This document shows positions 1 to 64,000 of a stretch of 64,000 bases of DNA, in pieces. This stretch comes from Planctomycetota bacterium. GTDB lineage: Bacteria > Planctomycetota > UBA1135 > GCA-002686595. The stretch covers positions 37,115 through 101,114 of the forward strand of contig JACKHS010000012.1 of assembly GCA_020638875.1 (NCBI GenBank), in the 5' to 3' direction. Every line of letters starts with the position of its first letter. Position 1 is the stretch's first letter. Both the position numbers and the translations under genes were made by a program. Under the pieces are notes generated by a model. It ran no database searches. It saw nothing but the letters and a program-made list of their open reading frames with translations, and was not told where the DNA came from.

Positions 1-755
1 CGGCAGCGCGCTTCGTCGCGAAGCACGCGCACGACGAGCAGCCCTTCTTCCTGTTCGTGTCGTTCACCGCGCCGCACGGCCCGCTGCAACCGCGTGAGGC
101 CGACCTCGCGTCGCCCGAGCTCGCGCGCATCCCGGGCGAGCGCCGGCGCAAGTACGCGGGCCTCGTGAAGGCGCTCGACGACAACGTCGGCGTCGTGCTC
201 GACGCGCTCGAGCGCGCGGGCATCGCCGACGACACGCTGGTCGTGTTCACGAACGACAACGGCGGGCAGACGCAGACCGGCGCGAAGAACACGCCGCTGC
301 ACGGACGCAAGGGCACCGTCTGGGAGGGCGGCGTGCGCGTGCCGTGCGCGGTGCGCTGGCCGGGCGTCGTCGCGGCCGGTCGCGTGATCGACGCGCCCGC
401 GATCACGCTCGACCTCGCGCCGACCTTCTGCGCGCTCGCCGGCGCGCCCGCGCCGCCCGCTGCGGCGCTCGACGGCGTCGACCTCACGCCGCTCCTGCGC
501 GGCGCCGCGGCGGACCTCGGCGAGCGCACGTTCTACTGGCGCACCGACGGCGGCGCGGGCCCCGTCGGCGCGCGACGCGGGCGCTGGAAGCTCGTGTGGA
601 ACGACCGCGCGGCGGCGCCCGCGCTGTTCGACCTCGCCGCGGACGTCGGCGAGGCCCACGACCTCGCGCGCGAGCGCCCGGACGTCGTCGCCGAGCTGCG
701 CGCCGCCGTCGCGGCCTGGGAGGCGCAGATGATCGAGCCGCGCTGGGGCGGCTGA
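1..755 (+). CDS. sulfatase family protein, C-terminal part (5' end outside window)
   Basis: The frame-3 ORF is open to the window edge (..AKHAHDEQPFFLFVSFTAPHGPLQP..). Downstream NDNGGQ and GKGTVWEGGVRVP motifs are typical of type I sulfatases. Stop at 753-755. Track entry 57..755 is only the GTG-initiated tail. Confidence 0.8.
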   Translation, partial: AARFVAKHAHDEQPFFLFVSFTAPHGPLQPREADLASPELARIPGERRRKYAGLVKALDDNVGVVLDALERAGIADDTLVVFTNDNGGQTQTGAKNTPLHGRKGTVWEGGVRVPCAVRWPGVVAAGRVIDAPAITLDLAPTFCALAGAPAPPAAALDGVDLTPLLRGAAADLGERTFYWRTDGGAGPVGARRGRWKLVWNDRAAAPALFDLAADVGEAHDLARERPDVVAELRAAVAAWEAQMIEPRWGG

Positions 756-843
756 CGCGGCGGCGGCGCGATCGCGGCCCGGGTGCTACAGTGCCGCCGC
801 GCCGCCCGGCCTCGTGGGGAGCTCGCCGGCGCACGACGTCGCC

Positions 844-2019
844 ATGAGCCTCCGCGCCACCCTCGTCGCCGCGCTGTTCACCGCCTTCGCCGCCGCGCCG
901 CTCGAGGCGCGCCAGGTGCAGAGCCTGGTCGCGCACTGGGACTTCTCGGAGACGAGCGGCCCGACGCTGCACGACCTCTCGGCCAACGGTTACGACGCGA
1001 CGACGCAGGGCGGCGTCGTGCTCGGACAGCCGGGCGCGAGCGCGTCGAGCGGCAACGCGGCGCTCTTCAGCGCGGCGGGCAACTGCTTCGCGACGTTCGC
1101 GGGGTACGCGCCGCTCTCCGACCTGCGCTCGGACCTCAGCGTCGCCGCGTGGGTGCGCGCCGACAGCGGCTGGGCCGGGCCGACGCCGCGGCGCATCTTC
1201 GGCGGCCAGTCCGCGGGCTGGAGCTGCGGCATCAACCCCAACGGCTTGCGCTTCACCACCGTGGGCGTGCTCGACTACGACCTGCCGCTGCCTTCCTCCT
1301 ACCCCATCGGACAGTGGTTCCACGTCGCGTTCGTGTTCGACGCGGCCTTCGACGTGACCTACTACATCGACGGCGTCGCCGTCGGACAGGTGACCGGCAG
1401 TCAGCAGGCCAACGTGAACGCGGGCAACTGGCTGCTCGGCTCGTGGAGCGGGAACATCGAGTTCTGGGACGGCGCGCTCGACGACGTGCAGGTCTACCAG
1501 GGCACGCTGACGCCCGCCGACGTCGCCTTCCTGCACGCCAACCCCGGCGCGACGGTCGCGCCCGGCGGCGGCGCGTACTACTGCGCGGGCGACGGCAGCG
1601 TGACGCCGTGCCCGTGCGGCAACAACGGCGCCGCGGGCGAGGGCTGCGCCAACTCGACCGGCCAGGGCGCGCGCGTGGCCTTGATCGGCACGGTCAGCGT
1701 GACCGGCGACGACCTCGTCTTCGCCGCGACGCAGCTCGTTCCCGCGCAGCCGGCGGTTCTGTTCGCCGCGCACAACGCGCTGCCGGCGCCCTACCTCGGC
1801 GACGGGTTGCGCTGCGCCGGCGGCGGCGCGGTGCGCCTCGGGCTGCGCATGACCGACGCGAGCGGCGCGGCGAGCTGGGGCCCGGGCCTCGCCGCGACGG
1901 CCGGCTGGCAGGCCGGCGACACGCGGCGCTTCCAGGTGTGGTACGCCGACGGGCTCGCGTCGCCGTGCGGCGGCGGCGCCAACCTCTCGGCCGCGGTCGA
2001 GCTCGTCTTCACGCTCTGA
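844..2019 (+). CDS. secreted LamG/concanavalin-like domain protein with Cys-rich C-terminal domain
   Basis: Track ORF 814..2019. The ATG at 844 gives a Sec-type signal MSLRATLVAALFTAFAAAPLEA. The LamG-like block includes WDFSE, QWFHVAFVFD and GNIEFWDGALDDVQVY. The C-terminal ~150 aa contain YYCAGDGSVTPCPCGNNGAAGEGCANS and GDGLRCAGG. Confidence 0.65.
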   Translation: MSLRATLVAALFTAFAAAPLEARQVQSLVAHWDFSETSGPTLHDLSANGYDATTQGGVVLGQPGASASSGNAALFSAAGNCFATFAGYAPLSDLRSDLSVAAWVRADSGWAGPTPRRIFGGQSAGWSCGINPNGLRFTTVGVLDYDLPLPSSYPIGQWFHVAFVFDAAFDVTYYIDGVAVGQVTGSQQANVNAGNWLLGSWSGNIEFWDGALDDVQVYQGTLTPADVAFLHANPGATVAPGGGAYYCAGDGSVTPCPCGNNGAAGEGCANSTGQGARVALIGTVSVTGDDLVFAATQLVPAQPAVLFAAHNALPAPYLGDGLRCAGGGAVRLGLRMTDASGAASWGPGLAATAGWQAGDTRRFQVWYADGLASPCGGGANLSAAVELVFTL

Positions 2020-2031
2020 GCCGCGGGCGGC

Positions 2032-3441
2032 TCAGCCGTCGACCTCGCGCGCGCTGCAGTCGGCGCAGATGCCGTGCGTGACCTCGAAGTCGAGCTCCGA
2101 CGGCAGGAACTGCGCGAGCGGGAGCCAGCGGCCGTCGCGCGTCGAGATGCGCAGGCACCACGCGCACGCGCGCACCTGCGCCTCGCCCGTGCGCAGCAGG
2201 TCGAGCGCGGGGTGCCCCGCGTCGAGCACGGCGCGGATCGTCGCCGAGAGCGTCGCGTGCGCGTCGACGAGGCGCCGGCGATAGTTGGCGAGCACCTCCC
2301 AGTCCTCGGGCGTCGCGGCGGAGAGCTCGGGCAGCTCGAGCGTGACCTGGTGCACCTCGGCGATGCGGCGCAGCGAGGCCGCGGCGGCGAGCTCGTAGGC
2401 GTGACGCGCGAGGTCGGGCGCGCCGAACTCCTCGCCGAGCACGCGCGCCAGGTCGCTGGCCTCCTCGATCAACGCGTCGCGGCGGAGCTGCACCGGGTAC
2501 TCGTCGAGCAGTTCGCGCGCGCAGAGCAGCGCGGACGCGCGGTCGCCGACCTCGTCGAGCTCGTAGCGCATGCGCAGGCGCAACGCCTCCAGCCGCGCCG
2601 GGATCATCCAGTCGACCTCCGAGTGCGGCGCGGCGGCGCGGCGCTCCAGCGCCTCGAGCAGCTCGCGCCGGCGCGCGGGCTGCAGCGCGTACTCGAGGCT
2701 CAGGCGGTCGCCCTCGATCATGTAGCGCAGCTTGCCGCTGCGCGACGGGTCCATGCGCTCGGTGTGGTCGAGCGCGACGAGCGCGTGCGCGAGCGCGTCG
2801 GCCACCTCACCCTGCGCGGCCGCCAAGCGCGAGCGCCACAACCACGTCACGGCGAGCACGAGCGCGCCGTTGGTCTCCAGCTTCGCCGCGCGCGCCAACT
2901 CCGGCGGCTGCTCCAGCTCGCGCAAGGCGCGCTCGTACTCGCCGACGCGGAAGAGCACCATCCCGCGGCGGGCATGGCCGAGCCCCGCGAGCGCCGCCTC
3001 GCCGGTCTGCAGCGCGTGCGTGACGGCGCGGCCCGAGAGCACGAGGCTCTCGAAGTAGCGGCCGAGGAAGAAGTAGACGAGTGAGAGGTTGAGCAGCGCG
3101 ATCAGCCACTCCGCGTCCTTCACGTCACGGCCCGCGTCGAGCGCCTCGCGCCAGTAGCGCCCGGCCTCCGGCGCGCGCCCGCCGTACCACGCCATCGAGG
3201 CCAGCGCGTCCACGGCGCGCCGACGCGTCAGGCCGTCGAGCGTCGCGACGACGTGCAGCATCAGCGGGCGCAGCTCGGGCGCGAGCGTGTCCTTCGCCTC
3301 GCTCACGAGCCACGCCGCGCGCTCGGAGTCGGCGCACACGCGCTCGGGCGGCAGCGCTGCGTACGCGACCACCGCCGCGCGCCGATCGCGCTCGCGCAGC
3401 GCGTCCGCGCGCCTCAACTCCGGGTCGTCGCTCGCCGTCAT
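2032..3441 (-). CDS. TPR-like helical-repeat protein with C-terminal CxxC...HGICxxC zinc-ribbon-like motif
   Basis: Track ORF 2032..3891. The first 150 codons are antisense to the yceH-like gene and low-complexity, so the start is placed at the ATG at 3441 (MTASDDPELRR). The body is Ala/Leu-rich helical repeats. It ends in CAWCLRISTRDGRWLPL...THGICADCSARE. Confidence 0.6.
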   Translation of the reverse strand: MTASDDPELRRADALRERDRRAAVVAYAALPPERVCADSERAAWLVSEAKDTLAPELRPLMLHVVATLDGLTRRRAVDALASMAWYGGRAPEAGRYWREALDAGRDVKDAEWLIALLNLSLVYFFLGRYFESLVLSGRAVTHALQTGEAALAGLGHARRGMVLFRVGEYERALRELEQPPELARAAKLETNGALVLAVTWLWRSRLAAAQGEVADALAHALVALDHTERMDPSRSGKLRYMIEGDRLSLEYALQPARRRELLEALERRAAAPHSEVDWMIPARLEALRLRMRYELDEVGDRASALLCARELLDEYPVQLRRDALIEEASDLARVLGEEFGAPDLARHAYELAAAASLRRIAEVHQVTLELPELSAATPEDWEVLANYRRRLVDAHATLSATIRAVLDAGHPALDLLRTGEAQVRACAWCLRISTRDGRWLPLAQFLPSELDFEVTHGICADCSAREVDG

Positions 3442-3703
3442 GCGCGTCGACGAAGGCGCCCGTCCGCGAGGGAGCGCGGAGAGCACGCGGGGAGCGAGTC
3501 GCGCGACGCGACGGCCTCGTTGGATCGGGACGTGACCATGTGCAGGCGCCGCGGCGGGACTCGGGCGCCGCTCGGGAGCGGCTCGCGCGCGGACTGCGAG
3601 TCCTTCCTGTACCCGCCCGACGCGCGCCCGACAAGCGCCGACCCGCTTCCCGCCGTGCCGCGCCCGCGCTTGCGCCGCGCGGCGACGCGCCGACAATGAG
3701 GAC

Positions 3704-4369
3704 ATGGAAGACCTGCTGGAGCTCGAACCGCACGAGGCGCGCGTGCTGGGCGTCCTGATCGAGAAGGAGCTGACCACGCCGGACCAGTACCCGCTCTCGC
3801 TCAACGGCCTCACCAACGGCTGCAACCAGAAGTCGAACCGCGAGCCGGTGATGGAGCTCTCCAACAGCGCCGTCTCGATGCTGCTCGACAAGCTCGTGAT
3901 CCGCGGCCTGGTCGGGCGCGTCGCCAGCGCGGGCAGCCGCGTCGAGCACTACCGCCACAACGCGCGCGAGCGCCTGGATTGCCAGGTGCCGCAACTCGCG
4001 CTGTTGTGCGAGCTGCTCGTGCGCGGGCCGCAGAGCGCGAGTCAGCTGCGCAAGCGCATCGAGCGCATGGTGCAGCTCGACGCGCAGGAGGTCTTCGACA
4101 GCCACCTGTCGCAGTTGCAGAAGCGCGGCCTCGTGAAGCTCGTCCCGGCGGGCATGGGCTCGCGCGCGGAGCGCTACGCGCAGACGCTCAGCCCCGACGC
4201 GCACCCGCTCGACGGTCCTGCGGCCCCGGCGCCGGCCGCGCACGCGCCGCGCAGCGGCGACGCCTCCGCGCTCGAGGTACGCGTCGCCAAGCTCGAGGCG
4301 CAGCTCGCGCGCCTCGCGGCCGAGCTCGGCGTCGAGCTCGAGGCCGAGGACTCAGCTCCGGCCGAGTGA
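3704..4369 (+). CDS. YceH/DUF480 family protein
   Basis: N-terminus MEDLLELEPHEARVLGVLIEKELTTPDQYPLSLNGLTNGCNQKSNREPVM is the characteristic DUF480 (UPF0502, YceH) signature. A coiled C-terminal tail follows. Confidence 0.85.
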   Translation: MEDLLELEPHEARVLGVLIEKELTTPDQYPLSLNGLTNGCNQKSNREPVMELSNSAVSMLLDKLVIRGLVGRVASAGSRVEHYRHNARERLDCQVPQLALLCELLVRGPQSASQLRKRIERMVQLDAQEVFDSHLSQLQKRGLVKLVPAGMGSRAERYAQTLSPDAHPLDGPAAPAPAAHAPRSGDASALEVRVAKLEAQLARLAAELGVELEAEDSAPAE

Positions 4370-5146
4370 GGCCATCACGTCGAGCAACTCGGCCGCGACG
4401 GAGATCGCGATCGCGGCCGGCTCCTTCGACGACTTCGTCACGCCGATCGGGCAGCGCACCGAGCCGATCTGCGCGGGCGTGAAGCCGCGCGCGGCGAGGC
4501 GCCTCCGGAAGCGCGCCCACTTGCGCTCGGAGCCGATCAGCCCGACGTACGGGAAGCCGCCGCGCGCGAGCAACGCCTCGAGGATCGCGAGGTCGAGCGC
4601 GTGGTCGTGCGTCATCACGAGCACCAGCGCGTCCTGCGGCAGGCGCGCGACCTCGCCTTCGGGCGCGTCGATGCACGTGAGCGTCCACGAGCGGCCCGCG
4701 GGCGGCGTCGGCACCAGCTCGGCCTCGTCGCGCGGGTCGACGAGCTCGAGCTCCGCGCCGAGGTAGCCGTGCAGCCCGGCGAGCGCCTGCGCCACGTGCC
4801 CCGCGCCGAAGACGACGACGCGCCGCGCGGTCCACGGGAAGACCTCGAAGAAGAGGGTCACGTGGCCGCCGCAGCACTGGCCCGCGGCCTCGGCCAGCGG
4901 GAACTCGGCGGACTCCGAGCGCGCGCGCCCGGTCGCGACGAGCTCGCTGGCGCGCACGATCGCGAGGTGCTCGAGCTTGCCGCCGCCGATCGTGCCCCAC
5001 ACCAGCTCGCCGCCGGCGACGACGAGCCGCGCGCCGACCTCGCGCGGCGTCGAGCCCTTCACCTCGGTCACGACCACGACCGCGCACGGCGTCCCCGCCG
5101 CGCGCAGCTCCGCGAGGACCTCGAACCAGGCGCGCTCGGTGTGCAT
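4352..5146 (-). CDS. XdhC/CoxI family accessory protein
   Basis: Track ORF 4352..5464. A plausible start is the ATG at 5146 (MHTERAWFEVLAELRAAGTPCAVVVVTEVKGSTPREVGARLVV..GTIGGG). A Rossmann-like VVVFGAGHVAQALA block follows. The 3' end overlaps the convergent yceH-like gene by 18 nt. Confidence 0.75.
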   Translation of the reverse strand: MHTERAWFEVLAELRAAGTPCAVVVVTEVKGSTPREVGARLVVAGGELVWGTIGGGKLEHLAIVRASELVATGRARSESAEFPLAEAAGQCCGGHVTLFFEVFPWTARRVVVFGAGHVAQALAGLHGYLGAELELVDPRDEAELVPTPPAGRSWTLTCIDAPEGEVARLPQDALVLVMTHDHALDLAILEALLARGGFPYVGLIGSERKWARFRRRLAARGFTPAQIGSVRCPIGVTKSSKEPAAIAISVAAELLDVMASLGRS

Positions 5147-5181
5147 GCGCACAGGGTAGCGGACGCGCGGGTGCAGCGGGC

Positions 5182-6294
5182 TCAGCGTCCGTCCGTCGAC
5201 GCGCCGAGCGAGGCGTCGTCGGCGCGCGGGATCGCTGACACGGGCAGCGTCAGCTCGCCGCTCCAGCGCGCGTGCGCGCCCCACAGGCGCAGGGCGTCGC
5301 GGTCGGTGCCGCGCACGCGCAGGGAGTAGCTCGCCCCGAGCTCGGGGTCGTCGAGCGCCTCCTGCGGGAGCTCGGGCAGCTTCCAGCCGACCACCCGCCA
5401 GGGATCGGCGTGGCCGGGCGCGGCCAGGGCGAACCAGTCCTGAGCGTCGAGGTCGAGGCGCCACGTGCGCAACGACTCGTCACCGCGCAGGAGCTCGACC
5501 TCCAGCGCGAGGCCCACGCCCGCGAGCGCGGGGTGGCGCGCGACGTCGGGCTCGAAGCGCAGGTGCGGCCGGCCTTCGCCGATGAAGCGCAACGAGTCGC
5601 GCACCGCGTCCTCGAGCGCCGCGCTCGTCACCGGCGGCAGCGCCTCGTCCAGCGTCGCGACGACGTCGACCGGGAAGGTCATCGTGCCGAGGGCTCGAGT
5701 CCGCCCGGTGGCGAACGAGCGGCGCGGTCCGACGTCGGCCGTCAGGGTGCTGCACAGCCGCACCTCGAACTCGAGCACGTGGGAGCCGAGCGGGAGCTCG
5801 CCGAGCTCCTGGTAGCGCTCGAGCTGCCACTCGAGCTGCATCCCGTCGCCGCACATGCGCGTGCCGCAGATGCCGACCTGCGCGGTGCGCCATCCGGTCC
5901 ACGTCGGCACGAGTTGCAGCTCGCACCCGTCGAGCCACGTCGCCTCGCGCAACGAGACGGCGAAGGGCACCCCCGCCACCCAGCGCGCGGGCACGTGCAC
6001 GACGCCGGTGCGCACGAACAGGCGCCGCCACTGCGCGACGCTCGGCGCGAGGCCTTCGTCCAGCCGCCGCCGCAGCTCCTCCGCGTAGCGATCGCGCCGC
6101 ACCTCGCCCGGACCGGCCTCGGCGTCCAGCACGAACTCGCGCCCGACGACGGGCACCCGCTCGATCAACGCGTCGAGCTCGAGCGCGGTCACGTCCTCGA
6201 CGGACGCGGGCGGCGGCAGCACCGGATCCTCCGGGCTGCGGTACGGACCGCCGCCGTGGAGCGCGAGGAGCAGAGGCAGGGCGAGGAGGGACAT
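5182..6294 (-). CDS. hypothetical secreted protein
   Basis: 370-codon ORF with normal composition and a short hydrophobic N-terminus MSLLALPLLLAL. I recognise no family motif. Confidence 0.55.
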   Translation of the reverse strand: MSLLALPLLLALHGGGPYRSPEDPVLPPPASVEDVTALELDALIERVPVVGREFVLDAEAGPGEVRRDRYAEELRRRLDEGLAPSVAQWRRLFVRTGVVHVPARWVAGVPFAVSLREATWLDGCELQLVPTWTGWRTAQVGICGTRMCGDGMQLEWQLERYQELGELPLGSHVLEFEVRLCSTLTADVGPRRSFATGRTRALGTMTFPVDVVATLDEALPPVTSAALEDAVRDSLRFIGEGRPHLRFEPDVARHPALAGVGLALEVELLRGDESLRTWRLDLDAQDWFALAAPGHADPWRVVGWKLPELPQEALDDPELGASYSLRVRGTDRDALRLWGAHARWSGELTLPVSAIPRADDASLGASTDGR

Positions 6295-6386
6295 GGCACG
6301 AGCGGAGTGGGCGCTCGATCCTAGTGTCGGTTCCGCGTGTGGTCACGCCGACCGTCCGCCGCCGCGCGCGAGTAGACTCCGCCCCC

Positions 6387-7403
6387 ATGCCCCGCCCCGT
6401 CGCCAATCCCCCCAATCCCTGGCACACGACGCACGTCGAGTGGCTCGGGGAGCCGCCGGCGGCGAAGCTCGAGGTGTTCGAAGAGGAGGCGCGCTCGATG
6501 CTGTCGAAGAACGACAGCCCCGACGTGCCCTTCCGCTACGGAGTGAACCCCTACCGCGGGTGCTTCCACGGCTGCGCGTACTGCTACGCGCGGCGCTCGC
6601 ACCAGTACCTCGACTGGGGCGCGGGGACGGACTTCGAGCGCAAGCTCGTCGTCAAGACGAACGCCGAGGCGGCGCTGCGGCGCGACCTCGCTCGACGGAG
6701 CTGGAAGCGCGAGACGCTCGTCTTCTCGGGCAACACCGACTGCTACCAGCCGCTCGAGGCGAGCTACGGGCTGACGCGCGCGTGCCTCGAAGCGTGCCTC
6801 GAGTTCAGGAACCCGGTCGGCGTCATCACCAAGAGCGCGCTCGTCGCGCGCGACGCCGAGCTGCTCGCGCGGCTCGAGCGCGCGGCCGGCGCCACGGTGG
6901 TGCTCTCGATCCCCTTCGCCGACGCGGACATGGCGCGCGCGATCGAGCCGTACGCGCCGGCGCCCGAGCGGCGCTTCGCCGCGCTGCGCGCGCTGCACGA
7001 GGCGGGCGTGCCCGTGCGCGTCGCGGTCGCGCCGGTGATCCCGGGCCTCAACGAGGCGCAGATCCCCGAGGTGCTCGAGCGCGCGGTGGCGGCGGGCGCG
7101 CGCGGCGCCTTCATGATCCTGCTGCGCCTGCCGCAGGAGGTCGACGCGGTCTTCCGCGAGCGGCTCGCCGAGGCCTACCCCGACCGCGCGAAGAAGGTGC
7201 TCGCCGCGCTCGAGGACATGCGGTCCGCGCAGACCTCGCGCAGCGCCTTCGGCCAGCGCATGCGCGGCGCCGGCCCGCGCTGGCAGGCGGTCGAGGACCT
7301 CTTCCGCCTGCACTGCCGCCGGCTCGGGCTCGACGTGCAGCCGATGGAGTTCCCCGAGGAGGCGCCGCGACCGCGCGCGGCGGCGCAGGGCGAGCTCTTC
7401 TGA
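6387..7403 (+). CDS. PA0069-family radical SAM protein
   Basis: NPYRGCFHGCAYCYAR carries the CxxxCxxC radical SAM cluster motif in the context typical of the PA0069/SPL-like family. Track ORF starts at 6324. The ATG at 6387 (MPRPVANPPNPW) is preferred, but the start is uncertain. Confidence 0.8.
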   Translation: MPRPVANPPNPWHTTHVEWLGEPPAAKLEVFEEEARSMLSKNDSPDVPFRYGVNPYRGCFHGCAYCYARRSHQYLDWGAGTDFERKLVVKTNAEAALRRDLARRSWKRETLVFSGNTDCYQPLEASYGLTRACLEACLEFRNPVGVITKSALVARDAELLARLERAAGATVVLSIPFADADMARAIEPYAPAPERRFAALRALHEAGVPVRVAVAPVIPGLNEAQIPEVLERAVAAGARGAFMILLRLPQEVDAVFRERLAEAYPDRAKKVLAALEDMRSAQTSRSAFGQRMRGAGPRWQAVEDLFRLHCRRLGLDVQPMEFPEEAPRPRAAAQGELF

Positions 7404-7655
7404 AGGGCGTCGCGACGCCGCCCGCGCGCGCCGGCGGCGCAGCGCGCCAGCGGGCCTGCTACGGCACGACCCGGCAGGAGTCGGCCGGGTGGTGTGCGGC
7501 ACCGAGACGCTGACGGAGGCTGCGCGGTGCGCGTCGGGCCGGTGTCGCGGCGCCGGTTTCCGGCGTCTGGCCCCTCGGGTTGCTGCGGCACGACCTGGGG
7601 GTGTCGTGCGGGTGGAGTGCGACACCGTATGGGGGCGCGGGGGGCTGTTAACGAC

Positions 7656-7683
7656 CGAAGGCCGGCGCGGGCGCCGGCCTTCG
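7656..7683. terminator. GC-rich hairpin between convergent radical SAM gene and tRNA-Val
   Basis: cgaaggccggcgc-gg-gcgccggccttcg is a perfect 13-bp stem, 8 nt beyond the tRNA 3' end. No clear U-tract on either strand. Confidence 0.4.
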
Positions 7684-7691
7684 TTGTGGGC

Positions 7692-7767
7692 TGGTGGGCG
7701 ATACTGGACTCGAACCAGTAACCTCCACGCTGTGAACATGGCACTCTACCAATTGAGTTAATCGCCC
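7692..7767 (-). tRNA. tRNA-Val (anticodon CAC), CCA encoded
   Basis: The reverse complement reads GGGCGAU-UA-ACUC..GAGU-G-CCAUG-UUCACAG-CGUGG-AGGUU-ACUGG-UUCGAGU-CCAGU-AUCGCCC-A-CCA. It has a 7-bp acceptor stem, a 5-bp anticodon stem, loop UUCACAG (anticodon CAC) and a GTTCGAGTC T-loop. Confidence 0.93.
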
Positions 7768-7878
7768 ACGGAGGGCCGGGGAGTCTAGGGAGGAGGCCGG
7801 CGCAGGGCAAGCCCTCCTTCCGGCTTTTGAGCGGCCGCGCGGCGGCGTCCGGGCGCCGTGGGGCGCGGACGCGCGCGC

Positions 7879-8592
7879 TCAGGGCTCGGCCTGCTCGTCC
7901 GCGTCGCGCTCGCCCTCGTCGGCCTCGTCCTCGTCGCCGGCGCGGTAGTGGCGGCGCAGGATCTCCCCCAGGCGGCCCTCGGCGCGGCGCAGCAGCATGC
8001 GCACGGCGTCCTCGGTGCGGCCGTCCATGAGCTGGCCGGCCTCGCGCAGGCTGCGGCCCTGGAAGAAGACCAGCGTGATCGCCTTGCGGTGGTCCTCGCT
8101 GAGCTCCTCGAGCGCGCGGCGCACGAGGTCGAAGTCCTCCTTCTGCTGCACCTGCATCGTGACCGTGAGGTCGTCCGAGGGCGGCTCGAAGAAGTTCACG
8201 CCGCGCCCCTCCGCGTTGGCCGGCACCGCGTCGATCGAGCGCTCCTTGGACAGGTCGCGCTTGGTCGCGGAGTAGAACTCGGCCCGGTCGCGGATCTTGT
8301 TCTGGAGGATCTGGATCAGCCAGGACAGCAGGCTGCCCTCGCCGCGCCAGGTGTAGCTCTTGAAGTCGCGCGTGGCCTCCCGGAACGTCGTCTGCGCGAG
8401 GTCGTCGGGCTCCTCCTTGCTGCGCAACCGCGCGCCCAGCCGCATGCGCGCCACGTGCAGCATGGTCTGGTAGTGGCGCGTGAAGAGCTCGTTGAGCGCC
8501 TCCGGGTCGCCGGCCTGCGCCAGGTTCACGAGCTCCTTGACCTCGAGCGCGCGGTAGTCCGGTCGGGTCTCGTCGGAGGCGGGAGAGGTCAT
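7879..8592 (-). CDS. ECF-type sigma-70 family RNA polymerase sigma factor with acidic C-terminal tail
   Basis: Region 2 (DDLAQTTFREATRDF, WLIQILQNKIRD) and region 4 (HRKAITLVFFQGRSLREAGQLMDGRTEDAVRMLLRRA) are recognisable. The tail is DEDEADEGERDADEQAEP. Confidence 0.85.
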   Translation of the reverse strand: MTSPASDETRPDYRALEVKELVNLAQAGDPEALNELFTRHYQTMLHVARMRLGARLRSKEEPDDLAQTTFREATRDFKSYTWRGEGSLLSWLIQILQNKIRDRAEFYSATKRDLSKERSIDAVPANAEGRGVNFFEPPSDDLTVTMQVQQKEDFDLVRRALEELSEDHRKAITLVFFQGRSLREAGQLMDGRTEDAVRMLLRRAEGRLGEILRRHYRAGDEDEADEGERDADEQAEP

Positions 8593-8623
8593 CGCTGGGA
8601 GGCGCGGGGGGAGCCGGGGCGGC

Positions 8624-10747
8624 TCAGCGGCCGATCAGGGCCAGGAAGTCGGGCTCCAGCATAACGGAAACACCCAGCTCCTCGGCCTTGCGGGCCTTGC
8701 TGCCGGGTTTGCCGCCCACGATCAGGTAGTCCGTCTTGGCCGAGACCGAGGAGGCGACCTTGCCGCCGCGGGCCTCGACCTGGTGCTTGGCCTCGGCGCG
8801 CGTCAGGGCCTCGAGCGTGCCGGTGAAGACCACCGTCTTGCCGGCGAAGGCCCCGCCCGCGTCGGCGCCGCGCTCCTCGCGCACGCGCACGCCGCCCGCG
8901 AACAGGCGCGCGAGCACCGCCTGGTTGCGCTCGTCGGCGAACCACTCGAGCAGGCTGCGCGTCACCTCGGGCCCGAGGCCGTCGATGGACTGCAGCTCGT
9001 CCTCGCCCGCGGCGCGCACGGCGTCGAAGGTGTGGAAGTGCGTCGCGAGCAGGCGCGCGGTCTGCGGGCCGACCTCGGGGATCGCGAGCGACACGAGGAA
9101 GGCCGGCAGCGCGGCGTCGCGGCTCGACTCGAGCTGCTCGAAGAGCTTGTCGACGCTCTTCTCGCCCCAGCGTTCGAGCGCGACGAGCCGCTCCCGCAGA
9201 CCCGGCTCGCGGTCGAGCCGGAAGAGGTCGGCCGGCCCCTCGATCAGGCCCGCGTCGAGGAGCTGCGCGAGCTGCTTCTCCCCCAGCGAGTCGATCTCGA
9301 GCCCGCCGCGCCCGGTCAGGCGCAGCGCGCGCCCGAGGAGCTGCGGGCGGCAGCCCCAGGTGTTGGGGCAGCGCCAGTACTTGCCCTCCTGCAGCGCCTC
9401 GGCGCCGCAGGCCGGGCAGCGCTCGGGCGCGGCGAAGGCCTCGCCCCAGCGCCAGAACACACCGGCGCGCGGCCGCCCCCGCTCGTCGAGCAGCTCGGCC
9501 GGCACCTCGTCGGCCCAGCCCGCCGGCGCCTTGCCGCGCGCGGGCTTCGCGACGCCGTTGATCTGCGGGATCACGTCGCCGGCGCGGTGCAGGAACACGC
9601 GGTCGCCCACGCGCAGGCCGAGGCTCGCCACGTGGTCGGCGTTGTGCAGCGTCGTGTGGCGCACGGTCACGCCGCCCACCTCGACCGGGTCGACGTGTGC
9701 GCGCGGCGTGAGGCGGCCGTTGGCGCCCACGGAGATCTCGATCGCGCGCAGCGTGCTGGTGGCCTCGCGCGGCGCGAACTTGTGCGCGAACTGCCAGCGC
9801 ATCGCGCGCGCCGTGCGACCGAGGCGCTCGCGCAGCCCGAGGTCGTTCAGCTTGCAGACCACGCCGTCGACCTCGAACGCCAGCGCGTCACGGCCGGCCT
9901 CGAGCTCGTCGTGGTAGGCGAGACACGCGTCGATGCCCGTGACGCAGCGGTTGTAGCCGGAGAACGGGACGCCCCACGCGGCCAGCGCGGCGTTGAGCTC
10001 GGTCTGCGTGGCGAATTCGTAGTCGCTGACGCGCGGCGCGGCGTAGGCGTGGAACTCGAGCGGGTAGCGCGCGACCTCGGCCGGGTCGTTGCGGCGCAGC
10101 GCGCCCGAGGTCGCGTTGCGCGGGTTGGCGAGGCGCTCCAGGCCGCGCTCCACGCGCTCGTGGTTGAAGCGCTGGAAGCGCTCGAGCGCGATCAGCACCT
10201 CGCCGCGCACCTCGAGCAGCGCCGGCGCGGGCCGCTTCGACGTGTCGAGCACGAGCGGCAGGTTGCGCACGGTCCTGAGGTTCGCCGTGACGTCCTCGCC
10301 CACGCGCCCGTCGCCGCGCGTCACGCCGCGCACGAGCACGCCGTGCTCGTAGATCAGCGCCGAGGAGACGCCGTCGAACTTGGGTTCCACCGACCACTCG
10401 AGCTCGGCGCCGCTCTCGAGGCCGAGGAAGCGCAGCACCTTCTCCTCGAAGTCGCGCACCTCCTCCGCGGTGAACAGGCTGTCGATCGAGAGCATCGGCA
10501 CGGCGTGCTCGACCTTCTCGAAGCCGGCGCCCTCCGGCAGCGGCGCGCCGACGCGCTGCGTCGGGCTGTCGGGCGTGACGAGCTCGGGGTGCGCGGCCTC
10601 GAGCGCCTCGAGCTCGCGGTAGAGCCGGTCGTACTCCGCGTCGGAGATCTCCGGCGCGCTGCGCACGTAGTAGAGGTCGCAGTGGTGACGCAGCTCCCGC
10701 TGGAGCTCGCGCGCGCGCGCGGCCGCCGCCTTCGTCGCCGGGCTCAT
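8624..10747 (-). CDS. ligA: NAD-dependent DNA ligase LigA
   Basis: Adenylation domain (EPKFDGVS), OB fold, Zn-finger (CPACG...CPN), HhH repeats and a C-terminal BRCT domain (GKTVVFTGTL). The start is set at the ATG at 10747 (MSPATKAAAARARELQ), which overlaps the cdd stop by 4 nt. Confidence 0.95.
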   Translation of the reverse strand: MSPATKAAAARARELQRELRHHCDLYYVRSAPEISDAEYDRLYRELEALEAAHPELVTPDSPTQRVGAPLPEGAGFEKVEHAVPMLSIDSLFTAEEVRDFEEKVLRFLGLESGAELEWSVEPKFDGVSSALIYEHGVLVRGVTRGDGRVGEDVTANLRTVRNLPLVLDTSKRPAPALLEVRGEVLIALERFQRFNHERVERGLERLANPRNATSGALRRNDPAEVARYPLEFHAYAAPRVSDYEFATQTELNAALAAWGVPFSGYNRCVTGIDACLAYHDELEAGRDALAFEVDGVVCKLNDLGLRERLGRTARAMRWQFAHKFAPREATSTLRAIEISVGANGRLTPRAHVDPVEVGGVTVRHTTLHNADHVASLGLRVGDRVFLHRAGDVIPQINGVAKPARGKAPAGWADEVPAELLDERGRPRAGVFWRWGEAFAAPERCPACGAEALQEGKYWRCPNTWGCRPQLLGRALRLTGRGGLEIDSLGEKQLAQLLDAGLIEGPADLFRLDREPGLRERLVALERWGEKSVDKLFEQLESSRDAALPAFLVSLAIPEVGPQTARLLATHFHTFDAVRAAGEDELQSIDGLGPEVTRSLLEWFADERNQAVLARLFAGGVRVREERGADAGGAFAGKTVVFTGTLEALTRAEAKHQVEARGGKVASSVSAKTDYLIVGGKPGSKARKAEELGVSVMLEPDFLALIGR

Positions 10748-11184
10748 GCGAGGTCGTCGGCGCGGAAGGCCTGCGGCAGGAGCTCGCTCAGGCGCCAGCG
10801 CGAGGTGCCGCCGTCGGACCCCTCCGAGACCACCAGCAGCTCCTCGCTGAACTCGCGCAGCACCTGACGGCACGCGCCGCAGGGCGGCAGGCGGTCGGGC
10901 CGGCTGGTCGCGATCGCCACGGCGACGAGCCGCCGCGCGCCCTCGCCGACCGCGCGCGCCACGGCGTTGCGCTCGGCGCAGACGGTCAGGCCGTAGCTCG
11001 CGTTCTCGACGTTGCAGCCGGCGAAGACGCGCCCGTCCTCGTCCTGCACCGCGGCGCCCACGCGCACGCCCGAGTACGGGCCGTAGGCCGCGTCGAGCGC
11101 GCCGCGCGCCGCCGCGAGCAGCGCGGCCTCGTCGACCTCGGGGTCAGAAGGGGGCGGGATCGCTCCCGTCGGCGGGGCATTCAT
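10744..11184 (-). CDS. cdd: cytidine deaminase
   Basis: CAERNAV and PCGACRQVLRE zinc-ligand motifs of homotetrameric cytidine deaminase. Start ATG at 11184 (MNAPPTG). The stop overlaps the ligA start (ATGA). Confidence 0.9.
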   Translation of the reverse strand: MNAPPTGAIPPPSDPEVDEAALLAAARGALDAAYGPYSGVRVGAAVQDEDGRVFAGCNVENASYGLTVCAERNAVARAVGEGARRLVAVAIATSRPDRLPPCGACRQVLREFSEELLVVSEGSDGGTSRWRLSELLPQAFRADDLA

Positions 11185-11656
11185 GCGCGCATGATTCTCC
11201 CTCGCCCCCCCAGCCGTCAACCGACCCCGCGGCGCCGGCGCCGGCGAGCGCCGCGCGCGCGCTGCCGGCGCTCGCCCAGCCGTCGTAGGTCACCCGGTTG
11301 CGCCGCTCGACGCGCCCGGTGACGGGGTGCTCGTACTCCTCCGGCGCGAGCTGCACGTCGGCGGTGCGGCCGAGCAGCGCGCTGGGCTCGATGTCCACCA
11401 CGCCGCTCGCGTCGACGCCCAGCGCTTCGAGCACCTGCCGGGTGCGCCGCGCCCCGCGCTCGCTCCAGACCATGCCGTCCCAGGCCGCGTAGCGCCCGGT
11501 GTACGCGCCCTCGGCCACCAGGAGCTTGAGCCCCCAGCGCGGCTCGCCTTCGCGCGTGCGCCCCTCGCGCACCTCGTGCACGGCGATCGTGTACCAGCCG
11601 GGCGCCAAGTTGGTGAAGTCCTGTCTCATGTCGGTCCCCTGGAAGTCGTAGCGCAT
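11144..11656 (-). CDS. DUF669-like small protein (phage-associated family), tentative
   Basis: This is the 3' part of track ORF 11144..13930 and the only part not antisense to the OFOR gene. MRYDFQGTDMRQDFTNLAPGWYTIAVHEVREGRTREGEPRWGLKLLVAEGAYTGRY..NRVTY resembles the DUF669 pattern from memory. Its low-complexity tail overlaps the cdd start by 41 nt. An alternative start is at 11629. Confidence 0.45.
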   Translation of the reverse strand: MRYDFQGTDMRQDFTNLAPGWYTIAVHEVREGRTREGEPRWGLKLLVAEGAYTGRYAAWDGMVWSERGARRTRQVLEALGVDASGVVDIEPSALLGRTADVQLAPEEYEHPVTGRVERRNRVTYDGWASAGSARAALAGAGAAGSVDGWGGEGESCAHECPADGSDPAPF

Positions 11657-11869
11657 GGTCCGCCTCCTCGGCAGTCGGTTCGGAGGGAGGACCGCGACCG
11701 CTCGCGGCGGTCGCGCAGGACTCGCGCTTTCTTCGCGCGGCGCGACGCGGGCGCCCCGCTCGCGGACGCGGCGGGAGCCCCGGCGCGACGCTCCGCGCGC
11801 CGGTTCCGGCCGAACTACGCCGCCCTCCGTATGGGCACCCCGAGGGCCCCGCCTAGCCTGGGACGGGTC

Positions 11870-14083
11870 ATGCACAACACCCTCGAGATCCGAGTCCACG
11901 GACGCGGCGGTCAGGGCGGCGTGACCTGTGCGAAGATCGTGGCGGCGGCCTATGCGCGGCTCGGCAAGAGCGCGCAGACCTTCGGCGACTACGCCGGCGA
12001 GCGCTCCGGCGCGCCGGTCCGCGCGTACACGCGCATCGACGACGAGCCGATCACGAACCGCAACAAGGTCTACACGCCCGACCACCTGCTCGTGCTCGAC
12101 GCCAGCCTCCTCGGTGACGACACCCTGGACGGCTTCGCGCCGGGCGGCCTGCTGCTGCTGAACACGCCGCAGCCCAACGCGAGCTACGGCGAGCGCTTCG
12201 CCGCCTACCGCTTCGCGACGCTGGACGCGACGTCCATCGCGCGGCGGCACGGCATCGGCACGCGCTCGGTGGTGATCGTCAACACGACCCTGGCCGGCGC
12301 CTACGCGAAGCTCGCGGGTATCTCGCTCGAGGTGCTCGAGGCGACCTTCGCCGGCCTGGGCGTGATGAGCAACTTCGCCGCGGCGCAGGAGGCCTACGAG
12401 GCCGTGGAGGTGCGCGAGCCCAGCCTCGTCGGCGCGCGCGCCGCCGTGAGCGTCCCGCTGCACAACGAGCGCGAGGTGGGCGAGATCGCCGACCACCAGT
12501 CGAGCCCGCCCACCGGGCTGCGCACCGGGAGCTGGAGCACCCAGCGCCCGCAGTACGTCGAGAACCTCGCGCCGTGCAGCGCCTGGTGCCCCGCGGGCAA
12601 CCAGGTGATCGAGTTCATCCAGGCGGTGGCGCGCGACGGCCTCGACGAGGCCGGCCGCATCCTCGGCGCGACGCAGCCGCTCGCCTCGGTCTGCGGCCGC
12701 GTGTGCCCCGCGCCCTGCATGGAGGGCTGCAACCGCAAGGAGTACGACGGCTCGGTCAACATCCGCGGCATCGAGCGCTGGATCGGCGACCGCGTGCGGC
12801 TCGCGCCCGAGCGGGTCGAGCGCCGCGCGGACGCCAAGCGCGTCGCGGTGATCGGTGGCGGGCCGGCGGGCCTGTCGGCGGCGTACGAGCTCGCCAAGCT
12901 CGGCCACGCCGTGACGCTCTACGAGGGCGAGCGCGAGCTCGGCGGCGTGCTGCGCACCGGCATCCCGGTGTACCGCCTGCCGCGCGAGGTCGTGGACCGC
13001 GAAATCGGCGCCATCCTCGACCTCGGCGTCGAGGCGCGCTGCGGCGAGTTCCTCGACGCGACGCGCACGGCCGCGATCGCGCGCGAGCACGACGCGACGA
13101 TCCTCGCGACGGGCCTGCAGGAGCTGCGGCCGCTCGACGCGCCCGGCGCGGAGCTCGCGGGCATCGAGCAGGGCATCCGCTTCCTGCACCGCGTGAACCT
13201 CGAGGGCGGCGCGCGCCTCTCCGGGCACGTGGTCGTGCTCGGCGGCGGCAACACCGCCATGGACTGCGCCCGCAGCGCGCTGCGCGCCGGCGCGTCGAAG
13301 GTCACCGTCGCGTACCGCCGCGGCGAGGCCGAGATGCCGGCCATTCGCGAGGAGATCGAGGAGGCCAAGCACGAGGGCATCGAGCTGCTCGTGCTGCGCC
13401 AGCCGGTCGCCTTCCACGGCGACGGGCGCGTGACGGGCGTCGAGCTGGCCGAGGTCGAGCTCGGGCCGCCCGACGACAGCGGCCGGCGTCGGCCGGTGGT
13501 GAGCGCGCGCACGAGCGTGCTCGCCTGCGACGCGGTGTTGCTCGCGCTCGGCCAGAGCGCGGACACGGGCTTCTTCCCCGCCGGCTGGGAGCTGCGCGAC
13601 GGTCGCGTGTACGCGGGCGACGAAGCGCTGACGGTCTTCGGCGCGGGCGACCTCGCCACGGGCGACGGCACGGTCACGCACGCGATCGGCAGCGGCCGCC
13701 GCGCCGCGGGGCTCGCACTTGCGGCGCTCGGCGAGGACGTCGAGGTCTTCGAGCGGCCGGATCGCCGCTGCGCGGTGCCGGTCACCGACATCCGCCTCGA
13801 CCACTTCGCGCGCGCGGCGATGTCGCCCGATCGATTGCTCGACGTGGGCACGCGCGTGACGAGCTTCGACGAGGTCAACCTCGGCATGGAGCACCAGCAC
13901 GAGGTGCACCGCTGCTTCTCGTGCGGCCACTGCACCGAGTGCGACACCTGCCTCGTCTACTGCCCCGAGGGCATCATCCGCCGCGGCGGCCCGGGCTACG
14001 AGGTGGACTACAGCTACTGCAAGGGCTGCGGGATCTGCGTGGAGGAGTGTCCGCGCGAGGCCATGAGGATGAGCACGCTATGA
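11870..14083 (+). CDS. fused 2-oxoacid:ferredoxin oxidoreductase gamma subunit / GltD-like NAD(P)H-dependent FAD oxidoreductase / delta (2x[4Fe-4S]) ferredoxin
   Basis: The ATG at 11870 gives MHNTLEIRVHGRGGQGGVTCAKI (PorG signature). Next come a GltD-type N-terminal FeS region (CGRVCPAPCMEGCNR), the FAD motif VAVIGGGPAGLSAAYEL and the NAD(P) motif VVVLGGGNTAMDCA. The C-terminus has CFSCGHCTECDTCLVYCP and CKGCGICVEECP. The track ORF 11327.. N-terminal extension is low-complexity. Confidence 0.85.
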   Translation: MHNTLEIRVHGRGGQGGVTCAKIVAAAYARLGKSAQTFGDYAGERSGAPVRAYTRIDDEPITNRNKVYTPDHLLVLDASLLGDDTLDGFAPGGLLLLNTPQPNASYGERFAAYRFATLDATSIARRHGIGTRSVVIVNTTLAGAYAKLAGISLEVLEATFAGLGVMSNFAAAQEAYEAVEVREPSLVGARAAVSVPLHNEREVGEIADHQSSPPTGLRTGSWSTQRPQYVENLAPCSAWCPAGNQVIEFIQAVARDGLDEAGRILGATQPLASVCGRVCPAPCMEGCNRKEYDGSVNIRGIERWIGDRVRLAPERVERRADAKRVAVIGGGPAGLSAAYELAKLGHAVTLYEGERELGGVLRTGIPVYRLPREVVDREIGAILDLGVEARCGEFLDATRTAAIAREHDATILATGLQELRPLDAPGAELAGIEQGIRFLHRVNLEGGARLSGHVVVLGGGNTAMDCARSALRAGASKVTVAYRRGEAEMPAIREEIEEAKHEGIELLVLRQPVAFHGDGRVTGVELAEVELGPPDDSGRRRPVVSARTSVLACDAVLLALGQSADTGFFPAGWELRDGRVYAGDEALTVFGAGDLATGDGTVTHAIGSGRRAAGLALAALGEDVEVFERPDRRCAVPVTDIRLDHFARAAMSPDRLLDVGTRVTSFDEVNLGMEHQHEVHRCFSCGHCTECDTCLVYCPEGIIRRGGPGYEVDYSYCKGCGICVEECPREAMRMSTL

Positions 14084-15243
14084 CCACCCAGTTCGTCAGC
14101 GCCAACCACGCGGCCGCGCTCGCGGTCACGCTGGCCGGCCGCGCCAACCGCGGCGCCCGCGGCTTCGGCGGCGGCATCTACCCCATCACGCCGCAGACCG
14201 AGTGCATCGAGTTCCTGTGCACGCAGGAGTTCGACAAGGGCAGCCTGGTGCGCGTCGAGAGCGAGCACAGCGCCATGGCGGTCTGCATGGGCTACTCGCT
14301 GTCCGGCGCGCGCAGCTTCACCGCGTCGTCGTCGAACGGCCTGGCCTACATGACCGAGAACGTCTACGCGGCGTCGTTCTACCGCCTGCCCATCGTGATG
14401 ATGGCGGTGAACCGCACGCTCGGGCCGCCCTGGAACATCTGGGTCGACCACGGCGACACGCTGATGCTGCGCGACACGGGCTGGATCCAGCTCTACTGCG
14501 AGGACAACCAGGAGGTCTTCGACTCGATCCTGATGGCCTACCGCGTGGCCGAGGACCGGCGCGTGCTGCTGCCCGCGATGGTCTGCCAGGACGCGTTCGT
14601 GCTCTCGCACACGATGATGCAGACCGAGGTCGCGGAGCAGGAGCAGGTCGACCGCTTCCTGCCCGAGCTCGACCTGCCGCACCGCGTGACGCACGAACCG
14701 GTGACCGTGGGCGGCCTCGACTTCCCGCACGAGACCGAGGCGCACCGCGCGCAGCACCACGCCGCGCTCGGGCGCGTGTTCGACGTCTACGCCGAGGCGC
14801 AGGACGAGTTCGAGGCGATCTTCGGCCGCCGCCCGGCGGACCCGGTGGTGCCCTACCGCATGGAGGACGCCGAGCACGTCGTGGTCTCGATGGGCACGAC
14901 CGCCAGCACCGTGCGCACCGCCGTCGACGAGGCGCGCGAGCAAGGCTTCAAGGTCGGCGCGCTGCGCCTGCGCATGTTCCGGCCGTGGCCGGAGGAGCTG
15001 CTCGCGCGCTGGCTCGTCGGCCGCGAGCGCATCGCCGTGCTCGACCGCGACATCAGCCTCGGTCACGGCGGCGTGCTGTGGTCGGAGCTGCGCGGCCTCG
15101 CGCCGCGCGACACGCTCGTGCAGAACTACATGCTCGGGCTCGGCGGCGGCGACATCCGCCCCGGGCACATCACCGAGATCCTCGAGGACCTGCGGACGCG
15201 CGAGGCGTCCGGCGCGCCCGCGCTGATGGAGGTGGGCCAATGA
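14080..15243 (+). CDS. 2-oxoacid:ferredoxin oxidoreductase alpha subunit
   Basis: MTTQFVSANHAAALAVTLA..IYPITPQTE..ESEHSAM..SSSNGLAYM are PorA/KorA motifs. The ATG at 14080 overlaps the upstream stop (ATGA). Only the last 387 codons of track ORF 12574..15243 are credible. Confidence 0.9.
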   Translation: MTTQFVSANHAAALAVTLAGRANRGARGFGGGIYPITPQTECIEFLCTQEFDKGSLVRVESEHSAMAVCMGYSLSGARSFTASSSNGLAYMTENVYAASFYRLPIVMMAVNRTLGPPWNIWVDHGDTLMLRDTGWIQLYCEDNQEVFDSILMAYRVAEDRRVLLPAMVCQDAFVLSHTMMQTEVAEQEQVDRFLPELDLPHRVTHEPVTVGGLDFPHETEAHRAQHHAALGRVFDVYAEAQDEFEAIFGRRPADPVVPYRMEDAEHVVVSMGTTASTVRTAVDEAREQGFKVGALRLRMFRPWPEELLARWLVGRERIAVLDRDISLGHGGVLWSELRGLAPRDTLVQNYMLGLGGGDIRPGHITEILEDLRTREASGAPALMEVGQ

Positions 15244-16157
15244 TCGAACCGCTCCTCGACGGCATGGTCGGCACGGCCGCCGACCGCTGCGAGCCGCTCC
15301 TGCGGGAGGGCAACACCAACTGCGGCGGCTGCGGCATGTCGATCGCGCTGAACTTCCTCAGCCACGCCGTGTCGCGACGGCCCGTGCAGATGGTGATCCC
15401 GGCCTGCTGCGGCATCGTCACGCCGGGCAAGTTCCCCAACTCGGCCTACGGCGCGCCGGTGGTGGCCGCGACCTTCGCCTCGGCGGCGGCGGTGGCCACG
15501 GGCCTCGCGCGCGTCGCACAGCTCAACGGCGACGACACGCGCGTGGTGTGCTTCGCCGGCGACGGCGGCACCTACGACATCGGGATGGCCACGATCTCGG
15601 CCGCGGCCGAGCGCAACGAGGACATCCTCTACATCTGCTACGACAACGAGATCTACGGCAACACCGGCGGCCAGCGCTCGTCCGCGACGCCGATGGGCGC
15701 CAGCACGACGACGACGCCGCGCGGCAAGGGCCTCGACAAGAAGGACATGCTGTCGATCATGGCCGCGCACGGCGTGCCGTACGTCGCGTCGGTCTCGCTC
15801 GGGCACCCCGAGGACACGATGCGCAAGATGAGCCACGCGCTCGAGACGCGCGGCTTCCGCTTCCTGCACGTGCTCTCGCCCTGCCCGACGGGCTGGAAGT
15901 CGGAGCCCTCGGAAGGCATCGCGCTCGTGCGCCTCGCCATCCGCGCCGGGCTGTTCCCGGTGGTCGAGGTCTTCGACGGCTGGCGCACCGTGATCAACGT
16001 CGAGCCCGAGATGAGCCGGGAGGCGCTGGAGGAGTACCTCGCGCGCCAAGGCCGCTTCCGCAAGGGCAGCGGTGACATCGAGGCGGTGCGTCGCGCCGTC
16101 GAACAGCACTGGAAGAGCCTGCGGGCGCGCGCCGCCCTGGAGGATCGCGATGACTGA
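15240..16157 (+). CDS. 2-oxoacid:ferredoxin oxidoreductase beta subunit (TPP-binding)
   Basis: NCGGCGMSIA, FAGDGGTYDIGM (TPP GDG motif) and CYDNEIYGNTGGQ. The ATG at 15240 overlaps the alpha-subunit stop. Confidence 0.9.
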   Translation: MIEPLLDGMVGTAADRCEPLLREGNTNCGGCGMSIALNFLSHAVSRRPVQMVIPACCGIVTPGKFPNSAYGAPVVAATFASAAAVATGLARVAQLNGDDTRVVCFAGDGGTYDIGMATISAAAERNEDILYICYDNEIYGNTGGQRSSATPMGASTTTTPRGKGLDKKDMLSIMAAHGVPYVASVSLGHPEDTMRKMSHALETRGFRFLHVLSPCPTGWKSEPSEGIALVRLAIRAGLFPVVEVFDGWRTVINVEPEMSREALEEYLARQGRFRKGSGDIEAVRRAVEQHWKSLRARAALEDRDD

Positions 16158-16362
16158 GGCCGAGAACGCCCCGCGCCTGGTGCCCTGCCGGCGCACGGGT
16201 CAGGAGTACGACTGCCGCGAGCACGAGCGCTGCCCCTACTGCTTCGGCAGCCGGGGCGACGTGGCGCGCGGCAAGCACGAGGAGTTCTGCGACTTCGACC
16301 CCGAGCGCGACCCGGTCAGCTTCGGGTTCCCGCCGCACTCCGACCGCGAACAACACGGTTGA
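16150..16362 (+). CDS. small Cys-rich protein, translationally coupled to OFOR beta subunit
   Basis: The ATG at 16150 overlaps the porB-like stop (gATGACTGA). The 70-aa product MTEAENAPRLVPCRRTGQEYDCREHERCPYCFGSRGDVARGKHEEFCDFDPERDP has 5 Cys, including CPYC. No family recognised. Confidence 0.5.
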   Translation: MTEAENAPRLVPCRRTGQEYDCREHERCPYCFGSRGDVARGKHEEFCDFDPERDPVSFGFPPHSDREQHG

Positions 16363-16413
16363 GCGCGGTCGCCGGAGAGTGAAGAGGGCGAGGGCGAGGT
16401 GTAGGCTGGAGCC

Positions 16414-17367
16414 ATGAAGCTCCCGCACCTCGCCCTCGTCGTCCTGCTGCTGGGCGCGGCCTCGTGCCGCGCGACCTCGTCGAACACCGCCGCCCGCTCC
16501 GCGGCCCCGAAGGACCTGCGCGAGCTCGCGCTGTTCGACGGCGCGACGGGCTTCCGCGAGAGCTGGAGCACGCTGCTCGACGACGTCTCGCGCGCCGACG
16601 TGGTCGTGATCGGCGAGCTGCACGGGCACCCGGTCGGCCTGCCGTGGGCCGAGCAGCTCTGGGAGGACGTGCTGGCGCGCGACCCGCACAGCGCGCTGGC
16701 GCTCGAGTTCGTGACGCGCGACTGCCAGCAGGCGCTGGATCGCTACCTCGACGGATCGATCACCTTCGAGCAGCTCCGGGCGCGCGCGAAGGAGATCGCG
16801 GGCTGCGGCGTCGACGACCACCGCGCGATGATCGAAGCGGCGCGCGCCGCGGGTCGCCCGGTGTTCGGCGCGAACACCTCGCGCCCCTACAACAAGATCG
16901 CACGCGAGCAGGGCTACGACGCGCTGTGGGACGTGCCGGCCGCGGAGCAGCACCTGTTCGACGTCCCGCCCGTGATGCCCGCGGGCGGCTACCGCAACCG
17001 CTTCATGTCGTTCATGCGCGGCGGCGGCGACGACGGCTTCGAGGACGAGCCGTACGCGGGCGCGCGCGCGCTCGACCCGCCCGCCAGCGCGCAGGAAGAA
17101 GCCATCTTCCGCTCGCAGGCGCTCTGGGACGGCACGATGTCGGGCACCGTCGCCGACGCGCTCGCCGAGGGCTTGCACCCGGTGCTGCTCGAGGTCGGCC
17201 AGTTCCACTGCGATCGCGACGGCGGCACGGTGCAGTTGCTGCGCCGCCGCTGCCCCGACGCGCGCGTCCTGGTCGTCTCGGTGACGAGCACGTGGTCCGA
17301 GCTCCTGCGCGCGGAGGACTACGGCCGCGCGGACTACGTGGTCTACGTCGGCCCGAGCGGCGACTGA
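16414..17367 (+). CDS. ChaN-family (haem-binding, DUF399-like) periplasmic protein
   Basis: Signal peptide MKLPHLALVVLLLGAASC. ADVVVIGELHGHP and ALALEFV..Q..LD.Y motifs are typical of the ChaN/PDZ-less erythromycin-esterase-like family. Confidence 0.7.
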   Translation: MKLPHLALVVLLLGAASCRATSSNTAARSAAPKDLRELALFDGATGFRESWSTLLDDVSRADVVVIGELHGHPVGLPWAEQLWEDVLARDPHSALALEFVTRDCQQALDRYLDGSITFEQLRARAKEIAGCGVDDHRAMIEAARAAGRPVFGANTSRPYNKIAREQGYDALWDVPAAEQHLFDVPPVMPAGGYRNRFMSFMRGGGDDGFEDEPYAGARALDPPASAQEEAIFRSQALWDGTMSGTVADALAEGLHPVLLEVGQFHCDRDGGTVQLLRRRCPDARVLVVSVTSTWSELLRAEDYGRADYVVYVGPSGD

Positions 17368-17469
17368 GCGCCCCCGGCCGGCCCGCGCCGGCGCCCGCTC
17401 GCCAACTCCGGCGCGCCTGCCGTAGACTCGGGCCCGTAGCGAGGCCTCGATCCACAGGGAGGGACGACG

Positions 17470-19815
17470 ATGGGCGCTGGCGACGGGAAGTTCGTGTTGG
17501 GGCTCCTGCTGGGCGCGCTGGTGGGCGCCGGCGGGCTGTACTGGCTGAACGGGGCGACCGGGCAGGCGGCGGCGAGCGCGCCGGCGCTCGAGCGCGAGAC
17601 GGCGCCCGCGGCGGTGAGCGCGCCGAGCGCCGCGGCGCCCGAGCTCACGCGCACCGCGAGTCGCGAGGAGCGCAACCAGGCCGCGTCGGACGACGCGGGT
17701 GAGGTCGAGGTCTCCGACACCGAGGTCGCGCGCCTCGTCGCGCAGACGCACGTCGAGCCGGCCGCGGTGACGCGCGGCGAGGGCACCGTGACCGGCGTCG
17801 TGCTCGACGCCGACGGGCGCGGCGTGGGCGGCGTGCTCGTGCGCGCCAGCGAGGACCGCAGCCGCAGCTACACGCGCGCGGCCGACAGCTTCTCGGGCGC
17901 GCCGCCCGTGGACCGCAGCGTCGAGGACGTGGTGAAGAGCGCCGTGACCTCGCACCTGCGCACGCGCGCCGAGCGCGTCGAGGCGCGCAGCGACGCCGCG
18001 GGCAACTTCACGCTCGCGCAGCTCGGCGACGGCACGTGGAGCGTGAACGCGTACAAGGAGGGCTTCCGACTCGAGCGCGTCGGCGAGTCGCGTTCGGTGC
18101 GCGCGGGCGACCGCGTCGAGTACACGGCCACGCCGGTGGTGGCCGTGCCGGTGCGCGTGCTCGCGGTCGGCGGCGCGCCCGCCGCGAAGGCCTTCGTGGT
18201 GTGCGACGGCGGCGACCGCTCGAGCCGCTGGAGTCTGCGCTGGAGCGCGGAGGAGCCGACGCTGTGGCTGCCCGCGGGCGACTACGAGCTGACCGCGTTC
18301 TCGTCCGACGGCAACGGCGACAGCGACCGCGAGGACAACGACGCGCGCGAGGCGTCGCAGACCGAGACGCTGGCGCTGCCCGCCGGCGCGCAGCCGGGCG
18401 AGGTCGTGCTGACTCTCGCGCCGCGCAGCGGCGTGCGCGGGCGCCTGCTGACGAGCGGCCTCCTGAGCTCGGACGACCGGCCGACCGCGAAGCTGATGGA
18501 GCTCGCGGCGGGCGCGGAGCCGAACCTCGAGGCGCTGGCCGACTCGAACAAGTCGTCGAACTCCTGGCGCGACGACAGCTACCACTTCTACGACCTCGAG
18601 CCGGGGCGCTACGTCGTGGGCGCGGCGCGCTCGAGCTGGAGCGCGCCGATCGTGGCGCACGAGGTCTTCGAGGTCACCGACGGCGTGCTCGAGCTGAACC
18701 TCACGCTGCCCGAGGCCGACCGCAGCCAGATGCTGGTGGTGCACGTGCAGGGCCCCGACGGCCGCCCGCTCGACGGCGTGGACTTCATGTTCGAGTACCA
18801 CAAGGGCTTCGGCGGCGGCAGCCGCGGCGTGCAGGCCGTGCAGGACCGCCAGAAGGATTGGCTGCTCGAGCTGCCCGAGGAGTTCCGCGAGGACTGGCTC
18901 GCCGGCAAGGCGACCACGGGCACGTACGGCCTGCAGGTCGAGCACGACCGCTACGGCACGCGCACGGTCGAGCTCACGCCCGGTCAGCTCGACGTCTCCG
19001 TCCGCTTCGAGGAACCCGCGAGCCTCGTCGTCGACGTGCCCGGCTACGTCGGCAGCGCGTACGTCGGCCGCGTGCTGGTGCAGTGCACCAACAAGGGCAG
19101 CCGCTCGACCTGGTTCAACAGCGACGACGGCGGGCGCGTCAACGCCGCGGGCAGCGCGACCTTCGACAAGCTCGCGCCGGGCGAGTACTCGCTCGCGCTG
19201 ATGATCGAGCAGGACGACGCCGGCGGCTGGCGCCCGCAGCAGCGCGTCGCGGGGACGGACTTCAAGGTCGGCCCCGGCGAGAACCACGCCACGCTGGCCA
19301 TCCCGCCGCTGCACGTGCTCGTCGTGCACTACGCCGACGCGAAGAGCGGCGCGAACCTGGCGCTGCGGCCGCTCGACCGGGACGAGACGGATCCCTGGGG
19401 CCGCTCGGGCGCCGAGTTCGGCGACGACGGCCTCGCGCGCTTCGAGTGCGTGCCGGCCGGCGACTACGAGCTGATGTTCTGGGGCGGCGCGCCGAAGAAG
19501 ATGCGCGTGAGCGTGCCCTGCGGCCAGGTCGAGTTCACGCCCATGCGGCTCGACGCGCTGCTCGTCACGATCACCGACGAAGGCGGCGACCTCGCGAAGG
19601 CCGGGTTCCGCGCGGGCGACCTCGTGATCGGCGTGAACGGCGCCGAGTTCGAGGGCGAGCCCGGCAACCCCTGGGGCGAGCTCTACTCCTCGAAGACCGC
19701 CGAGCTGACCTACATCGTGCTGCGCGGCGGCAAGCGCCTCGAGGTCACGCTGCGCGGTGCTGACGTGGGCGACTGGTCGACGATGGGCGGCACCCTCGAG
19801 CCGACGGCGCGCTGA
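17470..19815 (+). CDS. single-pass membrane protein with carboxypeptidase-regulatory-like repeats and C-terminal PDZ domain
   Basis: SD gggaggga lies upstream. N-terminal anchor FVLGLLLGALVGAGGLYWL. Repeated blocks include GTVTGVVLDADGRGVGGVLVRA and DAAGNFTLAQLGDGTW. The C-terminus is PDZ-like: GFRAGDLVIGVNGAEF...YIVLRGGKRLEVTL. Confidence 0.7.
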   Translation: MGAGDGKFVLGLLLGALVGAGGLYWLNGATGQAAASAPALERETAPAAVSAPSAAAPELTRTASREERNQAASDDAGEVEVSDTEVARLVAQTHVEPAAVTRGEGTVTGVVLDADGRGVGGVLVRASEDRSRSYTRAADSFSGAPPVDRSVEDVVKSAVTSHLRTRAERVEARSDAAGNFTLAQLGDGTWSVNAYKEGFRLERVGESRSVRAGDRVEYTATPVVAVPVRVLAVGGAPAAKAFVVCDGGDRSSRWSLRWSAEEPTLWLPAGDYELTAFSSDGNGDSDREDNDAREASQTETLALPAGAQPGEVVLTLAPRSGVRGRLLTSGLLSSDDRPTAKLMELAAGAEPNLEALADSNKSSNSWRDDSYHFYDLEPGRYVVGAARSSWSAPIVAHEVFEVTDGVLELNLTLPEADRSQMLVVHVQGPDGRPLDGVDFMFEYHKGFGGGSRGVQAVQDRQKDWLLELPEEFREDWLAGKATTGTYGLQVEHDRYGTRTVELTPGQLDVSVRFEEPASLVVDVPGYVGSAYVGRVLVQCTNKGSRSTWFNSDDGGRVNAAGSATFDKLAPGEYSLALMIEQDDAGGWRPQQRVAGTDFKVGPGENHATLAIPPLHVLVVHYADAKSGANLALRPLDRDETDPWGRSGAEFGDDGLARFECVPAGDYELMFWGGAPKKMRVSVPCGQVEFTPMRLDALLVTITDEGGDLAKAGFRAGDLVIGVNGAEFEGEPGNPWGELYSSKTAELTYIVLRGGKRLEVTLRGADVGDWSTMGGTLEPTAR

Positions 19816-19822
19816 GGCCGGC

Positions 19823-19860
19823 GCCCCGCGCCCCGTGTGACGCGACACGGGGCGCGGGCG
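19823..19860 (+). terminator. GC hairpin downstream of 17470..19815
   Basis: cgcgccccgtgt-gacgcg-acacggggcgcg is a 12-bp perfect stem (extendable) starting 8 nt after the stop. There is no U-tract, so intrinsic termination is uncertain. Confidence 0.4.
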
Positions 19861-19952
19861 CGGAATTCGCGCGCGGTCGTCACACGGGCGGCGCGTCGCT
19901 CGTCCTGCTCGCGACGCGCGAGGTCGCCCCCCTCGGCGTCCCGGAGCCCACG

Positions 19953-20489
19953 ATGACCGACGCCCCCACCCCCACCCCCACGCCCGACGAGCTGCGCGAG
20001 CACCTGCGCGCCTTCGGGCGCGCCTACGCCTACGACGCGAGCTACCTCGAGGAGCTGCTCGCCGCGAGCCCGGCCGGCTTTCGCGCGTTCCAGGCCGCGC
20101 AGCCGCTGGGCGCGTTCCGCCGCGAGCTGCCGCTCGAGGCGCACTGGGTCGCGCGCGTCGCGACGATGCAGGCCGAGGACTGCGGCGCGTGCGGCCAGCT
20201 CAACGTGCGCATGGCCCTCGAGGCGGGCGTCGACCGCGAGCTGCTGCGCGCGCTGGTGCACGCGCCGGACGCGCTCGACGAGGCGCTGCGCGACGTGCGC
20301 CTGCACGCGCTGGCCGTCGCGCGCGCGGAGCCGGTGGACCTCGAGCGCGTCGAGCGCCTGCGCGCCCGCTACGGCGCGGCGGGCCTCGCGGAGCTCGCGC
20401 TCGTCGTCGCGGGCTGCCGCGTGTACCCGACGCTGAAGCGCGCCCTCGGCCGCATGGCCGCTTGCGCGCCGGTGAGCGTCGACGTCTGA
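19953..20489 (+). CDS. carboxymuconolactone decarboxylase (AhpD-like) family protein, CxxC-containing
   Basis: 178-aa helical protein with EDCGACGQLN. It sits immediately upstream of an ECF41-type sigma gene, and its stop overlaps that gene's start (TGATG). This matches the known CMD/oxidoreductase/epimerase neighbourhood of ECF41 sigmas. Confidence 0.55.
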   Translation: MTDAPTPTPTPDELREHLRAFGRAYAYDASYLEELLAASPAGFRAFQAAQPLGAFRRELPLEAHWVARVATMQAEDCGACGQLNVRMALEAGVDRELLRALVHAPDALDEALRDVRLHALAVARAEPVDLERVERLRARYGAAGLAELALVVAGCRVYPTLKRALGRMAACAPVSVDV

Positions 20490-21364
20490 TGCGGCCCGCC
20501 ATGGCCGACGTCCGCCTCTTCGAGGAGCAGCGCGCGCACCTCGCGCGGCTCGCCTACCAGCTCCTCGGCTCGGTCGGCGACGCCGAGGACATGGTGCAGG
20601 AGACGTTCGTGCGCTGGCAGGCCGCCGGCGACTTCGCGCCGCGCGACGCGCGCGCGTGGTTCACGACGACGTGCACGCGGCTGTGCCTCGATCGCCTGAA
20701 GTCCGCGCAGCGCCAGCGCCGCGAGTACGTCGGCGAGTGGCTGCCCGAGCCGCTGCTCGCGACGCCCGCGGAGGACCCGCGCGAGCTCGACGACGCGGTC
20801 TCGGTCGCGCTGCTCGTGACGCTGGAGGCGCTCGCCCCCGCCGAGCGCGCGGCCTTCCTGCTGCACGACGTGTTCGGCTACGAGTTCGCCGAGGTCGCCC
20901 GGATCCTCGCGCTGAAGCCCGCGCACTGCCGCCAGCTCGCCGTGCGCGCGCGGGCGCGACTGCGCGGCCGCGAGCACCCGCGGGCGGTGGACCGTGCGGG
21001 CTACGAGCGCCTCTCGCACGCCTTCTTCGCGGCGCTGCGCGGCGGCGACCTCGAGGGCCTGCAGGCGCTCCTGTGCGAGGACGTGCGCTTCCACGCCGAC
21101 GGCGGCGGCAAGGCCAGCGCCGCGCGGCGCGTGCTCGCGGGACGCCCGGCCGTGCTGCGCTTCCTCGAGCGCGCCGTGATCGCCGGGCAGCGCGAGGTGC
21201 CGCACGAGGCGCGCGACGTCTGGTTCAACGGGGCGCCCGGCGTCGTGCTGTACGCGGACGGCGCGCCGGTCAGCGCCTTCCAGTTCGAGCTCGCCGGCGA
21301 GCGCATCGGGGCGATCTACGTGCACCGCAACCCCGACAAGCTCGCGGCCTTCGCGGGCGTCTGA
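20489..21364 (+). CDS. ECF41-type (SigJ-like) sigma factor with SnoaL-like C-terminal extension
   Basis: Region 2 (DAEDMVQETFVRW) and region 4 (ERAAFLLHDVFGYEFAEVARILALKPAHCRQLAVRAR). The C-terminal extension carries both conserved ECF41 motifs, DGGGK and NPDKL. Confidence 0.88.
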   Translation: MRPAMADVRLFEEQRAHLARLAYQLLGSVGDAEDMVQETFVRWQAAGDFAPRDARAWFTTTCTRLCLDRLKSAQRQRREYVGEWLPEPLLATPAEDPRELDDAVSVALLVTLEALAPAERAAFLLHDVFGYEFAEVARILALKPAHCRQLAVRARARLRGREHPRAVDRAGYERLSHAFFAALRGGDLEGLQALLCEDVRFHADGGGKASAARRVLAGRPAVLRFLERAVIAGQREVPHEARDVWFNGAPGVVLYADGAPVSAFQFELAGERIGAIYVHRNPDKLAAFAGV

Positions 21365-21384
21365 GGCGCGCCGCACGCGCGCGC

Positions 21385-22470
21385 TCAGCGCGGCGCGGTG
21401 ACCGCGGCGAACACGCGCTCGAAGTTCGCGCCGAGCACGAGCTCGACCTCGCGCTCGGAGAGGCCGCGCCGCAGCAGCGGCTCGACGAGTCGCCCGTAGC
21501 AGCTCGCGTCGTCCAGCTCCCCCACCGAGACCTGGATGCCGTCGAAGTCCGAGCCCAGGCCGACGTGCTCGACGCCGGCCACGTCGATCGCGTGCAGGAC
21601 GTGGTCGACGAGACGCTCGATCGACAGCGGCGGTACGCGCTCGCGCAGCCAGGCGAGTTGCGCCAGGCCGAGCGCGGTGTCGTCGGCGGCCTGCAGGGCG
21701 CGGTAGGCCGGCTCGGCGCGCGCGTCCGCGGCGGCGCGCTGCGCGTCCGCGTCGAGGAAGCTCGGCAGGAAGGGCAGCCCGACGACGCCGCCGTTCGCCG
21801 CCAGCGCGCGCAGCTCGTCGTCGGCGAGGTTGCGCGGGTGCTCGTGCAGCGCCTTGCAGCCCGAGTGGCTGGCGATGACCGGCGCGCAGCTCGCGTCGAG
21901 CGCGTCGCGGAAGCTCTGCGGCGCGGCGTGCGAGAGGTCCACGACGATGCCCAGCTCGTTGCAGCGCCGCACCATGCGGCGCCCGAGCTCGGACAACCCC
22001 GCGGGCGTGTCCGGGCCGGCGCTCTCCGCGACGCACGAGCGCACCCAGGCGAGGTGGTTGTTCCAGCACAACGTCAGCACGCGCAGGCCGCGGCGCCAGA
22101 AGTGCTCGAGCGCCGCGAGGTCGTCGTCGAGCGGGTGGCCGCCCTCCATGCCGGCGATGAGCGCGATGCGGCCGGCGGCGCGCGCGGCGGCCAGCTCCGC
22201 GCCGTCGGTGACGAGCGCGCAGGCGTCGGGGTGGCGCGCGGCGAGGGCGTGCAGCTCGTCCAGGAGCGCCTCGGCCCGCGCGCGGTGGCCGCCGGGGCGC
22301 GCGCCGAAGTCGGGCGACACCCAGGCCGTCAGGACCACCGCGCCGAGCCCGCCCTCGCGGGCGCGCACGAGGTCGAGGTGACCCGGCCCGCGGCGGCCCA
22401 GGTCGGCGCCCAGGTCGAGGGCGAGCTGGAGCGAGTCCACGTGGGCGTCGAAGACGGGCAGCGGGCGCAT
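21385..22470 (-). CDS. membrane dipeptidase (peptidase family M19)
   Basis: VFDAHVDS, VVDLSH, IASHSG and GLGSDFDG motifs. The start is uncertain among 22470, 22488 and 22542. The shortest version (MRPLPVFDAHVD) is chosen. Confidence 0.85.
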   Translation of the reverse strand: MRPLPVFDAHVDSLQLALDLGADLGRRGPGHLDLVRAREGGLGAVVLTAWVSPDFGARPGGHRARAEALLDELHALAARHPDACALVTDGAELAAARAAGRIALIAGMEGGHPLDDDLAALEHFWRRGLRVLTLCWNNHLAWVRSCVAESAGPDTPAGLSELGRRMVRRCNELGIVVDLSHAAPQSFRDALDASCAPVIASHSGCKALHEHPRNLADDELRALAANGGVVGLPFLPSFLDADAQRAAADARAEPAYRALQAADDTALGLAQLAWLRERVPPLSIERLVDHVLHAIDVAGVEHVGLGSDFDGIQVSVGELDDASCYGRLVEPLLRRGLSEREVELVLGANFERVFAAVTAPR

Positions 22471-22740
22471 GGGCCCACGATGCCCCATCGGCGGGCCGCC
22501 CTCAACGGGCTCGCGGCGGCGCTCGGGCGCTCGACCTGTCAAGCTGACAGGCCGCCTGGGCCGCCGCCGCGCGGGCTGCCAGAGTGGCAGGCAGGCGGCG
22601 GCGCGGGCGGGCGCGCGGGGGCCGGGGGAGGGCCGCGCGGGGGCGCTGCAGGGGCTCTGCGGGGGCCGCGAGGCGCCTCACGGGGCCTGCCGGGGCAGCG
22701 GCACGCGGTTTGCTCTCGGCGGGCCCGAGCGCCCCCCGCC

Positions 22741-23154
22741 ATGTCCTACGACCGCCGCATCCTCATCGCCGACGACGACCAGGAGATCCGCCTGGGCGTC
22801 GCCGATCTGTTGGGGCCGCTGGGCCTGGAGATCCTGCTGGCGGAGTCGGGCGTGCAGGCGCTCGAGCTCGTGCGCCGCGGCGGGCTGGACCTCGCGCTGC
22901 TCGACTACAAGATGCCCGGCCCGACGGGGCTCGAGATCCTCGAGACCATCCGCGCCGAGCTGCTCGACGTGCCCGCCATCCTGTGCTCCGCCGACGCCGA
23001 CGGCGACGTGGGCGTGCTGGCCCGCCGCGCCGGCGCGTTCGCCGTGCTGACCAAGCCCGTGAATCCGGCCGAGCTGCGCCGCGAGGTCGTGCGCGCGCTC
23101 ACGCTGTCGACCGACCCGCGCATGCCGCGCAACCCGCGCCCGCTCGAGAGCTGA
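22741..23154 (+). CDS. single-domain response regulator (receiver only)
   Basis: MSYDRRILIADDDQEIR, phospho-acceptor context LALLDYKMPGPTGLEIL, and conserved K in VLTKP. There is no output domain. Only the last 137 codons of track ORF 20656..23154 are credible. Confidence 0.85.
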   Translation: MSYDRRILIADDDQEIRLGVADLLGPLGLEILLAESGVQALELVRRGGLDLALLDYKMPGPTGLEILETIRAELLDVPAILCSADADGDVGVLARRAGAFAVLTKPVNPAELRREVVRALTLSTDPRMPRNPRPLES

Positions 23155-23253
23155 GCCCGCCGCACCGCACAGCCGCCGCGCCCCGCACGCGCGGCGGCCT
23201 GGTTCATCCCCTCCCTGATCGTCCCAACCACCTATCGCAAGAGAAGAGTCGCC

Positions 23254-23586
23254 ATGTCCACGAAGACCAAGAGCGCCCCCAAGTCCAAGAAGAACGTCGG
23301 CATCCGTCCCCTCGGCGAGCGCATCCTCGTCCAGCGCCTCGAGGCCGAAGCCAAGACCGCGGGCGGCATCCTGCTGCCGGAGAGCGCCAAGGAGAAGCCG
23401 AAGGAAGGCATCATCATCGCGCTCGGTGACGGCCGCCTGCTCGACAGCGGCGAGCGCGCCGAGTGGAACGTGAAGGTCGGCGACCGCGTGCTGTTCACCT
23501 CCTACGGCGGCACCGAGGTCAAGTACGCCGGCGAGGAGTACCTGATCATGGAAGAGCGCGACATCCTCGGCGTGATCGAAGGCTGA
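23254..23586 (+). CDS. groES: co-chaperonin GroES with ~15-aa Lys-rich N-terminal extension
   Basis: [44 protein letters not shown] is canonical GroES. It is preceded by [16 protein letters not shown], with no alternative in-frame start nearer the core. Confidence 0.93.
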
Positions 23587-23614
23587 GCCGCCGCGACACC
23601 AGGAGAGCAATCCC

Positions 23615-25228
<1,614 letters not shown>

Positions 25229-25262
25229 GCGCCGGTCCTAGACCTCCAATCCGAATTCGTAA

Positions 25263-25300
25263 GGGCCGCGCACCCCGTATCGGGTGCGCGGCCCTCTTTC
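25263..25300 (+). terminator. rho-independent terminator of groESL
   Basis: A gggccgcgcaccc stem, short loop and gggtgcgcggccc stem are followed by tctttc. It begins 35 nt after the groEL stop. Confidence 0.8.
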
Positions 25301-25486
25301 GTGTCGTGCCTCCCGCTCGCGTGAGGTCGAGCGCCGACGCCCCGAGCACATCAAGAGATGTTCGTCCGATTAAGCGGCTTGCGCGCTGGCCCGGGCGTAC
25401 GCTGCAAGTCTGGCTGGTAGGAGCCAGCGGCTGCTCCAGCCTCCCAGCCTCGATCCAATCGGTATTCATCGAGGAGGAGACACGTG

Positions 25487-28400
25487 ATGAGATCCGACAC
25501 GCGCAGAGTCGGGCTCCGCCTATCGCTCGTTCTTGGAGCGTTGGGCCTGACTCTCTCGGCGGGCAGCGCGACCGCGCAGTCCCGGGTGTATTTCGATGCG
25601 ACCTCGAAGGACGCGCAGCGCGCCGCCGCCGGCGCTCTCGAGCGCGACTACCTGGTCGACGTCGGCCCGCGCCTGATCGCACCCGACCGGAACACGAGCG
25701 TCGACCTGTCCAAGGGGACGGCCGACGTCTACCTGCAGTTCGAGCGCTCGCTCTCGCTCCGAGAGCGCGGCGCCTACCAGCTCGAAGGCGTGGTCTTCCA
25801 GCAGGCCATGCGAGGCCACACCTACCGCGCGATGCTGACGCGCCAAGCGGCGCCGCGGCTCCGCGCCGACCCGCTCTTCCGGGGCATCGAACCCGTCCTC
25901 CCCGTCGACAGGCTCTCGCGAGGCCTGTGGGAGGACAGCGTCTCGCCGAACGTGCGGCACGCCGACGGCTCCGTCGACGCCTTCGTGCGCTTCCATCCGC
26001 GCGTGACCCTTCGGCGCGCGCAGGCCCTGCTCGAAGAGTGGGGCGTCCGCTACCAGCAGACCGACTCCTTCCTGCTGGGGCACCGCCTCGAGGTCGACGT
26101 CACGCACGGACAGGCGCTCGTGCTCGCCGAGAGCGACCTCGTCGTGCGGCTCTACGAGTCGGGTCCGCCCAAGGGCGCCGACAACGCGAACGCCGCGATC
26201 CTCTCCCACGTCGACCTCGTGCAGGCTCCGCCCTACAACCTGAGCGGTGCGGGCGAGATCCTCGGCATCTGGGACATAGGCGACGTGCGCACCGATCACG
26301 AGCAGCTCACCGGCCGCGTGGTCCTGCACGACTTCTCGGGCGTGAACGACCACTCGACCCACGTGGCCGGCACGCTGATCGGAGACGGCACGGGCAACGG
26401 TGCCGCCAAGGGCATGGCCCCCGGCGCGGCCCAGCTGCACTCCTACGACTTCCAGGGCGACACGGCCAACGAGATGCTGCTGTCGTGGTTCAACGACGTG
26501 ATCCAGTACGCGAACCACTCGTGGGGTCACGTCATCGGCTGGGACCAGGGCATCGACATGGGCTTCTCCAGCTGGTTCGGGCTGTACGAGTCCACGGCGG
26601 AGGACTGGGACGACCTGGTCCGCATGACCGACCTGCTCGTTCAGAAGTCGTCCGGCAACGACGGCAACGACTGCAACGCGAGCGGCACCCTGTGTGACGG
26701 CGTCGCGGGCGCGGATGGGTTCCGCTACCACACGATCCCCAGCTTCGGCGTCGCGAAGAACGTCATCACGGTCGGCGCCGTGAACGCCGCCGCGATCCTG
26801 ACGGGCTTCTCCTCGACCGGGCCCACCGACGACAACCGCATCAAGCCCGACGTCGTGGCGAAGGGCGACTTCACCACCTCGGCCTGGGCACAGGGCGCGA
26901 CGATCTCGGGTCCGTGCGACGGCCTCGACTACTGCGGGATCGGCGGCACGTCGATGTCCACGCCCGTCGTCACGGGTGGCATCGCCCTGATCACGGAGCA
27001 GTACCGCGACGTCTACAGCAACTACAACCCGCCGGCGGACCTGATCAAGGCGGTGGTGGTCAACACCGCCATCGACGAGGGCCGCTTCGGACCGGACTAC
27101 GCCTACGGGCACGGCCTCTTCAACGCGCTGGCCGCGGTGGACACCGTGCAGGTCGGCCCTTCGCGCATCCTGCGCGACACGATCGACTCCGGCCACACGA
27201 AGCGCTACACGCTGCTGGTCCCGGAGAACCTGCCCATGCTGCGGGTGACCGGGGCCTGGACGGACTATCCGGGCCTGCCGAACTCGTCCGACCCGGACCT
27301 GGTGAACGACCTGGACTTCAAGCTGATCGACCACAACGGGAACGTGTACTGGCCGTTCTCCGGGCCGACGGGCCTGCCCACCGATCCGGCGACGAACACC
27401 GGCCCCAACACGGTGGACAACGTCGAGGCGTTCATGGTGCCCGGCCCGCCCTCGGGCGTCTGGACCGTCGAGGTCAAGGCCACGTCGACGCCGTTCAGCC
27501 CGCAGGACTTCGCGCTGGTGTGCAACGCGCCGCTGTGGCTCGACACGATCCCCGACATCGAGGTCGTCGACCGCATGATCTTCGACTACACCTGCCCGGC
27601 CGGCGCCGCGGTGCCCGAGGAGCAGGACCTGACGATCTTCAACCTCGGCGGCGGCAACCTGAACGTCGACAACGTCTTCGTGTTCGGCGTCGGCGCGGAC
27701 TTCCAGCTCGCCAGCGAGCCCTCGCCGCCCTTCGTGCTGGTGCCCGGTGGACACGTGGACCTCGTCGTGAGGTTCGTCCCGGACACCATCGGCATGAAGC
27801 TGGCGACGCTCAACATCTTCACCAACGACCCCGACGAGCCGGTCCGGGTCGTGGAGCTCAGCGGCCTCGCGGCTGCGCCGCTCCTGACAGTCACGCTCGA
27901 GGGCAAGGGCGAGTTCGGCAACGTGCTGCTCGGGGAGCGCGAACTCCGCGAGCTGCAGGTCGTGAACCACGGCCTGTGTGACCTCGTACTGAACGATCTC
28001 CAGCGCCTCTCCGGCAGCGCGGCCTTCTCGGTCGGCGAGCTCCCGGGTCACCCGGACTTCCCGATCACGCTCTTCCCCGGGGAGCACCTGCTGATCCCCT
28101 TCGAGTACGCGCCGACGGACTTCGGTCCGGCCTTCGCGCAGATGCAGCTCACGAGCAACGACCTCAAGACGCCGTCGCTCGTCTTCCCGCTGCACGGCAC
28201 CTGCCCGCCGCCTGTCCTGACGATCTCCGGCGACCTCGCGTTCGGCGATGTCTGCGCCGACGGCGGCGCCGAGCGGACGATCCAGGTCTGCAACACGGGC
28301 GCGAGCGACCTGATCGTGATCGACGCGAGCCTGAGCTCGGGTTGCACGGACTTCGAGATCGTCGGCGACCCGTTCCCCGCAGCGGTCAGCCACGACTTCT

Positions 28401-29230
28401 GCGTGCCGCTGACCGTGCGCTTCACGCCGACCGGCGCGGGCCTGCACGCCTGCACGCTGACGATCCAGACGAACGACCCGTTGCGGCCGGAGGTCGCCGT
28501 CCACCTCACCGGCACCGCCAAGCCGGTGTCGGTCGACGTGCCGGCCGAGGTGGGCTTCCCGCCCACGGTGATCCAGGAGCTGAGCGACTGCCGGTCGTAC
28601 ATGCCCTACCCGATCACCAACAACGGCGATTGCCCGGTCACCATCTCCGACGTCTACCTCGTGCAGACCGGCACGGACTACTCGTTCGTGAACCTGCCCG
28701 GGCTGCCGGTCACGCTGCTGCCCGGCGAGACGCTCGGCGACGGCCAGCTCCAAATCTGCTTCGCGCCGACCTTCGTGTTCCGCCACATCGCGGCCGAGGC
28801 GGAGGTGAAGTGGATCTCGAACGACCCGTTGGTCGGCGACGAGGACACCTTCACCACCAAGCTCTGCGGTGAGGGCGTTCGCACCGGCCTGCGGATCCTC
28901 GTGAAGGAGAACGGTGTCCCCGTTCCTCTGGTGCAGAAGATCGACCTCTTCTACGTGGTCAACGTGGACACGCCGGAGGAGTCGCTCGGCACCGTCAGCA
29001 TCGACCGCTTCGTCCACCTCGTGGACGTGCCGGACCACGCTCCGTGTCCCGCCTTCCAGTACCACCGCGAGTGGGGCGGCGAGACCGATCCGACCGCGCT
29101 GGCTCCCGGCACCTACCGGGTGTGGGTGCGGTACATCGCCTCCGACGGGCTCGAGCACTCCACCGCGGTGGACTTCGTGTTCGGGCTGTGCGACTTCGAG
29201 GGTGACTACGTGATCCACTTCGACATCTGA
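25487..29230 (+). CDS. large secreted S8 subtilase with double pro-region, P-like domain, multiple choice-of-anchor-D/ASH-type Ig repeats and a distinctive C-terminal domain (paralog 1)
   Basis: SD gaggaggag lies upstream. The start is ATG 25487 or GTG 25484. Signal peptide ..LSAGSATAQS. Catalytic motifs are GIWDIGD (Asp), NDHSTHVAGT (His), SSGNDGN (Asn) and GGTSMSTPVVTG (Ser). Repeated blocks such as LTIFNLGGGNLNV..FVLVPGGHVDLVVRF.P...G...ATLNIFTNDPDEP are typical of choice-of-anchor D domains. Confidence 0.85.
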   Translation: MRSDTRRVGLRLSLVLGALGLTLSAGSATAQSRVYFDATSKDAQRAAAGALERDYLVDVGPRLIAPDRNTSVDLSKGTADVYLQFERSLSLRERGAYQLEGVVFQQAMRGHTYRAMLTRQAAPRLRADPLFRGIEPVLPVDRLSRGLWEDSVSPNVRHADGSVDAFVRFHPRVTLRRAQALLEEWGVRYQQTDSFLLGHRLEVDVTHGQALVLAESDLVVRLYESGPPKGADNANAAILSHVDLVQAPPYNLSGAGEILGIWDIGDVRTDHEQLTGRVVLHDFSGVNDHSTHVAGTLIGDGTGNGAAKGMAPGAAQLHSYDFQGDTANEMLLSWFNDVIQYANHSWGHVIGWDQGIDMGFSSWFGLYESTAEDWDDLVRMTDLLVQKSSGNDGNDCNASGTLCDGVAGADGFRYHTIPSFGVAKNVITVGAVNAAAILTGFSSTGPTDDNRIKPDVVAKGDFTTSAWAQGATISGPCDGLDYCGIGGTSMSTPVVTGGIALITEQYRDVYSNYNPPADLIKAVVVNTAIDEGRFGPDYAYGHGLFNALAAVDTVQVGPSRILRDTIDSGHTKRYTLLVPENLPMLRVTGAWTDYPGLPNSSDPDLVNDLDFKLIDHNGNVYWPFSGPTGLPTDPATNTGPNTVDNVEAFMVPGPPSGVWTVEVKATSTPFSPQDFALVCNAPLWLDTIPDIEVVDRMIFDYTCPAGAAVPEEQDLTIFNLGGGNLNVDNVFVFGVGADFQLASEPSPPFVLVPGGHVDLVVRFVPDTIGMKLATLNIFTNDPDEPVRVVELSGLAAAPLLTVTLEGKGEFGNVLLGERELRELQVVNHGLCDLVLNDLQRLSGSAAFSVGELPGHPDFPITLFPGEHLLIPFEYAPTDFGPAFAQMQLTSNDLKTPSLVFPLHGTCPPPVLTISGDLAFGDVCADGGAERTIQVCNTGASDLIVIDASLSSGCTDFEIVGDPFPAAVSHDFCVPLTVRFTPTGAGLHACTLTIQTNDPLRPEVAVHLTGTAKPVSVDVPAEVGFPPTVIQELSDCRSYMPYPITNNGDCPVTISDVYLVQTGTDYSFVNLPGLPVTLLPGETLGDGQLQICFAPTFVFRHIAAEAEVKWISNDPLVGDEDTFTTKLCGEGVRTGLRILVKENGVPVPLVQKIDLFYVVNVDTPEESLGTVSIDRFVHLVDVPDHAPCPAFQYHREWGGETDPTALAPGTYRVWVRYIASDGLEHSTAVDFVFGLCDFEGDYVIHFDI

Positions 29231-29776
29231 ACCGGGTGGGGCGGACCTCTGCCCGGAGGCCCCCCCACCCTCGACCCGTAGCGAGCCGAACGAGGAGGTG
29301 CAGGCGCGGGGCGGCGACGCCCACGCGCACGAGCCCGGTCTCTTCAGGAACGCGCGCGCCTGTCACCGCGACTCGGTGGCTGGCAGTGCTGCGCGACTCC
29401 TGGCGACGCAGGCGACCCCGAACGGGTCGTCGAGGACGCCGGGAGCCGCGAACGGCGGGTCGCGCCCCTCTCGCGGGGCGCGGCCCGCCGCGCGTTTGCC
29501 GGGAGACGAGCGGTCCTGCTGCCACGGAATTGCGATTCGCTCGTCGGCCCTCGCGCGCGCTTCGCGGCTCTCCCGAAGCCCACTCCCCGCGGCCTCGACG
29601 AGCCCGCGCAGCGATTGCGAGTTCCTAGTCCCGGCTCCAAGACGGACCGATCAAGTCCGTTGAACGACCCCACCGGGATGGGCAATTCTCCCTACGCTGG
29701 AGCCGTGGGCCGGCGCTCGCCAGGGGGGCGGCGCGCCGGAGCTCGACCCATCTTCATTCATCCAGGAGGAGACCTG

Positions 29777-32700
29777 ATGAGATCCCATACCCAACGCCTC
29801 GGCCGCGCCGGGGCGCTCGTCGCTGGAGTTCTGTCCCTGTATCTCGTGGCCGGCACCGCCGCGGCCCAGACCGAGTCCTACTTCGACCCCGAGGCCAAGG
29901 CGCTGCAACGCGCCTCGGTCGACGCGATCACGCGGGACTACCTGGTCGACGTCGGTCCGCGCCTGATCGCGCCCTCGCGCGACACGGACGTCGACATGAG
30001 CCGCGGCTCGGCCGACGTCTACGTGCAGTTCGAGCGCGCGCTCTCGGCGCACGAGCGCAAGGCCTACCAGCTCGAGGGCGTGGTCTTCGAGCGCGCCATG
30101 CGCGGCCACACGTACCGCGCGCTCGTGCCGCGCCAGGCCATGCGGCGCCTGACGCTCGATCCGCTGTTCCGCGGCATCGAGCCGGTGCTGACCGTCGACC
30201 GCCTGTCCTTCGGCCTGTGGGCCGACGAAGTGGACGCGCGGCACGCGGACGGCTCCGTCGACGCCTTCGCCCGCTTCCACCCGAGCGTCTCGCTCGAGCG
30301 CGCGCACGCGCTGCTCGACCGCTGGGGGGTGCGCTACGACCACGACGCCGACTTCCTGTTCGGCAAGCGCGTCGCGGTCAACGTGACGCACGGCCAGGCG
30401 CTCGTGCTCGCCGAGGACCCGAGCATCGTGCGCGTGTTCGAGCTGCCGCCTCCGCCGAAGGAGGACAACGTGGTCGCCGCGGCCCTGTCGAACATCGACG
30501 ACGTGCAAGCGGCACCCTACAACCTCGACGGCGCGGGTGAGATCGTCGGCATCTGGGACGGCGGCGACGTGCGTCCCGACCACGAGCAGCTCACCGGGCG
30601 CGTGTTCCTGCACGACGGTGCGGGCAACAACGACCACTCGACCCACGTCGCCGGCACGATGATCGGCGACGGCACCGGCAACCCGGCGGCCCTGGGGATG
30701 GCGCCCGGTGTCGCGGAGCTGCACTCGTACGACTTCAACGGCGACCCCACCACCGAGATGCTCGGCGCGTGGTTCAGCTTCGCCATCCAGTACGCGAACC
30801 ACTCGTGGGGCAGCGTGCTCGGCTGGGACCAAGGTTCCGACACCGGCAACGCCGGTGAGTTCGGCAACTACAACTCCACGGCCGAGGACTGGGACGACCT
30901 GGTCCAGGTGACCCAACTGCTCGTGCAGAAGTCGGCCGGCAACGACGGCAACGACTGCGACGCCGGCGGCACGAACTGCGACGGCGTGGCCGGGGCCGAC
31001 GGGTACCGCTACGACACGATCGGCACGCAGGGCAACGCGAAGAACATCATCACGGTCGGCGCCGTCAACGGCACCCCGGTCCTGACCGGCTTCTCCTCCT
31101 GCGGCCCGACCGACGACAAGCGCATCAAGCCGGACATCGTGGCCAAGGGCGACTCGCTGATCTCGGCGTGGGCGCAAGGCGTGACCCTCAACAGCTGCGG
31201 TCTCGGCACCGACTACTGCGCGATCGGCGGCACGTCGATGTCCACGCCGACGACGACGGGCGGCATCGTGCTGATCACCGACCAGTACCGCGACATCTAC
31301 TCACAAGCCAACCCGCGCCCCGACGTGATCAAGGCGCTGGTGGTCAACACCGCGCGTGACCAAGGCCGCTTCGGCCCCGACTACGCCTACGGTCACGGTC
31401 TGCTCGACGTGCAGGCGGCGGTCGACGTGGTGCAAGTGGGCCCGTCGCGCATCCTGACCGACGAGCTCGAGACCGGCTTCACGAAGAGCTACCTGATGCT
31501 CGTCCGCGACGGCCAGCCGCAACTGCGCGTGACCGCCGCCTGGACCGACGAGCCCGGCGTCGCGGACTCCAGCGACCCGGACCTCGTCAACAACCTCGAC
31601 TTCAAGCTGATCGCGCCCAACGGCGCGGTGTTCTGGCCGTTCTCGGGTCCCACGGGCCTGCCCACGGATCCGGCGACCGCCACCGCCGCCAACACGGTCG
31701 ACAACGTCGAGGCGTTCATCGTGAACAACCCGCAGACCGGCGTGTGGACGATCCAAGGCAAGGGCCAGTCGGTGCCGTTCGGCCCGCAGGCGTTCGCCTT
31801 GGTGTGCAACTCGCCGCTCTGGCTCGACACCATCCCCGACATCGAGGTGGTGAACGAGATCACGTTCGACCACGCGTGCACGAACCAAGGTGACGTGCCG
31901 CAGGAGAAGACGCTGTCGATCTTCAACCTCGGCGGCGGCAACCTGCACATCAACGACGTGCAACTGACCGCGGGCTCTCCGCAGTTCGAGCTGCTCGACC
32001 GTCCGTCCCCGCCGTTCGTGCTGGTCCCCGGCGCGCACATCGAGCTGATCGTGAAGTTCACGCCGACGCTCGCGGGCATCCACACGGGCACGATCGAGAT
32101 CTCGAGCAACGACCCCGACGAAGGCCTGCGCACCGTCGAGCTCTCCGGCCTCGCGGCCGTGCCGCTCATGACCGTCACGCTCGAGGGCAAGGGCGAGTTC
32201 GGCGACATCCAGCTCGGACACCGCGAGAACCGCGAGCTGCAGGTCGTCAACCACGGCCTGTGCAACCTCGTGCTGATCGACCTGCAGCAGCTGTCCGGCA
32301 GCAGCGAGTTCTCCGTGGGCGGGATCCCCGGGCACCCGGGCTTCCCGATCACGCTGTTCCCGGGCGAGCACATCATGATCCCGTTCGAGTACGCGCCGAC
32401 CGACTTCGGCCCGGACTTCGCGCAGATGCAGCTCTCGACGAACGACACCAAGAAGCCGGTGTTGATCTTCCCGCTGCACGGCGAGTGCTCGCCGCCGATC
32501 CTCACGACCTCCGGCGACTTCCACTTCGGTGAGGTCTGCCCGGACGAGCAGCCCGAGCGCACGATGCAGATCTGCAACACGGGCTGGAGCGACCTCGAGG
32601 TGACCGACGCGAGCATCGAGTTCGGTTGCACGGACTTCGAGATCGTCGGCAACCCGTTCCCCGCGACGGTCAGCCACGACTTCTGCATGCCGCTGACGGT

Positions 32701-33514
32701 GCGCTACACGCCCACCGGTGTCGGCACGCACGTCTGCACGCTGACGATCCAGACGAACGATCCGCTGCGCCCGCAGCTCATCGTCAACCTCGTCGGCACC
32801 ACCAAGCCGGTGTCGGTCGACGTGCCGGCCGAGGTGGGCTTCCCGCCCACGGTGATCCAGTCGGTGAGCGACTGCCGCTCCTACATGCCGTACCCGATCA
32901 CCAACAACGGCGACTGCCCGGTGACGATCACCGAGGTCAACCTGGTGCAGACCGGCACGGACTACTCGTTCGTGAACCTGCCCGGGCTGCCGGTCACGCT
33001 GCTGCCCGGCGAGACGCTCGGCGACGGCCAGCTCCAGATCTGCTTCGCGCCGACCTTCGTGTTCCGCCACATCGCGGCCGAGGCGGAGGTGAAGTGGATC
33101 TCGAACGATCCGCTGATGGGCGACGAGGACACCTTCACCACCAAGCTCTGCGGTGAGGGCGTTCGCACCGGCCTGCGCATCCTCGTGAAGGAGAACGGAG
33201 TGCCCGTGGCGCAGGTCCACAAGATCGACCTGTTCTACGTGGTCAACCCGGGCACCGCCCAGGAGTCGCTCGGCACCGTCACCGCCCAGCGCTTCGTGAA
33301 CCTGGTCGACGTCCCGGAGCACGCGCCGTGCCCGGCCTTCCAGTTCCACCGCGAGTGGGGCGGGGAGACCGACCCGACCGGGCTGACCCCCGGCACCTAC
33401 CGCGTCTGGGTCCGCATCCAGGGCTCCGACGGCCTCGAGCACTCCATCGCGGTGGACTTCGTGCTCGGGCTCTGCGACTTCGAGGGTGACTACGTGATCG
33501 ACTTCAATATCTGA
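29777..33514 (+). CDS. large secreted S8 subtilase, tandem paralog 2 of 25487..29230
   Basis: SD aggagga lies 6 nt before the ATG at 29777 (MRSHTQRLG..). The first 54 codons of track ORF 29615.. are discounted. The architecture and catalytic motifs match paralog 1 (GIWDGGD, NDHSTHVAGT, SAGNDGN, GGTSMSTPTTTG). The two are collinear, with a 4284-4290 nt offset. Confidence 0.85.
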   Translation: MRSHTQRLGRAGALVAGVLSLYLVAGTAAAQTESYFDPEAKALQRASVDAITRDYLVDVGPRLIAPSRDTDVDMSRGSADVYVQFERALSAHERKAYQLEGVVFERAMRGHTYRALVPRQAMRRLTLDPLFRGIEPVLTVDRLSFGLWADEVDARHADGSVDAFARFHPSVSLERAHALLDRWGVRYDHDADFLFGKRVAVNVTHGQALVLAEDPSIVRVFELPPPPKEDNVVAAALSNIDDVQAAPYNLDGAGEIVGIWDGGDVRPDHEQLTGRVFLHDGAGNNDHSTHVAGTMIGDGTGNPAALGMAPGVAELHSYDFNGDPTTEMLGAWFSFAIQYANHSWGSVLGWDQGSDTGNAGEFGNYNSTAEDWDDLVQVTQLLVQKSAGNDGNDCDAGGTNCDGVAGADGYRYDTIGTQGNAKNIITVGAVNGTPVLTGFSSCGPTDDKRIKPDIVAKGDSLISAWAQGVTLNSCGLGTDYCAIGGTSMSTPTTTGGIVLITDQYRDIYSQANPRPDVIKALVVNTARDQGRFGPDYAYGHGLLDVQAAVDVVQVGPSRILTDELETGFTKSYLMLVRDGQPQLRVTAAWTDEPGVADSSDPDLVNNLDFKLIAPNGAVFWPFSGPTGLPTDPATATAANTVDNVEAFIVNNPQTGVWTIQGKGQSVPFGPQAFALVCNSPLWLDTIPDIEVVNEITFDHACTNQGDVPQEKTLSIFNLGGGNLHINDVQLTAGSPQFELLDRPSPPFVLVPGAHIELIVKFTPTLAGIHTGTIEISSNDPDEGLRTVELSGLAAVPLMTVTLEGKGEFGDIQLGHRENRELQVVNHGLCNLVLIDLQQLSGSSEFSVGGIPGHPGFPITLFPGEHIMIPFEYAPTDFGPDFAQMQLSTNDTKKPVLIFPLHGECSPPILTTSGDFHFGEVCPDEQPERTMQICNTGWSDLEVTDASIEFGCTDFEIVGNPFPATVSHDFCMPLTVRYTPTGVGTHVCTLTIQTNDPLRPQLIVNLVGTTKPVSVDVPAEVGFPPTVIQSVSDCRSYMPYPITNNGDCPVTITEVNLVQTGTDYSFVNLPGLPVTLLPGETLGDGQLQICFAPTFVFRHIAAEAEVKWISNDPLMGDEDTFTTKLCGEGVRTGLRILVKENGVPVAQVHKIDLFYVVNPGTAQESLGTVTAQRFVNLVDVPEHAPCPAFQFHREWGGETDPTGLTPGTYRVWVRIQGSDGLEHSIAVDFVLGLCDFEGDYVIDFNI

Positions 33515-33557
33515 ACCGGGTCCGGCGGCCCTCCGCCGACCGACCCCACCCTCGGCC

Positions 33558-33592
33558 GGGGGCGTCGCCACGTGCGGCGCCCCCGGTTTGTT
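33558..33592 (+). terminator. rho-independent terminator after subtilase paralog 2
   Basis: gggggcgtcgc-cacgt-gcggcgccccc is an 11-bp stem with one G-U pair, followed by ggtttgtt. It begins 44 nt after the stop. Confidence 0.65.
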
Positions 33593-33772
33593 CCATGAAG
33601 GTCCTGTTTTTTCTGGTTTCCGGGGTACCGCGAACGGCGAGGTGGATCGAAGCTGTTGCTGCCGGGGACTCACGTCGCCGGCACAACGTCTCTTTCGATG
33701 GAAGGGCGGCCCTCGGGCCGGCCCAGCGGCGTCGAGCTCACTCTCCCCCCCACTCCCCCCCGGGCTCGACGT

Positions 33773-33813
33773 GCGAGACCCCGCGGCACCCGGCCGCGGG
33801 GTCTCGCGTTTTC
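33773..33813 (+). terminator. second strong hairpin plus T-run (plus-strand orientation)
   Basis: gcgagaccccgcgg-cacccgg-ccgcggggtctcgc is a perfect 14-bp stem followed by gtttt. No annotated plus-strand gene lies between this hairpin and the terminator at 33558. Confidence 0.55.
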
Positions 33814-33825
33814 CGGGCCCCTCGC

Positions 33826-33893
33826 GGCCCCCCCCGCGGCCCCCCGCGGCCCCCCAGGCCCCCCAGGCCCCCCAGGCCCCCCAGGCCCCCCGG
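33826..33893. repeat. C-tract tandem repeat (GGCCCCCCA x4-5 preceded by GCGGCCCCCC units); G6 tracts on minus strand
   Basis: Seven C6-C8 runs with 9-10 nt periodicity lie directly after the stop (33911-33913) of the minus-strand ECF-fusion gene. Two more C7 runs are at 33745-33761. Confidence 0.9.
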
Positions 33894-33910
33894 CGGCCGC
33901 CGCGCGCCCG

Positions 33911-36900
33911 TCAGGGCACGGTCAGCAGCACCTCGGCCCCGGCCCCGCCCGTCTGGCGCGTCTCGACCAGCCGCGGCGGCTGCCCGGGCTCGGCCGCGAA
34001 GACGCGGAAGGTGCGCCGGGCGCAGACCGGCCGGAGCAGCTCGAAGCGCCCCTCCGCGTCGGTCTGGCTCAGGCCCTGGTCCTGGCCGAGCAGGAACTCC
34101 CCCCCCGCCACGGGCGTCACGCACTCCACGGACACGGTCGCCTCGGCCAGCGGGGTGCCGTCGGCGCGCCGGACGGAGCCGTACACCCGCTCGGTCGCGA
34201 GCGCGCGCGAGCGCGTCAGGGCCAGCTCGAGCCAGCCGGCCTCCCCGGGCGCGGCCCGCGGCCGGAAGCGCAGCCCGGCGTAGTCCGAGTCGAACTCGTA
34301 CCAGCGGTTGCGCTCGGGGTTCTGGTGGAAGCTGAGCAGGTGCGAGCAGTCCGCGAGCCCGGTCAGCTCGAAGCGACCGGCCTCGTCGGTCACGACCGAG
34401 GCGATGACGTCGGGCTGGTCGCCACCCGTCTCGGGATCGGCGAAGACGCGCACGCCCGCGAGCGGCGCCCCGCCGGCGTCGCTGAGGCGTCCCGCGTAGC
34501 GCTCGCCGCCCTGCGCGAGGTGCAGCTCGCAGCCGTCGGGCGCGTCCTTGGGGATCGGCACCATGTAGGTGCGACGGTCGGGGCCCGCGAACTCGAGGAC
34601 CCAGTGATCGCTGGCGAGGTCGAGCGGGACGCGCCCGCTCGGCTCCACCGCGACCCAGCTCATGCCCTGGTAGCGCGCGCGCCAGGCGCTCGGGTCGCCG
34701 CCGTCGGGCGTCACGAGGCGCGCGTACCGCGGCCCGGTCGAGGCCGGCAGCGCCACGGTCACCTCGCGCTCCTCGCCGCGCGCGAGCGGCACCTCGACCA
34801 TGTCGTCGAAGGTGTAGGTCGCGCCGACGACCGCCTCGGGCACGAGCACGCGGAACGTCCCCGGCGCCAGGCCCGCGAAGGCGAGCGCCCCCGCGGCGTC
34901 CGTCCCGCCGTGCTGCTGCTGGCCGTGCTCGTCGTGCAGCACGACCACGCGCCCGCCGGCCGGGCGGCCCTCGCCGTCGACGACGACGACGGTGATGCCG
35001 CCCATGTGCTCGACGTCGACCTCGACGGGCTCGGGGTGCGGCAGGTCGATCGGCTCGTGGTACAGGCGCGCGCCGTCGCGCACGCGCAGCACGTACGCGC
35101 CCGGCGGCGCGCTCAGGGCGAAGTCGCCGTGCTCGTCCACGCGCACACCGTCGACGAGCGCGTCGTCGGTCTCGCCCCACATCAGGCGGCTGCGCGCGAG
35201 CAGTGCCGCCGTCGCCCCCTCCCCCGGGCGTCCGTCGCGCAGCACGCGCCCCGCGAGCCGCGGCGTCGCGCCGCGCCGCAGGCGCACCTCGAGCTCACCC
35301 TGGTGCACGAGGTCGACGACCTGCAGCGAAGTGCCCTCGTAGCCCTCCGCCCAGACGGTGAGCCTCATGGTCTTGTCCGAGTTGTAGCGCAGGAACACCG
35401 CTTCGCCGGGCACGGCCAGGCGACCGCCCGGTGCCTCGAAGGCGCCGCCCCACAGCACGTACCCGTTGGCGAGCTCGCGGCCGAGCAAGCGCACGCGCTC
35501 GATCGGCGCCCCGTCCGCGTCGTCGACGACGTGCAGGTACGGCTGCCGCTCCAGGTAGAGGGCGACCTCCTCCCCGACCGGGTAGCTCATGGACATCGAG
35601 AACCCCCACCCCGCGTCGAGGACGTCCACCGAGACCGTGTCGGCGGCGACCTCGACCGCGAAGCTGCCGTCGGCGGCGGTGGTGGTCGTCCAGGTGCCGA
35701 GCCCCTCGATGTCCTCGGCGGTGTGCACGACCTTGCCGTCCTCCGGCCAGACCTGCACGTCGGGCACGCGGCACGCGGAGAAGGCGAGGCGCACGGGCTC
35801 GGCCGGCGGCTCGAGCGTCGTCGCGATGTAGACGCGGCCGCGCATCACGCGCGTGCGCCAGAGGGCGAGGGTGACCTCCTCGCCCGCGGCCGGCGCGCCG
35901 CGGTACCGCGCGCCGTAGCCCGCGAGCACGACCTCGAGCAACGCGCCGTCCTCGAACGCGGGCAGCGTGAAGCCCCCCTGCGCGTCGGTCGTGGTCTCGG
36001 CGAGCGGCGCGGCGTCCGGCGCCGGCAGGTCGAAGACCGTCAGCGCCTCGGCGCCGAAGCGCGAGGCGTCGTCGAGGCCCTCGACGCGCGGCCAGTCGCC
36101 GCCCGTGCGCCCGCGCGCGCCGCCGTTCGCCTCCTGCTCGTAGAGCGCCGGGTGCGCGCGCAGCGCGGCCGGCAGGGTGGCGCGCGTCGGCGCGAAGAGC
36201 CGCACGCGCGCCCCGGCGAGCGGCGCGCCGTCGGCGGCGTCGAGCACGCGCCCGGTGCCGGTCTCCGCGCCCGCGCGCGCGGCGGCGTCGGCGACGAGCT
36301 CGGCGCGCTCCGGCCGGCTCCGCGCGACGGCGAGCGCTGCGTCGCGCGGCGCCTCCTGCGCACGCGGCGGCGCGACCACGGGCTCCGCCGGGCGAACCGG
36401 CGCTTCGAGGCTCGGCTGCGCGAGGTAGCGCAGGCCGAGCACGGTGAGGACCACCGCGCAGGCGGCGACGAGCAAGACCTTCTGACTCACGATCCAAGCT
36501 CCCAGGGCTGAGGTCACGGCGGTCGCGGCCGCCGTCGCGGCGGCCTCGTCCAGCACGACGTCCCGGACGGCGGCGAGCCCGCGCGGTGCTCCGAGCAGCA
36601 GCGCGAGGCCGCCGACCAGCGAGGCGGGCAGGGCACGGCGCAGGAGCTCGTGCCCGCGGTGCAACTGCACGCGCACGGTGCCCGGGCTGCGCCCGAGCGC
36701 GTGCGCGATCTCCGCCGGCGCCAGACCGTGGCGCAGGCGCAGCACCACGACCGCGCGGTAGGGCTCTTCCAGCCCGTCCACCGCCGCGGCCAGCTCCGCG
36801 GAGAGCTCGCGTCGCTCGAGCGGCGCGTCGGGCGCCTCCTCCTCCGCGCGCTGCAGGCGCTCGGGGTCGAGAGGTCGCGCCGCGCGCCGCCGCGCGTCCG

Positions 36901-37147
36901 CCGCCTTGTGAGTCAGGACGCCGATCAGCCAGGGCATCGCCGGCCGCGACCCGTCGAGCGCGCGGCCCTGCTCGAGCAGCGCGAGGAAGGTCTGCTGGAC
37001 GAGGTCCTCCGCCTCGCAGGCGTCGCCCACGAGGTGCACGGCGGCGCGCAGCAGCTTGGGCGCGGTGAGGTCGAACAGCTCGCCCACCGCCTCCACGTCG
37101 CGCCGCGCGCACCAGCGCGCGAAGAGCTCGTCCGTTCGCGATCCCAT
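33911..37147 (-). CDS. ECF sigma factor fused to a transmembrane helix and large carboxypeptidase-regulatory-like repeat ectodomain
   Basis: A single 1078-codon ORF. The N-terminal ~172 aa form an ECF sigma (DLVQQTFLALLEQ; YRAVVVLRLRHGLAPAEIAHALGRSPGTVRVQLHRG). The hydrophobic helix is KVLLVAACAVVLTVLGL. About 835 aa follow, with repeats such as GRVLDAADGAPLAGARVRLF, ITVVVVDGEGRPAGGRVVV, YAGRLSDAGGAPLAGVRVFA and VYGSVRRADGTPLAEATVSV. Confidence 0.75.
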   Translation of the reverse strand: MGSRTDELFARWCARRDVEAVGELFDLTAPKLLRAAVHLVGDACEAEDLVQQTFLALLEQGRALDGSRPAMPWLIGVLTHKAADARRRAARPLDPERLQRAEEEAPDAPLERRELSAELAAAVDGLEEPYRAVVVLRLRHGLAPAEIAHALGRSPGTVRVQLHRGHELLRRALPASLVGGLALLLGAPRGLAAVRDVVLDEAAATAAATAVTSALGAWIVSQKVLLVAACAVVLTVLGLRYLAQPSLEAPVRPAEPVVAPPRAQEAPRDAALAVARSRPERAELVADAAARAGAETGTGRVLDAADGAPLAGARVRLFAPTRATLPAALRAHPALYEQEANGGARGRTGGDWPRVEGLDDASRFGAEALTVFDLPAPDAAPLAETTTDAQGGFTLPAFEDGALLEVVLAGYGARYRGAPAAGEEVTLALWRTRVMRGRVYIATTLEPPAEPVRLAFSACRVPDVQVWPEDGKVVHTAEDIEGLGTWTTTTAADGSFAVEVAADTVSVDVLDAGWGFSMSMSYPVGEEVALYLERQPYLHVVDDADGAPIERVRLLGRELANGYVLWGGAFEAPGGRLAVPGEAVFLRYNSDKTMRLTVWAEGYEGTSLQVVDLVHQGELEVRLRRGATPRLAGRVLRDGRPGEGATAALLARSRLMWGETDDALVDGVRVDEHGDFALSAPPGAYVLRVRDGARLYHEPIDLPHPEPVEVDVEHMGGITVVVVDGEGRPAGGRVVVLHDEHGQQQHGGTDAAGALAFAGLAPGTFRVLVPEAVVGATYTFDDMVEVPLARGEEREVTVALPASTGPRYARLVTPDGGDPSAWRARYQGMSWVAVEPSGRVPLDLASDHWVLEFAGPDRRTYMVPIPKDAPDGCELHLAQGGERYAGRLSDAGGAPLAGVRVFADPETGGDQPDVIASVVTDEAGRFELTGLADCSHLLSFHQNPERNRWYEFDSDYAGLRFRPRAAPGEAGWLELALTRSRALATERVYGSVRRADGTPLAEATVSVECVTPVAGGEFLLGQDQGLSQTDAEGRFELLRPVCARRTFRVFAAEPGQPPRLVETRQTGGAGAEVLLTVP

Positions 37148-37214
37148 GGCGCTCCAGGCTCGCAGGGCGCCGCCGGGCGTTACGGGGATTCGCGGAAAAG
37201 CCGCCGCGCGCCGC

Positions 37215-38516
37215 TCAGCGCGCCGCCAGCGCGGCCTCGAGGTCGGCGCGCTTCACCGGTCCCGCCGCGCACACGCAGCACGCGTCGGGCATGAGGTGCG
37301 CCCGGGCGACGCGTTGCACGTCCTCGGGCGTCACGGCGGCGAAGGCGCGCGGCAGCGCCTCGAGGTTGTCGGGCGGGAGCTGGTGCACCTCGGCCGAGAC
37401 GAGGTAGCTCGCGCGGCGCGACGCGCGCTCGAAGCCCATGGCGAACGAGCCGACGAGGTAGCTCTTCGCCACCTCGAGCTCGTCCGCGGGCACGAGCTCG
37501 TCCTGCAAGCGGCGCATCTCGTGCAGGAAGCCGCGCAGCGCGGTGCCGACCTTGTCCGGCGAGGTGCCGATGTACGCGGTGAACGTGCCCGGCAGCAGGC
37601 CCGCCGAGGGCGTGATGCCCGCGCTGACCGTGTAGGCGAGGCCGAGCTCGTCGCGCAGGATGCGCCCGACGCGGTTCGTGAAGCCGGGCCCCTGGCCGAG
37701 CACGTGATCGAGCACGACGAGCGTCGCGTAGTCCGGGTCGGCGCGGCGGATGCCGAGGTGGCCGAGGTAGAGGTGGGCTTGCTGGCGCTCCGCCGGCACG
37801 ACGACGACCTCGGCGCGCGGCTCGGGGAAGACCGCAGGCGTCTTCACGAGCGGGCGGCCGAGCGGCCAGCGGCGCAGGCATCGCTCGAGCTCGTCGCGCA
37901 CCGCCTCGGGCGCGACGTCGCCGCACACCGCGATCACGCCGCGGCACGCGACCCAGTTGCGCGCGTGGTACGCGCGCAGGTGGCGCGGCTCGATCTTCGC
38001 GACGCTCTCGCGCGAGCCGTACGCCGGACGGCCGAGCCAGTGGTCGCCGTAGATCATCGCGCGGAAGCGGTTCGCGCCGCGGCGGCGCGGGTCGGCGGCC
38101 TCGATCTGCAGGCGCTGCAGCAGGCGCTGCTGCTGGCGCCGCACTTGCGCCGTCGGGAAGGTCGGCGTGGTCAGCACCTCGCCGCACACCTTCAGCAGGA
38201 GCTTCCACTGGCTCGCCTCGATGCAGCCGTTGAGGCCGCTCGAGTCGCCGCTGAGCTCGCCGCCGGCGGGCTCGAGCAGCGCGGCGAGCTGCTCCTCGTC
38301 GTGGCGCTGCGTGCCCTCGGACGCCAGGCCGCCGACGAGGTACGAGGTGCCTTCGAGGCCCGGGCGATCGAGCGAGGGGCCGCCGCGCAGGTGCACGTCG
38401 ACCGCGAAGACCGGCGCGCCGGGGCGCGGCGTGACCAGCAACGTCGCGCCGCAGGACAGCTCGAAGCGCGTGACCTCGAGCGTCTGGGTGGGCAGCGCCC
38501 GCGCGCGGCGGCTCAC
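37215..38516 (-). CDS. M16 family peptidase, non-catalytic (HxxEH-less) subunit
   Basis: The GTG at 38516 overlaps the upstream stop (GTGA) and gives VSRRARALPTQTLEVTRFELSCGATLLV... The position of the zinc motif reads GTSYLVGGLASEGT, with no HxxEH. The C-terminal M16 inactive-domain pattern is present. The upstream part of track ORF 37215..39638 is artefactual. Confidence 0.75.
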   Translation of the reverse strand: MSRRARALPTQTLEVTRFELSCGATLLVTPRPGAPVFAVDVHLRGGPSLDRPGLEGTSYLVGGLASEGTQRHDEEQLAALLEPAGGELSGDSSGLNGCIEASQWKLLLKVCGEVLTTPTFPTAQVRRQQQRLLQRLQIEAADPRRRGANRFRAMIYGDHWLGRPAYGSRESVAKIEPRHLRAYHARNWVACRGVIAVCGDVAPEAVRDELERCLRRWPLGRPLVKTPAVFPEPRAEVVVVPAERQQAHLYLGHLGIRRADPDYATLVVLDHVLGQGPGFTNRVGRILRDELGLAYTVSAGITPSAGLLPGTFTAYIGTSPDKVGTALRGFLHEMRRLQDELVPADELEVAKSYLVGSFAMGFERASRRASYLVSAEVHQLPPDNLEALPRAFAAVTPEDVQRVARAHLMPDACCVCAAGPVKRADLEAALAAR

Positions 38517-39814
38517 GGGGCGAGCTCCTCGCCCAGCGGCAGCGACCAGCCCAGCACGCGCCGCGCGGGCACGAGGTAGCGGCGCACGGTCTCGCGCAGG
38601 AGCTGCGGCGTGATCGCGGCCAGGCGCTCGCGCGAGCGCAGCGCTTCGCGCCAGTCGTGGTCCACGGCCCACTCGCCGAGGTCCTCCGCGAGGTCGGTCA
38701 CCGTCTCGCTGTCGTAGGCCTCGGAGGCGTCGAGCAGCGCGCGCGCGCGCTCGAGCTCCTTGCGCGGCACGAGGTGCTTGGCGAGGCGCGCGACCTCCTC
38801 GTCGAGGGCGCGCTCGAGCTCGCGCGGCGCGACGCCGTCGGCGGCCTCCGCGTAGAGCCAGAACGCACCGCCCTCGACGCGCACGTCGTTGCTCGCCGAC
38901 ACGCTCGTCGCCAGGCGCTCGTCGCGCACGAGGCGCCTGTACAGGCGCGAGAGGCGCCCGCTGGTCAGCACGACCGTCGCGAGGTCGAGCGCGTAGTCCT
39001 CGTCGGTCGCGACGTGCGTCGTCGGCCACGCCATGCACAGGCGCCGCGCCTCGTCGTCCCAGTGGCGCAGGAGCCGGACCTCGGCCGTCGGCTCGCCGAG
39101 CGGCGGACGGAAGGCGTCGACCTCGGCCAGCGCCGGACCGGCGGAGAGCTCGCCGAACGCGCGGCGCACGGCGGCGAGCGCGGCGCGCGGCTGCAGGTCG
39201 CCGCAGACGACGAGCGTCGCGTTGCCCGGGTGGTAGAAGCGCGCGTGCACCGCGGCGAGGTCCGCGCGCGACATCGCGCGCAACGTGTCGGCGTAGCCGA
39301 TCACCGGGCGGCCGTAGGGGTGCCGCGGGAAGAGCGCTTGCTGCACGTCGGCGGTGAGGCCGCGCCAGGGGTCGTCCTCGCCCATCGCGAGCTCCTCGAG
39401 CACGACGGCCTTCTCGGCGTCGAACTCGACGGGGTCGAGCAGCAGCCCGGCCATGCGGTCGGCCTCGAGCGCGAGCGCCTGCTCCCAGCGATCCGACGCG
39501 AACTCGAACCAGTAGGCGGTGTGGTCGTAGCTCGTGAACGCGTTGTTGCTGCCGCCGAGCCTGGTCGTGACGAGGTCGATCTCGCCCTTGGGGTGCGCGG
39601 CGGTGCCCTTGAACATCATGTGCTCGAGGAAGTGGCACGCGCCGGCCTCGTGCTCGCGCTCGTTGCGCGCGCCGACGGCGTACAGCAGCAGCACGGCGAC
39701 GACCGGCGCGTCGTGCCGCTCCGCGAGCAGCACGCGCATGCCGTTCTTCAGGTGGTGCTCGGAGATGCGGGCCCCGGCGCGCTCGGCGGTCGCGCCCTGC
39801 GTGCGCGGGCTCAA
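38513..39814 (-). CDS. M16 family zinc peptidase (HFLEH active site)
   Basis: ISEHHLKNGMRVLL..GACHFLEHMMFKGT..E..E carries the inverted zinc motif HxxEH. The only upstream in-frame start is the TTG at 39814, which overlaps the rluB stop (TTGA). The ATG at 39739 would remove the conserved N-terminal strand. It is the 3' end of the 1876-codon track ORF 38513..44143. Confidence 0.75.
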   Translation of the reverse strand: MSPRTQGATAERAGARISEHHLKNGMRVLLAERHDAPVVAVLLLYAVGARNEREHEAGACHFLEHMMFKGTAAHPKGEIDLVTTRLGGSNNAFTSYDHTAYWFEFASDRWEQALALEADRMAGLLLDPVEFDAEKAVVLEELAMGEDDPWRGLTADVQQALFPRHPYGRPVIGYADTLRAMSRADLAAVHARFYHPGNATLVVCGDLQPRAALAAVRRAFGELSAGPALAEVDAFRPPLGEPTAEVRLLRHWDDEARRLCMAWPTTHVATDEDYALDLATVVLTSGRLSRLYRRLVRDERLATSVSASNDVRVEGGAFWLYAEAADGVAPRELERALDEEVARLAKHLVPRKELERARALLDASEAYDSETVTDLAEDLGEWAVDHDWREALRSRERLAAITPQLLRETVRRYLVPARRVLGWSLPLGEELAP

Positions 39815-40902
39815 CGGCGCCCCCGGGGCTTGCCGGCGCCGCGGCCGGAGCGTCGGCCGCGGCCGCGCTCGGGCGCCTCGGCGACCTCTTCGCCCGAGCT
39901 GATCGCGAGCAGTTCGCGCACCTCCTCGCGCGTCAGGTGCCGCCAGAAGCCGGCGCGCAGCCCCTTGTCGGTGAGCGCGCCGATGCGCACGCGCTTGAGC
40001 TCGACGACCTTCGAGCCGACGCCGTGGAAGACGCGGCGGATCTCGCGGTTCTTGCCTTCCTGCAGCGTGACCTCGAGGTGCGAGTACTCGTGGCTGCGCT
40101 TCTTGACGAGCACGCGCGCGCCGGCCGTGCGGCCCTCCGCGAGGTGCACGCCCTCGCGCACCTTCTGCACGGCGTCGTCGCCGATGCGGCCGCGCACCTT
40201 CACGCGGTACGTCTTGGGCACGCCGTAACGCGGATGCATCACGCGGTTGGCGAAGTCGCCGTCGTTGGTGAGCAGGATCAGGCCCGTGCTCTCCTCGTCG
40301 AGGCGACCGACCGTGTAGATGCGGCCCTTGTCGCGATCGGTCACGAGGTCGACCGCGCGTGGCCGCGTCTCGCGCTTCTCGTTGGTGCACACGACGCCCG
40401 GCGGCTTGTTGAGCAGGTAGTACTGCTTGCGCTCGGTCTTGCCGGACTCGAGCGGCGCGCCGTCGAGCTCGACGACCTGCGTCGTTGGATCGACGCGCAG
40501 GCCGAGCTCCTCGACGCGCACGCCGTCCACGCTCACGTGCCCCTCGAGGATCAGCTCGTCCGCCGCGCGCCGCGACGCGACACCGTGATCGGCGAGGTAC
40601 TTGTTGAGGCGCACGCCGCCCTCGACGGAGGTGACGGCGCGCGGACCGGTGCGCCGCGCGGCGCCCTTCGCGGCGACCTTGCCGGGCCCCTTGGCCGCGC
40701 CCTTCGCGAAGCCCCTCGCCGAGCCTTTGGCCGCGCCTCGCGCGGGGCCCTTGGCCGGGCCCTTGCCGGGTTCCCTCGCCGGGCCGCCGGCGGTGTGTGT
40801 GCGGGAGACAGAGCCCTGCGTCCGGCGCGCGCCGGACGCCGAACGAGCGCCACCGGCCGCAGGCTTGCGGTCGGCTGACGCCTTGCGGCGCGGAGTGTTC
40901 AT
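39811..40902 (-). CDS. rluB: 23S rRNA pseudouridine synthase RluB-like, with basic N- and C-terminal tails
   Basis: S4 domain (RLNKYLADHGVASRRAADELI..G.V.V.G), catalytic motif VGRLDEESTGLILLTNDG, and KTYRVKVRG. Confidence 0.88.
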   Translation of the reverse strand: MNTPRRKASADRKPAAGGARSASGARRTQGSVSRTHTAGGPAREPGKGPAKGPARGAAKGSARGFAKGAAKGPGKVAAKGAARRTGPRAVTSVEGGVRLNKYLADHGVASRRAADELILEGHVSVDGVRVEELGLRVDPTTQVVELDGAPLESGKTERKQYYLLNKPPGVVCTNEKRETRPRAVDLVTDRDKGRIYTVGRLDEESTGLILLTNDGDFANRVMHPRYGVPKTYRVKVRGRIGDDAVQKVREGVHLAEGRTAGARVLVKKRSHEYSHLEVTLQEGKNREIRRVFHGVGSKVVELKRVRIGALTDKGLRAGFWRHLTREEVRELLAISSGEEVAEAPERGRGRRSGRGAGKPRGRR

Positions 40903-40905
40903 GCT

Positions 40906-41937
40906 TCAGGTCCTCGTCGTCGCGACGATGATGCGGGCGGGGTCCTCCCCCGCCGAGAGGGTGTGAGCTCCGAAGGCGGCCGGCACGAGACACGTGTCGC
41001 CGGTGGCGAGCTCCGTGCTCGCCGCGCCTCCCGGGCGTTCGATGCGGACATGCCCCTCGACCACGACGTAGACGAGCGGGCGGTCCTCGGTGTGCGCCTG
41101 CACGTGCCCCTCGACCTCGAGCACCGAGAGCGCGAACGCGGGGCGGCGCACGACGTCGCGCGCGCTGCGGCCTCCGGGCACGGACACGAGCGCGGGCGCG
41201 AAGGGGCCGGTGATCGGCGTCGCGTAGTCGATCGCGAGCAGCGCCTGCTCGACGTGCATCGCGCGCGGCTTGCCGTCGAGCCCCAGGCGCCCCCAGTCGT
41301 AGAGGCGATAGGTCAGGTCGCTCGACTGCTGCACCTCGAGCAGCGTCACGCCGGCACCGATCGCGTGCAGCGTGCCGGCCGGCACGTCGATCACGTCCCC
41401 GGCGCGCACGCGCCACGGCTGCAACGCGTCGACGACGCCCTCGCCGCCGGCCACCGCGGCGAACGCGCTCGCGTCGACGTCGGAGCGCAGCCCGAGGTAG
41501 ACGAGCGCGCCCGGCTCGGCGTCGAGCACGTACCAGGCCTCGTCCTTGCCGCTGTCGCCGGCGTGCAGGCGCTTGGCCGTCGCGTCGTCGGGGTGCACCT
41601 GCACCGAGAGCGGCTGCGAGGCGGAGAGGTACTTCACGAGCAGCGGGAAGCGGTCGTCCTCGGTCAGGCCGGCGGCGCCCATCAGCTCGGCGCGGTGGTC
41701 GCGCACCAGCTCGTGCAGCTTGCGGCCCTGGTGCTCGCCGCCGCGCACGCGCGAGACGTGCTCGGCGCGATCGGAGAGCTCCCAGGTCTCGCCCACCGGC
41801 CCCTCCACGTCCAGCGCGAGGCCCGGCACCTGCTCGAGCCGGCGGCCGCCCCAGACCTTCGTCAGGCAGACGCGCTCGAACCGCAGCGGCTCGTCGAGCG
41901 GACGCGGAGCGTTCGTGCGGGGGTCGGGAGGCGCCAT
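40906..41937 (-). CDS. manA: class I mannose-6-phosphate isomerase
   Basis: Start ATG at 41937 (MAPPDPRTN..). VWGG, FPLLVKYLSASQPLSVQVHPDD, KDEAWYVL and VPAGTLHAIGAG are the PMI type I zinc-ligand motifs. Confidence 0.85.
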   Translation of the reverse strand: MAPPDPRTNAPRPLDEPLRFERVCLTKVWGGRRLEQVPGLALDVEGPVGETWELSDRAEHVSRVRGGEHQGRKLHELVRDHRAELMGAAGLTEDDRFPLLVKYLSASQPLSVQVHPDDATAKRLHAGDSGKDEAWYVLDAEPGALVYLGLRSDVDASAFAAVAGGEGVVDALQPWRVRAGDVIDVPAGTLHAIGAGVTLLEVQQSSDLTYRLYDWGRLGLDGKPRAMHVEQALLAIDYATPITGPFAPALVSVPGGRSARDVVRRPAFALSVLEVEGHVQAHTEDRPLVYVVVEGHVRIERPGGAASTELATGDTCLVPAAFGAHTLSAGEDPARIIVATTRT

Positions 41938-42148
41938 GGCGGGCGAACAGGGTAGCGTCTGCGCGCCGAGGCAGCGGCGAAAAGGCCGCGGCCACGGGCC
42001 TTCCACGCGGCGCGTCGCGCGAGCGCGTCGGCTCCCGAGCGCGCCCTCTTGGAAAGCGCGGGACGGTGCACCAATCAACCGGCGGGTTGCGGGAACCTCG
42101 CTCGGGGACCTCCCCATCCAAGCTCTCGGGTCGACCCGACCCCTCTCG

Positions 42149-44056
42149 ATGCGCGCCCCCTCTCCTGCTCCTCCGCTCGGACCCCGCCCGTCCGCGACGC
42201 TCGCCCCCGTCGGACTGGCCCTGCTCGCCTCGGTGGCCTCGCTGCTGTTCGCGGCGTTCACGCTGTATCCGCGCGGCGAAGCTACCAGCCTGCAATCGGG
42301 CGTCGTGCACGCGGCCGAGTCCGAGGCGTCGCGCCGCACCGCGCTGGCCGAGCCGGCGCCGGCCGCCGCCCAGGGACAGACGCGCGTGGCGGAGTTCGTC
42401 AGCGCGCCGACCGAGCTCGCCGCGCCCGAGCTCCTGCGCCTCGCCTGCCGCGTGGTCGACGAGGACGACCTGCCCGTGGCCGGCGCGGAGGTGTGGGCCG
42501 ACGACGGCGAGTACGCGCTGCGCGGGCTGAGCGATGCCGACGGGACCTTCGCGCTCGAGCTCGACGCCGCGACGCTGCGCGCGCGCTGGCGCCGCGGCGA
42601 CGTGGTGCGCGTCGGCGCGCGTCACGCGGACCACGGCCCGTCGCTGCTCTCCGCGTGGGCCGCGCCGCGCGACGCCGAGCTCGTGCTGCGCCTGCACGGC
42701 GCGGGCGCGCGCCTGTGGCTGCAGGTGGTCGACCCCGCGGGCATGCCGGTGCCCGGCGCGCAAGTGCGCGTCGAGCCGGACACGGAGCTCGACGCGCCGG
42801 CGCTGGCCCCCGACGGCGGCGCCGTGGCGATCACGACGAGCCCGCTGGCGATCAGCGACGCGTGGGGCGAGGTGCGCCTCTCCGGCCTGGAGCCGGGCCC
42901 GACGCGCGCGGAGCTGTGGGCACCCGGCTACTGCCCGCGCACGTCGCGCGTGAAGCTGCTCGAGGGCGTGCGCCTGACGCTGCGCGTGCGCCTCGACCAC
43001 GCGGCCGCGCTGCACGGCAAGCTGCGGCGCATCGACGGCGGCGACGTGGGCGGCGCGCGCGTGACGGCCTTCGACGAGGACGGGCGCACGCGCCACGAGA
43101 CGCGCGCGGGGAGCGACGGCAGCTACGAGCTGCGCGACGTCCCGGCCGGTCGCGTGCGCGTGTTCGCCGAGCTCGGCGCGGAGGGTCGCGTGACGCACTC
43201 GGCCGCGAACGACCTCTACCTGCGCGCCGGCGAGCGTGGCGAGTGGAACGCGGTGCTCGCGCTGGTGCCGTTGACGCAGCGCCGCCTGCTGGACTCGGAC
43301 GGCCGGCCGTTGATCGGGTGGCGCGTCGAGCTGCGCGCCAAGGACGCGGCCGACGAGGCGCTGCACGTCGCGCGCACCGACGAGGACGGCCGCTACGAGC
43401 TGCCCGCGGTGCGCGACGGGCGCGAGACCCAGCTCTGGATCTACCACGCGCTCGCGGGCGGCGGCTTGCCCACGCGCGTGCAGGACGACGACGGGAGCGG
43501 CGACGGCGAGCTGCGCCTCGCGCCGGGCGAGGATCGCGCGGCGACGCTGCGCGGCCGCGTCCGCACGCAGCAAGGCCGACCCGCGCTGGGCGTGCCGTGC
43601 TCGGTGGTGCGCCTCGCGACGGGGCAGACGCTGCCGCTCGTGACGAGCCTCGACGACGCGGCCTTCGAGACGCCGCCGCTGCCGCCGGGTGACTACGTGC
43701 TGCTCTTCCCCAACCACGGCCGCGGTTGGATCCCGGACCAGCGCTTCACGTTGCTGCCCGACGAGCCGCTCGACATCGGTTCGGTGCGGCTGCCCGACCT
43801 CGGGCGCCTGCGCCTCGCGCCCGCGGTGCTGACGCGCAGCGGCGAGTGTCGCGACGTGCGACTCGTGCTGCACCGCCCCGAGATCGAGCCGGACTACAAG
43901 TACGTCGTGCACGAGGGACGCGTGGACCTGCCGCTCGAGGTCGACCTCGCGCCGGGCGAGTACGCGGTGCGCGCCCTCGACGTGCCCGGCTCGCCGCGCT
44001 TCGACTTCGTCATCACCAGCGGCGCGACGACGCCCGTGGTGATGCCCGCGGAGTAG
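42149..44056 (+). CDS. single-pass membrane protein with carboxypeptidase-regulatory-like repeats
   Basis: The ATG at 42149 (MRAPSPAPP..) is chosen within track ORF 41546..44056. Anchor LAPVGLALLASVASLLFAAFTLY. Repeats include CRVVDEDDLPVAGAEVWA, LQVVDPAGMPVPGAQVRV, GKLRRIDGGDVGGARVTAFDEDG...SDGSYELRDVPAG and LRGRVRTQQGRP. Confidence 0.65.
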   Translation: MRAPSPAPPLGPRPSATLAPVGLALLASVASLLFAAFTLYPRGEATSLQSGVVHAAESEASRRTALAEPAPAAAQGQTRVAEFVSAPTELAAPELLRLACRVVDEDDLPVAGAEVWADDGEYALRGLSDADGTFALELDAATLRARWRRGDVVRVGARHADHGPSLLSAWAAPRDAELVLRLHGAGARLWLQVVDPAGMPVPGAQVRVEPDTELDAPALAPDGGAVAITTSPLAISDAWGEVRLSGLEPGPTRAELWAPGYCPRTSRVKLLEGVRLTLRVRLDHAAALHGKLRRIDGGDVGGARVTAFDEDGRTRHETRAGSDGSYELRDVPAGRVRVFAELGAEGRVTHSAANDLYLRAGERGEWNAVLALVPLTQRRLLDSDGRPLIGWRVELRAKDAADEALHVARTDEDGRYELPAVRDGRETQLWIYHALAGGGLPTRVQDDDGSGDGELRLAPGEDRAATLRGRVRTQQGRPALGVPCSVVRLATGQTLPLVTSLDDAAFETPPLPPGDYVLLFPNHGRGWIPDQRFTLLPDEPLDIGSVRLPDLGRLRLAPAVLTRSGECRDVRLVLHRPEIEPDYKYVVHEGRVDLPLEVDLAPGEYAVRALDVPGSPRFDFVITSGATTPVVMPAE

Positions 44057-44185
44057 CCCGACGCCGGTCCGCTTGCGACCCCGGGGTCCGCTGCTAGGCT
44101 GACGCGCGTCGGCGCCCGCCCCGAGCGCGCGCCGCACGTCCACCCCGCTCTGTCCGTGGCGCTACGTGCCCACAGGAGACAACGC

Positions 44186-44914
44186 ATGACCCGGCCCATC
44201 TCGATGAAGCGACGCCTGCTCGGCGGCTTCGCTGCGATCGCTCTGCTGAGCACCCTCGGCCTGACGCTCGCCAACAGCGGCGCCGCGACCGGCCAGGAGA
44301 AGATCAACCACTACATCGGCGCCGGGAAGTGCATGAACTGCCACCAGGCCGATGCCTCCGGCAACCAGTACGCGAAGTGGCAGGACTCCAAGCACTCGCA
44401 CGCCTTCGAGGTGCTCGGTACGGACGAGGCCAAGCGCGTCGGGAAGGAGCTGGGGATCGAGGATCCGCAGAAGAGCGAGAAGTGCGTGCGCTGCCACTCG
44501 ACCGGCTTCGGGCTCTCCGAGGACCACTTCAAGAAGGGCTTCGACGCGCAGGCCGGCGTGCAGTGCGAGACCTGCCACGGCCCCGGTGAGGATCACATGC
44601 GCGCGCGCTTCCGCGCCGCCGCGATGGAGGAGGAGCGCCCGGAAGGCGAGGTGGCGCCCTACATGAAGGTCCCGGAGGGCGAGATCATCGTCACGCCCGC
44701 GAAGGAGGTCTGCTACGGCTGCCACAACGAGCAGAGCCCGAGCTTCAAGAACTTCTGCTACTACGAGCGCATCGACAAGATCCGTCACCTCGACCCGCGC
44801 AAGCCGCGCACGGACGCCGAGAAGGCCGCGCTGCTCGTCTGCGGTTGCGGCGACGGCTGCACGTGCAAGCACGAGTGCGCCGAGGGCTGCGGCGTCCCGC
44901 CGAAGAAGGAGTAG
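44186..44914 (+). CDS. secreted tetrahaem c-type cytochrome (c554-like) with Cys-rich C-terminal tail
   Basis: SD caggaga lies before the ATG at 44186. Signal peptide ..LTLANSGAATG. The four CXXCH motifs are CMNCH, CVRCH, CETCH and CYGCH. The tail is CGCGDGCTCKHECAEGC. Confidence 0.85.
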   Translation: MTRPISMKRRLLGGFAAIALLSTLGLTLANSGAATGQEKINHYIGAGKCMNCHQADASGNQYAKWQDSKHSHAFEVLGTDEAKRVGKELGIEDPQKSEKCVRCHSTGFGLSEDHFKKGFDAQAGVQCETCHGPGEDHMRARFRAAAMEEERPEGEVAPYMKVPEGEIIVTPAKEVCYGCHNEQSPSFKNFCYYERIDKIRHLDPRKPRTDAEKAALLVCGCGDGCTCKHECAEGCGVPPKKE

Positions 44915-44937
44915 CCCCGACTCCTCCAGCGAATGCC

Positions 44938-44978
44938 GCGGGGGCGGAGGTCCGCTGACCTCCGCCCCCGCCGTTTCG
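44938..44978. terminator. hairpin between convergent cytochrome and NrfD-like genes
   Basis: gcgggggcggaggt-ccgctg-acctccgcccccgc is a perfect 14-bp stem followed by cgtttcg on the plus strand. Confidence 0.65.
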
Positions 44979-44989
44979 ACTCGCCGCGC

Positions 44990-46225
44990 TCAGGCTCCGC
45001 CGGTCTCCGCCGAGCGTGCGCGGAACTCGCCCAGCATGATCGGCGTGGCGACCTTCACCATCAGCGTGAAGAGCAGGAAGCCCACCGAGAAGATGCCGGC
45101 CGAGATCGCGATCTCGGACCGCGAGGGGAAGTACTCGTAGATCTCGCCGAGCGTATCGGGCGTCATGCCCGGGATGACGAGCCCCATGCCCTTCTCCAGG
45201 TACACGCCGAGGTAGATCAGCAGGCAGCCCAGGTTCAGGGTGAAGACGTTGCGCCGCGTCGCCGGGATGAGGAACAGCAGGAACGCCGCGATCGAGCAGA
45301 AGACCGAGAGCCACATGAAGGGCACGATCGCGGTGTGGCCGTCGACCCCCGTGAACATGTACTGCATGTGGATCAGGTGCTCGGTCGCGGAGTAGTACTC
45401 CTTGAAGACCTCGGCACCGAGCAGGAACAGGTTCAGGCCCATGAAGTAGGCCATGAGCTCGGCGATCTTCCAGATGGCCTCGTCGCGGATCTCGAAGCGC
45501 GTGAAGCGCCGCAGGATCTGCATCAGCACCAAGAGCACCGCGGGTCCCGAGCACAGCGCGGACGCGATGAAGCGCGGCGCGAGGATGGCGGTGTTCCAGA
45601 AGGGGCGCGCGGGCAGGCCGTTGTAGAGGAACGCCGTCACCGTGTGGATGCCGATCGCGCAAGGGATCGAGAACAGCACCAGCGGGGTGAAGATCGAGGT
45701 GTTCGGCTTCTTGCCCAGGAAGTAGCGGAACAGCATGTAGGTGACGATGACGAAGTTCAGCACCAGGTAGCCGTTCAGCACGATCACGTCCCACGCCAGC
45801 AGGGACGAGGGCAGGTTGAGCCGGCCGAACCACGGGATCAGGTGCCACGCGCGCTCGGGGTGGCCGATGTCGACGAAGACGAACAGCCCGCACATCGCGA
45901 TGGCCGCCACGGCCAACAGCTCGCCCAGGATCGCCACCTCCTTGATCGGCCCCCAGTGATACACGTACGCGGGGACCACGAGCAGCACGGCCGCCGCGGC
46001 CACGCCGACGAGGAAGGTGAAGTTGCCGATGTACAGCCCCCACGAGCACTGGTCGCGCATGCTCGTGGTGATCAGGCCGTGCTGGAGCTGCTCGGCGTAG
46101 AAGTAGCCGCCGATGCCGATCATGACGAGCAGCGCCACGATCCAGGCCCAGTACAGCGGGCCGCCGCGCAGGATGATGCGGAGGCTGCCGGAGACGAAGC
46201 CGACGAAGTTCTTGTAGGTCTGCAT
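44990..46225 (-). CDS. NrfD/PsrC-family integral membrane quinone-interacting subunit (module 2)
   Basis: 411-aa polytopic hydrophobic protein (..WGLYIGNFTFLVGVAAAAVLLVVPAY.., ..LNGYLVLNFVIVTYMLF..). It lies 16 nt downstream of its FeS partner. Confidence 0.8.
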   Translation of the reverse strand: MQTYKNFVGFVSGSLRIILRGGPLYWAWIVALLVMIGIGGYFYAEQLQHGLITTSMRDQCSWGLYIGNFTFLVGVAAAAVLLVVPAYVYHWGPIKEVAILGELLAVAAIAMCGLFVFVDIGHPERAWHLIPWFGRLNLPSSLLAWDVIVLNGYLVLNFVIVTYMLFRYFLGKKPNTSIFTPLVLFSIPCAIGIHTVTAFLYNGLPARPFWNTAILAPRFIASALCSGPAVLLVLMQILRRFTRFEIRDEAIWKIAELMAYFMGLNLFLLGAEVFKEYYSATEHLIHMQYMFTGVDGHTAIVPFMWLSVFCSIAAFLLFLIPATRRNVFTLNLGCLLIYLGVYLEKGMGLVIPGMTPDTLGEIYEYFPSRSEIAISAGIFSVGFLLFTLMVKVATPIMLGEFRARSAETGGA

Positions 46226-46241
46226 CTGAGTGCGCTCCGGG

Positions 46242-47126
46242 TCAGACGCCGTAGAAGTAGAAGAACCGAGGGTGGGTCTCGAGCTCCGTCTTCAGGACGA
46301 AGATGCGCTTGGACCGGAGCACCTCGCGGATCTCGCTGAGCGGGTCGAGCAGGTTGCCGAACTTGCGCGCGCCCACCGGGCAGACCTCGACACACGCGGG
46401 GTAGAGCCCCTCGCGCGTGCGCTGGATGCAGAACGTGCACTTCTCGACGACGCCCTTGTGGCGCGGCCGGTTGCCGAGCAGGTGCGTCTTCGGGTTGATG
46501 TCCTCGGCGGGGATCTCCGGCTCGGCCCAGTTGAAATGGCGCGCGCCGTAGGGACACGACGAGACGCAGCAGCGGCAGCCGATGCACCAGTCGTAGTCGA
46601 TGACGACGATGCCGTCCGGCTCCTTCCACGTGGCGTTCACGGGGCAGGACTTGACGCAGGGCGGGTCGGCACAGTGCTGACAGGCCACCGGCAGGTAGAA
46701 GTGCCCGTCGCGCGGCACCTTCTCGGCCTCGTAGTACGCGTTCGCGTGCGCGAAGTCGATGCCGCGCGCCTTGTCCATCTCGAGCACGCGGATCCACTGG
46801 ACCTCGGGATCACGACTCTGGTTGTTCTCCTCGACGCACGCGTGCACGCAGCGGCGGCACCCGATGCACCGCGAGATGTCGAGGGCGTAGGCGAACTGCA
46901 CGCCTTCGCGCGGTCCTTGCGTGCCGACCTCGATGTCGACGCCGTACTGGTCCTTGTAGTCAGCTTCGAGGTCCGCGACGAGTTGCTCGATCTGCTTCTC
47001 GTCGAGCTCGTGCAGGTGGTCTCGGAAGAAGGGCGTGTGCGTAGGCTCGCTGCAGCTCGCAGCGGCGGCGCATCCAGCGACGGCGCACATGAAGTCACGG
47101 CGCGAGATCGTCATACATCCGCTCAT
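46242..47126 (-). CDS. Tat-signal 4x[4Fe-4S] ferredoxin-type subunit (NrfC/PsrB/HybA-like, module 2)
   Basis: The ATG at 47126 (MSGCMTISRRDFMCAVAGC) overlaps the cytochrome stop (ATGA). Cluster motifs are CIGCRRCVHAC, CQHCADPPCVKSCP, CIGCRCCVSSCP and CTFC..PACVEVCP. Confidence 0.85.
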   Translation of the reverse strand: MSGCMTISRRDFMCAVAGCAAAASCSEPTHTPFFRDHLHELDEKQIEQLVADLEADYKDQYGVDIEVGTQGPREGVQFAYALDISRCIGCRRCVHACVEENNQSRDPEVQWIRVLEMDKARGIDFAHANAYYEAEKVPRDGHFYLPVACQHCADPPCVKSCPVNATWKEPDGIVVIDYDWCIGCRCCVSSCPYGARHFNWAEPEIPAEDINPKTHLLGNRPRHKGVVEKCTFCIQRTREGLYPACVEVCPVGARKFGNLLDPLSEIREVLRSKRIFVLKTELETHPRFFYFYGV

Positions 47127-47740
47127 GGCGTCCTCACGGGGGGCTTGGGCGCGGGCATCGGCTCGAGGGGCTTGAACGCCGGCGCGTGCGAGTAGTGGCA
47201 GTGGACGCAGAGCAGGTAGGTCTTCTCGCCGTCCCAATGGCCGGAGCGGCGCCCGTGGATGCCCCGGCGCCAGTCGCGGTACTTGTCGCCGTGGCACTGA
47301 CCGCAGAGGCGGTAGGACTCCTCGAAGTCGATCAGCTCTCCGCCGGCCAGGTGCAACTTGTCGAAGTCGACGGCGCTGTGGCAGTCGAGGCACCAGCGGT
47401 TCTCGCCGCCGTGGTGCAGCTCGATGTCCTGGTGGGCCCGCGTCAGCTTGCGCGGCGTGCCCTTCACGGGCAGGTCGGGCTCGTGGCAGTCCGTGCAGGG
47501 AAAGACCCCCTCGGAGAACGGCGGCGGCTCCACCTCCAGCTTCCCGGGGTCGGGGTACTCGAGGTTCGGCGGGTCCTCGAAGAGCGCCGGGTCGAGGGAG
47601 CTCTCCGCGTGGGGCTGACCGCAGGCGGCCAGGCCGAGCAGGAGCAGCGGGAACGGGCTCAGGCGCAGCGCGAGGCCGGTCCAGGTGCCTGCACCTGGAG
47701 GGCCGCCGCTCGCGACCGATCGCTGGGGGCTACGCTTCAT
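47123..47740 (-). CDS. tetrahaem cytochrome c3-family lipoprotein (module 2)
   Basis: Start ATG at 47740 (MKRSPQ..), or 47755. Lipobox LLGLAAC. The four CXXCH motifs are CTDCH, CLDCH, CGQCH and CVHCH. Confidence 0.8.
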   Translation of the reverse strand: MKRSPQRSVASGGPPGAGTWTGLALRLSPFPLLLLGLAACGQPHAESSLDPALFEDPPNLEYPDPGKLEVEPPPFSEGVFPCTDCHEPDLPVKGTPRKLTRAHQDIELHHGGENRWCLDCHSAVDFDKLHLAGGELIDFEESYRLCGQCHGDKYRDWRRGIHGRRSGHWDGEKTYLLCVHCHYSHAPAFKPLEPMPAPKPPVRTP

Positions 47741-48112
47741 GGTAGCGGCAAGCATGCAAGCCCCATGCCATATACGGACCTCGGACTCCGCGATAGTGCG
47801 AGGGTGCTCTGCGCCGTGGGCGAAGGACGCCGCACCGGCTCGCCGCGCGCGGCGGCGCGGAGGAATCCCCGGCAGCGGGGCGCCGAGCAGGAGAAATTCC
47901 CCGCGCGCCCGGGCGCCGCGCGACGGACGGTCCAGGGCTCTCGCGTGCGCGCGAGCCCCTCAAAGCTCGCCCCGCAGATCGCCACCGCCCATCGTCGCCC
48001 CCGCCTCGGCCGGCGCGCGGGCGAGGCCGAGCCTGCGCCGCGCGCGCCGCTCGAACGGTGAGGCCGACCGTCGTGAGCCGGCCGCCCCATTGCCCCCGCC
48101 GCGGCCGAGCCC

Positions 48113-49636
48113 TCAGCCCGGCGGCGCCACGACGTAGACCGCCGCGGAGTACAGCGTCAGCACCACTCCGACGATGAAGATCACCGGACTGAAGGGCAGC
48201 ACCGGGTCGAGGAACGACTCCGTCCCGAACCGCGCGGAGTAGAGCAACCCCACGCCGGCGAGGCTCAGGCCGACCAGCAGCGTCAGCGCGGAGAGACTGC
48301 CCCGCGTCAGCCGGCGCCTCGCCGACTCCGGCACGAACTCGCTGACGATGCGCCCGTGATAGTGGTTCAGCGGAACGATGGGGAACAGCCGCGCGAACGC
48401 CACGAGGGCGAGGACGCCGAGGCTGCAGATGCCCGCGAGGACGCCGAGCTCCAGGAAGTTCGGGGAGTACACGCCATCCACGTAGTTCATGAAGTGCCCG
48501 TTCGTCTGCCCCGGCACGATGACCAGGAAGCGCCGCAGGAGGACGCTGACGTTGACGAGCAGGCCGACGGCGATCATCAGCTTCACCCTCGGCGTCCGCC
48601 GCACGAACTGATACAGGAGCATCACGAGCGCGAGCAGCATGGTCCCGACCATCGTCCAGTACGCCGGCGCGTAGTCGCCGAACAGGATCGCGTCCGAGAC
48701 GCGCACCTCGGCCTCGCGTCCCGTGTAGCGCTCGGTCAGCGTCTCGGACAGCAGGATGTAGAAGAACACCGAGATCAGGACGACCAAGGCGTTCCCGAGG
48801 CGCAGGAACGCGCGCTCGGGGATCATCTGCGGCGCGGCGATCCGGTGGCGGAAGAGGCCCGCGATCGCGGTGATCGCTCCAACGCCGGAGATGCTGGCCA
48901 CGATCAGCAAGCTGGGGGCGCGCAGCGCACCGTACCAACCGGGCCGTCCGCCCTGGATGCCGAAGATGAAGCCCAGCGTCGAGAACGCGATCACGATGAA
49001 GGGGAAGATCACGAGCGAGAGCCAGAAGCGCGCCTTGCGATGGCGCCGCAGCTCGTTGTCGCTGCCCTTGTAACCCGTGGCCCAGAGGCGATAGGCCCAG
49101 CTCCAGGGCCGCTTCTGTCGCCCGCACCACGCGGCGTCGCCGCGCCCGCCGAGGTAGAGCATCACCAAGCTCGCGGCGATGTCGACGCCCACGATCAGCG
49201 TGAACGAGCCGAAGAAGGGCGAGGAGACGTTTGCGTAGCTGGGCAGGTTCCTCAGCGCCGCGAGCGGCCGGCCCTGGTCGGCCATGACGCACAACGCACC
49301 CATCACGAGCGAGATCACCGCGACGTACTCGGACAGCCTCGAGAGCGGCCGCAGCTCACGGATGCGGAAGAGGTGCGCGAGCGTCGCGATCTCCACGCCG
49401 GCGATCGCGATCCCGACGAAGAAGACGGAGGACAGGATGAAGACGCCCCACGCCGCGCCGCCGCTGCCGACGGACCGCATGTTCGTCACGATGTCGCCGT
49501 GGAGGCGCTGCTGCGCGTAGCACCACAGGCCGAAGAGGACGAGGCAGCAGGGGAAGACCACCAAGCCGAGGCTCCCCTTCCACGTCAACGGCGGGAGCCT
49601 CAGGTTGGCGAGCGGGACGTCGTCGATGCCGTTCAT
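48113..49636 (-). CDS. NrfD/PsrC-family integral membrane subunit, long form (module 1)
   Basis: The ATG at 49636 (MNGIDDVPLANL..) overlaps the FeS-subunit stop (ATGA). It is a 507-aa polytopic membrane protein (..AAWGVFILSSVFFVGIAIAG..). Confidence 0.8.
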   Translation of the reverse strand: MNGIDDVPLANLRLPPLTWKGSLGLVVFPCCLVLFGLWCYAQQRLHGDIVTNMRSVGSGGAAWGVFILSSVFFVGIAIAGVEIATLAHLFRIRELRPLSRLSEYVAVISLVMGALCVMADQGRPLAALRNLPSYANVSSPFFGSFTLIVGVDIAASLVMLYLGGRGDAAWCGRQKRPWSWAYRLWATGYKGSDNELRRHRKARFWLSLVIFPFIVIAFSTLGFIFGIQGGRPGWYGALRAPSLLIVASISGVGAITAIAGLFRHRIAAPQMIPERAFLRLGNALVVLISVFFYILLSETLTERYTGREAEVRVSDAILFGDYAPAYWTMVGTMLLALVMLLYQFVRRTPRVKLMIAVGLLVNVSVLLRRFLVIVPGQTNGHFMNYVDGVYSPNFLELGVLAGICSLGVLALVAFARLFPIVPLNHYHGRIVSEFVPESARRRLTRGSLSALTLLVGLSLAGVGLLYSARFGTESFLDPVLPFSPVIFIVGVVLTLYSAAVYVVAPPG

Positions 49637-50460
49637 CGGAACTCCCTGCGGGCCTTCGACAGGTAGTAGATCTTGGGTCTGGTGCCGATGTGCTCGTAGT
49701 CCCGCCGCGCACGCGGGCTGCCGGCCATGGCCGCGACGCGACTGTCGCGGTCGTTGAGGTCGCCGAAGGTGATCGCGCCGGCGGGGCACGCTTCGGCGCA
49801 GGCGGGCAGCCGCTCGTACACCTCGCGCGGCACCTCCTCACCGGCGACCTTCGCCTCCTCGCGGACGCGACGCAGGCGCTGATGGCAGAACGTGCACTTC
49901 TCGACGACGCCTTCGGGGCGCAGGGCGACGTCGGGGTTCATCATGCTGCGGTAGCTGTCGGGCCACTCCGCGCGCTTCCAGTTGAAGGAGCGCCGCGAGT
50001 ACGGGCAGGCGACGGTGCAGTAGCGGCAGCCGATGCAGCGGTCCCAGATCTGCGCGACGATGCCTTCGTCGTTCCGGTACGTGGCCCCCACCGGGCAGAC
50101 CTTGACGCACGGCGGGTTGTCGCAGTGGAAGCAGGGTGTCGGCATCAGCTCGACGGGGAGGCCGCTCTCCGGCTCGTCACGGCTGCCGCGGGGCAGCAGG
50201 CTCATCCACTCGATCTCCGCGCCCTTCGCCTCCGGCGCGCGCCCGTTGATGGGGACGTTGTTCTCCGACTTGCAGGCCACGACGCAACCGCCGCAGCCCG
50301 TGCAGAGATCCAGGTCGATCGCCATCCCCCACTTCGGACGCTGCGCAGGCGCCTCGCGCGCCTCGTCGAGCGCCGCGGCCGAGGCCGTGGCGCCCGTCGC
50401 GCCGGCGGCGAGCCCGCCGAGGAAGGCGCGCCGGGAGTGGATCGGATCCTGACGGCTCAG
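49633..50460 (-). CDS. Tat-signal 4x[4Fe-4S] ferredoxin-type subunit (module 1); start codon uncertain
   Basis: Twin-arginine motif HSRRAFLGGLAAGA. Cluster motifs are CTGCGGCVVAC, CFHCDNPPCVKVCP, CIGCRYCTVACP and CTFC..PACAEACP. No ATG/GTG/TTG lies between the MopB stop and the RR motif. The CTG at 50460 follows AGGAGG at 8 nt spacing and overlaps the upstream stop (CTGA). The alternative GTG at 50529 has no SD. Confidence 0.75.
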   Translation of the reverse strand: MSRQDPIHSRRAFLGGLAAGATGATASAAALDEAREAPAQRPKWGMAIDLDLCTGCGGCVVACKSENNVPINGRAPEAKGAEIEWMSLLPRGSRDEPESGLPVELMPTPCFHCDNPPCVKVCPVGATYRNDEGIVAQIWDRCIGCRYCTVACPYSRRSFNWKRAEWPDSYRSMMNPDVALRPEGVVEKCTFCHQRLRRVREEAKVAGEEVPREVYERLPACAEACPAGAITFGDLNDRDSRVAAMAGSPRARRDYEHIGTRPKIYYLSKARREFR

Positions 50461-52838
50461 GCCTGACTCCTCCTGATGGCCACGCGGGTCCCTTGCAGCG
50501 CGGCACCGCCGCCCAGCGGGTCGGCGCACTGGGTGGAGACGAGCTCCATGACGTTGGAGCCCCAGTCCTTGGCGTAGCGGCCCATGGCCGTGTGGCCGGC
50601 ACCGAGGGCCACGCGCACGACGCCCTCGCACACGCCGGCCGTCGGGTAGGCGCGCGCTTCGATGGCGCCGACCTCGCTCTCGATCACGATCAGGTCGCCG
50701 GCACCCACGCCCAGCGACGCCGCCGTGCTCGGGTGCAGCTCGGCCTCGGTGGCCCAGGTCCGCCGGCCCTTCCAGGGCGCCAGCTCCGTCAGCCACGGGA
50801 GGTTGGCACCGCTGCCCTTGGCGTACGTGTGCGGCTTGTACGGCACGAGCAACAGCGGGAAGCGCTGCGGATCGCCGTACGTGACCTGCGGGCGGTAGCC
50901 CGGGCTGCAGAGCTCGTCGAGCTCGGCGCCCCGAGGCGCCGCGGCGCCGTCGCGCGCGACGATCGCGTCACGCAGCGCCGCCGGACAGAACTCGAAGCGG
51001 CCCGACTCCGTGGCGAGCACGCGCGTCCAACTCTCGAACGCGTACGACTCGCCGTCCCACGAGCCCTCTGCGTACAGGCGGCGCAGGAAGTCAGCGCCCT
51101 TGGCCTCGACGATCGAGCCTGCGCCGGCCTGGAACAGGCCGAGCACGCGCTTCTTCACCGCGTCCTGGAAGTCCTTCCAGGGCAGCGCCGCGGCGACCTC
51201 TTCGCCCAGCGCGTCGGCGAGCTCGATGAGCACGTCGCCCGTGTGGCGCGTGTCGAGCTGCCGCTCGACGACCGGCTGACGCAGACCGAAGATCGCGCGC
51301 CCGACGTTCGGCTGCGCGCACGAGTCCTCCCAGCGCTCGAGCCAGGTGTCGTCGGGCAGCACGAGGTCGGCGCACTCCACCGTCGTCTCGTCCGCGAAGG
51401 GCGAGAAGGACACGACGAACGGAACGCGGGCCAGCGCCTTGCGCCAGGTCGCCGCGTCGGCGCGGGAGTAGACGGGGTTGGTCGAGTCGATCAACATCGT
51501 GTCGAGCGCCGGCGCCTCCCCCGCCAGCAGCGCCGCGGGCAACGCGTCCAGCGACGTCTCGAGCACCTGGCCCGCGTCGCGGCGCGCGCAGCTCAGCGCC
51601 GGGCGCTCGAGGCCCGCCAGGGCCACGTCGTCGAGCTCGAGCTCCGGCCACGCGGCCAGCGGCGCGGCGCACTGCACCAGCAGGCCGCCGGGGCGATCGA
51701 TCGCCCCCAGCAGCGCGTTCAGGGCGTGCACCGCCATCGCCGTCTGCACGCCGTTCGAGGCGCGCAGGTCGTCGCGTCCCGTCAACGCGAAGGCCGCACC
51801 GGCCTCCGCCGCGAGGTGCGCGATGTCCACGATCTCCGCCGGGTCGACGCCGCACAGCTCGGCGACCTTCTCGGGCGTGTAGTCGGCGAGCAGGCTGCGG
51901 AAGCCCTTGTGCTCGCCGGCAGCGTCGCTCCAGTCCTCGAAGCCCTGCGTGTGCTCGCGGACGAAGTCCTGGTCGAAGTCCTCGTCGCGCACGAGCACGT
52001 GCGCCACGCCGAGCGCGAACGCCGCGCTCGTCCCCGGCGCTGCCTGGATCCACTCGTCCGCGTTCATCGCCGTGCGCGAGAGCGCCGGGCCGACGTGCAC
52101 GATGCGCGGGCGGTCCACGCCGCCGCGGCGCTGACCGCGGGCGCGCGCGAAGTTGAGCAGTTGGCAGGACGTGTCGAGCACGCCCGAGCCCAAGCTCAGG
52201 ACGAAGCGCGCGTTGGCCCAGTCGTAGGCCGGCAGGTCGTCGACGCCCTGCATGGCGCGCATGGCCGTCAGGGTCGGACCGTCCTCCACGCCGCGCGTGT
52301 CGACGAAGTTCGGCGTGCCGTAGGCCCGCGCGAAGCGCTGCCACGACTCGTACATCAGCCCGCGCTCACGGCCGCAGAGCACGCCCAGCTCGTGCGTGCG
52401 GTGGCTCTCGCGCAGGCTGCCGAGGCGCGTGGACAGCAGCTCGAGCGCCGCGTCCCAGCCGATCGGTTCGAGCGCGCCGCCGCGCGCCTTGCGCACCATG
52501 GGCTGCGCGAAGCGGTCCGGGTCGTACAGCACTTGCGGAGACGAGAGGCCCCTCGGACCGACGCCGCCGCGGTTGACCGGATTCATGGGGTTCCCCTCGA
52601 TTTTCACCGCGCGCCCCTCGACGACGCGCACGCGCAGTCCGCAGCCAGCCGAGCACTGGCCGCACGAGGTGGCTACCCAGCGCTCCTCGCCGTAGGACCA
52701 GCCTGCGCTGCCGGGCACGGGGAGCTTGTTGGGCTTGAACGGGTCGCGATTCTGCGCGCACGCCGTGAGCGCAACACCGAGCCCGCCGGCTCCGGCGGCG
52801 CGTAGGAGTTGTCGGCGAGTCGTCTTGGATCTGACCAT
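50457..52838 (-). CDS. Tat-exported molybdopterin-oxidoreductase (MopB) family subunit with incomplete FS0 cysteine motif
   Basis: MVRSKTTRRQLLRAAGAGGLGVALTAC has a Tat motif plus a lipobox-like LTAC. The FS0 region reads CGQCSAGCG...IEGNPMNPVNRGGVGPRG, with Gly where the fourth Cys of N-x-G-x-x-C-x-K/R-G is expected. MopB-like sequence continues for 793 aa. Confidence 0.85.
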   Translation of the reverse strand: MVRSKTTRRQLLRAAGAGGLGVALTACAQNRDPFKPNKLPVPGSAGWSYGEERWVATSCGQCSAGCGLRVRVVEGRAVKIEGNPMNPVNRGGVGPRGLSSPQVLYDPDRFAQPMVRKARGGALEPIGWDAALELLSTRLGSLRESHRTHELGVLCGRERGLMYESWQRFARAYGTPNFVDTRGVEDGPTLTAMRAMQGVDDLPAYDWANARFVLSLGSGVLDTSCQLLNFARARGQRRGGVDRPRIVHVGPALSRTAMNADEWIQAAPGTSAAFALGVAHVLVRDEDFDQDFVREHTQGFEDWSDAAGEHKGFRSLLADYTPEKVAELCGVDPAEIVDIAHLAAEAGAAFALTGRDDLRASNGVQTAMAVHALNALLGAIDRPGGLLVQCAAPLAAWPELELDDVALAGLERPALSCARRDAGQVLETSLDALPAALLAGEAPALDTMLIDSTNPVYSRADAATWRKALARVPFVVSFSPFADETTVECADLVLPDDTWLERWEDSCAQPNVGRAIFGLRQPVVERQLDTRHTGDVLIELADALGEEVAAALPWKDFQDAVKKRVLGLFQAGAGSIVEAKGADFLRRLYAEGSWDGESYAFESWTRVLATESGRFEFCPAALRDAIVARDGAAAPRGAELDELCSPGYRPQVTYGDPQRFPLLLVPYKPHTYAKGSGANLPWLTELAPWKGRRTWATEAELHPSTAASLGVGAGDLIVIESEVGAIEARAYPTAGVCEGVVRVALGAGHTAMGRYAKDWGSNVMELVSTQCADPLGGGAALQGTRVAIRRSQA

Positions 52839-53056
52839 GACCTGGAGGCGGGCACTTCGCCCTGGTCGCGTCCCTCGCCCGAAGGAAGTCGACCTAGCAG
52901 CGCGTCGAAGCAGCGCTTCGGAGGCCAGGGCGACGGCATCCGCTTCGGTGTGGCGTCCGGAGACACAGGCGAATCGGTGGATTCGGCGAGGCTTCCAGGC
53001 ACCGCACCGAGGCGGAGGACGTCGTCATGGCGCCGGAGGACTTCTTCAACGGGCTG

Positions 53057-55081
53057 CTAGGGGTTCTGGAGGTCCGATGGGTCGTGGCAGACCCCGCAGC
53101 GCTTGGTGTAGGGGATCGGCATCGCTGAGGTCGGCTCGACGCCGTCTACGCCGGGGTTGGTCTTGCGCGGCACGTCGAAGACGTGCGACGTGATGTCGTT
53201 CTCGTAGTAGACCTCGGTGTCGTCGGCGGCCGTTCCGGTCGCCGCGCTGAGCAGGAAGCCGTACTGACCCGCGCCGCTCTTGGCCGTCTTGGTCATGTGG
53301 CAGTCGACGCACGTCGAGAACGGGCCGTGCGACTGACCGGTCTGGTCGAGCGTGTGCTGGGCGTTGAACGGCACCGTCGCGCCGTGACAGCGCATGCACA
53401 GCGGCGTGTTCTCCAGCTCCGGGTCCTCCACGAGCGCGCGCGGGAAGTCGGTGTGCCCGTGCATGTCGTGGCAGTCCGAGCAGACCAGGAGCTGCTTGTC
53501 GTTGCGGTAGTGCTTCGAGAAGATGAAGTCCGCGTACTGCTGGTGGTGGCTCTTCGAGTGCAGGAAGTCCGTCCAGTAGTCGCTCGCGGCCGGCCCGTTG
53601 CGGTCGGCGCGCACGTACTCCGCCAGGAACTCGCCGCGGCTGATGCCCGGAGGCGCGAACTCGCCCGCCGCGTTGAGCGGGTGGTCGCCGCCGATGGCGT
53701 CCGCGCCGAGCTGACGGTTGTGGCAGCGCCCGCAGAGCTGGTTGCTGCGGCTCGGGGAGAGCAGCTCGGGCATCACGATGTAGCGCGGGGACTGCTCCGC
53801 CACGTGTTCGGAGCCCGGCCCGTGGCAGTTCTCGCAGCCCGTGTTCAGGTCGTCGGTGAAGCCGTCGCCGTCGATGTCGTACTCACCGTTGGTGTCGCGG
53901 ATGACGTGCGCGAGCACCTCGCCCGTGCCGCCGTCCGTGTACTGCTCGTAGCCGCCGGCGTGGCAGCCGATGCAGTTGCGCGAGATGTTGCGCGTGACGT
54001 CCGGCGTCCGCAGCAGGTCGTCCGCGACGTTCGCCGGCGTGCCCCCGTCGTCGACGTAGAAGTCGAGGTGGTAGTCGCGGTAGACCTGGCGCGTGCGGTC
54101 GTAGCGATCGTCGTCGCCCTGCGTCTGGAACTGCAGCACCGGGTACAGGCCGTTCAGGCCCGGCCACTCGATCATGTAGCGCTGCTTCTGGACGGCGCCG
54201 CCGTAAGTCAGCGCGACCACGCGCTCGAGCGGGCTCTGCGGGTCGCCCGCGTTGCCCACGTTCTCGAACGTGATCTTGTACTCGTCCGTGCCGGAGTCCT
54301 GCCACAGCCACAGGATGAACGCGACCACGCCGCCGTCCCCCGTGGGGTCCGTCAGCGAGGTCTTGTACTTGTCGAAGCCGCGCGCCGCGTCGTAGTCGTA
54401 GTGGTAGACCGGCGTGCCGCCCGTGTAGACCGCGGCCGACGTGAAGTAGGCCAGGCCGTCGTCCACCTCGGGGTGGTAGCTCGTGTCCTGCAGCCCGCTC
54501 GAGACACCGGGTACGCGGAAGCCGAGGCGGTGCGCCAGCTTCTTCTCCGTCGCGTACTCCGCGTGGCAGACGAGGCAGCTCGACATGCCGAGGTAGTGCG
54601 CGCTCGCCGGGGGCGAGGAGCTGATGACGATGTCCTGCACCGTCGCGCGCAGCGACGTGGCCGGCACGGAGACGCGGCACAGGTTCCCGCCGGCCAGGTG
54701 CTCGAGGTCGGTCGCCGCCGGCTTCACGAACACGAAGAAGCTCCCGTCGGGCACCGACGCGAACGCGTAGCTGCCATCGCTCCCGGTCAGCGCGTGCGTC
54801 AGCGAGCTACCGGAGGTCGCCACTACGTCCTCGAGCGGCTCGTCGACGTCGAGCACGGTCTGCGCGAGCACCTCGGCGGGCGTGATCGCCCCCGTCGGCA
54901 CGTCGGTGCTCGGGATCAGGTAGACCGTCGCCCCCACCACGGCGTCCCCGGCCGGGCCGGTGACCGTGCCCGACAGCCCCATCGCGGGAGCGATCGGGCC
55001 GCCCGAGGAGGAGCAGGCCGCCAGCAGGAGGGCGCCGAGGAGCGAGGCCGACAGGGTCGGGAGGGAGCGGGAGGCGTTCAT
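53057..55081 (-). CDS. octahaem c-type cytochrome lipoprotein with N-terminal carboxypeptidase-regulatory-like domain
   Basis: Start ATG at 55081 (MNASRSLPTLSASLLGALLLAAC, lipobox). The N-terminal domain reads GLSGTVTGPAGDAVVGATVYL...SDGSYAFASVPDG. The eight CXXCH motifs are CLVCH, CIGCH, CENCH, CGRCH, CSDCH, CMRCH, CVDCH and CGVCH. Confidence 0.82.
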   Translation of the reverse strand: MNASRSLPTLSASLLGALLLAACSSSGGPIAPAMGLSGTVTGPAGDAVVGATVYLIPSTDVPTGAITPAEVLAQTVLDVDEPLEDVVATSGSSLTHALTGSDGSYAFASVPDGSFFVFVKPAATDLEHLAGGNLCRVSVPATSLRATVQDIVISSSPPASAHYLGMSSCLVCHAEYATEKKLAHRLGFRVPGVSSGLQDTSYHPEVDDGLAYFTSAAVYTGGTPVYHYDYDAARGFDKYKTSLTDPTGDGGVVAFILWLWQDSGTDEYKITFENVGNAGDPQSPLERVVALTYGGAVQKQRYMIEWPGLNGLYPVLQFQTQGDDDRYDRTRQVYRDYHLDFYVDDGGTPANVADDLLRTPDVTRNISRNCIGCHAGGYEQYTDGGTGEVLAHVIRDTNGEYDIDGDGFTDDLNTGCENCHGPGSEHVAEQSPRYIVMPELLSPSRSNQLCGRCHNRQLGADAIGGDHPLNAAGEFAPPGISRGEFLAEYVRADRNGPAASDYWTDFLHSKSHHQQYADFIFSKHYRNDKQLLVCSDCHDMHGHTDFPRALVEDPELENTPLCMRCHGATVPFNAQHTLDQTGQSHGPFSTCVDCHMTKTAKSGAGQYGFLLSAATGTAADDTEVYYENDITSHVFDVPRKTNPGVDGVEPTSAMPIPYTKRCGVCHDPSDLQNP

Positions 55082-55331
55082 GGCGTCGCGCGGACCGGAG
55101 GGTTGCGGGGAGCCGGGGCCGCGGGGGGCGCTCGCGGCGGAGGGGACTCCAGAGAGGGACCTCTCCAATGCAAACGCCATACCCGCGCCGCGCGGCCCGC
55201 CCCGGCCGCCCGGCCCCCGCGCAGGGCCCGCCGGAGGCCCTGCCCCGGTTCGCACGCCTCCCCGGGCGGGGATTATTCCCCGCGGCGCGAGATCCTCCCC
55301 TCCGCAGGCGGCATGCTGGTGGGCCCTCGCC

Positions 55332-56093
55332 ATGGCCGCCTCCTCCCGCCCCGCCGCGCTGCTGCTCCTGGTGGTCCTGCCCCTCGCGGGGGCCGTGGCC
55401 TGGTGGTTGTGGAGCGCCCCCGGCGGCGCCGCACCCGGCCCCGCGGCGCTCGAGCCGGGCGCAGGCCGCGCGCCGCTGGCCCCGCTCGCGGCAGCGCCTG
55501 ACGCGCCGAGCTCACCCGCGCGCGAGGCCGGGCTCGGCCCGACGCAGGCCCGCGGCGAGGCGGCCGACCCCGACGCGCTGCTCGTGCTGGCCGCGGAGAG
55601 CGGCGCGCCGCTGGAGGGTGCCGGGCTCTACCGCCTCTCGGCGCCCCTCGGCGAGCTCAGCGACGCCGAGGGCCGGCTGGTGCACCCGCCGGGCCTGCGC
55701 GGGTCGCTGATCGTCTGGGCGCCGGGGCGCCTGCCGCTCCAGCTCAACGCCGCGGTCCTGCCCCAGGAGGTGCGCCTGGAGCGCGGGGACGCGGCGATCG
55801 AGCTGCACGTGCTCGGCCTCGGCGCGCGCGACGCGCTCGTGCGCAGCGAGCTCGTGCGCCTCGGCGTCGCCCTGCCGCACGGCCCCTGGTCGCCGACACT
55901 GAACCCCGGAACCGGCGACGTGTGGACCGCCGAGGGGCTCGCCCCGGGGCGCTACGAGCTGCACTACTGGATCCGCCACGGGCGCGCCGCGGCGAACGCC
56001 TACAGCGTGCGCGACCTGGAGCTCGCGCCGGGCGAGCGCCGGCGTCTCCAGCACGACGCCGACCAGCCGCCGCCGCGCGCCGAGGACCAGTGA
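55332..56093 (+). CDS. single-pass membrane protein, short member of the carboxypeptidase-regulatory-like repeat group
   Basis: The ATG at 55332 lies within track ORF 54960..56093. Anchor AALLLLVVLPLAGAVAWWLW. LLVLAAESGAPLEGAGLY and WTAEGLAPGRYEL are beta-sandwich-like blocks. Confidence 0.55.
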   Translation: MAASSRPAALLLLVVLPLAGAVAWWLWSAPGGAAPGPAALEPGAGRAPLAPLAAAPDAPSSPAREAGLGPTQARGEAADPDALLVLAAESGAPLEGAGLYRLSAPLGELSDAEGRLVHPPGLRGSLIVWAPGRLPLQLNAAVLPQEVRLERGDAAIELHVLGLGARDALVRSELVRLGVALPHGPWSPTLNPGTGDVWTAEGLAPGRYELHYWIRHGRAAANAYSVRDLELAPGERRRLQHDADQPPPRAEDQ

Positions 56094-56175
56094 CCGGCGG
56101 CGCCGGAGGACGTCTCGGACCAGGCTCCTGGCCCGGACGCTTCAGGAACGCGCACGCCTTGATGAATCGACCCGC

Positions 56176-57111
56176 CTAGCGCTCGTGCTGCGCCGGCTCC
56201 ACCGGCTTCGTGGGCCCGATGTAGCCGGTGCTGACCGCGACGTCGTCGTACCAGACGGTGTTGTCGCGCTCGGCCTTGTGGACGTAGATGCCGAGGTCGA
56301 AGCGCTTGAGCTTGACCGCGTCGTCGGTGCGCCAGCGGAAGCCGACGAGGTGCAGGTAGAGCTCACCGTCGATCCACGCCGCGAGCTCGCCGTCGGCCTG
56401 GCCCGGCGTGTTCGCGCGGATCCGCGTCTCGAGGCAGACCCACGCGCCGCGCTGCGGCACGACGCGCCGTTCGGGCGCAGGTTGAAAGAGGTTGCCCCAC
56501 CAGTTGCCGTCGCGGTCGCGCGCCATGTCCATCCAGTAGACGTACAGGCTCATGCTGCCCGGCGCGGCGTTGCGACCCCAGTCGCGCCACGGCTCGAAGC
56601 CGCAGGTGAAGCGATCCGCGCCGGTGGGCTTCACGCCGGCCTTGCCCATCTCGTCCCACTTGCCCGTCCCGGCCAGCGCGGCCAGCCCGCCGCCGGTGTG
56701 GTTGAGGTTGCCCTGGTCGTAGTCGGGCGCGAAGCGCAGGTAGCGCCGGTAGTGCAGCACGTCGTAGCCCTCGGCGCCGAGCCAGGCGCTGGCGCCCGCG
56801 CCGGACTCGCGGCCGCCCGCCGCGGGCGCGTCGAGGCGCAGGCAGCCCGCGCCGCCGTGCGCGAGCGCGGCGTCGGTGACGCGCCGCGCGCGACCGTCCT
56901 GCGCGCCGCGCACCTCGAAGTACTTCTCGAGCGAGGCGTCGGACTCGAAGTCGTCCTCGAAGACGACGCGCCCCGGCGCCTGCAGGCGCGCGAGCGCGGC
57001 CGGGTCGGCGCGCGTCGCGAGCGTCACGTCGCGCGGCGGCGGCGGCGCGAGCGCCGCGTCTCCCTGGGCGGCCTGGACGAGCACGAGGGCGAGGAGCGGC
57101 GCGTGAAGCAT
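56176..57111 (-). CDS. secreted concanavalin-fold, polysaccharide-lyase-like protein
   Basis: Signal MLHAPLLALVLVQAAQG. The later GAWVCLETRIRANTPGQADGELAAWIDGEL...WYDDVAVSTGYIGP pattern resembles the heparin/glucuronan-lyase-type jelly-roll family. This assignment is from memory and weak. Confidence 0.5.
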   Translation of the reverse strand: MLHAPLLALVLVQAAQGDAALAPPPPRDVTLATRADPAALARLQAPGRVVFEDDFESDASLEKYFEVRGAQDGRARRVTDAALAHGGAGCLRLDAPAAGGRESGAGASAWLGAEGYDVLHYRRYLRFAPDYDQGNLNHTGGGLAALAGTGKWDEMGKAGVKPTGADRFTCGFEPWRDWGRNAAPGSMSLYVYWMDMARDRDGNWWGNLFQPAPERRVVPQRGAWVCLETRIRANTPGQADGELAAWIDGELYLHLVGFRWRTDDAVKLKRFDLGIYVHKAERDNTVWYDDVAVSTGYIGPTKPVEPAQHER

Positions 57112-57124
57112 GCGGGGCCTCCGA

Positions 57125-58879
57125 TCAGGGCGCGCGCAGGAGGCGCTTGGCCTCGGCGCGCGCGGTCTCCTGCTCGCCGCCGCCGGCGATCATCTCGGCG
57201 ATGACGGCCACGCGGTCGTCGCCCGCCAGCTCGCGCACGCGCGTGAACGTGCGCTCGCCCTCGACGCGCTTGTGCACCTCGAGGTGGCGGTGCGCCGCCG
57301 CGGCGACGGCGGGCAGGTGGGTGATGCAGAAGATCTGGTAGTGCTCGGCCAGCGCGCGCAGGTGCGCGCCGACCTTGGGCGCGAGGCGCCCGCCCACGCC
57401 GGCGTCGACCTCGTCGAACACCAGCGTCGGGATGGTCTGCTTGGCCGCCAGAGCGCCGCGCAGCGCGAGCATGATGCGCGCGGCCTCGCCGCCCGAGGCG
57501 ACCTTGCGCAGCGGCGCGGGGCCCTCGCCGGGATTCGCGGCGAGCAGGAACTCGACCGCGTCCGCGCCGTCGGGGCCGAAACGGCGCGTCTCGGCCTCGC
57601 GCGCGGCCTTCGCGGCGTCGGCGTTCGGCGAGCGCAGCGCGGCGGCCTCGCGCGGCTCGAGGCGCACCTCGAAGCGCGCGCGCTCGAGCCCTAGCTCGGC
57701 CAGCGCGCCCTCGACCGCCTTCGCGAGCCGCGCGCGCAAGCGCTGGCGCCCGCGCGTCAGCGCGCCGGCGGCGTCGTCGAGCGCCGCGCGCGCCGCGCGC
57801 AGCTCCGCCGCGCAGGCCTCGAGTCCGCGCGCCTGCGCCTCGAGCTCGCCGAGCTCGGCCTCCAGCTCGGGTAGCAGCGCGACGAGCGCGGGCACGTCGC
57901 GGCGGTACTTGCGCTCGAGCCGGTCGATCTCGTCCAGGCGCGCCTCGACTTCCTCGAGCCGCCGCGGGGAGAACTCGAGCCCGTCGAGGAAGCTGCGCAG
58001 CGCGGCCGCGGCCTCCTCGAGGTGCGCGGTCGCGTCGCGCAGGTCGCTCGCGGGCGCGGCGAGCTCGCTGACCTTGGCCTCCCAGCGGTCGAGCAGGCTC
58101 TCGGCGCGGCGCAACACGTCGAGCGCGGCGCCCTCCTCCTCGGCCAGCGCCCCGAGCGCGCCGCCGAGCTGCACGGCGAGCTCCTCGCCGTGACGCAGCC
58201 GCTCGCGCTCGCGACGCAGCTCGTCGATCTCGGCCGCGTCGAGCTCGGCCTCGGCCAGCTCGCGCGCCTGGAAGCGCAGCAGGTCGACGCGGTCGCGGCG
58301 CGCGGCTTCGCGCGACTCCCACTCGGCGAGCGCGCGGCCGGCCTCGAGCCAGCGCTCGCGCGCGCCCTGGTAGGTCTCGCGCCGCGGGCCGAGCCCGCCG
58401 AAGGCGTCGAGCAGGCGCAACTGCTCCTCGACGTCGAGCAGCCGCTGGTGATCGTTCTGTCCGTGGATCTCGACGAGCCGCCCGGCGAGCTCGCGCAGGA
58501 AGCGCTGCGTCACGGGCCGGCCGTTGAGGTGCGCGCGCGTGCGGCCGTCCGCGCCGAGCGTGCGCGAGAGCACGAGCTCGAGCGCGTCGCCGTCGGCGAG
58601 GTCCGCGAGGCACTCGGGCGCGCTCGCGCGCAGCTCCGCGAGCAGCGCGGGCGGCGCGGCGTCGGCGGCGAACACGAAGCGTCCGTCGACGCGCGCTTCG
58701 GCCTCGCCGCTGCGCACGAGCTTCGTGCGCGGCCGTTGACCGAGCAGCAACTCGAGCGCGCCGAGCGCGAGGCTCTTCCCCGCACCCGTCTCTCCGGTGA
58801 TGACGTTGAGCCCTTCGCCGAAGCAGAACTCCGCCGCCTCGAACAGGGCCAGGTTCCGTATGGAGAGCTCGACCAACAT
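57125..58879 (-). CDS. recN: DNA repair protein RecN
   Basis: MLVELSIRNLALFEAAEFCFGEGLNVITGETGAGKS (Walker A), a long coiled-coil, and C-terminal ASGGE..FDEVDAGVGG signature/Walker B motifs. Confidence 0.95.
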   Translation of the reverse strand: MLVELSIRNLALFEAAEFCFGEGLNVITGETGAGKSLALGALELLLGQRPRTKLVRSGEAEARVDGRFVFAADAAPPALLAELRASAPECLADLADGDALELVLSRTLGADGRTRAHLNGRPVTQRFLRELAGRLVEIHGQNDHQRLLDVEEQLRLLDAFGGLGPRRETYQGARERWLEAGRALAEWESREAARRDRVDLLRFQARELAEAELDAAEIDELRRERERLRHGEELAVQLGGALGALAEEEGAALDVLRRAESLLDRWEAKVSELAAPASDLRDATAHLEEAAAALRSFLDGLEFSPRRLEEVEARLDEIDRLERKYRRDVPALVALLPELEAELGELEAQARGLEACAAELRAARAALDDAAGALTRGRQRLRARLAKAVEGALAELGLERARFEVRLEPREAAALRSPNADAAKAAREAETRRFGPDGADAVEFLLAANPGEGPAPLRKVASGGEAARIMLALRGALAAKQTIPTLVFDEVDAGVGGRLAPKVGAHLRALAEHYQIFCITHLPAVAAAAHRHLEVHKRVEGERTFTRVRELAGDDRVAVIAEMIAGGGEQETARAEAKRLLRAP

Positions 58880-58974
58880 CGCGGAGAAGATCGCACAGGA
58901 TCCGCCGTGGTTGCAACGAATCGGGCGACTCCTCGACTACCCTCTGCGCCCCGCGACCGCCGCCCCCGCCCCCC

Positions 58975-61143
58975 ATGGCCCGGACCCAGACCCCGCCCCG
59001 CGCGCCCAAGCGCGCGACCGATCCCGCGCACTCGCTCGACGCCGTCTTCCGCCCGCGCTCGGTCGCCGTGATCGGCGCGAGCAAGCGCCGCCTGCAGATC
59101 GGTCACCAGATCGTCCGCAACCTGGTCGAGGGCGACTTCCAGGGCCCGGTCTACCCGGTCAACCCGAAGGCGACCGTGGTGCACTCGATGCACTGCTACC
59201 CGCGCGTCAGCGCGATCCCCGGCGAGGTCGACCTCGCGCTGCTGGTCGTGCCCGCGCCGCACGTCGTCGAGGCGGCGCGCGACTGCGGCGAGAAGGGCGT
59301 GAAGGCGCTCGTGTGCATCACCGCCGGCTTCGCCGAGATCGGCGGCGAGGGCGCGCAGCGCCAGGCCGAGTTGCTCGAGGTCTGCCGCGCGTACGGCATG
59401 CGCCTGATCGGTCCGAACTGCATGGGCGTGCTCAACACCGAGGAAGGCGTGTCGATGAACGCCTCCTTCGCCGACGCGCGGCCGACGCGCGGCGAGGCCG
59501 CTTTCCTCTCGCAGTCGGGCGCGCTGGGCGCCGCGATCCTCGCCGACGCGAAGTCGCTCGGCCTGGGCATCAGCATGTTCGCGAGCGTGGGCAACCGCGC
59601 CGACGTCTCCCCCGCCGACCTGCTCGAGTACTGGCACCACGACCCGAACTCGAAGCAGATCCTGATGTACCTCGAGGCGTTCGGCGAGCCGGAGCAGTTC
59701 ATGAAGATCGCGCGGCGCGTCTCGCGCGAGAAGCCGATCCTCGTGGTGAAGTCGGGGCGCACGGCGCGCGGCGCCCGCGCGGCCGTCTCGCACACGGGCT
59801 CCCTCGCCGGCTCGGAGGTCGCCGTCGACTCGCTGCTCGAGCAGTGCGGCGTGCTGCGCGTCGACTCGATGGAGGACCTGTTCGGCCTCGCCGGCGCGGT
59901 GCAGACGGGCAAGCTGCCGGCCGGCAACCGCGTCGCCATCGTCACCAACGCCGGCGGCCCGGGCATCCTCGCGACGGACGCCTGCGTGTCGCAAGGGCTG
60001 CGCCTGAGCGACCTCGACCCGAAGACGCGGCGCGCGATCGAGAAGGTGCTGCCGCCCGAAGCGTCGAGCGTGAACCCCATCGACCTGATCGCGAGCGCCG
60101 GGCCGGAGGCCTTCGACAAGGTGCTCGGTCACGTGCTGGCCGATCCGGCCGTCGACATGGTGCTCGCGATCTTCGTCGCGCCGATCATGATCGACGCGCG
60201 CGCCGTGGCGGAGGTCTTCGCCAAGCACGCCGCGGCGACCGCCAAGCCGTTCCTCTCGTGCCTGCCCGGCAAGGGCGAGGGCGAGGACGCGGTCGAGCTC
60301 CTGCACGCGGCCGGCGTGCCGAACTACCGCTTCCCCGAGGAAGCTGCGGGCGTGCTCTCGGGGCTCGTGCGCCTGCGCGGGCTGCGCGATCGGCCGAGCG
60401 CGCCCGCGCCCGAGTTCAAGGTACAGAAGAAGAAGGCGCGCGCGCTCGTCGAGGGCGCGCTGGCCGAGGGGCGCACCAGCCTCGACGGCGACGAGCGCGC
60501 CGAGCTCGCGGCGGCCTACGGCCTGTGCGTCGTGCCCAGCAAGATCGTGTCGAGCCGCGACGAGGCGCTGCGCGCCGTGAAGAAGCTCGGCTTCCCGATG
60601 GTCGCGAAGGTCGTCGCCGCCGGCATCGAGCACAAGTCCGACAAGGGCGGCGTGATCCTCGACGTGCGCAACCGCGAGGAGCTGCTCGAGGCCTACGACC
60701 TGCTCGAGGAGCGCTTCCTCGACGCGGCGCCCGACATGCAGGTGCAGCTCCAGGCCATGCGCTCGGAGGGCGTCGAGACCTTCTTCGGCGCGGCCACCGA
60801 CCCGGGCTTCGGCCGCATGCTCGCGTTCGGCCTCGGCGGCATCCACGTCGAGATCCTGCGCGACGTCGTCTTCCGCCTGCACCCGCTGACGCCCACCGAT
60901 GCCGCCGAGATGATCGAGCACGTGCGCGGCAAGAAGCTGCTCGAGGGCGCGCGCGGCAAGCCGCCGGTCGACAAGCAGGAGCTGATCGACGTGCTGCTGC
61001 GGCTCTCGCAGATGCTCACCGACGTCCCCGAGATCGTCGAGCTCGACCTCAACCCCTACCTGGCCGGCTACCGCGGCGAGGGCAGCTGCATCCTCGACAT
61101 GCGCCTCGTGCTGGCGCCGCACGTCGGCGAGAGACAGGCCTAA
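58975..61143 (+). CDS. ADP-forming acyl-/acetyl-CoA synthetase family protein (CoA-binding, succinyl-CoA-synthetase-like and ATP-grasp domains fused)
   Basis: VAVIGAS....IGHQIVRNL (CoA-binding), GPNCMGVLN, SQSGALG and a phosphohistidine-loop-like HTGSLAG. The C-terminal ATP-grasp reads VAKVV..GIEHKSDKGGV. Confidence 0.85.
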   Translation: MARTQTPPRAPKRATDPAHSLDAVFRPRSVAVIGASKRRLQIGHQIVRNLVEGDFQGPVYPVNPKATVVHSMHCYPRVSAIPGEVDLALLVVPAPHVVEAARDCGEKGVKALVCITAGFAEIGGEGAQRQAELLEVCRAYGMRLIGPNCMGVLNTEEGVSMNASFADARPTRGEAAFLSQSGALGAAILADAKSLGLGISMFASVGNRADVSPADLLEYWHHDPNSKQILMYLEAFGEPEQFMKIARRVSREKPILVVKSGRTARGARAAVSHTGSLAGSEVAVDSLLEQCGVLRVDSMEDLFGLAGAVQTGKLPAGNRVAIVTNAGGPGILATDACVSQGLRLSDLDPKTRRAIEKVLPPEASSVNPIDLIASAGPEAFDKVLGHVLADPAVDMVLAIFVAPIMIDARAVAEVFAKHAAATAKPFLSCLPGKGEGEDAVELLHAAGVPNYRFPEEAAGVLSGLVRLRGLRDRPSAPAPEFKVQKKKARALVEGALAEGRTSLDGDERAELAAAYGLCVVPSKIVSSRDEALRAVKKLGFPMVAKVVAAGIEHKSDKGGVILDVRNREELLEAYDLLEERFLDAAPDMQVQLQAMRSEGVETFFGAATDPGFGRMLAFGLGGIHVEILRDVVFRLHPLTPTDAAEMIEHVRGKKLLEGARGKPPVDKQELIDVLLRLSQMLTDVPEIVELDLNPYLAGYRGEGSCILDMRLVLAPHVGERQA

Positions 61144-61291
61144 GCCCCAGCGTTCGAGGCACTTGCGCCCCGGTTCGGAGGTCGGACCGGAAAGCGGTGA
61201 ACATTGCAGGAGCGCCCGCGGTCCCTTCCGAGATCCCAGGCCGCGGCCGTCCTGCGTGGGCGGCCGCCTGACATCCAGAAAGGAGTCCCGC

Positions 61292-63412
<2,121 letters not shown>

Positions 63413-63429
63413 GCCCCTGCGAGCGCAGC

Positions 63430-63464
63430 GCGGGCCCGGCTCCCTCCGCGGGGGCCGGGCCCGC
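63430..63464. terminator. hairpin between convergent S8 and pentapeptide-repeat genes
   Basis: gcgggcccggc...gccgggcccgc is an 11-bp perfect stem with further inner pairing. No U-tract. Confidence 0.45.
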
Positions 63465-63470
63465 GCGCGT

Positions 63471-64000
63471 TCACGGCGCCGGCTTCACGTCGGGACGCAC
63501 GGTCATGCCCTCGGGCCAGCGCGTGCGCTCGTCCCACGTGCGCGCCGCGCCGAGCTGCGGGCCGGTGACGTTGGGCAGCACGCGCACGTCCGCGCCGCGC
63601 AGGTCTGCGTCGGTGAGCAGCGTCATGTAGAAGTTGGCGCCGGCGCAGCGCGCGTCGACCAGCACGGCGCCGTCGAGCGAGCCCCAGGAGAGGTCGGCGC
63701 CCTCGAGCCGCGCGCCGCTCAGGTCGCAGCCGGCGAGGAAGGCGCGCTCGAGCCGCGCGCCGCCGAGGTCGGCCCCGCGCAGGCTCGCGCCGCGCAGCTT
63801 CGCGGTGCGCAGGTCCGCGCCGCGCAGGTCGACGCGCGCCAGGCTCGCGCCGCGCAGGTCCGCGCCTTCGAGATCCACACCGCGCAGGTCGAGGCCGTCG
63901 AGGCAGGCTCCGCGCAGGTCCGCGTTCGCCAGCGCGAGGGTCGCGGGGTCGGCGCCGCGCAGGTCACGGCCGGCGGGGACGGTCTCGACCGCGCCGGGCT
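63471..64000 (-). CDS. pentapeptide-repeat protein (5' end outside window)
   Basis: Consecutive A(D/N)LxG-type pentapeptides (DLRGASLARVDLRGADLRTAKLRGASLRGADLGG..). The frame stays open upstream of the tracked GTG (63878) to the window edge and continues the repeat (..ADLRGACLDGLDLRG). Confidence 0.8.
   Translation of the reverse strand, partial: PGAVETVPAGRDLRGADPATLALANADLRGACLDGLDLRGVDLEGADLRGASLARVDLRGADLRTAKLRGASLRGADLGGARLERAFLAGCDLSGARLEGADLSWGSLDGAVLVDARCAGANFYMTLLTDADLRGADVRVLPNVTGPQLGAARTWDERTRWPEGMTVRPDVKPAP

Follow-up and report, generated by a model that had tools for sequence, protein, structure and literature searches.

A conserved Planctomycetota family of ECF sigma factors fused to a membrane helix and a beta-sandwich ectodomain

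Can one polypeptide carry an ECF sigma factor, a membrane helix and a long beta-sandwich ectodomain, and, if so, how would its sigma domain be silenced and then switched on? The question is raised by a gene on the reverse strand (33911..37147 (-)) of the window, the 64,000-nucleotide stretch of Planctomycetota DNA analysed here. Its 1078-aa product is identical to NCBI MCB9915559.1 and had been described preliminarily as a sigma factor, a transmembrane helix and an ectodomain encoded by a single uninterrupted ORF. The 1078 codons are continuous from an ATG that is the first in-frame start past a stop, and third-position GC is 0.92-1.00 in each 100-codon block. Because this signal is uniform, the frame is considered unbroken between sigma region 4 and the membrane helix, in agreement with the preliminary description. 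Three outcomes had been named beforehand as telling against the fusion, namely a break in the frame, split orthologues and sigma domains without profile support, and none of them was observed.

The N-terminal part consists of bona fide ECF (group 4) sigma domains. Sigma-70 region 2 (residues 25-91, 36875..37075 (-)) matched Sigma70_r2 with 38.8 bits against a cut-off of 24, and region 4, with its HTH and the recognition helix TVRVQLHR (residues 118-172, 36632..36796 (-)), matched Sigma70_r4_2 over residues 118-165 with 38.0 bits against a cut-off of 25.7 (both Pfam); the NCBIfam sigma70-ECF model TIGR02937 scored 68.8 bits (cut-off 42.9). Matches were obtained to each domain type for which a profile search had been proposed (sigma region 2, sigma region 4 and CarboxypepD_reg), and no Pfam match to sigma region 1 or region 3 was found in the 1078-aa protein. 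PDB sequence and fold matches of the sigma part were all ECF sigma factors, as were the best Foldseek matches of the N-terminal model, and the initial assignment of region 2 and a region 4 HTH to the N-terminus is borne out by these profile, PDB and fold matches. AlphaFold2 predicted sigma2 and sigma4 with pLDDT >90; their modelled arrangement fits poorly, with an rmsd of ~13 A to anti-sigma-bound and ~22 A to holoenzyme forms. The best-conserved stretches of the protein are region 2.2-2.4 (AEDLVQxTFL, PWLxGVL) and the region 4.2 recognition helix. In the family alignment, the only common Cys is C13 (consensus RWCR), and none is conserved in sigma4.

The protein has a single Ala-rich transmembrane helix (residues ~222-241, 36425..36484 (-)). 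The only strongly hydrophobic stretch has its maximum at residue 224, with a Kyte-Doolittle value of 2.36 over 19 residues, where the helix had first been placed; Ala makes up 29% of the helix, and an Ala-rich tract lies on its cytoplasmic side. Outside follow an Ala/Pro/Glu-rich spacer, poorly conserved in the alignment and predicted by AlphaFold2 to be disordered (residues 242-291, 36275..36424 (-)), and an ectodomain (residues 292-1078, 33914..36274 (-)) of ~8-9 tandem beta-sandwich domains of the CarboxypepD_reg, transthyretin or CnaB-like type, identified by Pfam (CarboxypepD_reg, 104 bits in 5 stretches), AlphaFold2 and fold matches. The ectodomain was modelled confidently as all-beta and is predicted to be rigid (full-length model pTM 0.73); neither conserved residues of a catalytic type nor a C-terminal sorting signal were found in it. 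The ~835 repeat residues originally counted after the helix do contain a CarboxypepD_reg array, but the folded part comprises ~787 residues and stands behind the disordered spacer of ~50, and, on reading the sequence, only about six of the domains carry the canonical motif ascribed to the repeated blocks. Among three stand-alone proteins of the window thought to share this ectodomain type, two gave significant matches (17470-19815 and the ORF ending at 44056), whereas the third, a multihaem cytochrome, remained below threshold; the stand-alone CarboxypepD_reg proteins resemble the ectodomain only at the level of domain class. We infer that the sigma domains are cytoplasmic and the beta-sandwich array periplasmic. 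An Ala-rich membrane helix, a cytoplasmic Ala-rich tract and a disordered, variable outer tether would be the features expected of a substrate of regulated proteolysis.

Between sigma4 and the membrane lies a juxtamembrane linker (residues 173-221, 36485..36631 (-)) that the preliminary description had missed. As delineated by the alignment and a linker HMM, it runs from LPAxLA and a hydrophobic helix through an RGLAAV[R/K] helix (RGLAAVR here, 36563-36583) and an Ala/Ser/Thr-rich tract to GG..K(K), directly before the transmembrane segment. The motif RGLxx[VI][RK] occurs 21-30 residues past VRVQLHRG (23 in most) in 54 of 59 close homologues, and the majority-residue fraction is 0.64 in the RGL helix, compared with 0.70 in sigma2, 0.44 in the ectodomain and 0.26 in the spacer; this alignment indicates constraint on the linker. 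Between sigma4 and the helix, Pfam gave no match to a zinc finger or any other anti-sigma family, even at E<=1, and residues 173-221 contain no Cys or His (at least two are present in only 5 of 57 orthologues). As far as known families go, the earlier statement that no anti-sigma domain separates sigma from the helix is correct, but the conserved linker module may itself play that part. Class I anti-sigma domains (ASDs) have four helices and about 80-90 residues; the linker, with ~50 residues and two predicted helices (175-186 and 191 onward), gave no RsrA-, RseA- or zf-HC2-type profile match that would indicate such a domain in cis. Its length is comparable to that of Class II anti-sigma domains (CnrY/NepR type), which are short two-helix cytoplasmic segments right before a membrane helix, on separate proteins that act in trans; no sequence similarity to them was detected, and in the AlphaFold2 model the linker is not docked against the sigma domains (pLDDT of the linker 64-67, N-terminal model pTM 0.53). 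Past residue 175, the linker had no PDB sequence match. It is predicted to be helical and to run on into the membrane helix without a break.

That orthologues keep the fusion in one gene was confirmed by homologue searches and by the linker HMM and profile. Full-length orthologues comprise 57 proteins of 1026-1131 aa with 28-47% identity, all fused, and >60 further paralogues share only sigma, linker and transmembrane helix, with CarboxypepD_reg ectodomains that cannot be aligned. Among six-frame ORFs of the window and 166 loci, the linker HMM matched 21, every one directly after a sigma domain. A 70-residue profile from sigma4 to the membrane retrieved 323 clusters from 1.84 billion representative proteins, a lower bound for the size of the family at 50% identity. 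The linker lies at about residues 153-275 in 129 of the best 150, and most of these 129 proteins have ~850-1200 aa, the shorter ones resembling truncated fragments. Of the 21 exceptions, 20 were inspected: 19 of them are truncated fragments in which sigma4 residues remain, the other being a spurious repeat protein; the last exception (P0029) is considered N-terminally truncated because its Pfam domains are region 4 only. No stand-alone form of the linker and membrane part was found in the window and 166 loci or in the best 150 of the 323 clusters. The hosts are Planctomycetota and rarely Gemmatimonadota, with tandem paralogues at some related loci, and the current annotation reads only 'sigma-70 family RNA polymerase sigma factor'. 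On these comparisons, the gene belongs to a conserved, undescribed Planctomycetota family in which the fusion is obligate.

ECF promoters have an AAC-containing -35 element and a CG-rich -10 element, and often lie upstream of the sigma factor's own gene. The 67-nt gap upstream of the fusion gene contains a promoter-like motif (37159..37183 (-)), likewise missed at first, which reads ttCCtGTAACG, 16 nt, CGAG, with the -35-like GTAAC at 37183-37179 and the -10-like CGAG at 37162-37159; it lies 11 nt upstream of the ATG, and TTTTCC..GAATCC precedes it. The -10 element is weak; with CGAG in this role the mRNA would be nearly leaderless. Another 12 genes of the family, 11 of them orthologues and one a paralogue, also have GTAAC upstream; it lies at -77 to -88 from the start of the sigma domain in the window gene and in 11 of these 12, the other (L166a) having it at -110. 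By comparison, only 7 of 148 control ECF genes have GTAAC anywhere within 260 nt. Counting both strands, the whole window has only 5 copies of GTAAC, and GTAAC-N16-CGA has this one intergenic instance there; a search near other genes turned up no further copy of the motif. Across the family, the motif varies loosely in step with the recognition helix; one paralogue (L167) has GGAAC in place of GTAAC with an identical recognition helix. The gene thus appears to have its own conserved promoter-like motif, and, because the motif recurs upstream of the 12 other family genes, the predicted promoter suggests autoregulation of the family's sigma factors.

The preliminary description overstated the rarity of membrane-linked ECF extensions, since membrane-spanning examples are known in IutY/ECF243, ECF48, ECF52, ECF53 and ECF263 (PMC8999054, PMC7826278). 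IutY of Pseudomonas putida (ECF243), the sigma/anti-sigma hybrid of a cell-surface signalling system, is activated when Prc trims it to about 50 periplasmic residues and RseP then acts (PMC5411451). It likewise combines a cytoplasmic ECF sigma factor, a single membrane helix and a periplasmic domain in one polypeptide, and the exposed periplasmic tether of ~50 residues in the window protein follows the same overall logic. IutY differs in its FecR-type anti-sigma domain, its TonB-dependent transducer and its proteobacterial host, whereas the planctomycetal protein has a different linker, a ~790-residue beta-sandwich ectodomain and no transducer gene nearby; it has no Pfam match to FecR or DUF4880 at E<=1, and there is no TonB-dependent receptor among the window neighbours. 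In ECF52, SCO4117 of Streptomyces coelicolor is composed of sigma, a zinc finger, a transmembrane helix, a Pro-rich region and a carbohydrate module (PMC5826349), and excision by an unknown protease together with positive autoregulation has been proposed (PMC5826349, PMC8999054). The window protein shares with ECF52, and with ECF48 and ECF53, the order of sigma, short cytoplasmic segment, transmembrane helix, Pro-rich low-complexity spacer and extracytoplasmic binding-type domain. ECF52, confined to Actinobacteria, combines a zf-HC2/ZAS zinc finger with a carbohydrate-binding module, where the window protein has the RGLAAVR module, CarboxypepD_reg arrays and a Planctomycetota host. It was accordingly not assigned to ECF52: it has the transmembrane helix and an Ala/Pro-rich spacer, but no zf-HC2 match, an outer domain that is not smart00776/CBM, and hosts outside the Actinobacteria.

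ECF57 (formerly ECF01-Gob) and other planctomycetal ECFs resemble the family in phylum, in several paralogues per genome, and in long C-terminal extensions that vary from one paralogue to the next against a conserved sigma2/sigma4 (PMC7671368). ECF57 averages 5.3 copies per planctomycetal genome (PMC7826278) and is described as having WD40-like repeats and a conserved pair of cysteines that links sigma2 to sigma4 (PMC8999054); compared with this published description only, the window protein has no WD40 Pfam match and no such cysteine pair. Nor does it have a Pfam match to SnoaL, the type of soluble C-terminal extension found in ECF41, although an ECF41-type gene does lie at 20489-21364 in the window, as first noted.

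On balance, we favour a reading in which the protein, like IutY or ECF52, is a transmembrane sigma factor in a single polypeptide and is set free by regulated proteolysis, and consider this reading somewhat likelier than its negation. At rest, the sigma domain would be held inactive by its attachment to the membrane, by the linker folded back against sigma2/sigma4, or by the two together. Outside the cytoplasm, the ectodomain would then bind a ligand, suffer damage or be cleaved, the exposed tether being the most plausible site, and the remnant would become a substrate for intramembrane cleavage by a site-2 protease. This would free the sigma domain, alone or with the linker attached, to bind core RNA polymerase and to transcribe a regulon of TGTAACG-N16-CGA-type promoters, its own included, in a positive feedback. 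Against release stands the lack of a protease linked to the gene: of 10 related loci none has M16 and one has S8, and the window contains no site-2 protease. Also counting against this reading are the undocked linker and the poorly fitting sigma2-sigma4 arrangement of the models, the weak -10 element with its nearly leaderless mRNA, the GGAAC of L167 and the single copy of the motif.

The absence of a conserved protease gene beside the family would also fit a sigma factor that works while membrane-anchored, as ToxR or CadC do, with a conformational signal from the ectodomain or linker unmasking sigma2/sigma4 and RNA polymerase recruited to the membrane without cleavage. The highly conserved linker, predicted as one helix with the membrane segment, is what a piston- or rotation-type signal needs, and the rigid ectodomain predicted by the full-length model points the same way. 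We nevertheless regard this as unlikely: the disordered, unconserved outer tether would be a poor conformational transmitter, a single-pass protein without an evident dimerisation module a weak transducer, and the Ala-rich membrane helix and tract suit proteolytic processing. Moreover, IutY, the only fused sigma/anti-sigma protein studied experimentally, is released by proteolysis (PMC5411451).

A bolder proposal, to which we likewise attach only a small chance, is that the linker (LPAxLA, hydrophobic helix, RGLAAV[R/K]) constitutes a minimal regulatory module of a new kind, acting in cis, that switches an ECF sigma factor directly across the membrane, the sigma domain being active while tethered or freed by partial degradation. 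In the first case, a tethered active sigma would bring RNA polymerase to the membrane; in the second, degradation through the Ala-rich tract would be limited by a stop signal. Either mechanism would differ from classical anti-sigma destruction, and the invariable pairing with beta-sandwiches would point to a common mechanical or protease-sensing signal.

The preliminary description had called the gene's context suggestive, and dedicated processing by the neighbouring M16 pair, the convergent giant subtilases or both was considered. The arrangement itself was confirmed: a co-oriented M16 pair, with one subunit active (HxxEH) and the other inactive, stands 67 nt upstream of the gene, no terminator-like site was found in between, and the gene converges with two S8 subtilases of about 1250-1300 aa. 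An S8 gene is also near the orthologue at locus L164. The suggestion did not hold up against the counts at the 10 related loci given above or the gene's own conserved promoter-like motif inside the gap, and a third, unrelated S8 gene (61163-63412) indicates that subtilases are simply frequent in this genome; we consider dedicated processing by these neighbours very improbable.

Slightly less credible still is a protein-interaction role for the N-terminal domain, as in PhyR, in a membrane scaffold or adhesin. Sigma-like domains that serve protein binding alone do exist, the ECF41-type sigma of the window matches PhyR_sigma-like at 24.3 bits (below the Pfam cut-off of 27), and the ectodomain resembles pilin and adhesin beta-sandwich arrays; yet the parts conserved best are those of regions 2.2-2.4 and 4.2, the ECF-type motif upstream of family genes varies loosely with the recognition helix, and there is no receiver domain or partner-switch component. 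Finally, that the fusion is an artefact of an assembly frameshift, of read-through into a membrane-protein gene or of two products from an internal start is refuted as far as the comparative data reach, for, although long spurious ORFs are common at the window's 75% G+C and one orthologue (L008) is split into several ORFs, codon-position GC is uniform over the junction, the same continuous architecture occurs in >100 independent assemblies, the linker is never seen without sigma4 directly upstream, and the proposed internal start, V194, is not conserved and is I or L in several orthologues.

Since the concept of a fused, probably proteolytically released ECF sigma factor is already established, the finding extends known biology and overturns nothing. 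The family packs sensor, transducer and output into one chain without a recognisable anti-sigma domain, and offers a compact system for asking how a membrane-tethered sigma factor is silenced and then switched on, and what the abundant CarboxypepD_reg arrays of Planctomycetota sense. Its short conserved linker and predicted cognate promoter provide experimental handles and may lend themselves to orthogonal one-component transmembrane switches.

The fusion gene occupies positions 33911-37147 of the minus strand as a reading frame of 1078 codons, as the preliminary description had it, and its start is the first in-frame ATG past a stop codon. Because the window has a G+C content of about 75% and carries long ORFs in all frames, codon-position composition was examined. 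GC3 was 0.92-1.00 in each 100-codon block of the whole ORF, with GC3 highest, GC1 next and GC2 lowest, and a single coding frame runs through the junction between sigma region 4 and the membrane helix, where a frameshift had been considered possible. Three Pfam families were detected above their curated cut-offs, namely Sigma70_r2 (residues 25-91), Sigma70_r4_2 (residues 118-165) and CarboxypepD_reg (five stretches, 104 bits), bearing out the domains initially proposed. The general ECF model of NCBIfam, TIGR02937, scored 68.8 bits against a cut-off of 42.9, and none of the curated NCBIfam ECF subfamilies reached its own cut-off. The top matches in a PDB sequence search were the ECF sigma factors SigE and SigL of M. 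tuberculosis and SigW of B. subtilis, with alignments that stop at residue 175. One strong hydrophobic segment peaks at residue 224, in agreement with the nucleotides first assigned to the membrane helix, and a weaker hydrophobic stretch lies at residues 175-190. Searches for anti-sigma Pfam families returned none at E ≤ 1, consistent with the earlier remark that no such domain lies between sigma and the helix. Its sequence is that of NCBI MCB9915559.1, encoded on a 115-kb MAG contig and annotated as 'sigma-70 family RNA polymerase sigma factor [Planctomycetota bacterium]'. On the evidence of its sigma regions 2 and 4, which look functional, it belongs to the ECF sigma family.

A homologue search recovered 57 full-length proteins of 1026-1131 aa (28-47% identity, at least 86% coverage), all of which (57/57) contain Sigma70_r2, Sigma70_r4_2 and CarboxypepD_reg. 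More than 60 further proteins (800-1200 aa), which form a second tier, contain the same three families but can be aligned just over the N-terminal ~20%. Where the source was named, nearly all homologues came from Planctomycetota MAGs and a few from Gemmatimonadota. An internal start at V194, raised earlier as a way of separating the two halves, was excluded, the position being I or L in several orthologues. Genomes and metagenomes were also scanned with the family alignment, using back-translated patterns derived from the sigma domain; the resulting loci (at least 160, mostly generic ECFs, with about 15 family members) served as a control set. When an HMM of the linker alone (residues 173-221, between sigma region 4 and the membrane helix) was run against six-frame ORFs of the window and 166 loci (178 of these ORFs contain a sigma domain), each of the 21 matches shared its ORF with a sigma domain and lay directly after it; the other 157 ECF ORFs were without the linker, and no free-standing linker was found. 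A 70-position linker profile matched 323 clusters at E ≤ 1e-3 among 1.84 billion representative proteins. In 129 of the best 150 clusters the linker was located at about residues 153-275; most of these proteins are about 850-1200 aa long, and the shorter ones resemble truncated fragments. Twenty of the 21 exceptions were examined: 19 are fragments that begin within sigma region 4 or have a start miscalled in its last helix, and one is a spurious repeat protein. The remaining exception, the homologue P0029, is N-terminally truncated, judging from its Pfam content. These linker searches revealed no split form consisting of a sigma factor and a membrane protein, which answers the question of whether orthologues keep the fusion. 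One orthologue (L008, positions 5989-8937, MAG201, JBFMCU010000190.1) is split over three or more successive ORFs, even though tblastn matched the locus to residues 6-1072 of the fusion protein; it is either a pseudogene or the product of assembly frameshifts.

AlphaFold2 modelling of the full-length protein with the 57-sequence alignment gave a mean pLDDT of 85.6 and a pTM of 0.73. In this model, residues 4-172 form the sigma helices, the linker forms helices at 175-186 and from 191 onward into the transmembrane segment (confidence 38-76), residues 239-281 are disordered, and the part from 292 to 1078 is all-beta and for the most part exceeds a pLDDT of 90. A model of residues 1-246 reached a pLDDT of 87.4 and a pTM of 0.53, with 64-67 in the linker, so that confidence in the linker is low to moderate in both models. 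By Foldseek, the arrangement of sigma2 and sigma4 predicted in the second model lay at ~13 Å rmsd from anti-sigma-bound structures versus ~22 Å from holoenzyme, neither of which fits well. The single transmembrane segment is rich in alanine (29%), and the tether outside it is variable and disordered. The ectodomain, which is predicted to be rigid, resembles tandem transthyretin/CnaB-type beta-sandwich arrays in the PDB, including the B. anthracis TIE protein, Gram-positive pilins, SdrD B domains and alpha-2-macroglobulin MG domains; no enzymes were among these Foldseek matches, and a PDB sequence search with the ectodomain gave no match. Nearly every invariant position in it is a Gly, Phe, Trp or Pro, which is what a scaffold or binding module would be expected to show. 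The C-terminus directly follows the last strand and bears no sorting signal; [VLI]P, found there in 33/59 orthologues, might have been a signal for sorting or for a protease but was judged to be the plain end of the last beta-strand. Specific kinship of the ectodomain to a stand-alone protein of the window (17470-19815) or to a BlaR1-like M56 fusion in the related locus L002 was likewise rejected, the matches being at motif level alone. Elsewhere in the window, a long ORF at 41546-44056(+) has a strong CarboxypepD_reg match (E 6.6e-35); it overlaps a phosphomannose-isomerase-like gene on the opposite strand (40906-42339(-)) by ~800 nt, and the ORF probably begins at around 42.4 kb. A cluster at 44156-55333 encodes multihaem cytochromes c, one of which (758 aa) has a sub-threshold CarboxypepD_reg match, two NrfD-type membrane subunits and a molybdopterin oxidoreductase, and has the look of a module for respiration or extracellular electron transfer.

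The region from sigma4 to the membrane, on which the preliminary description had not remarked, is a fixed module in the alignments. In order, these show VRVQLHRG-x-E-x-LR-xx-LPAxLA, about 10 hydrophobic residues, RGLAAV[R/K]xxVL, a variable Ala/Ser/Thr-rich tract, (L)GG-xxxx-KK, the transmembrane helix and W. In 54/59 close homologues the RGL motif follows VRVQLHRG at a distance of 21-30 residues (mostly 23), and it is also found in the distant tier. Since the majority-residue fraction across the 57 sequences is 0.64 in the RGL helix, compared with 0.76 in sigma4 and 0.70 in sigma2, the linker is nearly as constrained as the sigma domains; the corresponding values are 0.44 for the ectodomain, 0.37 for the transmembrane segment and 0.26 for the outer spacer. 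Class II anti-sigma domains are comparable to this linker in size, and the linker could be a minimal inhibitory anti-sigma element acting in cis. The N-terminal tail of FecR-type regulators is required for activity, and by analogy the linker could be needed for activity instead. It could also be a recognition element for a protease or adaptor.

The upstream M16 gene and the start codon of the fusion gene are 67 nt apart, and this gap reads ...TTTTCCGCGAATCCCCGTAACGcccggcggcgccctgCGAGcctggagcgccATG. The arrangement seen here, ttCCtGTAACG followed 15-17 nt on by CGAG or CAA(A/C), also precedes 11 orthologue genes in eight loci and one paralogue. Of the 12 other family genes that bear GTAAC, 11 have it, like the fusion gene of the window, at -77 to -88 relative to the sigma-domain start, and the twelfth (L166a, one gene of locus L166) has it at -110; it occurs within 260 nt upstream of 7/148 control ECF genes. 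Five GTAAC pentamers are present on the two strands of the entire window, and the copy at the fusion gene is the sole one with CGA at the correct distance; a search for a regulon found no second intergenic GTAAC-N16-CGA in the window or in eight orthologue loci. In more remote paralogues the corresponding position is taken by GTGAAC, GAAAC, GTCAC or GGAAC. These -35 variants loosely track changes in the sigma4 recognition helix; strict covariation was hinted at but downgraded, as locus L167 pairs GGAAC with TVRVQLHR. In the two loci with tandem or nearby paralogues for which upstream DNA was covered (L165, L166), each gene is preceded by a GTAAC motif of its own. The motif is probably an ECF-type promoter under autoregulation, and with its own promoter the fusion gene would be independent of read-through from M16. 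The assignment of CGAG as the -10 element is weak; if correct, it would leave the transcript with hardly any leader.

Among sigma/anti-sigma hybrids, IutY is the one dissected experimentally: Prc trims it to ~50 periplasmic residues, and a cut by RseP then frees the sigma domain (PMC5411451). ECF52, ECF48 and ECF53, which consist of a sigma factor, zinc finger, transmembrane segment, Pro-rich spacer and binding module, have been proposed to be activated similarly, and SCO4117 is apparently autoregulated (PMC5826349, PMC8999054). From the analogy with these proteins, we lean towards a model in which an event at the ectodomain or tether would trigger regulated intramembrane proteolysis, followed by positive feedback on the fusion gene. 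A rival reading is that the sigma factor is active while tethered, with no cleavage. Another is that neighbouring proteases are dedicated to processing the protein. In the window, the gene is preceded by an M16 pair (one subunit with HFLEH, one inactive) and is convergent with two tandem, paralogous S8 subtilases carrying HYDIN/ASH/DUF1573 Ig-like domains (25484-29230(+), 1248 aa; 29615-33514(+), 1299 aa). Among 10 related loci with gene calls, M16 adjoins the fusion gene in none and S8 in one, and no recurrent neighbour is regular enough for an operon to be delineated; the context argument of the preliminary description is therefore unsupported. A third, smaller S8 gene lies at 61163-63412(+), and G+C is 0.68-0.70 at 24-34 kb versus ~0.75 elsewhere. 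A further rival treats the N-terminal domain as a pseudo-sigma and the protein as a scaffold. That the fusion is an assembly artefact is excluded by its retention in the full-length homologues and the second tier.

The literature mentions, in bulk, planctomycetal ECFs whose C-terminal extensions are long and variable (PMC7671368, PMC7826278), and we found no published description of a family combining sigma factor, RGL linker, transmembrane helix and CarboxypepD_reg. The protein resembles fused membrane-spanning ECFs in its presumed mode of working, yet lacks the defining features of any named group: the FecR domain and transducer of IutY/ECF243, the zinc finger and carbohydrate module of ECF52 (which is also from a different phylum), the WD40 repeats and cysteine pair of ECF57, and the SnoaL domain of ECF41. 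The family may already bear an ECF Hub group number. The window does encode a separate ECF41-type factor at 20489-21364(+), with Sigma70_r2, Sigma70_r4_2 and, as first described, a SnoaL_2 C-terminal extension; a 178-aa ORF without a Pfam match (19953-20489(+)) directly precedes it with a one-base overlap. A third ECF gene, of the planctomycete type (Sigma70_ECF, PF07638; 7879-8592(-), 237 aa), adjoins tRNA-Val(CAC) (7692-7767(-)) and lies upstream of an NAD-dependent DNA ligase gene (8624-10873).

Genes for FG-GAP/VCBS/ASPIC-type repeat proteins lie within ~5 kb upstream in four of six orthologue loci (L001 5098-6696; L002 6462-7823; L003 2557-5496; L164 2173-5640), which may reflect chance in such genomes or a weak functional link. 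Further fusion paralogues occur in tandem with or near family genes in L165 (7001-13491), L166 (3330-10381), L169 (4001-7105, 8505-11105) and L003 (1-325). BlaI-like repressor genes are found within 8 kb of the fusion gene in three related loci (L001 1362-1760; L002 1876-5777; L168 7964-10524), and in L002 and L168 the BlaI-like gene is followed by one for a BlaR1-like M56 sensor-protease. In L002 the M56 protein (1170 aa) has CarboxypepD_reg repeats fused to it as well, so that two distinct heads for signalling across the membrane seem to share this class of outer domain.

Follow-up and report, generated by a model that had tools for sequence, protein, structure and literature searches.

Two neighbouring NrfC/NrfD-type modules with multihaem cytochromes on a Planctomycetota contig, and their likely role in quinone:cytochrome c electron transfer

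The window, i.e., the whole 64-kb stretch of Planctomycetota DNA that was analysed, carries eight ORFs between positions 44186 and 55081, and an ORF translation check upheld their translations together with the sixteen CxxCH motifs (eight, four and four per cytochrome) counted in an earlier, sequence-only reading. In a six-frame scan of the whole 64 kb, the three cytochrome ORFs are the only ones with at least two such motifs, and the sole additional CxxCH is an FeS-motif Cys pair within the FeS1 protein described below. Module 1 (minus strand, 55081-48113) is composed of an octahaem c-type cytochrome lipoprotein (53057-55081, 674 aa), a MopB-like subunit with a Tat signal and a lipobox (50457-52838, 793 aa), FeS1, a Tat-exported ferredoxin-like protein with four complete four-Cys motifs (49633-50460, 275 aa), and NrfD1, an integral membrane subunit of the NrfD family (48113-49636, 507 aa). 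Module 2 (minus strand, 47740-44990) consists of a tetrahaem c-type cytochrome lipoprotein (47123-47740, 205 aa), FeS2, a Tat-exported DsrO-like ferredoxin subunit with four four-Cys motifs (46242-47126, 294 aa), and NrfD2, a DsrP-type NrfD membrane subunit (44990-46225, 411 aa), and is convergent with a plus-strand gene for a secreted c554-like tetrahaem cytochrome (44186-44914, 242 aa). Both FeS1 and FeS2 match Pfam 4Fe-4S dicluster families, and 4-nt ATGA overlaps at FeS1/NrfD1 and tetrahaem/FeS2 were confirmed by reading the sequence. The gap between the modules (47741-48112) is 372 nt long, counted up to the ATG at 47740, while the previously claimed 357 nt holds only with an ATG at 47755. 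The flanking genes encode RecN, a CarboxypepD_reg protein, a phosphomannose isomerase and a pseudouridine synthase, none of which is related to the cluster, and the limits of the latter therefore hold.

The octahaem lipoprotein (lipobox LAAC, Cys23) is laid out as an N-terminal beta-sandwich (residues ~35-160), a first haem at C169, a beta-rich insertion (~215-320), and haems 2 to 8 spread over residues 370 to 666. All eight motifs are invariant in 38 homologues, as are His184, His426, His508, His541, His576, His633 and Met654, and an AF2 model built with an alignment has a mean pLDDT of 88 and a pTM of 0.85. Against the PDB, the family profile matched 6i5b (1.9e-12), 6qvm (3.6e-6) and 6r2q_A (1.2e-4), which we take to be OcwA, OmhA and MtrA, respectively, cytochromes of extracellular electron transfer. 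Most relatives, from many phyla, possess a pentahaem gene directly 5' of MopB, the position that the unrelated octahaem gene occupies in the window; the similarity between the octahaem protein and this pentahaem family is limited to the haem motifs, and a pentahaem HMM found no match over the 64 kb. The octahaem protein was also considered as an enlarged QrcA/ActA, an identity that was rejected, the protein being unrelated to the pentahaem cytochrome carried by relatives. It may not be the true partner of module 1, or a pentahaem cytochrome may be encoded elsewhere; homologues of the octahaem protein are also encoded next to porin-like and further multihaem genes where no FeS-NrfD pair is present.

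The MopB-like subunit matches the Pfam families Molybdopterin (3e-25), Molybdop_Fe4S4 (2e-12) and Molydop_binding (3e-10), and carries a twin-arginine motif as well as a lipobox (LTAC) that was absent from the sequence-only reading, an L[AGT][GA]C lipobox being specific to its clade. Its top NCBIfam model is QrcB (304 bits, cut-off 440), with ArrA at 259 bits and PhsA at 232 bits, and its best solved-structure matches are ArrA (6cz7; 225 bits over residues 50-757) and PsrA (2vpw); with at most 64 bits to ActB chains, it is much nearer to ArrA, Psr and QrcB. In alignments with ArrA and PsrA, their Mo-ligand Cys is replaced by Glu185 and their fourth FS0 Cys by Gly94, so that three Cys of FS0 remain. 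No member of the clade has the fourth one, and column 185 within the clade holds E, D, G, A or S (E, E, D, D, G, A, S and S in the closest relatives). Since Glu stands in place of the ligand Cys, at a position that differs between members of the clade, the subunit is almost certainly non-catalytic, a question on which the sequence-only reading took no position, and is predicted to lack a Mo/W-bisPGD ligand. Among 86 relatives, eight MopBs have a Cys at the ligand column, all with a GHSSIC/GHGSIC motif and none (0/8) with an adjacent cytochrome gene; L027, L034 and L071 possess neither an adjacent pentahaem gene nor that motif, and the remainder have, like the window, a multihaem gene directly 5' of MopB. 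A rough neighbour-joining tree places the window MopB in a clade separate from Qrc, mainly of Planctomycetota and Myxococcota, and its relatives are at most 69% identical to it.

The best NCBIfam model for FeS1 is QrcC (257 bits versus a cut-off of 400; DsrO 188 bits), and each of its 16 Cys has an aligned counterpart in genuine QrcC sequences, although it has, unlike these, an RR signal of its own. Its apparent start at 50460 is a CTG overlapping the MopB stop, and homologues start at the equivalent position; the lone canonical in-frame start nearby is a GTG at 50529, and because of the CTG start codon the expression of FeS1 is uncertain. A Tyr after the third CP motif, which we equate with QrcC Tyr113, is kept in FeS1 and FeS2. 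Hydropathy peaks predict approximately 12 helices for NrfD1 (Pfam NrfD, 3e-23), comprising a 10-helix core and two C-terminal helices, rather than 10. Only 71 cluster representatives among 1.84 billion match NrfD1 at E<=1e-30, the nearest of which align through residue 505. It has no match to NCBIfam QrcD, scoring only with DsrP (54 bits) and HybB (34 bits), and its best PDB matches are the ActC chains 6btm_C and 6f0k_C. NrfD1 Asp120, Ser139 and Arg369 align with ActC His139, Ser164 and Arg395, and also with the conserved-motif D, S and R of genuine QrcD sequences, which we equate with QrcD Asp120, Ser138 and Arg358; the functional meaning of these quinone-site and gate positions has been described (PMC8076601, PMC13059093). 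Where the compared sequences read SPLLWD and SMLVEV, NrfD1 reads SPFFGSFT, with no acidic residue after the Ser-Pro motif (ActC Asp169, QrcD Glu142), and given this loss its quinone chemistry may be different or absent.

In module 2, the tetrahaem lipoprotein has four CxxCH motifs and a lipobox (LAAC); the four motifs and His103, His110, His162 and His185 are at least 90% conserved in 46 homologues, which fits four bis-His haems, while the match to Pfam NapC/NirT is weak (3.9e-4). Its gene lies directly 5' of FeS2-NrfD2 in all 35 loci for which that sequence is available. FeS2 carries a twin-arginine motif and has DsrO as its top NCBIfam model (182.7 bits, cut-off 200). NrfD2 (Pfam NrfD, 3e-35; ~9-10 predicted helices) passes the DsrP equivalog model (404.7 bits versus 350) and is the only subunit of the window above a curated cut-off. 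It is 100% identical to P0121, 'MAG: polysulfide reductase NrfD [Planctomycetes bacterium]', and has more than 100 relatives at 73-85% identity (60-85% in a wider set). Its Asp119, in 'VDIGHP', corresponds to the conserved TMH2 quinone-site position, at which Asp is found in quinol oxidisers and quinone reducers alike (PMC8076601). Just 5' of the tetrahaem start lies a sigma-54-like -24/-12 match, TGGCATGGGGCTTGCA (47755-47770, minus strand), the single such match with at most one mismatch in the window (chance expectation 0.35 per window); such a site precedes the gene in one of 35 relatives and is not conserved. No sigma-70-like or terminator-like site was found in the gap.

The convergent cytochrome matches Pfam Cytochrome_C554 (3e-15) and the cytochrome c554 structure 1bvb (7e-9), and has a conserved Cys-rich C-terminal tail, 'LLVCGCG..C.C.H.C..GCGVPP'. 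Its homologues are convergent after NrfD2 in five loci (L085, L089, L103, L104 and L115), form part of a block of cytochrome genes next to module 1 in L001-L004, and lie 5' of MopB in L008, L009 and L012. The 11 kb, first read as a single respiratory cluster, is not one conserved unit, and the modules are mostly found apart. The four loci closest to module 1 (L001-L004) have no module 2, and among 80 metagenome loci with module 2, roughly half of them too short to judge, L115 is the only one that also shows module 1; the tandem of both was seen only in the window and on that contig. The two modules are, therefore, distributed independently. Genes near module 1 relatives encode a sigma-54 response regulator and a PAS kinase, a c554, a pentahaem and a 10-haem Fn3_assoc/CHB_HEX_C protein, and a 411-578-aa protein that ends in '...LRLGVTWRF' and whose gene overlaps a 13-haem gene. 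This ending resembles an outer-membrane beta-barrel type C-terminus, and the pair is apparently a porin-cytochrome gene set. Neither a porin-like nor a 13-haem gene is present in the window, and the suggestion of an outward electron conduit is supported only indirectly, by the relatives' gene neighbourhoods, and by nothing within the window itself.

Taken together, these data point, with a probability of roughly 65%, to two separate periplasm-facing NrfC/NrfD-type modules in an uncultured planctomycete, each of which links the quinone pool of the membrane with multihaem cytochromes of the c type, and which probably serve quinone:cytochrome c electron transfer. Judging by gene order alone, each gene set would assemble into a complex; any direction of electron flow is inferred, as is a role in supplying electrons to, or withdrawing them from, a network of periplasmic multihaem proteins, to which the outer-membrane porin-cytochrome set would belong in close relatives. 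In module 1, a quinone or quinol would bind near the P-side of NrfD1, around Asp120 and Ser139, and electrons would pass via the four FeS1 clusters to or from the lipid-anchored octahaem cytochrome, with the MopB-like protein presumably acting as a lipid-anchored scaffold devoid of molybdenum catalysis. Homology of module 2 to DsrP/DsrO suggests menaquinol oxidation as its most likely activity, after which electrons would flow to the tetrahaem and then to the soluble c554-like cytochrome. In the DsrMKJOP cryo-EM structure, menadiol in DsrP lies <8 A from a DsrO cluster and electrons pass to DsrJ (bioRxiv 10.64898/2026.08.25.746951).

The eight genes could instead represent one functional unit, e.g., a supercomplex or a cytochrome-linked redox loop in which one module reduces and the other oxidises quinone. 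The shared strand, the 372-nt spacing and the gap's lack of a terminator-like site are consistent with this, as are the association of c554 homologues with either module, depending on the genome, and the presence of an additional FeS-NrfD pair together with a Qrc-like module in the Gemmatimonadota loci L053, L063 and L076; L115, from a more distant genome (NrfD2 74% identical), even repeats the order MopB-FeS1-NrfD1-tetrahaem-FeS2-NrfD2 with a convergent c554. A single unit is nevertheless doubtful, given that the modules are apart in L001-L004 and in the other metagenome loci long enough to judge, that NrfD2 relatives are 73-85% identical as opposed to at most 69% for those of MopB, and that a sigma-54-like, albeit non-conserved, site lies in the gap. 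Furthermore, on one 208-kb contig an octahaem gene and a module 2 lie ~15 kb apart, and no MopB-FeS-NrfD set was called within 10 kb on either side of either. It is also unlikely that the octahaem protein is a catalytic multihaem reductase and module 1 an NrfABCD/MccACD-like quinol:substrate reductase acting on nitrite, sulfite, tetrathionate or hydroxylamine. A large multihaem protein with FeS and NrfD subunits would also fit MccACD, in which the catalytic subunit MccA carries eight haems (PMC8076601), the octahaem profile matches 6i5b (1.9e-12) and, weakly, NrfA (1oah, 0.088), and candidate distal-ligand columns 524 and 585 vary between His, Met and Lys. However, all eight motifs are plain CxxCH, with no CxxCK or CX15CH, and seven invariant distal-ligand candidates plus two at 71-84% suffice for eight six-coordinate haems. 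No NCBIfam or Pfam catalytic family was reached (tetrathionate-reductase octahaem model, 28 bits versus 375), the octahaem protein recurs away from FeS-NrfD pairs as described above, and Nrf and Mcc have no MopB scaffold.

Mo ligation by a carboxylate (Asp) occurs in NarG-type enzymes, and MopB, which possesses the full domain set and substantial scores to ArrA and PhsA (259 and 232 bits; 225 bits to the ArrA structure), could by analogy be catalytic, binding Mo or W through an unusual Glu ligand, making module 1 a Psr/Arr/Ttr-type terminal reductase with a cytochrome partner. Such activity is very improbable, as the ligand column varies even in the closest relatives, the clade-wide loss of the fourth FS0 Cys would interrupt the route by which electrons normally reach the pterin, the top-scoring HMM belongs to the cofactor-less QrcB, and a ligand-column Cys and an adjacent cytochrome gene never coincide in the 86 relatives. 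Automatic annotation would have module 2 as the JOP part of the dissimilatory sulfite reductase DsrMKJOP complex, in keeping with the DsrP score of NrfD2, the public naming of its relative P0215 as DsrP, and DsrO being the top model for FeS2. This assignment is scarcely credible: no DsrM, DsrK or DsrJ gene is adjacent in the window or in 35 related loci, FeS2 falls below the DsrO cut-off, the cytochrome is lipid-anchored with a predicted four bis-His haems as opposed to the three haems, one of them His/Cys, of DsrJ, and tetrahaem-linked DsrO/P homologues have been published as distinct from true DsrMKJOP (PMC13047784).

The reading as two separate quinone-coupled modules was set against named systems using curated NCBIfam models and their cut-offs, with Pfam for families. 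Genuine Desulfobacterota sequences, used for calibration, pass the cut-offs of their models (L054, QrcB 493 bits versus 440; L044 and L052, QrcD 641 and 626 versus 570), which the window subunits and those of other phyla miss. The proposed Qrc-type gene order of module 1 and the DsrJOP/Nhc-type cytochrome, FeS and NrfD composition of module 2 are both sustained at the family level. The claim that no named complex is matched exactly stands insofar as all cut-offs except that of DsrP are missed, but the parts list of module 2 already has names (Cbc4, DsrOhPh-tetrahaem). Judged from sequence, module 1 is an unnamed relative of the Qrc/alternative complex III type, closest to Qrc. With QrcABCD, the menaquinone reductase of sulfate-reducing Desulfobacterota, it shares the order cytochrome c, MopB-like, FeS and NrfD, a MopB-like subunit without the catalytic Cys, a separate four-cluster FeS subunit, the best models for MopB (QrcB) and FeS1 (QrcC), and NrfD1 residues Asp120, Ser139 and Arg369. 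It differs in having an unrelated octahaem lipoprotein where QrcA is penta- or hexahaem, in the Tat signal of FeS1, and in an NrfD1 with 12 helices and no Glu142 equivalent that is nearer to ActC and DsrP than to QrcD. Its MopB is a lipoprotein with three FS0 Cys, whereas in the Desulfobacterota QrcB homologues compared a lipobox is not conserved (a single motif match, in L044, looks like chance) and, with one exception, four FS0 Cys are retained. Alternative complex III (ActABCDEF) similarly combines a cofactor-less MopB-like domain, a four-cluster FeS protein, a multihaem subunit and an NrfD-type quinol site, and its ActC chains are the top solved structures for NrfD1. As previously noted, ActD, ActE and ActF are absent from module 1, as are the pentahaem ActA, the second NrfD and the fused ActB, MopB and FeS1 being separate genes, while ActC His139 and Asp169 are replaced by Asp and Ser in NrfD1. 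Psr/Phs/Arr-type molybdoenzymes have the MopB, FeS and NrfD core and Tat export in common with module 1, and catalytic relatives of this type with GHSSIC/GHGSIC were found in the MopB homology search; module 1 lacks their Mo-ligand Cys and fourth FS0 Cys, and has an attached multihaem gene, which Cys-bearing relatives never do.

Module 2 resembles two published systems in its parts list. The DsrOhPh-tetrahaem locus of cable bacteria, also present in some Gamma- and Betaproteobacteria and in organisms without sulfur metabolism (PMC13047784), is a suggested electron carrier between quinone pool and periplasm (PMC13047784; bioRxiv 10.64898/2026.08.25.746951), and likewise places DsrO/DsrP homologues beside a four-bis-His cytochrome c, away from dsrMK; module 2 belongs to another phylum, has no TMH1 gene, has its cytochrome gene first, and often has a convergent c554-like gene attached. 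Cbc4 (CbcS-CbcT-CbcU) of Geobacter sulfurreducens, a proposed quinone-cytochrome c oxidoreductase feeding periplasmic cytochromes (bioRxiv 10.1101/2025.04.14.648717), is likened to module 2 by parts list alone, each comprising a membrane-anchored tetrahaem with four (in module 2, predicted) bis-His haems, a four-[4Fe-4S] protein and an integral membrane subunit. CbcS is assigned to the NapC/NirT family, which the module 2 tetrahaem matches weakly, and the anchor is a transmembrane helix in Cbc4 and a lipobox Cys in module 2.

The eight genes attributed to this cluster by the sequence-only reading were confirmed as real, as their codon-position G+C follows the pattern of true genes and their translations are as described, in a window whose G+C content of about 74% makes spurious long ORFs plentiful. 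Strong Pfam E-values place the products in the expected families, and the sixteen haem sites are accounted for by CxxCH counts of eight, four and four in the octahaem (53057-55081, minus strand), tetrahaem (47123-47740, minus) and c554-like (44186-44914, plus) cytochromes; a six-frame scan of the 64 kb returned no further ORF in which the motif occurs at least twice. Lipoboxes were found on the octahaem and tetrahaem proteins and Tat motifs on MopB (50457-52838), FeS1 (49633-50460) and FeS2 (46242-47126), and the 4-nt gene overlaps (ATGA) were likewise observed. MopB also carries a lipobox besides its Tat signal, a feature absent from that reading, while the modules lie 372 nt apart when counted to the ATG at 47740, and not 357 nt as it had stated. 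The apparent start of FeS1 is a CTG (50458-50460, minus strand) overlapping the MopB stop codon (CTGA); relatives possess ATG or GTG at this position and homologues begin at that point, and the CTG may be explained by rare start-codon usage, by an error in the sequence or by loss of independent initiation.

The flanks are unrelated to the cluster and include genes for RecN, a CarboxypepD_reg protein, phosphomannose isomerase and RluA. Three large CarboxypepD_reg beta-sandwich proteins are encoded nearby (33911-37252, minus; 41546-44056, plus; and 17470-19815, plus), one of them as a fusion with an ECF sigma factor (Sigma70_r2/r4), and the N-terminus of the octahaem protein is of the same domain type. 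Further away, at 11327-16157 (plus strand), a 918-aa protein combining pyruvate/2-oxoacid:ferredoxin oxidoreductase gamma, glutamate-synthase-like FAD/NAD(P) and ferredoxin domains is followed by a TPP-binding subunit, which hints at anaerobic or facultative metabolism. The closest relatives of MopB (up to 69% identity) and of the octahaem protein (up to 73%) derive from Planctomycetota MAGs, and NrfD2 (44990-46225, minus) shares 100% identity with a protein from an NCBI record named 'MAG: Planctomycetes bacterium' (P0121).

Glu185 of MopB aligns with the Mo-ligand Cys of the ArrA and PsrA structures, and Gly94 with their fourth FS0 Cys. Within the clade that includes the window, the residues at the ligand position are E, E, D, D, G, A, S, S, and Glu is thus not a conserved ligand. 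Among 86 MopB relatives, taken from 80 species-representative genomes and four close loci, the canonical GHSSIC/GHGSIC motif is present in eight (L010, L011, L019, L020, L022, L023, L026 and the first MopB of L038), none of which has an adjacent cytochrome gene; these are probably genuine Psr/Arr-like reductases and form a useful outgroup. Three of them (L020, L023 and L026) originate from archaeal MAGs. With the exceptions of L027, L034 and L071, the other MopBs with readable upstream DNA lack the Cys and are directly preceded by a multihaem gene, usually a pentahaem of 170-260 aa, such that there is a clear divide between Cys-bearing catalytic MopBs without cytochromes and Cys-less MopBs with them. 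QrcB and ActB have been described as cofactor-less MopB-like subunits (PMC13059093, PMC6303296). In view of the lost ligand Cys, the lost FS0 Cys, the variable ligand column and the split among relatives, the MopB of the window is best read as a cofactor-less scaffold of the QrcB/ActB kind.

The membrane subunit of the same module, NrfD1 (48113-49636, minus), displays about 12 hydropathy peaks and aligns best with ActC structures. It retains the TMH2 carboxylate (Asp120), a Ser before Pro (Ser139) and a mid-membrane Arg (Arg369), features which have been tied to quinone protonation and gating (PMC8076601). Mutagenesis of Qrc has shown that Ser138 is essential for activity, and that Asp120 and Arg358 variants retain 53-68% (PMC13059093). 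The QrcD quinone-site and proton-path residues taken for comparison were Asp70, Tyr110, Asp120, Ser138, Glu142, Tyr150 and Arg358; of the four that were mapped, Asp120, Ser138 and Arg358 have equivalents in NrfD1, while the equivalent of Glu142 is Gly or Ser. NrfD1 reads 'SPFFGSFT' in this region, as opposed to 'SPLLWD' in ActC-like proteins and 'SMLVEV' in QrcD, and therefore one acidic quinone-site residue is missing. Relatives of NrfD1 comprise 71 clusters at E<=1e-30 among 1.84 billion, and its two extra predicted C-terminal helices are common only to the nearest representatives.

The octahaem protein belongs to a family that is common in Planctomycetota MAGs, where it is annotated as hypothetical. 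In the family alignment no variation was seen in any of the eight CxxCH motifs, in the Cys of the lipobox, or in six His and one Met, and at two more positions His is exchanged for Met or Lys in some members; these seven invariant and two alternating ligand columns are enough for eight six-coordinate haems. Single-sequence AF2 prediction (mean pLDDT 31.7) was discarded, and in the model rebuilt with an alignment (pLDDT 88) a beta-sandwich forms the N-terminus, haem 1 is followed by an insertion rich in beta-strands, and the C-terminal half is rich in haem. Foldseek matched only the beta-sandwich to PDB entries (E>=0.018), and the octahaem was given no fold-level assignment because haem-rich regions are poor in secondary structure. 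The family profile, when run against the PDB, matched 6i5b (1.9e-12) as well as 6qvm and 6r2q chain A, which we take to be the extracellular-electron-transfer cytochromes OcwA, OmhA and MtrA, respectively. The possibility that the octahaem is an extended QrcA/ActA was also considered, using a pentahaem HMM built from 57 ORFs directly upstream of MopB in related loci (a few loci being entered twice). This HMM did not match the 64-kb window and gave only haem-motif matches with the octahaem, and loci L001-L004 possess both proteins, the pentahaem there scoring about 180 bits in the upstream block; on these grounds the extension was rejected. The octahaem is thus not homologous to the pentahaem.

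In L001-L004 the module 1 genes are preceded by a conserved block (L001:201-6877, L003:1-6689, L004:1-6390), which encodes, in order, a sigma-54 response regulator, a PAS histidine kinase, a 411-578-aa protein without a Pfam match that ends in '...LRLGVTWRF' and overlaps the following gene, a 13-haem cytochrome, a c554 homologue and the pentahaem; a small opposite-strand gene and then octahaem-MopB-FeS-NrfD follow, with a 10-haem protein bearing surface-type domains coming next in L001. From its aromatic C-terminus, which is of the kind seen in outer-membrane beta-barrels, and its overlap with the 13-haem gene, the '...LRLGVTWRF' protein and its neighbour resemble an outer-membrane porin-cytochrome pair. 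The regulator, kinase, '...LRLGVTWRF', 13-haem and pentahaem genes of this block are absent from the window. The octahaem gene can also stand apart from MopB, FeS and NrfD, none of whose genes lie within 10 kb of it in L087, where its neighbours encode ResB/CcsA, a porin-like protein and a 13-haem cytochrome, or in L088, where it adjoins a 10-haem Fn3_assoc/CHB_HEX_C protein. Of note, in L087 (12200-16421) the octahaem gene is followed first by an unknown 367-aa gene and then by ResB and CcsA, which serve cytochrome c maturation by system II.

Module 2 was found to be far more conserved than module 1, with more than 100 relatives of NrfD2 at 73-85% identity, and its tetrahaem-FeS-NrfD trio is complete in all 35 loci with upstream DNA among 80 metagenome loci surveyed. 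The cytochrome is anchored by a lipid and carries four haems, with four distal His conserved. At 404.7 bits NrfD2 exceeds the cut-off of 350 of the DsrP equivalog model (NF045798) and FeS2 falls just below that of DsrO (NF045797; 182.7 bits, cut-off 200), and dsrM, dsrK and a trihaem dsrJ with its His/Cys haem are absent beside module 2, both here and in 35 related loci. A NrfD2 relative in a public planctomycete record (P0215) is named 'sulfate reduction electron transfer complex DsrMKJOP subunit DsrP', which is likely an over-annotation, given that the same equivalog matches NrfD2 with no dsr genes adjacent. The very strong conservation within Planctomycetota argues for a core respiratory role of module 2, and against the automatic 'DsrP' label. 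The convergent c554 gene follows the trio in L085, L089, L103, L104 and L115, and 9- to 23-haem genes flank the trio in other metagenome loci. At its C-terminus the c554-like cytochrome has a tail rich in Cys, LLVCGCGDGCTCKHECAEGCGVPP (44830-44914, plus strand; residues about 215-242), which is kept in orthologues and may be a metal-binding or disulfide-rich appendage. Upstream of module 2, a near-consensus sigma-54 -24/-12 element, TGGCATGGGGCTTGCA (47755-47770, minus strand), ends about 15 nt before the ATG at 47740 and is the only such match in the 64 kb; a sigma-54 promoter was nonetheless set aside, as the element is absent upstream of 34 of 35 tetrahaem orthologues and at least one match occurs in 31 of 100 shuffles of the window. 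Scans for sigma-70 promoters and terminators carry little information at 70-75% G+C.

The two modules were regarded as two units rather than one, since in most genomes they lie apart, and since one is much more strongly conserved than the other. Among the neighbourhoods surveyed, the full tandem recurs in L115. In three Gemmatimonadota loci (L053, L063 and L076), pentahaem-MopB-FeS-NrfD is accompanied by a second, different FeS-NrfD pair, with an 8-haem gene upstream and paired 4-haem genes (roughly 400-500 aa) and a 9-haem gene downstream, indicating that a two-NrfD-module arrangement arose more than once. In view of these second pairs and of the L115 tandem, the modules may still be functionally coupled.

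NrfD-type modules are a main route by which anaerobes link quinones to periplasmic redox chemistry, and to our knowledge energy conservation by them has been shown experimentally for Qrc only. The architecture of module 1 is represented in roughly 80 relatives from Planctomycetota, Myxococcota, Gemmatimonadota, Methylomirabilota/Rokubacteria, Acidobacteriota, Chloroflexota, Verrucomicrobiota and Fibrobacteria. A 2021 family review restricted QrcD to Deltaproteobacteria (PMC8076601). A full-text literature search for 'Qrc-like' returned no paper and the literature searched contained no description of the clade of module 1; the NrfD clusters treated in a paper on Planctomycetota MAGs are of an ACIII-like kind and not module 1, and a preprint on peat multihaem cytochromes does not treat these modules. 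All parts of both modules come from known protein families and the module 2 type has already been named, and the main value of the cluster is comparative: it points to an extensive family, as yet without a name, in which MopB lacks the Cys and is partnered by a cytochrome, and to one planctomycete lineage where cytochrome, anchoring and membrane subunit are all changed. In the boldest reading, cytochrome, cofactor-less MopB, FeS and NrfD would form a large unnamed family of complexes that spans at least ten phyla and is not limited to sulfate reducers. In this lineage it would have been rebuilt: the MopB is lipid-anchored and its three-Cys site may bind [3Fe-4S], the NrfD has 12 helices, and the pentahaem has given way to an octahaem lipoprotein unrelated to it. 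The complex would act as the inner-membrane gate of an undescribed planctomycetal pathway of extracellular electron transfer beside a Cbc4/DsrOhPh-type quinol dehydrogenase, the modules working at different potentials or in opposite directions. This reading is unlikely, and we assign it a probability of roughly 15%. Should the modules indeed supply porin-cytochrome conduits, the non-anammox planctomycetes would count among the guilds that respire metals or electrodes.

As the sequence-only reading had proposed, module 1 does not match any named complex exactly. Qrc is the nearest by model, QrcB (NF041783) being the best NCBIfam hit of MopB and QrcC (NF041782) that of FeS1, and as in Qrc the MopB-like subunit is predicted to be without a Mo/W-pterin ligand. 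The scores of 304.4 and 257 bits are, however, below the cut-offs of 440 and 400, and NrfD1 has no match to QrcD (NF041784; cut-off 570) at E<=0.01. A Desulfobacteraceae MopB (L054; 493.1 bits) and two Desulfobacterota membrane subunits (L044 and L052; 641 and 626 bits) exceed the respective cut-offs, whereas relatives from other phyla score 260-300 bits for QrcB and below 50 bits for QrcD, and thus these cut-offs tell the two apart. In a rough neighbour-joining MopB tree, the window groups with L001-L009, L012, L013, L016, L029 and L064, a clade of Planctomycetota, Myxococcota, Fibrobacteria and Vicinamibacterales that lies apart from the Desulfobacterota Qrc, catalytic, Gemmatimonadota and Rokubacteria clades. 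Its members share a C-C-C-G FS0 motif and a Tat signal followed by a lipobox, the latter not being a conserved feature of QrcB homologues among the Desulfobacterota loci examined here. The first gene of Qrc encodes the penta- or hexahaem QrcA, as opposed to the octahaem without a real pentahaem-HMM match, and FeS1 bears a Tat signal of its own, one that the genuine QrcC sequences examined lack. FeS1 keeps all 16 Cys, as does genuine QrcC, and on this ground a [3Fe-4S] site was rejected for this subunit. In alternative complex III, the MopB-like ActB is fused to its FeS part, whereas MopB and FeS1 are two genes with a stop/start overlap, confirming the separate FeS subunit noted earlier. Examination of the ORFs of 48113-55081 also bore out the reported absence of ActD, the monohaem ActE and a second NrfD-like ActF, and the window holds neither monohaem ORFs nor multihaem ORFs beyond the three cytochrome genes described. 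Furthermore, the ActC quinol-site residues His139, Ser164 and Asp169 align with Asp120, Ser139 and Ser/Gly of NrfD1. The catalytic Psr, Phs, Arr and Ttr enzymes have a conserved Cys, Sec, Ser or Asp Mo ligand and a four-Cys FS0, in contrast to Glu185 in a variable column and the C-C-C-G of MopB. The octahaem, for its part, has CxxCH motifs only, without the CxxCK of NrfA or the CX15CH that, with a Cu site, marks MccA; the NrfC model scored 131 bits against a cut-off of 378.

For module 2, known counterparts are at hand. On published descriptions, it conforms to the parts definition of Cbc4 and of the DsrOhPh-tetrahaem locus, unlinked to dsrMK. Structures of DsrMKJOP place a quinol in DsrP beside a DsrO cluster, with electrons passing onward to the cytochrome (bioRxiv 10.64898/2026.08.25.746951), and by analogy quinol oxidation is proposed for module 2. 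Its parts equal those listed for Geobacter Cbc4, a proposed quinone-cytochrome c oxidoreductase with an anchored tetrahaem CbcS (four bis-His haems, NapC/NirT-type haem core), a 4x[4Fe-4S] CbcT and a membrane CbcU (bioRxiv 10.1101/2025.04.14.648717). They likewise equal the published parts of the cable-bacterial DsrOhPh-tetrahaem locus, which is also known from bacteria that lack a sulfur metabolism and which has been termed a candidate alternative complex III (PMC13047784; bioRxiv 10.64898/2026.08.25.746951), and the tetrahaem-DsrO-DsrP unit of cable bacteria and Geobacter is hereby, by its parts list, extended to Planctomycetota.
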